In this document: positions 1 through 52,032 of the stretch, one piece after another | Numbering within the stretch: position 1 is the first letter of the stretch | Layout: every line of letters begins with the position of its first letter | From: a virus | Taxonomy: Duplodnaviria > Heunggongvirae > Uroviricota > Caudoviricetes | DNA length: 52,032 nt | Virus record (IMG/VR): IMGVR_UViG_3300035698_013589 | Coordinates: 1-52,032 of that record | Strand: one strand, 5' to 3' | The notes under the pieces: model-generated | Database searches by the model: none | Seen by the model: only the letters and a program-made list of their open reading frames with translations | What the model was told of the DNA's origin: nothing | Position numbers and translations under genes: made by a program

Positions 1-83
1 ACTCTAACTTGTGCAATTACTAGATAACCTACCATAAGTACGATACCAATTCCAATTGCTCCGATTGATATTTGCATAGACAT
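1..83 (-). CDS. Major capsid-like hairpin protein, copy 3 (5' part only, runs off window edge)
   Basis: Not in ORF track. ATG at 83 reads MSMQISIGAIGIGIVLMVGYLVIAQVR, nearly identical to the two upstream copies; GGAGG Shine-Dalgarno at 93-97 (minus strand). Confidence 0.85.
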   Translation of the reverse strand, partial: MSMQISIGAIGIGIVLMVGYLVIAQVR

Positions 84-177
84 TTTTGGTTGCCTCCTAT
101 TTTGTTTTTTTGTTAATTTAAAACATAAAAAAATTTAAGGGTTTTTATCCCCTGTGTTCCCCGATAAAATCTCAACC

Positions 178-402
178 TTACTTGAAGATATTGATTAGAC
201 CGAATGCTGCTAGAACGATGATACCAACTGCTACTAATCCAAATCCTGCGAAGACAGTAGACTGTGTTGCGTCCATACCTTCTACAGTTTCATTAGATAA
301 TGAGTCTGTTGGGAGTGCTGCTCTAACTTGTGCAATTACTAGATAACCTACCATAAGTACGATACCGATTCCAATTGCTCCGATTGCTATTTGCATAAAC
401 AT
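178..402 (-). CDS. Major capsid-like protein (spindle-shaped-virus-type hydrophobic helical hairpin), copy 2
   Basis: 74 aa, two hydrophobic helices joined by a polar loop with an N-E-T sequon, as in fusellovirus VP1/VP3 and His1 MCP; GGAGG RBS; tandem paralogs. Confidence 0.7.
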   Translation of the reverse strand: MFMQIAIGAIGIGIVLMVGYLVIAQVRAALPTDSLSNETVEGMDATQSTVFAGFGLVAVGIIVLAAFGLINIFK

Positions 403-446
403 TTTTGTTTACCTCCGATTGTTGTTGTATAATCAAATAAATTTAT

Positions 447-671
447 TTATTTGAAGATGTTGATTAGTCCGAATGCTGCTAGTACGATTATTCCTACTGC
501 AATTAATCCAAATCCTGCGAATACAGTTGATTGTGTTGCATCCATTCCTTCAGTAGTTTCATTGCTTAGACTGTCTGTTGGCAGTGCTGCTCTAACTTGT
601 GCGATAACTAAATATCCTACCATTAATACTATTCCGATTCCAATTGCTCCAATTGCTATTTGCATAAACAT
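447..671 (-). CDS. Major capsid-like protein, copy 1
   Basis: 72/74 aa identical to copy 2; GGAGG RBS; directly downstream of a TATA motif at 726-743. Confidence 0.7.
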   Translation of the reverse strand: MFMQIAIGAIGIGIVLMVGYLVIAQVRAALPTDSLSNETTEGMDATQSTVFAGFGLIAVGIIVLAAFGLINIFK

Positions 672-725
672 TTTTTTTTGCCTCCACTGGTGTTATTCAC
701 CATTATACTAATAAATATAGTATTA

Positions 726-743
726 CCATTTATATATATATTT
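726..743 (-). promoter_or_regulatory. Putative late/structural promoter (AAATATATATATAAATGG)
   Basis: Same motif precedes the adhesin, 103-aa, 510-aa and 1146-aa genes. Confidence 0.65.
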
Positions 744-752
744 CTTTTCGCA

Positions 753-989
753 TCAATTTCCTTGGAGATACACTGAGAAGTCGAGGGGTCCAATTTTACG
801 GATTAAAATATAATTTCCAATCTTTTCCTTGGTTAAAACTGTTCGTTCCTTGTTGACATTGTTTAGAATTTTGCTGACTTGAGAATCAGATGCTGTACTA
901 AGAACTATCTCGCTCATGAAATACAGAGAATTAAATTTAGTATAAATCTCTTTGTTCTTAGTTAGTATCTTTTTCTGTTTCTTAGCCAT
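753..989 (-). CDS. Small basic hypothetical protein
   Basis: 78 aa, K-rich, tightly packed in the structural operon. Confidence 0.6.
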   Translation of the reverse strand: MAKKQKKILTKNKEIYTKFNSLYFMSEIVLSTASDSQVSKILNNVNKERTVLTKEKIGNYILIRKIGPLDFSVYLQGN

Positions 990-992
990 TTT

Positions 993-1304
993 TTATTTCG
1001 CAAACAGTAATAGGTATAATATTCCTGCTAATTCGAATACGAGTAACAAGAATATTATCTGTACGCTGAATATTTCAACAAATGAGCTTGTTGCATACAA
1101 GCTAGCAAACATGATACCAACAATCCACATAAGTGTGATGTTTTTTGTTTTTGCATATAACATTGCTTGATATACAAAGAATAAAATAACAACAACTATA
1201 CCCATTCCACCAAACGCAGTATCAAACATAGTATAAACTGCTGAAATCATATTTCCATCCATCAGTTCGGACCATCCTGTTGCATTTACTGGTATATTTG
1301 CCAT
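993..1304 (-). CDS. Small integral membrane protein (about 3 TM), probable virion/morphogenesis protein
   Basis: 103 aa, several hydrophobic segments, N-terminal NAT sequon; GGAGAG RBS within the upstream gene. Confidence 0.7.
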   Translation of the reverse strand: MANIPVNATGWSELMDGNMISAVYTMFDTAFGGMGIVVVILFFVYQAMLYAKTKNITLMWIVGIMFASLYATSSFVEIFSVQIIFLLLVFELAGILYLLLFAK

Positions 1305-1307
1305 TGT

Positions 1308-1814
1308 TTATCTCTCCACCACATCATTGCCTGTGAACAACTTTATTCCCATTAGTATATATGATAATGTTAATAATATTTTAAATGCTCCAATTTTATT
1401 TGGTATTAAATCATTATTGACATCATTTCCGAATAATAATATACGCACTTCTTCTGATAAGTGTTGACCAATAATATTATCTATCATGTTTATAAAACCA
1501 AACATGTAGTCGTCTATAACTTGAATAAACTTATATATAAACCCAAGTGACATCATATCTAACACTCTTGTAATCTGGTCTCCATCATCTTCCAACGCCC
1601 CCGACGGCTGAATAGTTTCTTCAAGTTCTGTTGTGAACTTATTTCCATACTCTTCCCCGCCAAAAGCATAACCGCCTGTCGATGTCTCATCAAATACTTT
1701 GTTACCATCCGAATCAACCAGTGCGGCCATCATGACACCTGCAGCTAGGTTGATTAAAATACTAAAAATAACTACCTTAGCTACCATGTTTGTCATTTTA
1801 TTTTCTACCTCCAC
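1308..1814 (-). CDS. Membrane protein (N- and C-terminal hydrophobic segments, acidic middle)
   Basis: 168 aa, overlaps the end of the adhesin gene; a second ATG at 1796 follows a GGAGG RBS. Confidence 0.7.
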   Translation of the reverse strand: MEVENKMTNMVAKVVIFSILINLAAGVMMAALVDSDGNKVFDETSTGGYAFGGEEYGNKFTTELEETIQPSGALEDDGDQITRVLDMMSLGFIYKFIQVIDDYMFGFINMIDNIIGQHLSEEVRILLFGNDVNNDLIPNKIGAFKILLTLSYILMGIKLFTGNDVVER

Positions 1815-4800
1815 CCTTTGCCAGAGCGTCCAGAACTGCTATAAGTATAGCTAAGGCAAGCACACTTGCGCTTAATCCGAACCATCCGAAGAGGACGAAT
1901 AATAAAGCCAAACCTGTTACTCCTAAAGCAGCCATGTTTGTGTTCATTGATGCATAAATTGCTACCACACTCAATAATATTATGAAGAACCAATTAAGGA
2001 AATCTGGACTAACGTGGTCTTGGATTCCTAAATCTAATCCCCATTCTTTGTTTACTAATTTTGAAACTGTTTTTGTTCCAACTTCATCATGAATTATTTC
2101 AATACTACCAACTAAAGTTCTATTTTCATATCCAGCAATCGGTACATATATAGCTCCAAGTTCTTGAACAGTTGTATATACAGGAGACTCGTATATTAAT
2201 GTTCCTTCTAAATTATCTGCGTATACTCTGAATTGTAATGATTCTGTTAAATTGTCGTCGTCAACATACGAAAACATTACTGATGGTTGTCCACTATAAT
2301 TAATAGCATCTATTGTGTATCTAACACCATTATAAAACCCTTCAGGTTCTGAGTCAAGATTTATGTCATACATGCTAATAACTTTTTCTCCACCAATGTC
2401 TGCACTATATGTTCCAATAATTTGTATAGGTTGATTGTCTGAATGAACTTCAACAATATATTCGTTGTTTTCGATTAAGTAATATCCAACCTTATTTTCG
2501 ATGTCTGTGTAATCTGATTGTATGTCTACTGCTCCTCCAGGAATAGATTTTTTAATATAAATACTTGGGTTTTCATAAAGGCCAAGTAAATCATCAATTA
2601 TGAATGAACCATATACGAAAGGTGTCACGTCTAAAGCTATCAAATAATATGTTCCATTTATTGATGTTTCATAATCAACAATTAATGTTCTATAATAACT
2701 TGTTCCTCCTGCGTAAGTTAAGAAAAACTTGAAAGTTTCATAATTACAATCAATCACTACACTGGTTGTACCGTTTGATATGTTAATTAAATCGTGAGTG
2801 TTTGTTGTATAATCATCACACTTAATTAATAATTCAGCACTTAAAGGAGCTGAGAAATCAAATGGTTGTCTAGTCGCTTCATCTAAAATTGTGAAGTATG
2901 CATAATATGTTAAGTATACATTTTGTGTGCTTACTTCTTGATAATCGAACACATAACTTTCAGATTGATTATTATAACCATCTTTTGAAAATGTCATGTT
3001 ATATGTTATTCCTGCATCAAGCGGTAAAGTTAATCCTGCTGACCCATCTGTAATATTATAAACTGTTGTTGTTGAAGTATTAGTGTTCAATAAACTTAAC
3101 ATGTAATCATCAACTGGGTTCTCTGTGTTTATATTATTATAAATAAATGTTATCACAGATTCAGAGCTATTGAAAGGTAAATCTATTTGATTTGGTATTT
3201 GTGTATACCAAGTCATTTTCTCTTCGAATATTTGTGAGTTATATACTTGTAAAGGTGTGTATGATAAATCAAGCCAATCACTTCCATTATATTCTTGTAG
3301 ATTAATATAATTATTACCAGCACCATCATCAGCAGCTATTCTAAGTTGAAGAACTGATTTATTAAGAGTGTCTAATGGAATCTCTACACTTGCACTTAAA
3401 CCGAAAGCTGTAACTTCCCAACCAGCAAAAGTTACATTAGCAGGTATTGTATAATTTGCATATATGTATGTAGTATTGAAAGATATTACTTCAGCAAATG
3501 TGTTTATGTCTCCATCAAATAAATTACTTGAATTACTTAAATCTGTAACATCACTAAAACCATAATTACCAGTTGCAAGCCCGCCACATGCTGTTGCTAC
3601 ATCTGCGCTTTCTTGTTCACACTCAGCATATTGTGCTTCCATTGTAACTGTGTATTCAATAGGAACATAGTGAGGATGTGTTAGTTCTACATCATATTCA
3701 CCAGCGATTATATTTTCAACATAGTTTTGTGAAGTTACATTGAAAAATTGTGAGTCTGATGAAGTTGGTGCATCTGTCTTATCAATATTAACTGTGTATC
3801 CTGTGAATGAATTTCCTGTGTATCTGTTGTTTGAAGTTATGTTGAACACTCCACCAATATAATAATATGTTGAAACTTCTACAATGTTTGTTCCACCGAT
3901 TGAATTGAATTTTATTTTTCCAATTCCGTATTCTTTTTCTAAATCTTTGATTTCTTTTTCTGATTTAACCTTTATACTGATAGCGTCTTCAACTTCTTTT
4001 GAAGTTAATTTTCTATTCTTGTTGAAATCTTTTCTCTTAGTTTCTTTTATTTTAGTATCGTCCAGAGCTTCTTCTCCTGTGAATATATCGGATATTGCTC
4101 CAAGCAATGACTTATCTTTCTTCTTACTAAAGTCCTTTCTATCAGGCTCAGAAAGGCTCTTATGAGCTAATATGATTTCATATGTATTGTCATCTATTTT
4201 GTTTGTGATATATATGAAATCTTCTGAGTTTTCTAATGCAAAGTCTATCCAATTTCCTGTATGAGTTTCAGGGTTCCAAGCAACAAAATGTCCTGGATAT
4301 ATTGTATCGTCTCTTGGATATAATATACCATCACTTTCAACAACATATTTTCTTATTAGTTTTGAATCATCATATTCAAACTCGAAATTATATCTATCAG
4401 TAAGTTTATTTGTTTTTATACTGTTTGTTATATCTTCACTTTCTATAGATACTGTAAGTCCGTTTTCTGTTTCATAAACTAATTTATCTGATTCAACCTC
4501 ATATTCATAATCAGGAATTTCTTCTGCTGTGTGGTCATCACTTGATGAGAATGTTACAACACATCTTTGAACAGGGTATCCTGTCAAATCTATTAATTCT
4601 GAAAACTCATATGTTGTTGTATTTATATCAAGGATTTCCCAATAATATACTTGCCCTGATATGTCACATGTTATATCAACACTTGCTTGGAATAAGTTAG
4701 CATCTGCAAATGTTGTTGACACATTTATTATATTATTAATAATATTATCAACTACAGTTCCATTCACAAGGATTGTTGAGATTGATGTATTAACTTCAAT

Positions 4801-7800
4801 TTCAGGTTCAGTGTAATCACCAATTTCTCCAATACCTAATGATTGAAGTGTTGAGTTTCCAAAGTTTCCTGAAGTATCAATACAACCAATCCACCAAGTT
4901 ATATTATCATATGCAGCTGTATATGTTCCATCTAATAATAAAGCATACTCAGCAGTTATGTTTGTTGTTCCTGTTGTTGTCATAACTTCAGTATCAAACG
5001 GTGAAGAAGCTGTAGTTGGTTGCACATATAATGTACAAGTATCAACAGTATCATATAAATCTACGTCTGCATCAAAATTAACTGTGCTTCCTATTTCTGT
5101 TGTTGCATCTGAATCATCAACAAGATTACTATAAGTTGTAATTCCGTGATTTAATATTTCAGTAGTTGATGAATTTGACCATGCACTATAATCATATCCG
5201 TCATGAACTCTGCAACTAAATATTACATCGTCTCCAATATCACTATAATTCTTCGCAAGAGTTATTCCTGTCTGGCCTATATCTGCTCCGTTTACATACC
5301 ATTTATATGATTCTGTAAGTGAATCAGTATCAATATCAGAAGTGTCACATGTTGCACTTAATGTGTCTTCTGAATAAATACCAGTGAAACTTATTACATC
5401 GACAGTTGGTATTCTGTTTTGAACTTCTGATGCAGATGAATTTAATGGTTCTGAATATAATGCTCCATCCCAAACTCTACATCCAACAGAAACATCTTTA
5501 AAGTGTATGAAGTATGAAGTCGCTAATGTTGATTGGTCTGGTGCTCCTACAGTTGCTCCATCAACATACCATGTATATTCGTAAGATAAAACATCATTTC
5601 CATCTGTGTCAGTACCAACACATGTTGCTGTAACCTGTGTATCGGTGTAAATAGTTCCAGGAGCAAGTGTTGCTGTCTGCATAACAGGTTGAGTGTTATC
5701 AATTGTAAGAGATGAACTATTAAGCCATGATGTATAAACTGTTCCATCATGTCCTCTACATCCAAGTATAATAACATCAGAGTTTACAAAATTGCTTGGG
5801 CCTAATGTTGATGATGTTCCAGTTGACACATCATTCACAAACCAATCATATTCATATGTAATTACATCATTTGAATCAACATCTGTTGCTACACAAGTTG
5901 CAACCAGTGTATCGTTTGCTGCAGCAGGGTCTGGATTTATATCAGATGATTGTATTATTGGTAAAGTGTTTGTAATTGTTAGAGTTGAACTATTTAACCA
6001 ATCTCCATAAGCTACTTGGTCGTAAACTCTACATCCAAGTATAACATCATCAAAGTTAACAAAATTAGTTGAAGGTAAATTTTGAGTTGTCGCATCTGCA
6101 ACTCCTTCAACATACCATTGATATTCATATGATAATGTATCTCCTGAATCAGTATCACTTCCAGTACATGTTCCAAGTAATGTGTCGTTTGTATATGCTG
6201 GGTCTGGAAGTATTGAAGAGGTATCTGTAACTGGGATTGTGTTTGTTATTGTAAGTGTTGAACTGTTTATCCATGATGTATATACAGTTCCATCATGTCC
6301 TCTACAACTTCCAATCACATCTTCGAAATTATCAAAGTTTGTATTACCTAATGTTTGTGAAGTTCCAACAGATACTGCTTCAACAAACCATTCATATTCA
6401 TATGTTATTACATCGTTTGAATCAGTATCAGTTGCAAGACATGTGATATTTAAATCATTATCTGTATATGCAGGAATAGGTGCAAGTGTTGATGATTGTA
6501 TTATTGGTAATGTATTTGTTATTGTAAGAGCTGTACTGTTTACCCATGATGAATACTCTGTGCCATCGCTTGCTCTACATTCAAATTCAACATCTTCGAA
6601 ATTATCAAAATAATTACTTGAAAGAGTATCTATAACACCAATTTCTCCAACATCCCAATACATTGCTTCTTCATGGAAAAATCCACATGAGAAATAATAA
6701 GGTGAACCACCATCAGCAATTCTTTCCCATTGTCCTGATGTGTTATAACAATCTCCTCTTGCACCATTATTACTAATAGATTCTATTCTTCCTATAAATT
6801 GCCCACTATTAAAACATGAACTTGGCACATCAAAGAAATCTTCTCTGTAACAACTTTTAACTCTCCATTTAGTATCTCCGTTCTGGTCCAAAGCTGCTGG
6901 TAAAGTGTAATTCATATAATAATATGCAGTTTGTCCGAATGCTGGCTGAACTCTTGAATTATAATTTCCATCATATCCACCATCATCAGCTCCACCACAA
7001 CATTCAGTTCCTTCTCTTCCATATGACCCTGTATCTAATCCACCACATTCTGTACTTATGTTTGCTTGTTCTTGATAACAAAGTCCTGGAGCTGAGAAAC
7101 TTTTAACTGATACTCCTTCTACATACCAATTATAAGATATTGTTAAATAATCATCATCTAAATCTGTCACATTACAATATCCTTCTAAAGTATCATTTGT
7201 GTATGCAGGGTCAGGTGAAACGATTGAAGCCTGAGTAACAGGAGCTGTGTTAGAAACCCCAACTGCTGTGCTATTTAACCAAGATGAATATTCATATGTG
7301 TCATACGCTCTACAACTTCCTATTACAGAATCTCCACTTGAGAAATATGCAGTTGTTAATGTTTGGCCTGTTTGACCAATAGCTGCTCCATTAACATACC
7401 AATTTCTTCCATAGAATAAAGAGTCTCCTGTATCAACATCTGTTCCATTACATAATAATTCTAAAGTATCATCTTCAAATGCTGGGTCTGGTATAATTTC
7501 ACTTGATGTCATAACTGGAGCTGTATTTGTGATTGTTAGAGTTGAACTGTTTAACCAACTACCATAAGATGTTTGGTCATACACTCTACAACTTAATATT
7601 ACATCATCGAAGTTTATGAAGTTTGATGCAGCTAAATTTTGAGTTGTTGCGTTTGCAACTCCTTCAACATACCATTGATATTCATAAGATAATGTGTCAG
7701 CAGTATCAGTGTCACTTCCAGTACATGTTCCAAGTAAAGTATCATTTGTATATGCTGGGTCTGGAAGTATTGAAGAGGTGTCTGTAACTGGGATTGTGTT

Positions 7801-10800
7801 TGTTATTGTAAGTGTTGAACTGTTTATCCAAACCCCATATGTTGTTTGGTCATATACTCTACAACTACCGATTACATCTTCAAAATTATCAAAGTTTGCG
7901 TTACCTAATGTTTGAGATGTTCCAACAGAAACTCCTTCAACAAACCATTCATATTCGTATGTTAATGCATCATTTGAATCGGTATCGGTTGCAACACATG
8001 TGATATTTAAATCATCGTCTGTATATGCAGGAATAGGCGCAAGTGTTGAGGTTTGAGTTACTGGGTCTGTATTAGATATATTAAGAGCTGAACTATTCAT
8101 CCAATCTCCATATGATGATTGGTCATAAATTCTACAACTTAATAATACCTCATCAAAATTTACAAAATTATCAGATGTTAAATTCTGAGTTGTTGCGTTT
8201 GCAACTCCTTCAACATACCATTGATATTCATATGTTAAAGTGTCTCCTACATCTATGTCTGTTCCAGTACAATTTCCAATCAGTGTATCATCTGTATATG
8301 CAGGGTCAGGAGTAAAAGATGATGTTTGTGTGATAGGTGCTGTGTTTGCTATATTTAATGTTGAACTATTTACCCAAGAACCATATGCTGTTTGGTCATA
8401 TACTCTACAACTACCGATTACACTATCTGATGAAGCAAAAAATGTATTAGCCAATGTTTGTGTTGTTTGTGATACTCCACCATTCACATACCATTGATAT
8501 TCATATGTTAATGCATCGTTTGAATCTGTGTCTGTTCCAACACATGTAATATTTAATGTGTCGTCTTCATAAGCAGGGTCAGGAGCAAGTGTTGATGTGT
8601 CTGTAACTGGGATTGTATTTGATATAGTTAGAGTTGAACTGTTTATCCAATCAGTATAATCAGATTGGTCATAACCTCTACAACTAAATATCACATCATC
8701 GAAATTAACAAAATTTGTTGATGTTAAATTCTGAGTTGTTGCATTTGCAACACCTTCAACATACCATTGGTATTCATAAGTTAAAGTGTCTAAATCTAAA
8801 TCTGTAATATTACAATTTCCTATAAGGGTATCATTTGTATATGCTGGGTCTGGTGTAATTTCAACATCATTAACAACAGGGTCAGTGTTTGAAACTACAA
8901 GAGCTGTGCTATTTAACCAACTTGAATAAACATAAGTGTCATATACTCTACAACTTCCTATTACACTATCACCATTTCCGAAATATGCAGTTGTTAAAGT
9001 TTGGCCTGATTGTCCTATATCTGCTCCATTAACATACCAATTTCTTCCATAGAATAAAGAATCTCCTGTATCAACATCTGTTCCATTACATAATAATTCT
9101 AAAGTATCATCTTCAAATGCTGGGTCTGGTATAACCACGCTTGATGTCATAACTGGAGCTGTATTTGTGATTGTTAGAGTTGAACTGTTTAACCAATCTC
9201 CATAAGATGTTTGGTCATATACTCTACATCCAAGTATTACATCATCAAAGTTTATGAAATTAGTTGATGGTAAATTTTGAGTTGTTGCATCAACAATTCC
9301 TTCAACATACCACTGATATTCATATGATAATGTGTCAGCAGTATCAGTGTCACTTCCAGTACATGTTCCAAGCAAAGTATCATTTGTATATGCTGGGTCT
9401 GGAAGTATTGAAGAGGTATCTGTAACTGGGATTGTATTTGTTATTGTAAGTGTTGAACTGTTTATCCATGTAGTATATGTTGTTTGGTCATATCCTCTAC
9501 AACTTAAAATAACATCCTCAAAATTTTCAAACTCTGATGAGTCTAAAACAATTCCCATTTCCCAATAAATTGATTCTTCATAAAACCTATAATTAAATCC
9601 AGCATTTCCTACGTCTGTATATAAAACCCACGTTGTACCGTTATAACAATGTGCTTTAGCTTGAGAAACGGTTGCACCAACATCATATCTTAATTGAATT
9701 ACATCTTCATTTGCATCCCAACAATCTTGTGGTAATGTATCATTTACTGTTTTAACATCTGCGTCTCCTAATTTAACTAACCATTTTGCACTTACTGCAC
9801 CAGCAGGTTTTGTATAATTTACTTCAACATATGCTCTAGCTGTTTGTGTGTTTTCTGCATATGTATCAAAATCTCCATCCCATGTATTCGCTTCTATGAA
9901 AAATGTAGATTCCCCATAATGATTATAATTACCAGTATCTAATCCACCACAAGATGTTGATGTTGTTGCTGTTTCTTGATAACAATACTCTCCTGTTACG
10001 CCAGTTGCAACACTAGCCCCTTCAACAAACCATTCATATTCTGCTGTTAATACGTCGTTTGTATCAGCATCAGAAACAATACATTCACCATCTAAATCAT
10101 CGTATGTATATGCTGGGTCTGGTGTTATGTCTACATTTTGTAAAACAGGATTATAATTTGATATTGTAAGTGTTGTACTATTTAACCAATCACTATATAC
10201 CTGTTGGTCATATATTCTACAACTTAATATAACATCATCATAATTAACAAAATTATTATTTGATAAATTTTGAGTTGTTGCATCTATAACTCCTTCAACA
10301 TACCATTGATATTCATATGTTAATATATCAGTTGTGTCTGTATCTGTTCCTGTACAATTTCCTATAAGAGTATTATTTGTATATGCAGGGTCTGGTGTAA
10401 TACTACTTGAAATCATAACTGGTGCTATATTATTTACTGTTTTAAATGAACTATTTACCCATTCAGATGCTTCAAAAAAATCAGTACCTTGACAACTAAA
10501 TATTATTGAATCTCCGTTTTGTGTTATAGTTGATGAAAGACTATTTACATTTACGTCTGAGCCTTCCTCATAAGCATTCAAACTATATCCATAGAGATTT
10601 CCATTTAATGCTCCAGTTATTGAATATAAATTTGTTTGATAAACAAAAACGTGTGGTTTAGCATTTCCTGGATTTGATATACTTGAACCTATATTTGAAT
10701 CACTAATCCATTGACTACCATCCCAATAAAATCCTTTAATTATACTGTTTTCACCAGAAACTAAATGCCATTTACCACCATACCAAAATACTGTTGGTGT

Positions 10801-13800
10801 TGAGTGTGCACCAGATGTTAATCCTGAAACAAGACTTGAATTGCTTACCCAAGTTGACCCACTCCATTGATACCCAATAAAACCACCACCTTGTGTTCCT
10901 GAAATTAATTTTATTGTATCTCCATCAACAAACACCGCTGGTGCTGAATATCCTCCAGTATTACTTAATCCTGAAACAACACTCGTATCAACATTCCATT
11001 GTGTTCCATTCCAAGAAAACCCATTAAAATGTCCATCTTGTGATTCTCCTACAACCATTTTTAATGTGCCGTTATCATAAAACACACTTGGTTTTGGATT
11101 AGCCCCAATATTAGTTAATCCTAATATAACATTAGAATCTGTATTCCAATCTGTTCCATTCCATAAATATCCGTTCCATGCTCCATTATCTTCTCCAATG
11201 ATTAATTTTAATCCTTCACTATCTTGAAATGTGGTTGGAGCAGAATGAAAACCAACATCTGTAAGTCCACTCACCACATCTGAATCAGATGCCCAATAAG
11301 AACCAACGCTTCCTGTTTCATTTAATGTTCCATCAATATACCATTTATAATTAAATCTTACAACACTTTCATCAACATCTGTAGCATTACAATATCCTTC
11401 AACTGTTGTATTTGAATAAAGTGCACTAGGAAGAATTGTTGTGGAATTAACAATAGGTGCTGTGTTTTCAATCTCTATAGATGTTCCATTAACCCATTCA
11501 GTATAATTTCCTCCATATCCTTGACAACTTAATAACCATTCTTGCCCACCTACAGTTTCAGTAATATTATTTACATTAACAGCCACTCCTTGTGTGTAAT
11601 ATGTTGTATTGCCTTCTGAATGTTCCACACCATTTAAATACCATTTCCAGAAATATCTAACATCGTCTGCATCTATTTCGTCAAATGCTTGACAAACACC
11701 TTCAAGAACAGTTCCAGTAACTGGTGTAGGGTCATCATATTGAATCTCCACAACCCCACTTGTAAAATCAGGAGGACTATTAATTACCTCAAACGCTTCT
11801 GTTAAAATTGTATTTCCTAAATCTGTTCCATCATACGCAGTAACATTTGCATAGTATGTTCCTTTCCAAGTATAAGTTGAAGACAATCCTGCAGATACTT
11901 CAAAAGTCATCCATTCTTCATAGAATCTCCAAGCACCAACACCATTTTCAGGATAACTACCGAAACTATCAGTAAAAGAATATACATTATTCCAATCTGT
12001 TCCATTATGACAATACATTTTTGTATATGCTGATGTGTCCAAATCGGCTGCAGTAATATATAATACAACTTTGTCCTCGTATGCTTCTAAACATTCAGTT
12101 GGTAAAGTGTTGTTAGCATATCTCACCAGATAACCATTAGAATATTCTCCGTGTTTTACAAACCAAGTTGCATTAAATGTATTAACTGGTTTAGTATAAT
12201 TCATATAAATTATACCATTTGTTGTATATCCGCTTCCTGCATATGTATTAAGATTTCCGTCACGACCAGGTTCACCAGTAGTATCACCATTACCACTCGT
12301 CTTCCAATTTGCATCTAAATATTCATCAGGTGTTATAACAGTAAAACTTCCTGGAGTTGTTTCTAAAATTGTATCATAGGTTCCATTTAACCATGTGACA
12401 TAAACACTAAGAGGGTCTCCATCTCCGTCAGTTGTTGTAAAATTTACATACAAATCATCCTGAGTTGTTGCTTGAGGATTTCCATTTAATAAATATAAAT
12501 TAGTATTTTCAAGAACAGGTACAGTGTTTTGAACTGTTGCAAATGATGAATTTATTGGATGTGAATCTATTTGATTATCATCTGCATAACATTCAAGTTT
12601 GATTTTATTATCTCTTGTATAATATGAGCTTGATAAATTTGCTACATTTGGATTTGACCCTTCTGCTGCTGTTGTTGTGCCACTTGTAATTAATGTATAA
12701 TTAGCATAACCCCAAAGCATTGCATCTTCATAAATTTCAGATTCTGGAATATTTAAATTATCATAACAACCATTACTTTTACATTGTGCACCTGTCGCCC
12801 AATCTCCATCTGTTATTTTGTATGTTGCTTCAGTAAAACTTGGGTTGTAAACACCACTTGTTGTTGAATATCCTATTTCGACCCAACCAGTTCCATTGTA
12901 ACATTGCATTTCAGCAGTATACGCTAATGCATTTGAATACATTCTCATCATTAATGTATCATTATCAGCATCCCAACAATCCTGAGCAGTAATCATTGGA
13001 ATATCATATTCACCATAAGTACCATGTTTAACTTTCCAATTTGTGAAAATAATATCAGCTTCAGGTGGTTTTGTATAATTCAAATAATGATATGTATAAG
13101 TATGTGAATATGAATCCGCATCTTCTTGCCAATATGTTTCGTTTGCTAAATACCATGCCCAATTATAATCTAGGTTTCCACCATCTTCATCTGTAAAATT
13201 ACAATAACCAGATATATCTTCACTTGCTCCTGGGTCTCCTGAAGTTGTTACACTTTGATAAACAGGTCTGTAATTATTTAATATTGTTCTATTAGCATTG
13301 TCTGTTGCAGAAGCTATACCATCTGTAATGTTACATTCAAGTCTCCAATCTTCACTTCCACTTATAACAGTATTACTTACATTTGCAACATTTCTCTCAA
13401 CCTCAAAATCTACAGTATAATTATAAGGATACTGACCATTATATTGAGCAACATCATCTTTATACCATGTCCATGTAGCATTTATTGTTTCAAGTTCATC
13501 AACATCGGCATAAGTACAATAACCAATTAAATCGTCATTTTCAGCTGGTTCATTATTAAAAGGTAAATCTTCTATTCTTGCAGTTGATGTAGGTGCATTT
13601 GTATCTATATATACTCCTGTTGAATTTATAGCTGTTGTTGCTTCACTATCAGCATCATATGCACGACATTCTAAAATCCAAGTATCTCCTGCAAATAAAT
13701 ATTCTTCAGTAATATTATATACATTACCATCTTCATTGTTTAGTTGTATTGCACTACCTTCTATATCTAACCATTCAATACTAATGGTTCCACCAGCCCA

Positions 13801-16800
13801 GAAAGAAATTGACCCTCTAATTTCAATATAATCTACTGGTTTATTATATGGATTAGCAATATCAATAGGTCTATCAAAATAAGTTCCGCTTGTCCCTCCA
13901 AGTGCATCAGACACAGTTACTGCAGTTCCATCTTCATAATAATATCTAACTTTCACATAAAATTGTGAATTTAAAGATGCATAAGCATAATCAACATTAC
14001 CAGTTACGCTAGTCACATAACCATCAACTTGTATTGTATCAAAAATTTTATCAGCACCATCTAATGGTATTGTTTGATAATAACTTAAATTTCTCCAACC
14101 CCAAGTATGTTCTGGTTGTATTACTCCATTCTTATACCAATCCCATTGAAATGCTGCTCCTCTATCAGTATCACTACCATTACAAGTTCCAACTAAAGTA
14201 TCGTTTGCATACACTGTTCTATCATTAGGATATATTGTAGCATTGTTTGTCCAAGGAACTAAATTATCAACTTGAAGTTCACTTGATGTTTCTGTAGCTA
14301 TTGAATAATCTTGACCATCATATGCTAAACATTCAACTTGCCAAATATCATTTTGTGTCACATTTGCATTTGGAACAGTATAAACTAAAGATTCATCTCC
14401 TTCTGGGCTTTCAGAAGAAGTGCCAGATATAAAATTTTCAACACCAAGACCTCTATCAACTGTAATATTATAATCATATGTGATATTATCACCATTAGCA
14501 TCAGTTGCATTACAATACACCAATAAATCTTGTGTGTGGTTTATTGGTACTGGTCCTAATCTAGCACTTTGAATAACAGGATATTCATTAATAAAAACTG
14601 AACTTGAATTTACATATGCTGAAGTTTCATATCCATCATCAGCTTGGCATGAAAATATATAAGTTCCCCCTGTTGTTGGATTATAAGTTGAAGTGTTTGT
14701 TTGAGTTGACACATCAAATCCATCATGTCCCCATATTACACTACCTTCATAAATAGCAAAAGTTCCTCCATAATTTGGTCCTAAACTTACATATTTTACT
14801 TGTAGAACATCACCATATAAACAATCCTCATGCACTGTTTTAGCATAAGTTAATGCCAATGCTCTTGTGCTAGCTGAACCAGTACGAGTTCCTAAAGATT
14901 CCCAATATGGTGCATATTCACCATTTTTAGCTAAACAAAATGTTTCCATCTTTGATGAACTATGAAATGAATATCTAGGAGCATATTTTATGTTAGCAAT
15001 TTCATCAGCAGGAATATTATCTGGTATTGTAAAGTTTTGATAAACAGGAACATTAATTGTACCACCACTTGTTGCTTCCCAATCTACACCTTCAGATGTT
15101 GTTGTTCCAGTTGCAACAGATACTCCATCTTTATACCATATATAATTATACTCAGCTGTGTTTGATTCAGGGTCTGTGTGTTGACAATATCCAGTAAAAA
15201 CATCTGCAATAGTTGCAACTGTTGGTGTCATAGTAACAACGGATGTTGTTGGTGCAGAATTATCAACAGTGAAAAAATATGATGTTGCTCCTAACCCATC
15301 AACATTATTATCTTCTGCTACACATTCAACATTATAATAACTATCAGGTTCAAAAAACATATTATTCATTTCTTCAACTGTTTCATTTACACCTTCAGGA
15401 ACTGAAAATTCTACTTCTATATACATATCATAAAGATAAATCCAACCATAACCATTAAAATCGCTAGGTTCAATAACCTGATACATTGTAATCTTTTCTG
15501 GAAACATACCATATTCAGCAATTAACCCTAATAATTCAGTAGTATAACCATAATACAAATATCTATCTGTTCCTGTTGTGTATAGATAATTTCTAAATAT
15601 TAATCCATAACCACTTCCTACATCAAAAAAATCTCCACATGCATCAGCATTCTCACAAATAGTAAAATTTTGTGACTCTTTTGTGTTCCAAGTTGTTATT
15701 CTTTTGGTCACATCCATTTCTGTATATGTTGAACTTCTATTCAATACAGATGATTGTAAAGATTCAATTGTTGTTCCAGCAGTATAAGTTGTTCTAGCCC
15801 TTGTATCAATGTTACCTGGGAACCCACCTTGATAAGTGTTTATAGGTTGACCATCATACATGTTTCCGTCATCAGACATATATACGTCTCCCCTATAATC
15901 AGAAGTTAAATAATGATGATACCTTGTTCCTTCTTTAATAATTCCAGTTCCATTTTTTGACAATGACCATGTTAATGTAGAATTTTCTCCTTGTGTGTTT
16001 GTTGGTTCACATAAAGCTTCAACATCATCACCACCATATTCTATACTTGGAAGTGCAAAATCATATTCATAAATACCAGCGCTTGAAACATGAACATATA
16101 ATTTATTATAATCATTTACATCTAATATTATTCCAGAAATCCATGCTTGCCCAAAATCTAAAACTTGATTAAATGATGAAAAATCTTTTGAAAATCTATA
16201 TACCGAATTAAATTCGTCATATGGTGCTGATGCTGATTCACGTTTAGCAAGTAACCAAGTATTGGTTCTGTCATCAAATAACATAGAAGAAAATAATCTT
16301 GATTGGTCAACGCTTGGTATATATGCATCTCTTCTAAAATCATGAACTAATCCAACAATTGTTCCAGTTTTTGTCATTTCATATATTTGTACACCTGTTG
16401 TTGTGTTTGCAGTATCATCCAAAACATAAAAATTATCAGAATTATCAGGATTAAATTCTATATCTAATGGGCATATTATAGTCTCTTTACCATTATGTAT
16501 TGTTGCTTCATATGCCCAACTACTACTAAATCTATGAATTTTACTTTCAGAAGCCCCACACTCAGTTGCATACCATTTACTGGCAGATGAATCGTAAAGA
16601 ACCGTTTGAAGCCTTGTTGAACTTGGTGCACCAGTTGGAGTAATAGTATCTACATATGTAAAATTCTCATCATATCTTTTAATTGTTGTTGTATACCCAA
16701 CAACATAATAATAAGGTGCTTCCCAGTGCATGTTTCCTGCCCACGATAATGATGGGTTAACTACAAATGTTCCAGAAGATGTTGTAGGTTCTAATGGTGT

Positions 16801-17682
16801 TGAAGAATCATCTAGTAAAAAAACTTCGCTAACAGTTGAATTTAAATTAACTGTTGATACTGTACTATTTGCTGAACCTAAATAATTTCCAGTTACATCA
16901 TAACCACTACATTCTAATTTAAATTGGTCTCCAGGATATGTCATATCATTAACAATAACAGGCACAGTTGTTCCGTTTGCATCACCAGCTCTTGTCATTG
17001 TGAAACCCCACATTTCATATAACCTAGCTTCGCTTGAAAAACCATTATATATTAATAATACCATATTATTATCCTCAAACCAACAATTAGAAGGAATTAT
17101 TAAAGTTTCATTTTCTATTGCGCCAGTAGAAATAAATTGTGTAATTGATTGTATTTGTGACATATCTGTTGCACTCTTTATACAATAAAAACCCAGTTGT
17201 CCACTACTAAATGGAGGAGACCCAGTTGTTTGATAAAGAAACTCAAGTTCTATAGAATCAAAACTATCAACATCATCAATAACATAATCCATTGTTAAAT
17301 TATAATATGTATAATAATTACCACTTGGCCAGCTTGTATATGTGCTAGGGTTTCCATCATAACAATTGGTTGGGTTTGCTGGAAGACCATCTAATCCTGG
17401 ATATTCCCAATAATTATTTACTCCAAATGTTTGTGGGTTCCATGAATCCCCGCTTTCAGAAACAACAGAAGAACCTTCATACAATTTCCAATCAAACATA
17501 ATATCATCGCCTTCTGGGTCTTCAACATAACAATTACCAATTACTTCTTGGCCATTAATAATATTAGGTGATGGGTCAATTGTAGAAATTGGGGCTGCAA
17601 AAACAGAAGTAGTTAGGACTATAAACAACATCAACATTAAGAAACTTCTAACATATTGTTTATTCTTCATAAAGAGCCCCAT
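1798..17682 (-). CDS. Giant secreted, membrane-anchored adhesin/receptor-binding glycoprotein with Ig-like repeats
   Basis: 5294 aa; N-terminal signal peptide; about 26 Cys-paired ~95-aa repeats (manual count: C-x-x-x-D...WY-x-x-G...C-R-x-x-D...W-x-N-S-S/T); two beta-propeller-like regions; many N-x-S/T sequons; C-terminal multi-TM anchor. Confidence 0.85.
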   Translation of the reverse strand: MGLFMKNKQYVRSFLMLMLFIVLTTSVFAAPISTIDPSPNIINGQEVIGNCYVEDPEGDDIMFDWKLYEGSSVVSESGDSWNPQTFGVNNYWEYPGLDGLPANPTNCYDGNPSTYTSWPSGNYYTYYNLTMDYVIDDVDSFDSIELEFLYQTTGSPPFSSGQLGFYCIKSATDMSQIQSITQFISTGAIENETLIIPSNCWFEDNNMVLLIYNGFSSEARLYEMWGFTMTRAGDANGTTVPVIVNDMTYPGDQFKLECSGYDVTGNYLGSANSTVSTVNLNSTVSEVFLLDDSSTPLEPTTSSGTFVVNPSLSWAGNMHWEAPYYYVVGYTTTIKRYDENFTYVDTITPTGAPSSTRLQTVLYDSSASKWYATECGASESKIHRFSSSWAYEATIHNGKETIICPLDIEFNPDNSDNFYVLDDTANTTTGVQIYEMTKTGTIVGLVHDFRRDAYIPSVDQSRLFSSMLFDDRTNTWLLAKRESASAPYDEFNSVYRFSKDFSSFNQVLDFGQAWISGIILDVNDYNKLYVHVSSAGIYEYDFALPSIEYGGDDVEALCEPTNTQGENSTLTWSLSKNGTGIIKEGTRYHHYLTSDYRGDVYMSDDGNMYDGQPINTYQGGFPGNIDTRARTTYTAGTTIESLQSSVLNRSSTYTEMDVTKRITTWNTKESQNFTICENADACGDFFDVGSGYGLIFRNYLYTTGTDRYLYYGYTTELLGLIAEYGMFPEKITMYQVIEPSDFNGYGWIYLYDMYIEVEFSVPEGVNETVEEMNNMFFEPDSYYNVECVAEDNNVDGLGATSYFFTVDNSAPTTSVVTMTPTVATIADVFTGYCQHTDPESNTAEYNYIWYKDGVSVATGTTTSEGVDWEATSGGTINVPVYQNFTIPDNIPADEIANIKYAPRYSFHSSSKMETFCLAKNGEYAPYWESLGTRTGSASTRALALTYAKTVHEDCLYGDVLQVKYVSLGPNYGGTFAIYEGSVIWGHDGFDVSTQTNTSTYNPTTGGTYIFSCQADDGYETSAYVNSSSVFINEYPVIQSARLGPVPINHTQDLLVYCNATDANGDNITYDYNITVDRGLGVENFISGTSSESPEGDESLVYTVPNANVTQNDIWQVECLAYDGQDYSIATETSSELQVDNLVPWTNNATIYPNDRTVYANDTLVGTCNGSDTDRGAAFQWDWYKNGVIQPEHTWGWRNLSYYQTIPLDGADKIFDTIQVDGYVTSVTGNVDYAYASLNSQFYVKVRYYYEDGTAVTVSDALGGTSGTYFDRPIDIANPYNKPVDYIEIRGSISFWAGGTISIEWLDIEGSAIQLNNEDGNVYNITEEYLFAGDTWILECRAYDADSEATTAINSTGVYIDTNAPTSTARIEDLPFNNEPAENDDLIGYCTYADVDELETINATWTWYKDDVAQYNGQYPYNYTVDFEVERNVANVSNTVISGSEDWRLECNITDGIASATDNANRTILNNYRPVYQSVTTSGDPGASEDISGYCNFTDEDGGNLDYNWAWYLANETYWQEDADSYSHTYTYHYLNYTKPPEADIIFTNWKVKHGTYGEYDIPMITAQDCWDADNDTLMMRMYSNALAYTAEMQCYNGTGWVEIGYSTTSGVYNPSFTEATYKITDGDWATGAQCKSNGCYDNLNIPESEIYEDAMLWGYANYTLITSGTTTAAEGSNPNVANLSSSYYTRDNKIKLECYADDNQIDSHPINSSFATVQNTVPVLENTNLYLLNGNPQATTQDDLYVNFTTTDGDGDPLSVYVTWLNGTYDTILETTPGSFTVITPDEYLDANWKTSGNGDTTGEPGRDGNLNTYAGSGYTTNGIIYMNYTKPVNTFNATWFVKHGEYSNGYLVRYANNTLPTECLEAYEDKVVLYITAADLDTSAYTKMYCHNGTDWNNVYSFTDSFGSYPENGVGAWRFYEEWMTFEVSAGLSSTYTWKGTYYANVTAYDGTDLGNTILTEAFEVINSPPDFTSGVVEIQYDDPTPVTGTVLEGVCQAFDEIDADDVRYFWKWYLNGVEHSEGNTTYYTQGVAVNVNNITETVGGQEWLLSCQGYGGNYTEWVNGTSIEIENTAPIVNSTTILPSALYSNTTVEGYCNATDVDESVVRFNYKWYIDGTLNETGSVGSYWASDSDVVSGLTDVGFHSAPTTFQDSEGLKLIIGEDNGAWNGYLWNGTDWNTDSNVILGLTNIGANPKPSVFYDNGTLKMVVGESQDGHFNGFSWNGTQWNVDTSVVSGLSNTGGYSAPAVFVDGDTIKLISGTQGGGFIGYQWSGSTWVSNSSLVSGLTSGAHSTPTVFWYGGKWHLVSGENSIIKGFYWDGSQWISDSNIGSSISNPGNAKPHVFVYQTNLYSITGALNGNLYGYSLNAYEEGSDVNVNSLSSTITQNGDSIIFSCQGTDFFEASEWVNSSFKTVNNIAPVMISSSITPDPAYTNNTLIGNCTGTDTDTTDILTYEYQWYVEGVIDATTQNLSNNNFVNYDDVILSCRIYDQQVYSDWLNSTTLTISNYNPVLQNVDITPDPAYTYDDLDGECIVSDADTNDVLTAEYEWFVEGASVATGVTGEYCYQETATTSTSCGGLDTGNYNHYGESTFFIEANTWDGDFDTYAENTQTARAYVEVNYTKPAGAVSAKWLVKLGDADVKTVNDTLPQDCWDANEDVIQLRYDVGATVSQAKAHCYNGTTWVLYTDVGNAGFNYRFYEESIYWEMGIVLDSSEFENFEDVILSCRGYDQTTYTTWINSSTLTITNTIPVTDTSSILPDPAYTNDTLLGTCTGSDTDTADTLSYEYQWYVEGIVDATTQNLPSTNFINFDDVILGCRVYDQTSYGDWLNSSTLTITNTAPVMTSSVVIPDPAFEDDTLELLCNGTDVDTGDSLFYGRNWYVNGADIGQSGQTLTTAYFGNGDSVIGSCRVYDTYVYSSWLNSTALVVSNTDPVVNDVEITPDPAYTNDTLIGNCNITDLDLDTLTYEYQWYVEGVANATTQNLTSTNFVNFDDVIFSCRGYDQSDYTDWINSSTLTISNTIPVTDTSTLAPDPAYEDDTLNITCVGTDTDSNDALTYEYQWYVNGGVSQTTQTLANTFFASSDSVIGSCRVYDQTAYGSWVNSSTLNIANTAPITQTSSFTPDPAYTDDTLIGNCTGTDIDVGDTLTYEYQWYVEGVANATTQNLTSDNFVNFDEVLLSCRIYDQSSYGDWMNSSALNISNTDPVTQTSTLAPIPAYTDDDLNITCVATDTDSNDALTYEYEWFVEGVSVGTSQTLGNANFDNFEDVIGSCRVYDQTTYGVWINSSTLTITNTIPVTDTSSILPDPAYTNDTLLGTCTGSDTDTADTLSYEYQWYVEGVANATTQNLAASNFINFDDVILSCRVYDQTSYGSWLNSSTLTITNTAPVMTSSEIIPDPAFEDDTLELLCNGTDVDTGDSLFYGRNWYVNGAAIGQTGQTLTTAYFSSGDSVIGSCRAYDTYEYSSWLNSTAVGVSNTAPVTQASIVSPDPAYTNDTLEGYCNVTDLDDDYLTISYNWYVEGVSVKSFSAPGLCYQEQANISTECGGLDTGSYGREGTECCGGADDGGYDGNYNSRVQPAFGQTAYYYMNYTLPAALDQNGDTKWRVKSCYREDFFDVPSSCFNSGQFIGRIESISNNGARGDCYNTSGQWERIADGGSPYYFSCGFFHEEAMYWDVGEIGVIDTLSSNYFDNFEDVEFECRASDGTEYSSWVNSTALTITNTLPIIQSSTLAPIPAYTDNDLNITCLATDTDSNDVITYEYEWFVEAVSVGTSQTLGNTNFDNFEDVIGSCRGHDGTVYTSWINSSTLTITNTIPVTDTSSILPDPAYTNDTLLGTCTGSDTDSGDTLSYEYQWYVEGVADATTQNLPSTNFVNFDDVILGCRVYDQVAYGDWLNSSTLTITNTLPIIQSSDINPDPAAANDTLVATCVATDVDSNDVITYEYDWFVNDVSTGTSSTLGPSNFVNSDVIILGCRGHDGTVYTSWLNSSSLTIDNTQPVMQTATLAPGTIYTDTQVTATCVGTDTDGNDVLSYEYTWYVDGATVGAPDQSTLATSYFIHFKDVSVGCRVWDGALYSEPLNSSASEVQNRIPTVDVISFTGIYSEDTLSATCDTSDIDTDSLTESYKWYVNGADIGQTGITLAKNYSDIGDDVIFSCRVHDGYDYSAWSNSSTTEILNHGITTYSNLVDDSDATTEIGSTVNFDADVDLYDTVDTCTLYVQPTTASSPFDTEVMTTTGTTNITAEYALLLDGTYTAAYDNITWWIGCIDTSGNFGNSTLQSLGIGEIGDYTEPEIEVNTSISTILVNGTVVDNIINNIINVSTTFADANLFQASVDITCDISGQVYYWEILDINTTTYEFSELIDLTGYPVQRCVVTFSSSDDHTAEEIPDYEYEVESDKLVYETENGLTVSIESEDITNSIKTNKLTDRYNFEFEYDDSKLIRKYVVESDGILYPRDDTIYPGHFVAWNPETHTGNWIDFALENSEDFIYITNKIDDNTYEIILAHKSLSEPDRKDFSKKKDKSLLGAISDIFTGEEALDDTKIKETKRKDFNKNRKLTSKEVEDAISIKVKSEKEIKDLEKEYGIGKIKFNSIGGTNIVEVSTYYYIGGVFNITSNNRYTGNSFTGYTVNIDKTDAPTSSDSQFFNVTSQNYVENIIAGEYDVELTHPHYVPIEYTVTMEAQYAECEQESADVATACGGLATGNYGFSDVTDLSNSSNLFDGDINTFAEVISFNTTYIYANYTIPANVTFAGWEVTAFGLSASVEIPLDTLNKSVLQLRIAADDGAGNNYINLQEYNGSDWLDLSYTPLQVYNSQIFEEKMTWYTQIPNQIDLPFNSSESVITFIYNNINTENPVDDYMLSLLNTNTSTTTVYNITDGSAGLTLPLDAGITYNMTFSKDGYNNQSESYVFDYQEVSTQNVYLTYYAYFTILDEATRQPFDFSAPLSAELLIKCDDYTTNTHDLINISNGTTSVVIDCNYETFKFFLTYAGGTSYYRTLIVDYETSINGTYYLIALDVTPFVYGSFIIDDLLGLYENPSIYIKKSIPGGAVDIQSDYTDIENKVGYYLIENNEYIVEVHSDNQPIQIIGTYSADIGGEKVISMYDINLDSEPEGFYNGVRYTIDAINYSGQPSVMFSYVDDDNLTESLQFRVYADNLEGTLIYESPVYTTVQELGAIYVPIAGYENRTLVGSIEIIHDEVGTKTVSKLVNKEWGLDLGIQDHVSPDFLNWFFIILLSVVAIYASMNTNMAALGVTGLALLFVLFGWFGLSASVLALAILIAVLDALAKGGGRK
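6010..9470. repeat. Intragenic near-identical duplications in the adhesin gene
   Basis: ~7383-7830 matches ~9021-9468 (offset 1638 nt); ~6010-6270 matches ~7567-7830 (offset 1557 nt). Confidence 0.9.
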
Positions 17683-17687
17683 TATAG

Positions 17688-17723
17688 ATATATAAATACA
17701 CTAACTCATTTATATATATATTT
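17688..17723 (-). promoter_or_regulatory. Putative late promoter of the adhesin operon, within a 10-bp inverted repeat
   Basis: 17704-17723 is identical over 20 bp to 26904-26923; ATATATAAAT-N10-ATTTATATAT at 17688-17717. Confidence 0.65.
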
Positions 17724-20070
17724 AATATCTTCTCTTTTTGTAAGGCCCTCTACGATATACATGCTCACCTGCAGTTTCTGCAAGATATTTAGCATACTGT
17801 GGGTCTACTTGAGCAACTTCACCTGGAGAAACATTGTTCCAACTTCGTTGTTGTTGAACTGGCGGTGAATATTGTTGTGGATATTGTTGAGGCTGTGGTG
17901 CAAATTGTGGTTGTTGCACTGGTTGTCTATAAACTGGTTGAGGTGTTTGTTGTGGTTGTTGTTGCATAACTTCTTGTTGTTCTGCTTCTACCTTCATAAC
18001 ATCCTCTGGGGTTTTGTTTGAAATGCTTTCATTTACTTTTTGTGCAAATGATTTTGTTTGTGTAGGTAAACCTACAGAATCTGAAACTTTATTTCCAAAT
18101 GCTGGTGATTGAGTCATTCCTCCAGACATAGCAGACATGTGTTGTAAATTACCTTGAACTCCACCAATTAATGCTGAAACATTCTGTGCTGAGTGTTCTC
18201 CAACAGTTCCAACTTTAGAACCTAAGTCGGCAGGTTTATTCCCACCACCAATTAAACTACCAATCATGTTTTGACCAGATTTAAGTTTAGCTTCCCATAA
18301 AGCTCTATCGTTCTTACCTTCTTCAGCTCTAAATCTAGCACCAGCTAGTTTCATTGCATTTTCTTCTTTAGTTTTCATAAAGTCTAATTTAGCATCTTCT
18401 TGATGTATGCCTCTTAATTCTTTACGTTTTGTATAAGCGATATTTTCAGCATCTCTATCTTGTTGATACAAGAATTGTTGATATGTTAAATCATCTTTAA
18501 ACTGTCCTGCAGCTTGAGCTTCTCTGAATTTTGCTCTTGTTAAATTTAATTCTTTACCGAATCTGTCTTTAGCAAAGTCTAATGTTTTAAGACCTAAAGA
18601 TGTTTTAATAGTTTGTTGTCTTTTCTTTTCAGCTTCACTAGCTTCCCATTTTTGTTTTTCAAAACCAAACTTTTCTTCTGCTCTTTGTTGTTTGTTTTCT
18701 TCTTGGGTTGAATCTAATGAAGACTTTTGAAAATCTGTTTGATTTTTATTTAGTTGTTTTAATAACGCAACATAATTGTTTCTTGTTGTAGTGCTCTTTG
18801 CTGTTGTTATACCGTCTTGAGCGAACTTGATTTGTTCTTCAAAATCATATCCTTTAAAAACTTCTTTATCTTGTTCATCAACTTTACCGTCATTATTTAA
18901 ATCTGCAAAATTATTAGTTTGTGCTCCTGTTAAATTTCCTGCATCCTGGAAATTACCCATTTGATATTCTTGTTGAGTTTGTGCAGTAGCTGAATCAGGT
19001 GTCATCTTTGGACCTGGTGTTTCATTCTCAAGTACAAATGAAGGTGTTGCAGTTTTTGGGTCTAAAGGCCCTTTAACTCTATCATCACCATAAATATATT
19101 TGTTTGGGTCGTGTTGTTCTCCTTGTTTAAATTTATTTAATGGGTTACAATCAAACATATTAAGAACTCTATCTCCATCATAATCCCCAAACATTGGAAG
19201 ACCGTGTTGTTGTTTCATTCTTTTTCTTGCGTCTCTTTCAGGATTACCAAACATATTGAACATCTTTCCGTTTCTAACATTCATTCCTGGCATTGATTTT
19301 AAAGGTGCAAATGCGCTATTGATTTTTTTAAGTGCATCATTTTTTCCTTGTCTAGCAAGATTTGCTGTTTTGTTAGCAGTGTTACCGAAAGCTTTCGCTA
19401 TCTGTTTATTTGCAGAAAATCCACCAAAGGCTTTATTTCCGAATCCTGTATATTTATTAATATCAAAAGGTGATTTAGTTGAAGGTGTTTTGAATAAACT
19501 ATCTGCTTTATTTACAAGTGCTTTGGAAGAATGTTTGGAAGGGTTGTTTAGCATTTTGTTTACCATATCAGTACCTTTTTTGTTTCCACCACTATTTCCA
19601 ATATAGCTATCTATATTGAATTTCTTGGATTTGTTTCCTGATAAGATGTTATTAATCTTATCCGCAGAAGAACCAGAAGTTCCACCACCTAACATTGAGC
19701 TTACTTTATCTGCAGCACTTCCAGAGCCAGCAAACATAGTACCTATTTTATTTTCAGTATTAATTTCTTCTTCCATTGTATTAGCACCTTTCCCCGTGAG
19801 CATATTCACCTTTTGTGTATAACCGTAAGTCCCTCCTAATTCTGGTAATTTTCCATGCAAAAACCTAGCAGCATTTTCACCACCCATTATTTTTTCATTA
19901 AAATTTATTGGTTGTGTTGCACGCAAAAGACCATCCTGTTCTAAGGCCATTTGTTGTTGTTGTAATTGTTGTTGTTGTTCAAAACTTTCCATCTGCATCT
20001 GTTCAAGACTAGGTTTCTCTAATCCTAATACGTTTCCTCTAAAAATGCTTGATGCGCTATTTTGAATCAT
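17722..20070 (-). CDS. Low-complexity Q/K/N-rich putative virion protein with one DxDGD...DCxPxN motif and a coiled coil
   Basis: 782 aa; DYDGDRVLNMFDCNPLNKFKQG; EF-hand-like DLNNDGKVD; Q/P-rich C-terminus; GGAG RBS. Confidence 0.75.
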   Translation of the reverse strand: MIQNSASSIFRGNVLGLEKPSLEQMQMESFEQQQQLQQQQMALEQDGLLRATQPINFNEKIMGGENAARFLHGKLPELGGTYGYTQKVNMLTGKGANTMEEEINTENKIGTMFAGSGSAADKVSSMLGGGTSGSSADKINNILSGNKSKKFNIDSYIGNSGGNKKGTDMVNKMLNNPSKHSSKALVNKADSLFKTPSTKSPFDINKYTGFGNKAFGGFSANKQIAKAFGNTANKTANLARQGKNDALKKINSAFAPLKSMPGMNVRNGKMFNMFGNPERDARKRMKQQHGLPMFGDYDGDRVLNMFDCNPLNKFKQGEQHDPNKYIYGDDRVKGPLDPKTATPSFVLENETPGPKMTPDSATAQTQQEYQMGNFQDAGNLTGAQTNNFADLNNDGKVDEQDKEVFKGYDFEEQIKFAQDGITTAKSTTTRNNYVALLKQLNKNQTDFQKSSLDSTQEENKQQRAEEKFGFEKQKWEASEAEKKRQQTIKTSLGLKTLDFAKDRFGKELNLTRAKFREAQAAGQFKDDLTYQQFLYQQDRDAENIAYTKRKELRGIHQEDAKLDFMKTKEENAMKLAGARFRAEEGKNDRALWEAKLKSGQNMIGSLIGGGNKPADLGSKVGTVGEHSAQNVSALIGGVQGNLQHMSAMSGGMTQSPAFGNKVSDSVGLPTQTKSFAQKVNESISNKTPEDVMKVEAEQQEVMQQQPQQTPQPVYRQPVQQPQFAPQPQQYPQQYSPPVQQQRSWNNVSPGEVAQVDPQYAKYLAETAGEHVYRRGPYKKRRY
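19120..19185 (-). repeat. Conserved tag motif copy (DYDGDRVLNMFDCNPLNKFKQG)
   Basis: Aligns with five copies in the 1146-aa and 659-aa proteins. Confidence 0.75.
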
Positions 20071-20086
20071 TGTTTAATCTCCATGG

Positions 20087-20398
20087 TCAGAAATAATCTG
20101 ACTCCCTTTCTTTTCGCCATGCGGCTATCAACATGTATATAACCACCAGGAAAAATAATATGAATGGTAACGTATGAAAAAAATCCATGTATTTATCAAT
20201 ACTTGCGTGGATTTGTGTACTTGTTGCTGAATCTAACTGTGCGCCCATTGCTGTGCTGTTATCAGTTAAATCTTTGATTACAGGTACTAAATGTGCATCA
20301 AACACTTGCGTGAATGTTATGTACAAAATACCTAAACCGAACAATGTCACAAGTCCAAACACCCATGTAAATCCTGTTGAATATCCTTTCTTGTCCAT
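20087..20398 (-). CDS. Two-helix membrane protein, possible minor capsid/MCP paralog
   Basis: 103 aa; MDKKG followed by a hydrophobic helix, polar loop with NST sequon, second hydrophobic helix, basic tail. Confidence 0.6.
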   Translation of the reverse strand: MDKKGYSTGFTWVFGLVTLFGLGILYITFTQVFDAHLVPVIKDLTDNSTAMGAQLDSATSTQIHASIDKYMDFFHTLPFILFFLVVIYMLIAAWRKERESDYF

Positions 20399-20423
20399 CT
20401 TATTATACCTTTATGTTTAACTG

Positions 20424-20439
20424 GTTTATATATATATTT
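20424..20439 (-). promoter_or_regulatory. Putative late promoter (AAATATATATATAAAC), leaderless spacing
   Basis: Motif ends ~26 nt upstream of the ATG at 20398. Confidence 0.55.
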
Positions 20440-20460
20440 CTATTATCTGATGTTATAACC

Positions 20461-20763
20461 TCAAAAATATGCTGCTGGATTACTCATAGGAGTTCCTTTT
20501 TTAACTGGTTGTTTTTTAACAACTGGTTTTTTTGTGGTTTTTTGTTCTGGCATAATACTCATACCAACAGCTGCCAAATTTCCAACTGCTGCTAATCCTA
20601 AAGCTGCATTACTAGCATTTACTGCTGGTTGTGCTGCTGGATTTCCTGCTCCCATTGCGCCTATTACTGTACTACCAACACCTGTAACTATTCCTAATTT
20701 CATAGTGCCAGTTGCTCCAGACATTAATTTTTTTTGATGTGCTGATAATTCTTTTTCATTCAT
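20461..20763 (-). CDS. Small Gly/Ala-rich hydrophobic protein with basic tail
   Basis: 100 aa; two G/A-rich helices, then a KKPVVKK tail; GAGGT RBS. Confidence 0.65.
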   Translation of the reverse strand: MNEKELSAHQKKLMSGATGTMKLGIVTGVGSTVIGAMGAGNPAAQPAVNASNAALGLAAVGNLAAVGMSIMPEQKTTKKPVVKKQPVKKGTPMSNPAAYF

Positions 20764-20777
20764 TTTTAAAACCTCAT

Positions 20778-23700
20778 TTATTTCATCATATTTAAAAGCC
20801 TTGCTCCAACAGTTTTTGATTTTTGTTTTACTTTTGAATCTGCTATATTAGGTTTTAAATTTTTCTTCCATTGTTCAGCGTTTCTTGTTATTACACCTTG
20901 CGGTTGGTTTTGTGGTTGTGTGGCTCTATTTGTTCTGCTAACAATAGGTTTTCCAAACGTGTTTCTAAAACTATTTCCAGAAGCTACGTTTTTTCCAAAC
21001 ATTCTATCCATTGAAGATTGCGCTCTATCATAACCATCTGGGCCTCTTGGTTGTTGTTTAGGTGGTGTGAAAGCAAATGCTTGTTTATTATTCTGAGCAA
21101 GATTTGTTCCAAAACCAAATGATTTTAATTGTTGTCTTTCTAACCAATCTCCTGCATAATCAGCTACTTTGTTTTGTGCTAACCAACTATCCATACCAGT
21201 TCCTGCTCCTAATCCTCCACGCCCTTTTGGGAATCTTCCTTTCATATATGGGAAGAATGACGAGAACACATTTGTTTGTGCTAACGCTTGTGGATTGGTG
21301 AATGTCTCAGATACGACCTCTGTGTTAGTGTTTGTATCTGTTTGTGGATTTGGATTTGGGTTTGGGTTTGGTTTTGGGTCTGGCACTACAGGGACACGAC
21401 CATCATCTACAAATGGTCTTATTTGTGATTCAGAAAATACATCAGTAGTTGCTAAAGTATTAGCACTTCGTAGTTGAGGTAATGTTTGTCTTTCTGAAGT
21501 TAATCCTCTTATGTCATTTAATGCAGTACTTCCTGGAGCCTCAAATGAATAAGGTTCACTCATACTCTTTATATCTGTTAAACTTGAAACTTCATTTTGT
21601 ACCATAGCTTCAGATGGAACAAATGAGTTTGCTCTAGCTTTCATAATATTAGTGTTTGGTTTAGCTTTAGCTTTTGTTTTTGTATTAGTGTTTGCACCAG
21701 TATTTGTTCCAGTATTTGCACCAGTATTTGTTCCTGTATTTGCACCAGTGTTTCCACCAGCAAAATTTGAACCCCAGTTCTTAACTTTATTACTACCAAG
21801 TCCTTTTAGTTCATCATCAATATAAGATTGCATATCAATTATTGTTTGTGCGTTTGCTTTTGATGCTGGAATATCAACAGTTTTTCCGTCAGCTAAAGAT
21901 ATAGTAATACCTTTAATTTTTCCATCTGTGCCATAACCAACTTCACCACTTGTTATATCATTAATATCTACATTTGTTTGAGTGTTTGTTCCAAAACTTG
22001 TAACACTTGTAAATGCAAAAACTTTTGGTCTCACAGTTCCAGTGAATTGTGCAACCGCTGGAACAGCTTTAGCTAACTTACCAGCAATTATATCTCCTGG
22101 TTTTTCATACCAATCTGTTAAATATCCACCTGTTTGTAAAGATTTAGTTATCCATGATTTAGGACCAGCTTTAGTCATGATTCCACCAATAGTTCCTGCA
22201 GTAAGAAAACCTGCAGTTCCACCTATACCAACAGATTTGAAGTAATCTCTATCTTCATACATTTTATCTTGTCTTGCTTGTTCAACTAGAGTTCCTTCAA
22301 CTATACCAGCAGCACCTACTTTTGTAAATCCTGTCATGAAACTTCTACCTGTAGCTCCACCTAAAACTGCTTTAGTTAATGCTCGTTTTCCAACAATTTC
22401 TGCTCCGATGTTACCAACTAAGATTCCTGCAGTTTCTCCTGCCATTCCCCATCTTCTTTGATTCCCAGATGCTTTAACAGCTGATTCTAATTCGTCACCA
22501 GAGTATCCTAAGTTTGCATAATATTCTCTAGCGTTTGCTTTAAATTCTTTTGGTGCAGCTATTCCAGGAATGTAGCCTACAATTGGTAAAGACCCTAAAA
22601 AATTTCTTGCAGTTCCATCTAAACCACCAGCTTGTCCATCCCAACCTTCTTGTAATTTGTTTTGTTCAACTTTCCAATTTTCTTGCATTCCTGTTCTAAA
22701 AGTTGTATAATCACGCATAAATTTCTTTTGGTCTTCTGGTGCTGTTCTATATCCTAATTCTTCTGCGGCATAAGCTGTAACAGGTTGTGCTATAAGTGTT
22801 GCTCCTGCCATTGCAGCGCCCCATCCAGCTCCACCTGTAGCTACTCCAACACCGATAACTCCAGCAACTATTCCACCTTCAAGTGCTTTTCGTCCACCAG
22901 ATTTAATACCATATGCTTTATTTAATTCTCGTTTGTCTGCTCCGCTATATGCAGCATCAGCAAAATCTGCGTCAAATAATGTATCATAACCACCCATTCC
23001 AAGTTGTCCTATACCTTGACCAGTTTTAACAATAAGTCCACCTGCATCTTTTGTTATAACTCTTCCAACATTTTTTATTGCGGGTTGTCTTGCTAAATAA
23101 AGCCCTGGAACAGCAGGTTCATACCATCTCATAGAATCCCAATCTTTAAATTTATCAGCATCTATTTTAGCTCGAAGGTCTTTATCTCTTCCATATGTAA
23201 AATCTATTTCTTTAATTACTTCTAAAGTAGAATCTCTATTTTTTATTAAGTTATCAAACTCATTTTCAATTGCAGTTAATCTATTTACAGTAGAATCTGC
23301 ATAATTATGCTTTTCAAAGTCTGTTCCAACATCAGTAAAAAACTTTGTCATTTCTGTATTATATTCGTCATATAATTTATTTTCTGCATCAAGGTCTACC
23401 TGTTCATTATATAAAAAGACACTATTAACAGTTCCATCTTCGGCCACTGTTGTTGAAAAAGCTCCCTTGTCTTTTCTTAAATTATCTCTTCTATCACTAA
23501 AACCTTTACCCATATCTTCTCTGATTATAAGTGGTGCTAATGAAGAATCCTCTATTTCTTTTGATGTGTCAATAAAAGCAGAATTAATAGCTGCATCTAA
23601 ATATGGAGACTTAAACGCTCCTTTAGGTAATGAATCTTTCAATGCTTCTTGTTTTAATTTCTTTTCTTGTTCTCTAAACATTGCTGTATATAACGCTTTT

Positions 23701-25310
23701 TGCTCAGGGTCTTTTAATAACTCTTCTGGAGTTTTACCTGAAGATAATCGTGTGTTTAAATATTTCTGTTCAATATCATCTGCTTCTTTTTCTTCTTTAT
23801 TTATTAAAGTATTATATTCCACATCAAGATTTTTTGCTCCATGTTTAGAAACTGCGTCTAACTGTGATACTAAAAAAGTCATCTCTTCTTCATCAAAAAA
23901 TACTTTACCATCTTTTCCACCAAGATTTCTCGCTTCTGCTTTTAGTTTTATAAATCCTTCACTTGAAGGCATATTTAATATTTCTTTTTGAAACTCTGAT
24001 TTAACTTTAACATCTTCAGCTACTTTATCGAGTTTTCTCTTTGATGTGGCTTCACTGATAATCATATCTGAATATTGAGATATTCCATCACCTACTTCAT
24101 AATGACCTTGAACGCTTCCTTCTACATCAGCATAATCCGCAACTACTTCTCTTACTTCATCTTTTTTAGCTGCTATAGCTTTTTTTAAATCTGTTCCTGA
24201 ATCAAACCCTAAATTAGCAGCTATCTTATTATCTAACATGTAGGCATCATAACCAGTTGGTGCGCCCTTTACAACATTATCTATTTTATCAGTTGCTGAA
24301 TTATATGTATCAATCAGCTCAAAAACTGCGTCTCTATCTTTTGAATCAACAGTATCAACATTAGCTCCCAACAAGTTCTTTATTTTTGTATTTAATTCTT
24401 CTTGATGTGCTTCATAAATTAATCCAGAATAATATTCGGCTTCTTCTTTAGTTCTTGTAGTTCCAAGAACATCTGAACCAATATAACCAGCATCTCCTGG
24501 ACCTGGCATTGAAATTGTGATAGGACTATCCATAGTATATTTTGCTTTCCACTGGGCTTCCTGTTCTTCTTTTGTTAATGTTCTATTTACAGGCGCTACA
24601 AAATCATCATCTATTGTTATACCTGATGTTATACCGCCAGCAAACCAACTTTTTTTCTTTTTAGGTTGTTCAACTTTTGCTGGTTTTTCAAAAAACTTTT
24701 TAGCTGGGTCTGATGATTGAGAAGCTTTCGCTAAAGACATAGCATCTGGAATAAATGGTAGTGTTGTATATCTTTCATATGCGGAAGGAATTTTACTAAC
24801 ACTTTGTTCAGGTGTTTTTTTTCTAATCATAGGTATAGGTAAATCACCTGCCTTTTCTTTAGAAGTATTATTTCGTGTTCTTCTGATTTCGAGTTCTCTT
24901 TTTTTTATCTCAGCATTCATAGATTTTAATCTTTCTTGAGATGCTCTTCTTATTTCATCTGGTGTATGAACAACTTTACCTGACGAATCTACATGCCCAT
25001 ATTTAGCAGAACTTGTTCCTGGTGTTGGTCCTTCAGATAAATAAGAATATTGTCTAGTTGGAAGAGATTGAAATGTATATGGAGAAGGTGGGGGTCTTAT
25101 TGATGATACAGACTTAGAAGCTGCTTTAGCTTTTAATGCTGCTGTTCTTTGTGCAAGTTTTCTTCTAGCTTCAGCAGGGTTTTTTTGAATTTCGTCAGCT
25201 GTCACTACAACCTTACCTGAAGAATCGTGGTATCCGTCCATATCACTATAACCACCACTACTACTACCAGACCTAAGATTTGACAAATAAAACGGATTAT
25301 CCATAGCCAT
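20778..25310 (-). CDS. Large putative virion-internal/genome-delivery protein
   Basis: 1510 aa; charged helical middle; Gly-rich hydrophobic segments (GGIVAGVIGVGVATGGAGWGAAMAG); disordered termini; no catalytic motif recognised. Confidence 0.6.
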   Translation of the reverse strand: MAMDNPFYLSNLRSGSSSGGYSDMDGYHDSSGKVVVTADEIQKNPAEARRKLAQRTAALKAKAASKSVSSIRPPPSPYTFQSLPTRQYSYLSEGPTPGTSSAKYGHVDSSGKVVHTPDEIRRASQERLKSMNAEIKKRELEIRRTRNNTSKEKAGDLPIPMIRKKTPEQSVSKIPSAYERYTTLPFIPDAMSLAKASQSSDPAKKFFEKPAKVEQPKKKKSWFAGGITSGITIDDDFVAPVNRTLTKEEQEAQWKAKYTMDSPITISMPGPGDAGYIGSDVLGTTRTKEEAEYYSGLIYEAHQEELNTKIKNLLGANVDTVDSKDRDAVFELIDTYNSATDKIDNVVKGAPTGYDAYMLDNKIAANLGFDSGTDLKKAIAAKKDEVREVVADYADVEGSVQGHYEVGDGISQYSDMIISEATSKRKLDKVAEDVKVKSEFQKEILNMPSSEGFIKLKAEARNLGGKDGKVFFDEEEMTFLVSQLDAVSKHGAKNLDVEYNTLINKEEKEADDIEQKYLNTRLSSGKTPEELLKDPEQKALYTAMFREQEKKLKQEALKDSLPKGAFKSPYLDAAINSAFIDTSKEIEDSSLAPLIIREDMGKGFSDRRDNLRKDKGAFSTTVAEDGTVNSVFLYNEQVDLDAENKLYDEYNTEMTKFFTDVGTDFEKHNYADSTVNRLTAIENEFDNLIKNRDSTLEVIKEIDFTYGRDKDLRAKIDADKFKDWDSMRWYEPAVPGLYLARQPAIKNVGRVITKDAGGLIVKTGQGIGQLGMGGYDTLFDADFADAAYSGADKRELNKAYGIKSGGRKALEGGIVAGVIGVGVATGGAGWGAAMAGATLIAQPVTAYAAEELGYRTAPEDQKKFMRDYTTFRTGMQENWKVEQNKLQEGWDGQAGGLDGTARNFLGSLPIVGYIPGIAAPKEFKANAREYYANLGYSGDELESAVKASGNQRRWGMAGETAGILVGNIGAEIVGKRALTKAVLGGATGRSFMTGFTKVGAAGIVEGTLVEQARQDKMYEDRDYFKSVGIGGTAGFLTAGTIGGIMTKAGPKSWITKSLQTGGYLTDWYEKPGDIIAGKLAKAVPAVAQFTGTVRPKVFAFTSVTSFGTNTQTNVDINDITSGEVGYGTDGKIKGITISLADGKTVDIPASKANAQTIIDMQSYIDDELKGLGSNKVKNWGSNFAGGNTGANTGTNTGANTGTNTGANTNTKTKAKAKPNTNIMKARANSFVPSEAMVQNEVSSLTDIKSMSEPYSFEAPGSTALNDIRGLTSERQTLPQLRSANTLATTDVFSESQIRPFVDDGRVPVVPDPKPNPNPNPNPQTDTNTNTEVVSETFTNPQALAQTNVFSSFFPYMKGRFPKGRGGLGAGTGMDSWLAQNKVADYAGDWLERQQLKSFGFGTNLAQNNKQAFAFTPPKQQPRGPDGYDRAQSSMDRMFGKNVASGNSFRNTFGKPIVSRTNRATQPQNQPQGVITRNAEQWKKNLKPNIADSKVKQKSKTVGARLLNMMK
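21691..21760. repeat. In-frame 12/24-nt tandem repeat encoding (NTGA/NTGT)n
   Basis: ccagtatttgca/ccagtatttgtt units encode NTGANTGTNTGANTGTNTGANT. Confidence 0.85.
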
Positions 25311-25317
25311 TTTTATA

Positions 25318-26850
25318 TCACCATAATTTGAAACTCTCTATAACCTTTCCTGTGAATGGGTCATAATATGTTTCTTCTCTCAATGCAGATTTTTGTCTCA
25401 TTGTAACACTTTCTTGAACATCACTAAAAAGCCTAGGGTCAAGCACACCTTCAGCATCAGTATATTCTGTTTCTTTCTTAGAACCCCAGAAATTTTTCAA
25501 AGGAGAAACAATACTAAAACTATTGTTACCATCTTCACGATAAACCATGTCTCGTTGTTTTTGGTTATAACCAGATGTATAGGTATCATATTTTCTTTCC
25601 ATGACTTTTTTACCTGCATCAAATTGTTCATCTCTATCCAACATTATATCTCTTCTGGTTTTGTATCCTCGAACATTACCATAATAAGATTTATCATATG
25701 ATTCAAAATCGTCCCACTTTCTTCTACGAAGCATTTTACCTTGGTCATCATATTCTTGTTGTTCTCTTAGATATGTATCACCATGAATATCTTCATCTTC
25801 ATTGTCTCCACTTCGTGTACGCTTTTCATAATCCTCATAATCATCCCATCTTTTGTATTGAGTTAAGAATCCTTTAGGATTATAATCCCATTGATTTTTT
25901 AGATATATGCTTCTATCTTCACTTTCACGTTCATAACTCTTTGTCTTTTTATAATCGTAATCATCAACATAATCATCCCAATCTTTCTTCTGTTTTAAGA
26001 TTCCTGAATCATGGAAGAGTTGTTGTTCATCAAGATAAACATCTCTACTATATTCTTTTTTTCTATAATCATCTGTCTCTTTTTCATAATCTTCACTTCT
26101 ATATGTACTTCTTTTCAAGATTTTATCCATCTTGTTTGCGCCATCTTTTAAGAAGATTTCTACAGGAGTATAAGTACCATACTCTTTATCTCTTTTGGTT
26201 TTCTTTCCACGCTCTTCATAATTTTTATAATAATAATCTTTAGTGTATTTTTTTGTTGGAGCTACATAATGAGTATCAGACTTTTTAATAAAATTGTCAG
26301 GTATATCCACTTCCCATCCTTTTGTTGCAAAAGTTAATTTTGTAGGATTAAACTTAAAATCTGCTTTTTGGTAATCTCTACCAACTTGCACATTACCAAA
26401 TTTTTTGTTAGCTTCTGTTTTCATGGCTACATTTTTTACAGAAGGAGTTCCCTTTAAAGTACTCATGAATTTAGTAACACCATCTTTAACAGCTTGTTGT
26501 GAGAATACCCCTGTGTCTGATGGTTTAATAAATTGTGAGATTGCAAGTGTTGTTTTTGTGTTTAGAGCTTGATTTAGATTATCAGCTGCTCCTCCACCTA
26601 TTGACCCACTTCCTTGAACAGAAATTGTATCAAACTCTTTTGGACGTTTACTTTGTCTAAATCCTGCTTTAACAAAGTTTCTACTCCTAAGAGCTGTTGA
26701 ACCTGTCATTCGTTTTTTATCCAACTCTGTTAATGAGGCTGGATTATCAAACGCCTTTTTCTCTAATTTGTATGCCCGCAGGTCTTTCTGAAAAGCGGTT
26801 TTAAATTCTTTCCCCCAAAGACCAGCTTTTTGTTTTATTTTATTAGCCAT
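25318..26850 (-). CDS. Charged Y/D/K-rich protein with ~45-aa internal repeats
   Basis: 510 aa; repeats such as YLDEQQLFHDSGILKQKKDWDDY, YLKNQWDYNPKGFLTQYKRWDDY and YLREQQEYDDQGKMLRRRKWDDF. Confidence 0.7.
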   Translation of the reverse strand: MANKIKQKAGLWGKEFKTAFQKDLRAYKLEKKAFDNPASLTELDKKRMTGSTALRSRNFVKAGFRQSKRPKEFDTISVQGSGSIGGGAADNLNQALNTKTTLAISQFIKPSDTGVFSQQAVKDGVTKFMSTLKGTPSVKNVAMKTEANKKFGNVQVGRDYQKADFKFNPTKLTFATKGWEVDIPDNFIKKSDTHYVAPTKKYTKDYYYKNYEERGKKTKRDKEYGTYTPVEIFLKDGANKMDKILKRSTYRSEDYEKETDDYRKKEYSRDVYLDEQQLFHDSGILKQKKDWDDYVDDYDYKKTKSYERESEDRSIYLKNQWDYNPKGFLTQYKRWDDYEDYEKRTRSGDNEDEDIHGDTYLREQQEYDDQGKMLRRRKWDDFESYDKSYYGNVRGYKTRRDIMLDRDEQFDAGKKVMERKYDTYTSGYNQKQRDMVYREDGNNSFSIVSPLKNFWGSKKETEYTDAEGVLDPRLFSDVQESVTMRQKSALREETYYDPFTGKVIESFKLW

Positions 26851-26903
26851 TTTAGTATCCTCACAATCAGTATATTAACTTATTTAATAAAGATAATGTG
26901 GCT

Positions 26904-26923
26904 ACTCATTTATATATATATTT
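26904..26923 (-). promoter_or_regulatory. Putative late promoter (AAATATATATATAAATGAGT)
   Basis: Identical to 17704-17723; heads the 510-aa/1510-aa/100-aa operon. Confidence 0.65.
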
Positions 26924-26931
26924 TTTATTGA

Positions 26932-27444
26932 CTAATAAAATTTTTCCTCTCTTGAATCAAAATCGTTGTTCCATTCAACATGTGTCAGGATTCCCATTTC
27001 TAATAATTTGTTTGAAATGTTGTTTGCTTCCATAGCACCATATCCTGTCTTGTATGCTTCGTCAATCTTTGTTGCACCTAAGAATTTACTCTTAAAATGT
27101 TTTGCAAGTCTACCGTCAACTTCAAATTCCTTTTTAAATGATTTCCCAAGCTTATCATATAATTTCAACGAATCATGATATTCTTCTTCTTCCATTGCAG
27201 GAGTTCCCTGAATCATAACCTTTCTCCATTCCAGTTGATAATTCATATCTTCATTCTCAGTTTCCTTAGTTATAACAAATGTCATTCTACCATCTGCTAC
27301 AGCCTTCTTTTTTGCTGTTGTTAAGCTCTGGCATATCATCTGCCAGATGTTCTCCTGAAAGGTCATAAGACCTCTAACCTTATTTGCGCCACGTCTAAAC
27401 CAGCTTCTAGGCACACGTCTTCCTATATGTACTAACACAGTCAT
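26932..27444 (-). CDS. Hypothetical protein
   Basis: 170 aa, GGAGGT RBS, operon-packed. Confidence 0.7.
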   Translation of the reverse strand: MTVLVHIGRRVPRSWFRRGANKVRGLMTFQENIWQMICQSLTTAKKKAVADGRMTFVITKETENEDMNYQLEWRKVMIQGTPAMEEEEYHDSLKLYDKLGKSFKKEFEVDGRLAKHFKSKFLGATKIDEAYKTGYGAMEANNISNKLLEMGILTHVEWNNDFDSREEKFY

Positions 27445-27451
27445 TTTATAT

Positions 27452-27877
27452 TTACCTCCTTCTACTAAAAAACACAGATATATCGTCTTGTTGTAGATTA
27501 AATCTCTTTAGTAATTTGTTTATTATGATTGGTAATATTATCATTATTAAGAACACTTGCCAGAGGGCAAACTCAAAAATAATATAATTACTCCATAAAT
27601 ATCTAGCTCCAATAAACACTATTAACATAGTGCCCAACTTGAATATGAACTTACCAACATTTTTGAACGTCCATTTGAATGGTGGTGTTTTTGGATATTT
27701 TAAATCCAGGAACTCTTTTTGTTCTTCTTGTGTCTTGAGAGCAATGTTCCTAAGCTTCTCCATTTTGATTCTATTTGACTTGTGAGATTCCCTTTTATCT
27801 TTATTAATGGCAAGTTTTATATAAGTTGATATAAAGTATATTATATATACCAAAAAGAGATTAGTCGCTAAATTCAT
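27452..27877 (-). CDS. Membrane protein (about 3 TM)
   Basis: 141 aa with hydrophobic segments at the N- and C-termini; close to the ATPase gene. Confidence 0.7.
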   Translation of the reverse strand: MNLATNLFLVYIIYFISTYIKLAINKDKRESHKSNRIKMEKLRNIALKTQEEQKEFLDLKYPKTPPFKWTFKNVGKFIFKLGTMLIVFIGARYLWSNYIIFEFALWQVFLIMIILPIIINKLLKRFNLQQDDISVFFSRRR

Positions 27878-28154
27878 TCTTTTCCTCCAACAACATATCT
27901 GTGATTAATTCTACATCAAGTTTGGTAACATCATGATTATTATTATTATCAGGATTAGCCAATATTAAGTTAGGGTCTACATTAGGATAGTTTGTTCTAA
28001 TTATGATAAATAACTTTTCTCTTTGTTCTCTTAGAGATTTGGAAATTGATGGTGTAATAAGCATTAAACTATTCTTTACATAATGAACAGCCTCACAATT
28101 ATGAAATCCAATTTTTCTTGCAAGAGTGATTGCTTCTGCTTCTTTCATTCCCAT
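27861..28154 (-). CDS. Hypothetical protein
   Basis: 97 aa, overlaps both neighbours, GGAGG RBS. Confidence 0.6.
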   Translation of the reverse strand: MGMKEAEAITLARKIGFHNCEAVHYVKNSLMLITPSISKSLREQREKLFIIIRTNYPNVDPNLILANPDNNNNHDVTKLDVELITDMLLEEKNEFSD

Positions 28155-28585
28155 AATCTAATTCCTCCATCTCGTAATGTGTATTTAGGTATTTTTAATG
28201 TTTCATCTGAAAATACCCACTTGCTCCAGTTAGGGCCTTTTAGTTCCCAGTAATCTTTTAATGTGATAGTGTGGTTTGTATGCTCAACCTTAAACATATA
28301 AAAAATTCTAACTTTTGTGAGTCCTTGTGATATTAATATTTTATATTTTCTTTCTGGTGTGCAAAACAACACCAATCCAAACCGTGTTCCAGGTACACGC
28401 ATTTTCCATATCTTATCTTCTTTCAATAGTCTTTTTATTCTTCTTCGAAGAATGCATTGTAAAGTTCCACAATCTTTCATTATTTGAAGGATGCTATTAT
28501 AACTTTGAGGGGCTTCTAAAATAGTTGCAAGTATTTTGTCGTCACATGAGACTATATCCCTTATAAAAGCTTCCTTGTCTTTCAC
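28145..28585 (-). CDS. Hypothetical protein, possible winged-helix DNA-binding domain
   Basis: 146 aa; helix-turn-helix-like LQCILRRRIKRLLKEDKIWKMRV followed by a beta hairpin; 4-nt overlap with the ATPase stop, apparently from a GTG start. Confidence 0.5.
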   Translation of the reverse strand: MKDKEAFIRDIVSCDDKILATILEAPQSYNSILQIMKDCGTLQCILRRRIKRLLKEDKIWKMRVPGTRFGLVLFCTPERKYKILISQGLTKVRIFYMFKVEHTNHTITLKDYWELKGPNWSKWVFSDETLKIPKYTLRDGGIRLWE

Positions 28586-29637
28586 GATACGCTTTCCTCT
28601 CTGATTTTGGTGACTAATTGTTTTGCATCAATTAAAATACCTTGAATATGCTTTTTACTTATTGGAATATCATATTGATTCTTTATATGAAGTGAAATCC
28701 TATTCATATTCAATGTGGTATCATTCATCATAATATCTTGAAGTGCTAATAACAACAAAGATTTATGTATGTCTACAGTAGTGACCATTTCTCTAACATT
28801 CTCATCGTTGTAAACATTACTTTCCCTAACAGCCAAATACTTAGTATATAACCAAGAAGGTGGTTTTGGGAACTTAATAATTTGCCAGAAATTAGGATGT
28901 TTCTTTAATTTTTTTTCAACTTCAGATAACCGTGTGAACTCTGTATAAGACCCAACATTCTTGAAATCTTTCATACGCCACGAATCATTTACTGGGTTTC
29001 TGTCCTTAACATAAATAGCTCCTATACCTCTTCCAAACAAATCAATCCAATAATTTACGAATGATTCAAGATAGTTTTTTTCCATCTTATAGATTTTAAG
29101 TGGGAAACATAATATGAATAGTAAGTGTTTAGTTCTCACTTCTGCAAGTTTCTTTCTAAGCTCTTTTGATTCTTTCTTGTTCCAATCTGCAGATGAAGCG
29201 AAACGCACAGCTTCATCACATACCAAAGGTTCAAACTTATTTAATTTGTCAATCTTTTCCATAACATCTTTATTGTTATATGCTAGATGTCTTGCAGGGT
29301 CAAATCTTATTCCTAATAATTTACACCAAAATCTTGCAAGCATGATTGCAGCAGAAGATTTACCTGTTCCTTTCTCGGAAGTCATTAAAACCATACTATC
29401 ATAATTAGCGAGGTTTCTATATAGAAGGTGTTCGGCTAATTTTTTAAAAACTGCAAATCCTTTTGTAGATTCGGTTTGTGTTAAATGTTTTTTTCCTTCC
29501 TCTTCATCCATTTCTTGAATAATAAAGAGCAATTCATTTATACCAAATCGAAGTTCATTCGCATCCTCAACTCCCCAAGTATTTTTTATAATTTCCGTGA
29601 TAAGTCTTCTCTTACCAAAACCAAGTGTTGCTGCCAT
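28582..29637 (-). CDS. P-loop ATPase, probable virion morphogenesis/genome-extrusion ATPase
   Basis: Walker A SEKGTGKSS, Walker B LVCDEA, KKLAEVRTKHL...ILCFP segment typical of Zot-like/spindle-virus ATPases; true start probably ATG at 29637 (track starts at GTG 29685). Confidence 0.75.
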   Translation of the reverse strand: MAATLGFGKRRLITEIIKNTWGVEDANELRFGINELLFIIQEMDEEEGKKHLTQTESTKGFAVFKKLAEHLLYRNLANYDSMVLMTSEKGTGKSSAAIMLARFWCKLLGIRFDPARHLAYNNKDVMEKIDKLNKFEPLVCDEAVRFASSADWNKKESKELRKKLAEVRTKHLLFILCFPLKIYKMEKNYLESFVNYWIDLFGRGIGAIYVKDRNPVNDSWRMKDFKNVGSYTEFTRLSEVEKKLKKHPNFWQIIKFPKPPSWLYTKYLAVRESNVYNDENVREMVTTVDIHKSLLLLALQDIMMNDTTLNMNRISLHIKNQYDIPISKKHIQGILIDAKQLVTKIREESVS

Positions 29638-29638
29638 T

Positions 29639-29815
29639 TTATTTTTTAAGTTTTCTAATATGGTCTTGAAACTTCTCAAAATCACCAGAATACTTTTCTA
29701 TTATAAGGTCTAAACCTTCTTTAATTAATTTAGTTCGATTTTTCTTACTAACAAAAGAAATAATTTTTAGTTTTTCGAGAGTTTCGTCTTCTGCATTAAA
29801 ACCAATATACCGCAT
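29639..29815 (-). CDS. Ribbon-helix-helix (RHH) DNA-binding protein
   Basis: Not in track; MRYIGFNAEDETLEKLKIISFVSKKNRTKLIKEGLDLIIEKY... (58 aa), strand-helix-helix pattern; stop abuts the ATPase ATG. Confidence 0.7.
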   Translation of the reverse strand: MRYIGFNAEDETLEKLKIISFVSKKNRTKLIKEGLDLIIEKYSGDFEKFQDHIRKLKK

Positions 29816-29835
29816 ATAAACATATATCTATATAC

Positions 29836-29853
29836 ATATATATAAATGTTTTC
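29836..29853 (-). promoter_or_regulatory. Archaeal BRE/TATA promoter (GAAAACATTTATATATAT)
   Basis: About 21-30 nt upstream of the RHH ATG, consistent with a leaderless mRNA. Confidence 0.6.
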
Positions 29854-29856
29854 TTT

Positions 29857-31176
29857 TTAAAGATTAAGAGAATTTTCGCCTGTATAAGTAATATCTCGAT
29901 AGTCTGCAGCCAATTTTTTGAATACGACAGCACGATTATCTGCATTACGTTCTTCCATTGTATTGATACAATATACTTGATATAACAAACTATGTTGGCC
30001 TTTCTTCTTTCTTAGAACCCTACCCATTCTCTGTATAGTTTGTTTATCTGTAGAATCACCAGCCATGATAATTGCAACGTCAAGCTTTGGTAAGTTATAC
30101 CCTTCATCAAGAACTTTACTGGTGAGAAGAATATTAAATTTATCCAGTTTGAAATCTGTGAGTGCTTGTTCACGTTTTTCTTTTGCAATCCCGCTATGGA
30201 CAATTCTACATTCCCTATTGTCTTCAAGAAGATGCCAATACAATTTTGAGGTTTGGTCATTATATTGATTAAACACTATAATCTTATTTGTTGGGTGATG
30301 AGCTATAATCTCTCTACCTATATTAAACTTCTCATGATAATTATTAACAAGGGCTTTTCTTTCATTCATGATGGCAAGCATCCTGAATTTTAATGGTGAT
30401 GTGGTTCTCATAATCCTTTCATAGTTACCACCACTTTTGAATATAGTGTTAAGTTGTTTGGTCATGAAATCATACTTATCCTCACTTTCTGGGTCAAGTC
30501 TCACACCAACATTTACAAATATAAAAGGATTGAGAACTCCGTCATTTAAAGCTTCAGCTGGTTTGTATTGAAACACATTATAATTAAACATCTTCATGAT
30601 TTTGAAGTGTTGATTATCAATTCTTTTGAGTGTTGCAGTTAAACCTAACTTATATTTGGTTTTGTGTTTTATGAGCTCAAGCATACGTTTTGTGCCGTAA
30701 TTATGAATCTCATCTAGTATTAAGAAATCAAATATTTCAAGTGGTATTTTACCAAGATTCTGCATGTTTGTTAATGTGATTTGTGCATACTCTTTCACAT
30801 CACCATAATAAACACCAACCTTCTGAATAGGTATTCCTGCATCGGTTAATTCTTTATACCAACCTGTCTCAAGAATAACATTTTTAGGAACAACTATTAA
30901 AATTCTAATATCTGGTTCTGTTTGAAACACTTCCTGGATAATGTTAATTGCGCTAAAAGTCTTACCTGCTCCAGTTGAAACTTCAAAAATTACATTTCCA
31001 TCATGTTTAAAAAAGAATTTCTTTGCTGCACGTTGCCAGTATCTTAATGATACTCCATCAGACTCATCTTCATATTCAGAGTAGTCATCATCATCTTTAA
31101 ATTCATCCAGATAACTCATAATTATTTCCTCAAAACTTTTTGTGTTTTTATCATACCTTTTGGAATAACTTGCCAA
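29857..31176 (-). CDS. Superfamily 2 helicase (XPB/Rad25-like)
   Basis: STGAGKT, LDEIH, TAT, VLDEGYN and QRMGRVLR motifs. Confidence 0.9.
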   Translation of the reverse strand: MASYSKRYDKNTKSFEEIIMSYLDEFKDDDDYSEYEDESDGVSLRYWQRAAKKFFFKHDGNVIFEVSTGAGKTFSAINIIQEVFQTEPDIRILIVVPKNVILETGWYKELTDAGIPIQKVGVYYGDVKEYAQITLTNMQNLGKIPLEIFDFLILDEIHNYGTKRMLELIKHKTKYKLGLTATLKRIDNQHFKIMKMFNYNVFQYKPAEALNDGVLNPFIFVNVGVRLDPESEDKYDFMTKQLNTIFKSGGNYERIMRTTSPLKFRMLAIMNERKALVNNYHEKFNIGREIIAHHPTNKIIVFNQYNDQTSKLYWHLLEDNRECRIVHSGIAKEKREQALTDFKLDKFNILLTSKVLDEGYNLPKLDVAIIMAGDSTDKQTIQRMGRVLRKKKGQHSLLYQVYCINTMEERNADNRAVVFKKLAADYRDITYTGENSLNL

Positions 31177-31379
31177 TGTTTATACAATCCATTTCCAAAA
31201 TCCATGAAAGCGAGAACTACATATTCCGTTGTCTCTTTCATAAGATAACCAACACTTCTAGTTTTGAGTGGTTTGAAATCATGCTCAATCTCTGCAAGTG
31301 TCATTGGTTCCAATGAACTTTGTGCATCAAACCAAACAACTTCTACTATCTTTAAATTGTTTGTCATTAATTTATCCAT
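31122..31379 (-). CDS. Small beta-rich viral protein (W-x-D-A family)
   Basis: VEVVWFDA...SVGYL...VVLA...IPKGMI pattern, common in virus genomes; function unknown. Confidence 0.6.
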   Translation of the reverse strand: MDKLMTNNLKIVEVVWFDAQSSLEPMTLAEIEHDFKPLKTRSVGYLMKETTEYVVLAFMDFGNGLYKHWQVIPKGMIKTQKVLRK

Positions 31380-31380
31380 C

Positions 31381-31539
31381 TCATTTTCTTTCAGTAAATA
31401 CTCCTGATGTTTTAATGTCAGACTTTGTTCTTTTTATAATTTTCCTTACAGAAAACCAATTTCTAATAGTCCAATATAAACTGTTCTCACATAACCAAGT
31501 TATAATTACTTTGTTCTTGAGTCGTTTACTGACAGCCAT
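31381..31539 (-). CDS. Small hypothetical protein (52 aa)
   Basis: Not in track; MAVSKRLKNK...; fills the gap between neighbours, GTGA RBS-like sequence. Confidence 0.4.
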   Translation of the reverse strand: MAVSKRLKNKVIITWLCENSLYWTIRNWFSVRKIIKRTKSDIKTSGVFTERK

Positions 31540-31543
31540 AATT

Positions 31544-32230
31544 TCACTTCAACATATCAAGTATCCTTTTTTCTTCAGCTTTACTATCCGTTTTTTGTTG
31601 AGTTGGTGTTTGTGTTTTACCAAGCATCATGTTTAGTTTGTCTGTTGAAAATGGGTCTGCAGGTGCTGGTGCAGCTGGTAGTGGTTGTTGTTGTGGTTGT
31701 GGTTGTGGTTGAGCATATGCTTGTTTTCTTGGTGCTGGTTTTGGTATTGTTCTTGCAGATGGTCTTGCAACTCTTTTCCTATATTCTGTAGGATGTGCAG
31801 GTGCACGAAGTGGTGCTTGTTGTGTTTGTTGTGGTTGTTGTGGTTGTTGACCAGTTCCAAGCATACTAGCTAACTTATCATTAGTATTAAATCCACCCTG
31901 ACCTTGACCGCCCATTGAAAATGCATTAGCAAACTTCTGTAATTTTTCTTTTTTATCTTCACCAGTAAGTTTCTTACGTTCTTGCTCTTTCATGTGAGCT
32001 ACAAGTTCTGGTTGCATCTCTGCAAGTGCTTGAGCTTTAGCATTAGCTTTTAACTGATTTCTATATTCTTTCTCAGCCTTTTTCTGGTCACTCTTAGCTC
32101 TTAGATTTGCCATCCATTTAGCAAACATACTTGTTCCGTTTTCTGAACTGTTTTTTGCTTTCTCAACTACACTTCCTATAAATAATCCTGTCCCGAAGCA
32201 TATAATCCCTATACCAATTTCCATTATCAT
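31544..32230 (-). CDS. N-anchored membrane protein with coiled coil and Q/P-rich disordered tail
   Basis: 228 aa; N-terminal TM; two DKLxxMLG motifs. Confidence 0.75.
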   Translation of the reverse strand: MIMEIGIGIICFGTGLFIGSVVEKAKNSSENGTSMFAKWMANLRAKSDQKKAEKEYRNQLKANAKAQALAEMQPELVAHMKEQERKKLTGEDKKEKLQKFANAFSMGGQGQGGFNTNDKLASMLGTGQQPQQPQQTQQAPLRAPAHPTEYRKRVARPSARTIPKPAPRKQAYAQPQPQPQQQPLPAAPAPADPFSTDKLNMMLGKTQTPTQQKTDSKAEEKRILDMLK

Positions 32231-32574
32231 TTTGACACCTTCTTAACTTTCTTAATTAAAGTTGTTTGTTTACCTGTACCAAGCATGTTATTTAATTTAT
32301 CTGTAATATTAAATCCACCTTGTTTTTTAGTACCAGTTGAAACATTAGTTATAGTCTTCTTAACTCTAGTCTTTTTTACATTATAATGATTATCAATAAT
32401 GTAATATAGATTAGATTTAAATATTGACTTGAAGGCGTTTTCCATATCTTTATTTTTTCCTTTGATACCATAATCCTTCATACATTGGTTCAATAGGTTT
32501 GCAGTCTTTGTTTTAAATTCTTTCGTTGCATTTGGTTTAATTATTGTTTTTATTTTTACTTCATGTTTTATCAT
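32227..32574 (-). CDS. Basic hypothetical protein
   Basis: 115 aa, K-rich, contains FNITDKLNNMLGTG; ATGA overlap with the next gene. Confidence 0.65.
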   Translation of the reverse strand: MIKHEVKIKTIIKPNATKEFKTKTANLLNQCMKDYGIKGKNKDMENAFKSIFKSNLYYIIDNHYNVKKTRVKKTITNVSTGTKKQGGFNITDKLNNMLGTGKQTTLIKKVKKVSK

Positions 32575-32759
32575 TTTTGTGACCTCATTTTAAGTTTTTT
32601 TTCATGCGTTGCACTGAATAATATAAAAACAGTGTCATTAACCATGATGTTCTCACTATAAATGACATCACGCCTGGTTTCGGGAACATATCAGCAGTTA
32701 ATTTAATGCTGTCCTCTTTCGCATATTTGTAAGCATTCGACATTTTAATATTCAGATGC

Positions 32760-33425
32760 TCATCCTTGAGCTTCTGGTGGTATTTCTATTTCATTATATG
32801 GTATTAATGTTTCGTTATCAATTGGTTCTAATGTTTGATTAACAACAGGTTCAATTGTTTCTGGAATAATTGTTTCATTAACAACTGGTTCAGGTTCTTC
32901 AACAACAGGTTCTTCAACAACTGGTTCAGGTTCGTTAACAATATCTGCAGGTGATACAGTTTTACATGCACTACCTCTCCAAATATTACCTAATTCATTT
33001 ACAAAGCAACACTTATTTCTATCGACTTCAGGAACAGTTGCACAATTTAAACCTTTCATAGAATCAGGTTTTTGTGTACATGTATTAAATTCAGAATCCC
33101 ATGCATCACCTAAATCATTTTTTTTACAACAAGATATTTTTTTATCGTCTGTATCATATTTGGCACAATTTTCAAACTCGCCACATCTTTGTTTATCAGC
33201 TAACCATACTTGACCAAACCCATTTTTCTCACAACACGCAGTTTTATCATTTGAAGTTGCGCAATTTGGTTGTGTGTTGTCTTCAGGTATAATAGGTAAT
33301 CCTGTCGTCTCATCAATAACAATTTCTTTATTATCATCGACTTTTGGTTCTCCATTAGAACAACCTGTCATTGTAATCATAAGTGCTAACATTCCTATCA
33401 ATAAAATTCCATATAGTTTTTTCAT
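32760..33425 (-). CDS. Cys-rich repeat lipoprotein
   Basis: Signal peptide ending in the lipobox-like MTGC; three C...CC..N..G..W...C repeats; P/E-rich C-terminus. Confidence 0.75.
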   Translation of the reverse strand: MKKLYGILLIGMLALMITMTGCSNGEPKVDDNKEIVIDETTGLPIIPEDNTQPNCATSNDKTACCEKNGFGQVWLADKQRCGEFENCAKYDTDDKKISCCKKNDLGDAWDSEFNTCTQKPDSMKGLNCATVPEVDRNKCCFVNELGNIWRGSACKTVSPADIVNEPEPVVEEPVVEEPEPVVNETIIPETIEPVVNQTLEPIDNETLIPYNEIEIPPEAQG

Positions 33426-33447
33426 CGTATTTCCTCTCTATACTTTT

Positions 33448-33909
33448 TTAGTCTCTTGAAGAGCCATCTTCCAACTGCAAATTAAAATCTTTTTCTTTCA
33501 TAATTTGATACATTGTTTTATCAAGTTTTTGGTTATACATATATGGTAAAAATATTTCGTCCAATGTAACAAGATTAATCTCGACAAGGGCCATTTGTGA
33601 ATCTACCCAATCTTTAATAATTCTCCAACCCGTTCTACGGGCTTGGTCAATATCATTTATATATCTTTGTGGTACTGCACCTTTACCTGCTTGTTGTTTA
33701 AATACTTGTAGTATTTTATTTTCTTCCATTGGAAGCTTGAATGCAAGTTCTTGATTATTAACAATACATTTGAATGCCACAGCTATCGGAGTTCCCTCAC
33801 TATCATACATTTTGTAAACGTGAGTTGCGCCATGTGTAGCTAGTATCTTCTCTATCTCTGCAATAGTTTTCTCAATTTTAATACTGGTTGTATAATTTTT
33901 TAATGCCAT
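33448..33909 (-). CDS. Conserved viral protein of unknown function
   Basis: NYTT.I...KTI.EI..IL..HGA...QARRTGWRIIKDWV..Q pattern recalled from phage hypothetical proteins. Confidence 0.65.
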   Translation of the reverse strand: MALKNYTTSIKIEKTIAEIEKILATHGATHVYKMYDSEGTPIAVAFKCIVNNQELAFKLPMEENKILQVFKQQAGKGAVPQRYINDIDQARRTGWRIIKDWVDSQMALVEINLVTLDEIFLPYMYNQKLDKTMYQIMKEKDFNLQLEDGSSRD

Positions 33910-34166
33910 TATTGTTTAATATCCTCTTGCTCGTCTGGAATATGTGAACCACGTTCAACAACATCTTTCTCTGGAACATCATCAACACTCACTTTCTCGT
34001 CGTTTTTCTTCAAAACACCAGGAGTAAACTTTGGTGGTCTTAATAGAAAGTATTCACTAAGTATAACACTAATAGCTTCAGACTTACTTGTGATGTTATT
34101 ATAAGCCATATAAATACGAAGATTTTTGTCCTCGTGTTCATCTATATCAAATTGTATCTGCACCAT
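33909..34166 (-). CDS. RHH-like DNA-binding protein
   Basis: MVQIQFDIDEHEDKNLRIYMAYNNITSKSEAISVILSEYF; first gene of the leftward operon. Confidence 0.65.
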   Translation of the reverse strand: MVQIQFDIDEHEDKNLRIYMAYNNITSKSEAISVILSEYFLLRPPKFTPGVLKKNDEKVSVDDVPEKDVVERGSHIPDEQEDIKQ

Positions 34167-34184
34167 AATATAATATAATAATAC

Positions 34185-34205
34185 TAACCAATATATAAAT
34201 GTTTC
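34185..34205 (-). promoter_or_regulatory. BRE/TATA promoter of the leftward operon (GAAACATTTATATATTGGTTA)
   Basis: Similar to 47838-47857 and 51470-51489; leaderless spacing to ATG 34166. Confidence 0.65.
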
Positions 34206-34310
34206 TATTCAATCACATTAAATGTAATTAAATGTTATTATATTATATTGAATGATAAAAGGTGTATGATAAGTTGATAGCAATATAGGATGAACTACCC
34301 CCGACACATA

Positions 34311-34650
34311 CTACATATGAAAACCTGCCATTTTGCCATTTTTATATTAGTTAATATAATATAGACTTGTGTGGTGTGGCTCGTACATATTACTATATAT
34401 TGATTGGACTACAAAAATGGCAACTTTTCTGCCATTATGGCTGTCAATGGCAAAAGACTGCCATCGCTGAAACTACAGAATTTAAAGGGTAGAGACGCTA
34501 ATGGCAAAGTTGTGGCAAAATGGCAGGTTTTTCAGATGTATAAGTAGATATGAGTACTCTAAGTAAATTGATAGTAGTTATAGTTTGTTATATTTCAACC
34601 ACTTTTATTTTTCTGTTTTTGCCATTCTGGCAGAAATTTCTGCCATTTTG
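34311..34650. other. Putative replication origin: cluster of TGGCA/TGCCA direct and inverted repeats
   Basis: 12 TGGCA/TGCCA copies between 34326 and 34645; perfect 18-bp inverted repeat 34321-34338/34513-34530; lies in the only long intergenic gap, at the strand switch, upstream of the MCM-like helicase. Confidence 0.7.
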
Positions 34651-34785
34651 GTTATTTTTTCAGATTTATTTGGCCGTGAGGCCGACCTAATGCTTATAGA
34701 AGAAGAGTAACGCCACCAAAATTCTACACACTACATAACATACTTTACATTATATATTAATAGCACACATCTGTTTCAAAATGAC

Positions 34786-34800
34786 AACATTTATATATAA
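34786..34800 (+). promoter_or_regulatory. TATA promoter of the replication operon (AACATTTATATATAA)
   Basis: Matches the early-class motif; upstream of RHH and helicase genes. Confidence 0.6.
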
Positions 34801-34856
34801 GGTGATAGTAAGCTATCAATAGGTGCGTTGCACCATATTAGAAATTGAGAGGTTTT

Positions 34857-35159
34857 ATGAATATGAAAAAAGATAAAGATGGAAAACAAACATTTATTTC
34901 TCGTATGCCAATTCAAATGCATAAAGAATTAAGATTCATTTCAATGTATACTGGTATGAGTATGCAGGATATTGGTAATTATGCAATCCAAAAAGAGATT
35001 GAATTGTTTAAGTCACAGATACCAGCATTGAAAGATATGGCTGATGAATACAAAAAATCCAAAGAACCCACAATACCTATAATATTTGATACCGTGGATA
35101 CGGATGAAGTTAAGACTCAGGAAGGAACAGAAGAAAGTATAGATAAGACATCGGACTAA
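34857..35159 (+). CDS. Arc/Mnt-like RHH transcription regulator
   Basis: QTFISRMPIQMHKELRFISMYTGMSMQDIGNYAIQKEI; ATG 34857 follows a GAGGT RBS (track starts at TTG 34845). Confidence 0.75.
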   Translation: MNMKKDKDGKQTFISRMPIQMHKELRFISMYTGMSMQDIGNYAIQKEIELFKSQIPALKDMADEYKKSKEPTIPIIFDTVDTDEVKTQEGTEESIDKTSD

Positions 35160-35175
35160 CCTGGGGATATTAAAA

Positions 35176-37398
35176 ATGGTAGATACATCCTCAACAGGAA
35201 CACGGAATAATAACCCAAAATATATTAATAGACTCGCTTCTAATGAAGAAATCTTATCCTTCATAAAAAAGAACTTTAGTCGATTAGATAATTCTTCCGC
35301 ATTAAAACTTGCAAAAATATTACTTAATAATAATATAGTAGATATAGAAGTAAGACAGTTCAAAGGAGTGTATGAATCATTTGTAAAAAGAAACAATGGA
35401 AAATTCACACCAACTGATGTTGATGGGCATGATAGATTTTATATTGAAGAAGGTGTTGTTGCAAAACTTCGTGATGGTGTATTCACATTACTAGAAAAGA
35501 TAGGAACTTCTATTAAAGATATTGAAGATGAGGATGATAAAGATAAGTGGTCCAAGTCTCAAGTTGATGGTGTTGAAGCATATGAAGTATCAAAACACAC
35601 AACCTTTCAAGACATCAGAGAAAAGATTGATAAGGAAGGTAAGGATGTTGCGTTCCGTTATTCATTTAAGAAATCAGATTTAGAAGCAGAACCATTTGAG
35701 AACAAATCATCTTTACAAATGGTAGATGTTCATATTAATGATGCAGGAGAATATTTTGGATTCCCATTAAAGTATACTTATCTATGCCCAGAGTGTGGAG
35801 CACTTTCAATATCAATGGAATATCAAGTAGCTTCAGCGCAAGCAAACAAAATCAAATGTCCTGAGATGATAGAAGTAGAAAATGAAAAAGGTGAAATTAA
35901 ACCTAAAAGATGTAACCACCCAATTATACCAGATGCAAATAGAACAGAAACAAAAGATTCATTTATTCATGCAGTCACTTTCAAAGATTCAGAAGGAAAC
36001 ATTCAGAAAGCTGATGCAATCACATTCACAACATTACCAAAAGGTCACATCAGAGTAGTTCTTCAAAAAATCCCAAGAGCATATGGAACACAATTTATTC
36101 ATATTGTAGATTTTCAACCACTTGAAAAGAAGATGTTTCCTATTCCAAAAAACACAAAGAAAGAACATTATTTATTTACATTAGTAAATGCTGTTGATAA
36201 ATATATTATTGATAGTACAGGCTATAACCATTATGGATACTTAGCAATGAAGATGGCCGCATTACTTCAATTTGCAGCAAGATATGTTCCAGGGTTTAAG
36301 TATAACTTTCACATCTCATTATCAGGAACGATGTCATCAGGTAAATCCCAGTTCGCTAGATATTGGGGACTTGGATTATATGCTCATGATTGTTGGAGCA
36401 GTAATGCAACATCCATCAGTATTCCAAAACTACGAGGAACTATGGAATCATTTCACTTATTTGGAAAAGACCATAGATACCAATATAGAGGATTGCTTGG
36501 TGAAAAAGATTTGATTATTATTGATGAGGTTAAAGAAGCACCAGATGTTAAGAATAATCTAAAACAATATGGACTTGAACCAACATATGAATATTCCAAG
36601 CAAGGTAGTAATAACCAAACATTTGAAAGAACAGCACAACTTATTGTCACACAGAATATTGACACTAAACACTTGAATAAATACACAAAAGAGATAATGA
36701 AGATTTATACTTCAAACGATTTAGTTAGTGTTGATAAAGAAGAGAACATTCCAAAACCTGCTTGGAACTATAATCAAGATTTAACTTTACCTTTATATTC
36801 GTTTGATAATAAATTCCTTAGATATGCAATAAGAAAGGTACGAGACGACTATGCAAGAAATCAAGTTAACTGGATTGATGGTTCAGAACTTGCATTAAAG
36901 CAAAGGTTCTTCTTTTATTTTTATTTAGGTTCAGATGAAAACAACGAAGAGTTAACAACTGTTATTAGGGAGAACAGCACCAAGAAGATTATATCAAACA
37001 ACATTGATATTATCAGAGCAATGGGAGCACAAAACTTAGCAGAACATTTTAATAATTGTGGGCATCTTCTGTATGGTAAGAACGACTTAGAATATTTTGC
37101 AAAGATAGATAAAATACTTGAAGAATATGATAAACGAAACGATGCAAGAACTAAAGAGATGTCATACGCAGTAATAAAATTGATAAGAATAATTGATGGA
37201 AGAGATTATTGTTTACCAAAAGATTTAGAAATATTTCAGTTTATTATGGAAGCAATTGATAATAAACTTGAGGTTGCAAACACAAAAGAATACAAAATAA
37301 ATGGCCCTCGTATGGTTGACGAAAATGATGTTGTTGAAGAAGCTGGTGGCGACGACGAATGGGGTTACAAAAATAATCTTGATGAGTTTACAAAATGA
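35176..37398 (+). CDS. Divergent MCM-like replicative helicase
   Basis: Zn ribbon (CPECG...KCP...RCNH), OB-like region, Walker A SGTMSSGKSQ, MCM-like ATSISIPKLRG segment, Walker B IIIDE, putative Arg finger QRF. Confidence 0.75.
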   Translation: MVDTSSTGTRNNNPKYINRLASNEEILSFIKKNFSRLDNSSALKLAKILLNNNIVDIEVRQFKGVYESFVKRNNGKFTPTDVDGHDRFYIEEGVVAKLRDGVFTLLEKIGTSIKDIEDEDDKDKWSKSQVDGVEAYEVSKHTTFQDIREKIDKEGKDVAFRYSFKKSDLEAEPFENKSSLQMVDVHINDAGEYFGFPLKYTYLCPECGALSISMEYQVASAQANKIKCPEMIEVENEKGEIKPKRCNHPIIPDANRTETKDSFIHAVTFKDSEGNIQKADAITFTTLPKGHIRVVLQKIPRAYGTQFIHIVDFQPLEKKMFPIPKNTKKEHYLFTLVNAVDKYIIDSTGYNHYGYLAMKMAALLQFAARYVPGFKYNFHISLSGTMSSGKSQFARYWGLGLYAHDCWSSNATSISIPKLRGTMESFHLFGKDHRYQYRGLLGEKDLIIIDEVKEAPDVKNNLKQYGLEPTYEYSKQGSNNQTFERTAQLIVTQNIDTKHLNKYTKEIMKIYTSNDLVSVDKEENIPKPAWNYNQDLTLPLYSFDNKFLRYAIRKVRDDYARNQVNWIDGSELALKQRFFFYFYLGSDENNEELTTVIRENSTKKIISNNIDIIRAMGAQNLAEHFNNCGHLLYGKNDLEYFAKIDKILEEYDKRNDARTKEMSYAVIKLIRIIDGRDYCLPKDLEIFQFIMEAIDNKLEVANTKEYKINGPRMVDENDVVEEAGGDDEWGYKNNLDEFTK

Positions 37399-37486
37399 CA
37401 CTATCAATGACACCTTTTTGGGTAATGATTATTGGGGCGTTTGCGTTCTGGTTTGGTCGTGAAATGTATAAATTATATCGGAGGAA

Positions 37487-37723
37487 ATGAAAATGAGTTT
37501 GGCAGAAATCAAAGAGAACATTGATAAGTTTGAGGAGAAGAATAAGGAGGACCTTATTCGTTACATTCATGAATTATTAATATATGAGAAAAGACAAGAA
37601 AGTAAAGCTATAAGCTTGAAGACTGAAATTAAGTTCCTTAATAGACACTTGAAAAAGATAAGAGATTTAATAGACAAAACATTACTATCAAAAGTGAAAG
37701 ACGATGAGACTTGGAAAGAATAA
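37487..37723 (+). CDS. Small coiled-coil protein
   Basis: 78 aa heptad-like; GGAGG RBS. Confidence 0.65.
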   Translation: MKMSLAEIKENIDKFEEKNKEDLIRYIHELLIYEKRQESKAISLKTEIKFLNRHLKKIRDLIDKTLLSKVKDDETWKE

Positions 37724-37725
37724 AA

Positions 37726-38415
37726 ATGCAAGATGAAATGGAAGAAATAAAGGAACCAGATTATGGTAAGAAACTTTTCTTCAAAGATTTGTTGGACTAC
37801 GCCAAACAGTACAACATTCTTGTAGATGAAAATTTTCTTAGACATCACAAATTTCATAAACCAGAAATAAATTGGTTATTGTTTTACAAGAAGGAGGAAA
37901 TCACTATGCAACACAGAAAGATTCAAGCCGATTTAACTGATAAACATATCATAAAATTACAGGCAAAAATAACCGAGCTTGAAAAAGAAAACAAAGGACT
38001 TGCTAACCCAAACAAATCAACAATAGGATGGAAAGGCACGAACAGTCTAACATTGAAAAAGTTAGATGATTCAGAATGGTTAATCACAGAACACCGAAAA
38101 ACAAAGAAGAGTGGAGATGTTTACGAAACAAATCATTATATCCCAATCTCAAATGTTGACAAAATATGGAAATTTATTAAGGAATTAACAACCACCGATA
38201 AACCTGAAACATATTACAGAGCAGTTATAAGAAAAATATTAATTGAGCACAATATAGGAATTGATATTGATGCATTCAATGGTGGAAGAAATAGAGCAAA
38301 GTATTTGTTCCCATTATATTACTATCCTGTAAAAATACTTGAACATCTTAATTATGTTGAGTATGGTGGTAGAGGAACAATTAAAAGATTAACATTTGAT
38401 AAGGTGAAATTATGA
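37726..38415 (+). CDS. Hypothetical protein (coiled coil plus possible DNA-binding C-domain)
   Basis: About 229 aa from ATG 37726 (track starts at TTG 37711); an internal ATG after AAGGAGG may indicate two cistrons. Confidence 0.6.
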   Translation: MQDEMEEIKEPDYGKKLFFKDLLDYAKQYNILVDENFLRHHKFHKPEINWLLFYKKEEITMQHRKIQADLTDKHIIKLQAKITELEKENKGLANPNKSTIGWKGTNSLTLKKLDDSEWLITEHRKTKKSGDVYETNHYIPISNVDKIWKFIKELTTTDKPETYYRAVIRKILIEHNIGIDIDAFNGGRNRAKYLFPLYYYPVKILEHLNYVEYGGRGTIKRLTFDKVKL

Positions 38416-38639
38416 CTGAGAAAAGATTAACATTCACTTTAACAAAAAGAGATTGTTATGAGATTACTAATAAATCAAACGACATACTCGGAGTAATTGA
38501 ACGAAAACGTGTAGGACGATTTTTACATTGGTGTTTCATGCCTATCCCAGTTGAAGAACTTGGTGATGTGTGGTTTACAAATGGATGCATGAAAGAGATT
38601 GTTGCTGAGATAACAAATCTCTACAATCAAAAAATATAA
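38412..38639 (+). CDS. Small hypothetical protein
   Basis: 75 aa, ATGA overlap with the upstream gene. Confidence 0.6.
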   Translation: MTEKRLTFTLTKRDCYEITNKSNDILGVIERKRVGRFLHWCFMPIPVEELGDVWFTNGCMKEIVAEITNLYNQKI

Positions 38640-38655
38640 TTATGAGGGTGAAAAA

Positions 38656-39213
38656 ATGACAAAAATAGTATGTTGGGATTGTGAGACAGGTGGGCTTAAT
38701 CCATTCAAATCAGCAATGTGTAGCATTACATTAAAGGTAGTTGGTGAAGAAGCTATTAGAACAATTTATATTAAACCACATCCAAAGTTGGAATATCATC
38801 CAAAAGCTATGGAAGTAAATGGATTAACAAAAGAGCAACTTGAGAAAGATGGTGTTACAGAACAGGAAGCAATCACACAAATAAGAGACTTCATTAAAAT
38901 TTATGGTGGTGGAAGACCAAGACTATTGGCTCACAATATCATATTTGATGCACAATTTACAAACGCAATGTTTGCAAGAAACAACGAACCATTATTCACA
39001 GAACTTGGACATTACCATCCGATTGACACAATGATTCTTATGCGTAGTTTAAAGGATGCAGGAATCATACAAATACAAAACGTGAATCTCACTGCTTGTT
39101 ACAAACATTTTTTTGGTGAACCATTCCAAGATGCACATACATCTGAAGGAGATGTTCTTGCAACAGAAAAGGTATATGAGAAGATATTAGAAACATTGAA
39201 GAAATTAGTATAA
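38656..39213 (+). CDS. DEDDh 3'-5' exonuclease (DnaQ-like)
   Basis: WDCETGG (ExoI), HNIIFD (ExoII) and HTSEGD (ExoIII). Confidence 0.9.
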   Translation: MTKIVCWDCETGGLNPFKSAMCSITLKVVGEEAIRTIYIKPHPKLEYHPKAMEVNGLTKEQLEKDGVTEQEAITQIRDFIKIYGGGRPRLLAHNIIFDAQFTNAMFARNNEPLFTELGHYHPIDTMILMRSLKDAGIIQIQNVNLTACYKHFFGEPFQDAHTSEGDVLATEKVYEKILETLKKLV

Positions 39214-39236
39214 ACACATTCACATAGGTGAAATAT

Positions 39237-52032: not shown

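Follow-up and report, generated by a model that had tools for sequence, protein, structure and literature searches.

A candidate modular receptor-binding fibre built on split Ig-like domains in a probable archaeal virus

The viral record IMGVR_UViG_3300035698_013589 encodes a giant protein in which a long array of Ig/PKD-like units is interrupted, repeatedly and at one and the same loop, by whole passenger domains. The gene probably specifies the modular receptor-binding fibre of a large archaeal virus, probably of spindle type and likely infecting a DPANN host; here we infer the location in the virion, the binding activity, the type of ligand or glycan, the virion morphology and the host. The arrangement is carried by profile matches along the whole protein, by a structural model of one interrupted unit, and by comparison with the fibres of related viruses and with giant proteins of DPANN archaea.

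Results

The fibre gene and its surroundings

The record is linear, 116 kb long and estimated to be ~70% complete, and the window (the whole stretch of DNA analysed here, 52,032 nucleotides) corresponds to its first 52 kb. The original prediction, made from the window alone, placed a single 5,294-aa reading frame over about 30% of it, and an uninterrupted ORF was found to occupy 30.5% (Table 1), with a G+C content (~0.33) that is uniform over the gene and its flanks. The encoded protein contains 85 cysteines and 131 N-x-S/T sequons, and its hydropathy profile reveals three hydrophobic segments within residues 5224-5292. Upstream of the gene, a TATA-type promoter motif is present, and the sequence AAATATATATATAAA[T/C] was found in the four upstream regions that were read directly, those of the fibre, 74-aa, 103-aa and 510-aa genes. 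Two in-frame ATG codons, for Met1 and Met5 (window 17670-17682, - strand), lie 9 and 21 nt past a second TATA-like run; translation may start at Met5 (MKNKQ...), and the signal peptide is unaffected either way. The gene directly upstream (17722-20070, - strand) encodes a Gln/Gly/Ser-rich, low-complexity protein of 782 aa, whose C-terminal motif RGPYKKRRY has counterparts, RGPYKRQ and RGPYNKQR, at the equivalent place in contigs L007 and L008.

Pfam and PHROG searches returned no usable family for the fibre, and likewise for most neighbouring genes. A word-based protein search with residues 1-2420 yielded no long relatives, viral-contig scans and an initial genome-contig scan yielded no related DNA, and a tblastn search with unit 12 against cultured phage and virus records gave no match.

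Table 1. Features of the fibre gene and of its downstream neighbours, with positions in the window and residues of the fibre protein.
Feature	Window position	Strand	Residues, content and support
Promoter motif, TATA-type	17683-17730	-	AAATATATATATAAAT; upstream of the fibre gene
Fibre gene	1798-17682	-	One uninterrupted ORF, 5,294 codons (5,294 aa)
Signal peptide	17596-17682	-	1-29; hydrophobic 10-36, ..VFA/AP
Unit 1, split	16828-17586	-	N half 33-73, orphan insert ~74-230, C half 231-285; E 2e-4, 1.6e-4
Linear domain	16051-16827	-	286-544, between units 1 and 2; NHL/SGL-type propeller lead
Unit 2, split	15259-16050	-	N half 545-582, orphan insert, C half 749-808; E 0.028, 0.003
Unit 3, split	14587-15255	-	810-864, orphan insert ~865-983, 984-1032; E 1.8e-15, 7e-12
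Unit 5, split	13603-14256	-	1143-1199, orphan insert WRNLS... ~1200-1314, 1315-1360; E 3.6e-14, 3.4e-11
Unit 7, split	12526-13269	-	1472-1524 and 1661-1719; CYQE-family insert ~1521-1676
Unit 8, no Cys	11731-12519	-	N half 1722-1770, CYQE-family domain 1775-1935, putative C half 1940-1984
Unit 10, split	10429-11463	-	2074-2126, five-bladed propeller 2127-2371, C piece from ~2368-2372 to 2418
Unit 12, split	9436-10152	-	2511-2557, CYQE-family domain 2562-2712, 2713-2749; nesting seen in model
Units 13-20	7249-9435	-	Eight clean 91-aa units; profile E 1e-43 to 1e-48
Unit 21, split	6514-7248	-	CYQE-family domain 3528-3685, eight Cys
Units 22-26	5149-6513	-	Five clean units; profile
Conserved C-terminal base	1807-5148	-	4179-5294; homology to other fibre C-termini
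Layout of the base			Module 4179-4520, Lys-rich linker, small beta module 4590-4683, CYQE-family 4684-4836, module 4837-5223, three hydrophobic helices 5224-5292
Downstream same-strand genes	178-1814	-	168, 103 and 78 aa, then two 74-aa genes
Capsid-like genes, 74 aa	178-402 and 447-671	-	Tandem copies; two hydrophobic helices

An array of Ig/PKD-like units

A profile made from 14 clean 91-aa units was run along the fibre protein and located 26 Ig/PKD-like units of ~91 aa each between residues 33 and 4178, 17 of them intact. About 26 disulfide-paired Ig-like units had been predicted; the number stands, and a Cys pair at the expected strands B and F is found in 25 of the 26, U8 having none. Straight after the first Cys, 16 units in the region of clean Ig units (window 5149-10425, - strand) display a conserved acidic cluster, C-x-x-[ST]-D-x-D-x-x-D, similar to the Ca-binding motifs by which Ig-like extender arrays of bacteria are stiffened. 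The units are at most 92% identical to each other in protein and at most 91% in nucleotide sequence, and TRF detects just one 273-nt array with 64% matching, which makes a collapse of the array during assembly unlikely; orthologues of 4,927 and 4,044 aa are found in independent assemblies. The best Pfam score for the Ig units (Ig_2, 24.9 bits) lies under the 27-bit cut-off, no Pfam PKD match to the fibre was obtained in the Pfam search, and archaeal PKD proteins make up the nearest Atlas clusters.

Units interrupted at a single loop

Six units (U3, U5, U7, U10, U12, and U21) were matched in two pieces that jointly cover the profile once. With a round-2 profile, the split pieces of these units rise to E values of 1e-11 to 1e-15, and both halves of U1 and U2, which are outside its training set, are also detected. 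As decoys, 400 windows were drawn from stretches of the protein outside its Ig units. U1 and U2 outscored 400/400 decoys with either half, as did U8 with its N half; the putative C half of U8 was equalled or beaten by 54/400. Profile evidence hence supports eight split units, and the ninth (U8), for which only the N half is backed, is doubtful.

The position of the break is well defined. In four split pairs of this fibre, the last profile position of the N piece is 55-58; in 21 split pairs from its relatives it mostly lies at 50-59, and the break sits directly after the W-Y-x-x-G strand. The proposal that the inserts occupy one shared place in the Ig unit is consequently upheld both here and in the relatives (profile break ~50-58/59), the three units that had been singled out as examples (EWFVEGASV, KWYIDGTL, and DWYKNGVI) are all real, and the propeller assigned to ~10570-11300 converts exactly to 10570-11304. 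Each half of a split unit retains one Cys of the conserved pair, and the disulfide would be expected to staple the two halves across the insert. Split units are unevenly distributed, with seven or eight among the distal 12 units and one among the proximal 14.

Structural models

Residues 2420-2840, comprising a clean unit, split unit 12 and another clean unit, were modelled with AlphaFold2 from an alignment of 93 rows, 28 of which are relatives with the same nested arrangement. The model is confident (mean pLDDT 94.1, pTM 0.77; Ig units pLDDT ~96), and unit 12 repeats the strand pattern of its neighbours, to which it adds a beta-rich stretch (model residues ~147-290) placed between strand C' and a short strand-plus-turn leading up to strand F. 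When the model was compared exhaustively with solved structures, single Ig, FN3 and PKD structures of 90-97 residues could be superposed on 86-95 residues at 2.3-2.8 A, the matched region extending over model residues 89/92-330; among them, the archaeal PKD domain 4xed_A matches unit 12 with Z 8.9 (92/97 residues at 2.6 A) and the FN3 domain 1lwr over 95/96 residues at 2.8 A, 3vmn_A being a further single-domain match. Two-domain tandems align over 171-180 residues within 90/92-420/421, and the three-domain tandems 6x3a_A and 8bnq_B over 256-259 residues within 1-421, skipping the insert. The superposition of single-domain structures across the insert indicates that the two halves of unit 12 form one sandwich, and the behaviour of the three-domain tandems identifies a loop insertion in an otherwise normal tandem Ig axis. 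In the model, the 150-aa beta domain thus projects from the C'-E loop of unit 12; linear adjacency to complete Ig domains, which the original prediction had named as the outcome that would count against it, is not what the model of this unit shows.

A second AlphaFold model (residues 1989-2509) was based on 16 rows covering the propeller only, and it is confident only at 2128-2371 (pLDDT 85-97), the Ig parts having pLDDT <50. That the propeller and the orphan inserts are nested is accordingly indicated by split profile matches. A MAFFT alignment of the target 1722-2509 was dropped, as it placed CYQE-family rows over the propeller.

The passenger domains

The inserts had been described as unrelated domains, and this applies to part of them. 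Four (those of units 7, 8, 12 and 21) belong to a single family, together with a non-nested copy at 4684-4836, and the propeller and the four orphan inserts are distinct. The shared domain, here termed the CYQE family, is a beta domain of ~150 aa with two conserved Cys pairs and the motifs CYQETAN..CGG, DGDW.T, NYTKP, CYNGT.W, and YEEAM.W. A 37-sequence profile recovers the five fibre copies with E values of 1e-18 to 6e-50 (2.8e-30 for the domain in U8), the copy in U7 being devoid of the N-terminal part, CYQE motif included. The fifth copy sits between two small modules of the base, outside any Ig unit, so that the domain serves as a nested passenger and as an in-line module alike. Unit 12 (Ig halves plus CYQE-family domain), used as the query of an exhaustive search, returned 914 cluster representatives at E <= 1e-3, many of which match the insert alone, some right behind the signal peptide of 190-350-aa proteins. 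No Pfam family corresponds to the domain, the profile found nothing below E 0.2 among PDB sequences, language-model look-alikes all score below 0.8 (top lead F5/8 type C, 0.76), and the whole-model structure search, dominated by Ig tandems, returned no row confined to model residues 145-292. By these searches, the CYQE-family domain constitutes a large, so far unannotated family.

The insert of unit 10 is a five-bladed propeller, with five repeats of one strand pattern. Its fold matches GH43-type five-bladed propellers (3qed_A, Z 20.6, 228 residues at 2.9 A), and its best local look-alikes are fucose-binding propeller lectins, with 8-16% sequence identity to the structural matches. Homologues at 40-47% identity are found in ~486-aa proteins made of a signal peptide, the propeller, a small beta domain and membrane helices. 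In these proteins (P0160-P0175; two annotated in Omnitrophica MAGs), the propeller is combined with a CarboxypepD_reg domain and a multi-helix C-terminus, and they look like a miniature of the fibre design. Both the propeller and the CYQE-family domain hence occur outside Ig units, and the passengers can be regarded, from these homologies, as autonomous modules.

The orphan inserts of units 1, 2, 3 and 5 have no relatives among 150 matches and show marginal matches only to the CYQE-family profile, the insert of unit 5 (WRNLS...) providing weak jelly-roll leads only. Residues 286-544 have language-model look-alikes at 0.94 that consistently point to an NHL/SGL-type family, taken here as a lead only. 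This domain and the CYQE-family copy at 4684-4836 are linear neighbours and not loop inserts, a correction to the original picture.

A conserved base in a variable fibre family

The C-terminal 1,100 aa of the protein, here called the base, align colinearly with the C-terminal ends of seven further proteins (1,336-4,927 aa) and are homologous to three more proteins that adjoin capsid-like genes. Two of its modules (~4590-4683 and ~4850-4930) looked carboxypeptidase-regulatory-like by eye; this reading found no Pfam support, and the two modules are left unassigned. The gene order that follows the fibre (~135-165 aa, ~80-117 aa, ~75-80 aa, and 74-aa genes) is kept in five other contigs, two identified from base homologues and three via the 74-aa protein, and a tyrosine integrase lies farther along in three of them.

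The insert content of related viruses, whose comparison had been proposed as a check, varies. The base is present in all fibres examined, whose lengths are 1,336, at least 1,960, 2,312, 2,846, 4,044, 4,927 and 5,294 aa, and the distal part ranges from ~470 to 4,180 aa, with arrays that differ in the number of Ig units, CYQE-family domains and propellers. This virus and contig L007 have 74-aa proteins with 86-89% identity, yet their fibres share only 31-37% identity in the base and are nowhere colinear in the distal part.

The 74-aa family comprises at least 911 sequence clusters in the JGI, ENA, Logan and Tara metagenomes. The gene usually occurs in 1-3 tandem copies, with 78-100% identity among the matches listed, and the family marks an abundant and apparently undescribed virus group. 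No homology of the 74-aa proteins to known capsid proteins was detected, and a tblastn search against cultured phage and virus records was empty; the terms "spindle virus" and "capsid" are consequently founded on their size, two hydrophobic helices, tandem copies and abundance. Two members of the family are located in a Pacearchaeota MAG contig. This contig (L018; GCA_002690445.1, NZER01000068.1, Candidatus Pacearchaeota MAG) harbours a fibre of at least 1,960 aa, the small genes, two 74-aa genes and a tyrosine integrase, and the module ends beside an NMT1-family gene, with a flank that is possibly cellular. It may be a provirus, and would then hint at Pacearchaeota as the host. Another related viral contig, L019 (66 kb), has genes for family-2 and DIE2/ALG10-type glycosyltransferases right after the capsid-like gene (10343-12246), which suggests virus-encoded glycosylation of structural proteins.

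The same modules in DPANN proteins

Among the best 150 relatives, Ig halves form 81 intact pairs, 44 pairs around a CYQE-family domain and ten around something else. Three of these ten gaps (328-340 aa) are LVIVD propellers in a single 4,959-aa protein of Nanoarchaeia, and another one (380 aa) is an RCC1-like propeller. Gaps filled by whole propellers leave no room for hidden half-units, and the bracketing of LVIVD and RCC1 propellers by the same Ig family in other proteins bears out the notion of a modular socket. The related proteins are mostly from DPANN archaea, the best matches being giant proteins of Nanoarchaeia and of a Thermoproteota MAG, and one giant relative sits among cellular genes (histone, tRNA synthetase, and channel genes). 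In species genomes, a pattern scan located the domain chiefly in MAGs of Woesearchaeota, Nanoarchaeota and Nanohalarchaeota, with further occurrences in two Methanosarcinales MAGs and one small bacterial-MAG contig.

The DPANN giants MGV8168983.1 and MGV8161935.1 (Nanoarchaeia; LamG-like according to NCBI) contain true homologues of the fibre modules, with the same Ig family, CYQE-family domain and nesting. They differ in being cellular genes and in their passengers (LVIVD, beta-helix, LamG, and HINT), and the two DPANN giants examined (P0002 and P0007) are devoid of C-terminal hydrophobic helices, unlike the fibre. The closest cellular relative (P0002; L001 10001-24208, Nanoarchaeia, 4,735 aa) has beta-helix, LamG and PT-HINT/intein-splicing matches, and a second protein, of at least 3,005 aa, is encoded just upstream of it, pointing to a cluster of giant surface genes.

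Discussion

Several features jointly fit a receptor-binding fibre of the virion, to which the labels "multi-receptor" and "adhesin" might also apply: the base is conserved and the distal array hypervariable, the gene is co-regulated and syntenic with capsid-like genes, sequons are abundant and passengers are lectin-like. In such a fibre, the protein would be exported via its signal peptide and N-glycosylated, and the three C-terminal helices and the 1,100-aa base would anchor it in a lipid-containing capsid of 74-aa two-helix proteins. The 26 disulfide-stapled Ig/PKD-like domains would form a stalk leading out from the base, in which the 14 base-proximal units, almost all of them plain, would act as extenders; such fibres would be about 100 nm long and sit at the tail. 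Since the two ends of a passenger lie together, it would stick out sideways from the C'-E loop while the stalk runs on, and the passengers (four CYQE-family domains, a five-bladed lectin-like propeller and four orphans) may bind different host-surface ligands, probably glycans. Swapping of passengers and of whole units would then alter host range.

Another reading concerns where the fibre is displayed. The nearest relatives of its Ig units with nested passengers are giant proteins in cellular Nanoarchaeia genomes, presumably located on the cell surface, and the signal peptide and C-terminal membrane helices would suit a cell membrane equally well, which makes a cell-membrane location possible. 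The infected (DPANN) cell, instead of the virion, could hence carry the fibre on its membrane, where it might function in attachment to the cell's own partner, cell-to-cell spread or superinfection block. We consider this unlikely, however, given that the base is common specifically to genes adjoining capsid-like genes in viral contigs, that the fibre gene has the same promoter motif as the capsid-like genes, and that viral receptor-binding proteins usually combine, as the fibre does, a conserved base with a hypervariable distal end. A somewhat slimmer chance attaches to a further reading of the module pool that the fibre shares with DPANN giants: if the DPANN proteins serve to grip the hosts of these archaea, the borrowed modules may bind the partner surface too, or instead, or re-wire the attachment of the infected cell.

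The array might also be mainly a glycosylated spacer or shield, with decorative inserts, leaving host recognition to other proteins, such as the 1,510-aa or 782-aa neighbours. The number of sequons would be in keeping with a shield, as would passengers devoid of a demonstrated ligand, the CYQE-family domain having no known fold relative. Decoration does not readily account, however, for a passenger set that turns over between close viruses while their capsid-like genes keep 86-89% identity, nor for the resemblance of the propeller to carbohydrate-active and lectin propellers, and in bacterial adhesins the domains that bud from split Ig domains are ligand binders (PMC12077191); we regard a spacer role as improbable. 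Lastly, although Ig half-profiles cross-match slightly, strands B and F being alike, and the C half of U8 is not significant, it is very hard to believe that the splitting is an alignment artefact and the inserts ordinary linear neighbours of complete Ig domains, because the halves of unit 12 are one domain in the model, the N and C pieces cover the profile once with one Cys each, and the 328-380-aa inserts of relatives are taken up by whole propellers.

A receptor-binding fibre with these properties would have several implications. In an abundant virus group with more than 900 clusters of its 74-aa protein, marine ones included, a host-range determinant appears identifiable and highly variable. 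The modules shared between fibre and DPANN proteins offer a tangible way of learning which viruses infect DPANN archaea, and by what means, and an unannotated domain family combined with a reusable Ig "socket" can assist in finding ligand-binding modules in DPANN and archaeal-virus proteins. If binding to the partner were true, the virus would be riding a three-level symbiosis.

Comparison with known systems

The closest parallel to this design is found in bacterial RTX adhesins, in which ligand-binding domains are recognised by their budding from Ig-like split domains (PMC12077191). As in AhLap, FrhA and MpIBP (PMC12077191; PMC10865825), the fibre is of megadalton scale and relies on tandem Ig-like extenders, passengers whose two termini lie side by side interrupt an Ig-like domain, the remainder of which follows them, and the passengers gather at the end away from the anchor. 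The split topology is matched by the model for unit 12 and by profile for seven more units. The differences are equally clear. The passengers of RTX adhesins include carbohydrate-binding modules, and the passenger families found here are different; the GG.G.D pattern of the RTX nonapeptide is absent from the whole fibre protein, and instead of a type I secretion signal the fibre possesses a Sec signal peptide and a C-terminus of three hydrophobic helices. Its polarity is opposite, with a C-terminal anchor and an N-terminal tip, it comprises eight or nine split domains against two or three in RTX adhesins, and its carrier is an archaeal virus, with no detectable sequence relationship between both systems.

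Among archaeal viruses, the SSV19 tailspike VP4 contains inserted segments that are flexible, and a three-helix bundle at its C-terminus connects it to a capsid made of the two-helix VP1 (PMC9351363); in nanohaloarchaeal spindle viruses, adhesin genes exceed 1,900 codons (bioRxiv 10.1101/2025.02.15.638363). The fibre gene resembles that of fusellovirus VP4 in being, on the present reading, the largest structural gene, accompanied by small two-helix hydrophobic capsid or capsid-like proteins, with a product that is probably glycosylated and presumed to recognise host glycans; in both cases, flexible segments are inserted in a core and a C-terminal hydrophobic helical element could join the capsid. 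VP4, however, is a 1,236-aa protein with a GH76-like, pseudo-sixfold helical core, whereas the fibre is an Ig stalk four times longer that lacks any Pfam or PHROG match to the VP4 type, and the likeness of the capsid-like proteins is one of size and helices. A beta-sandwich interrupted by a whole domain and then completed, as in the fibre, is also seen in the macroglobulin/CUB arrangement of complement C3, which is among the fold matches. The insertions of C3-type proteins are single and fixed in a non-repetitive protein, whereas the fibre reuses one loop like a cassette.

To our knowledge, a split-Ig passenger design is known from bacterial giant adhesins and not from an archaeal virus. The kind of design is hence familiar from bacteria, and it is the carrier, the scale, the domain families and the sharing between virus and DPANN archaea that are new here. 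The combination of extenders, split domains and budding binders that characterises bacterial giant adhesins now extends to archaea and their viruses, and its emergence from unrelated parts, with reversed polarity, argues that it represents a general solution for long multivalent fibres.
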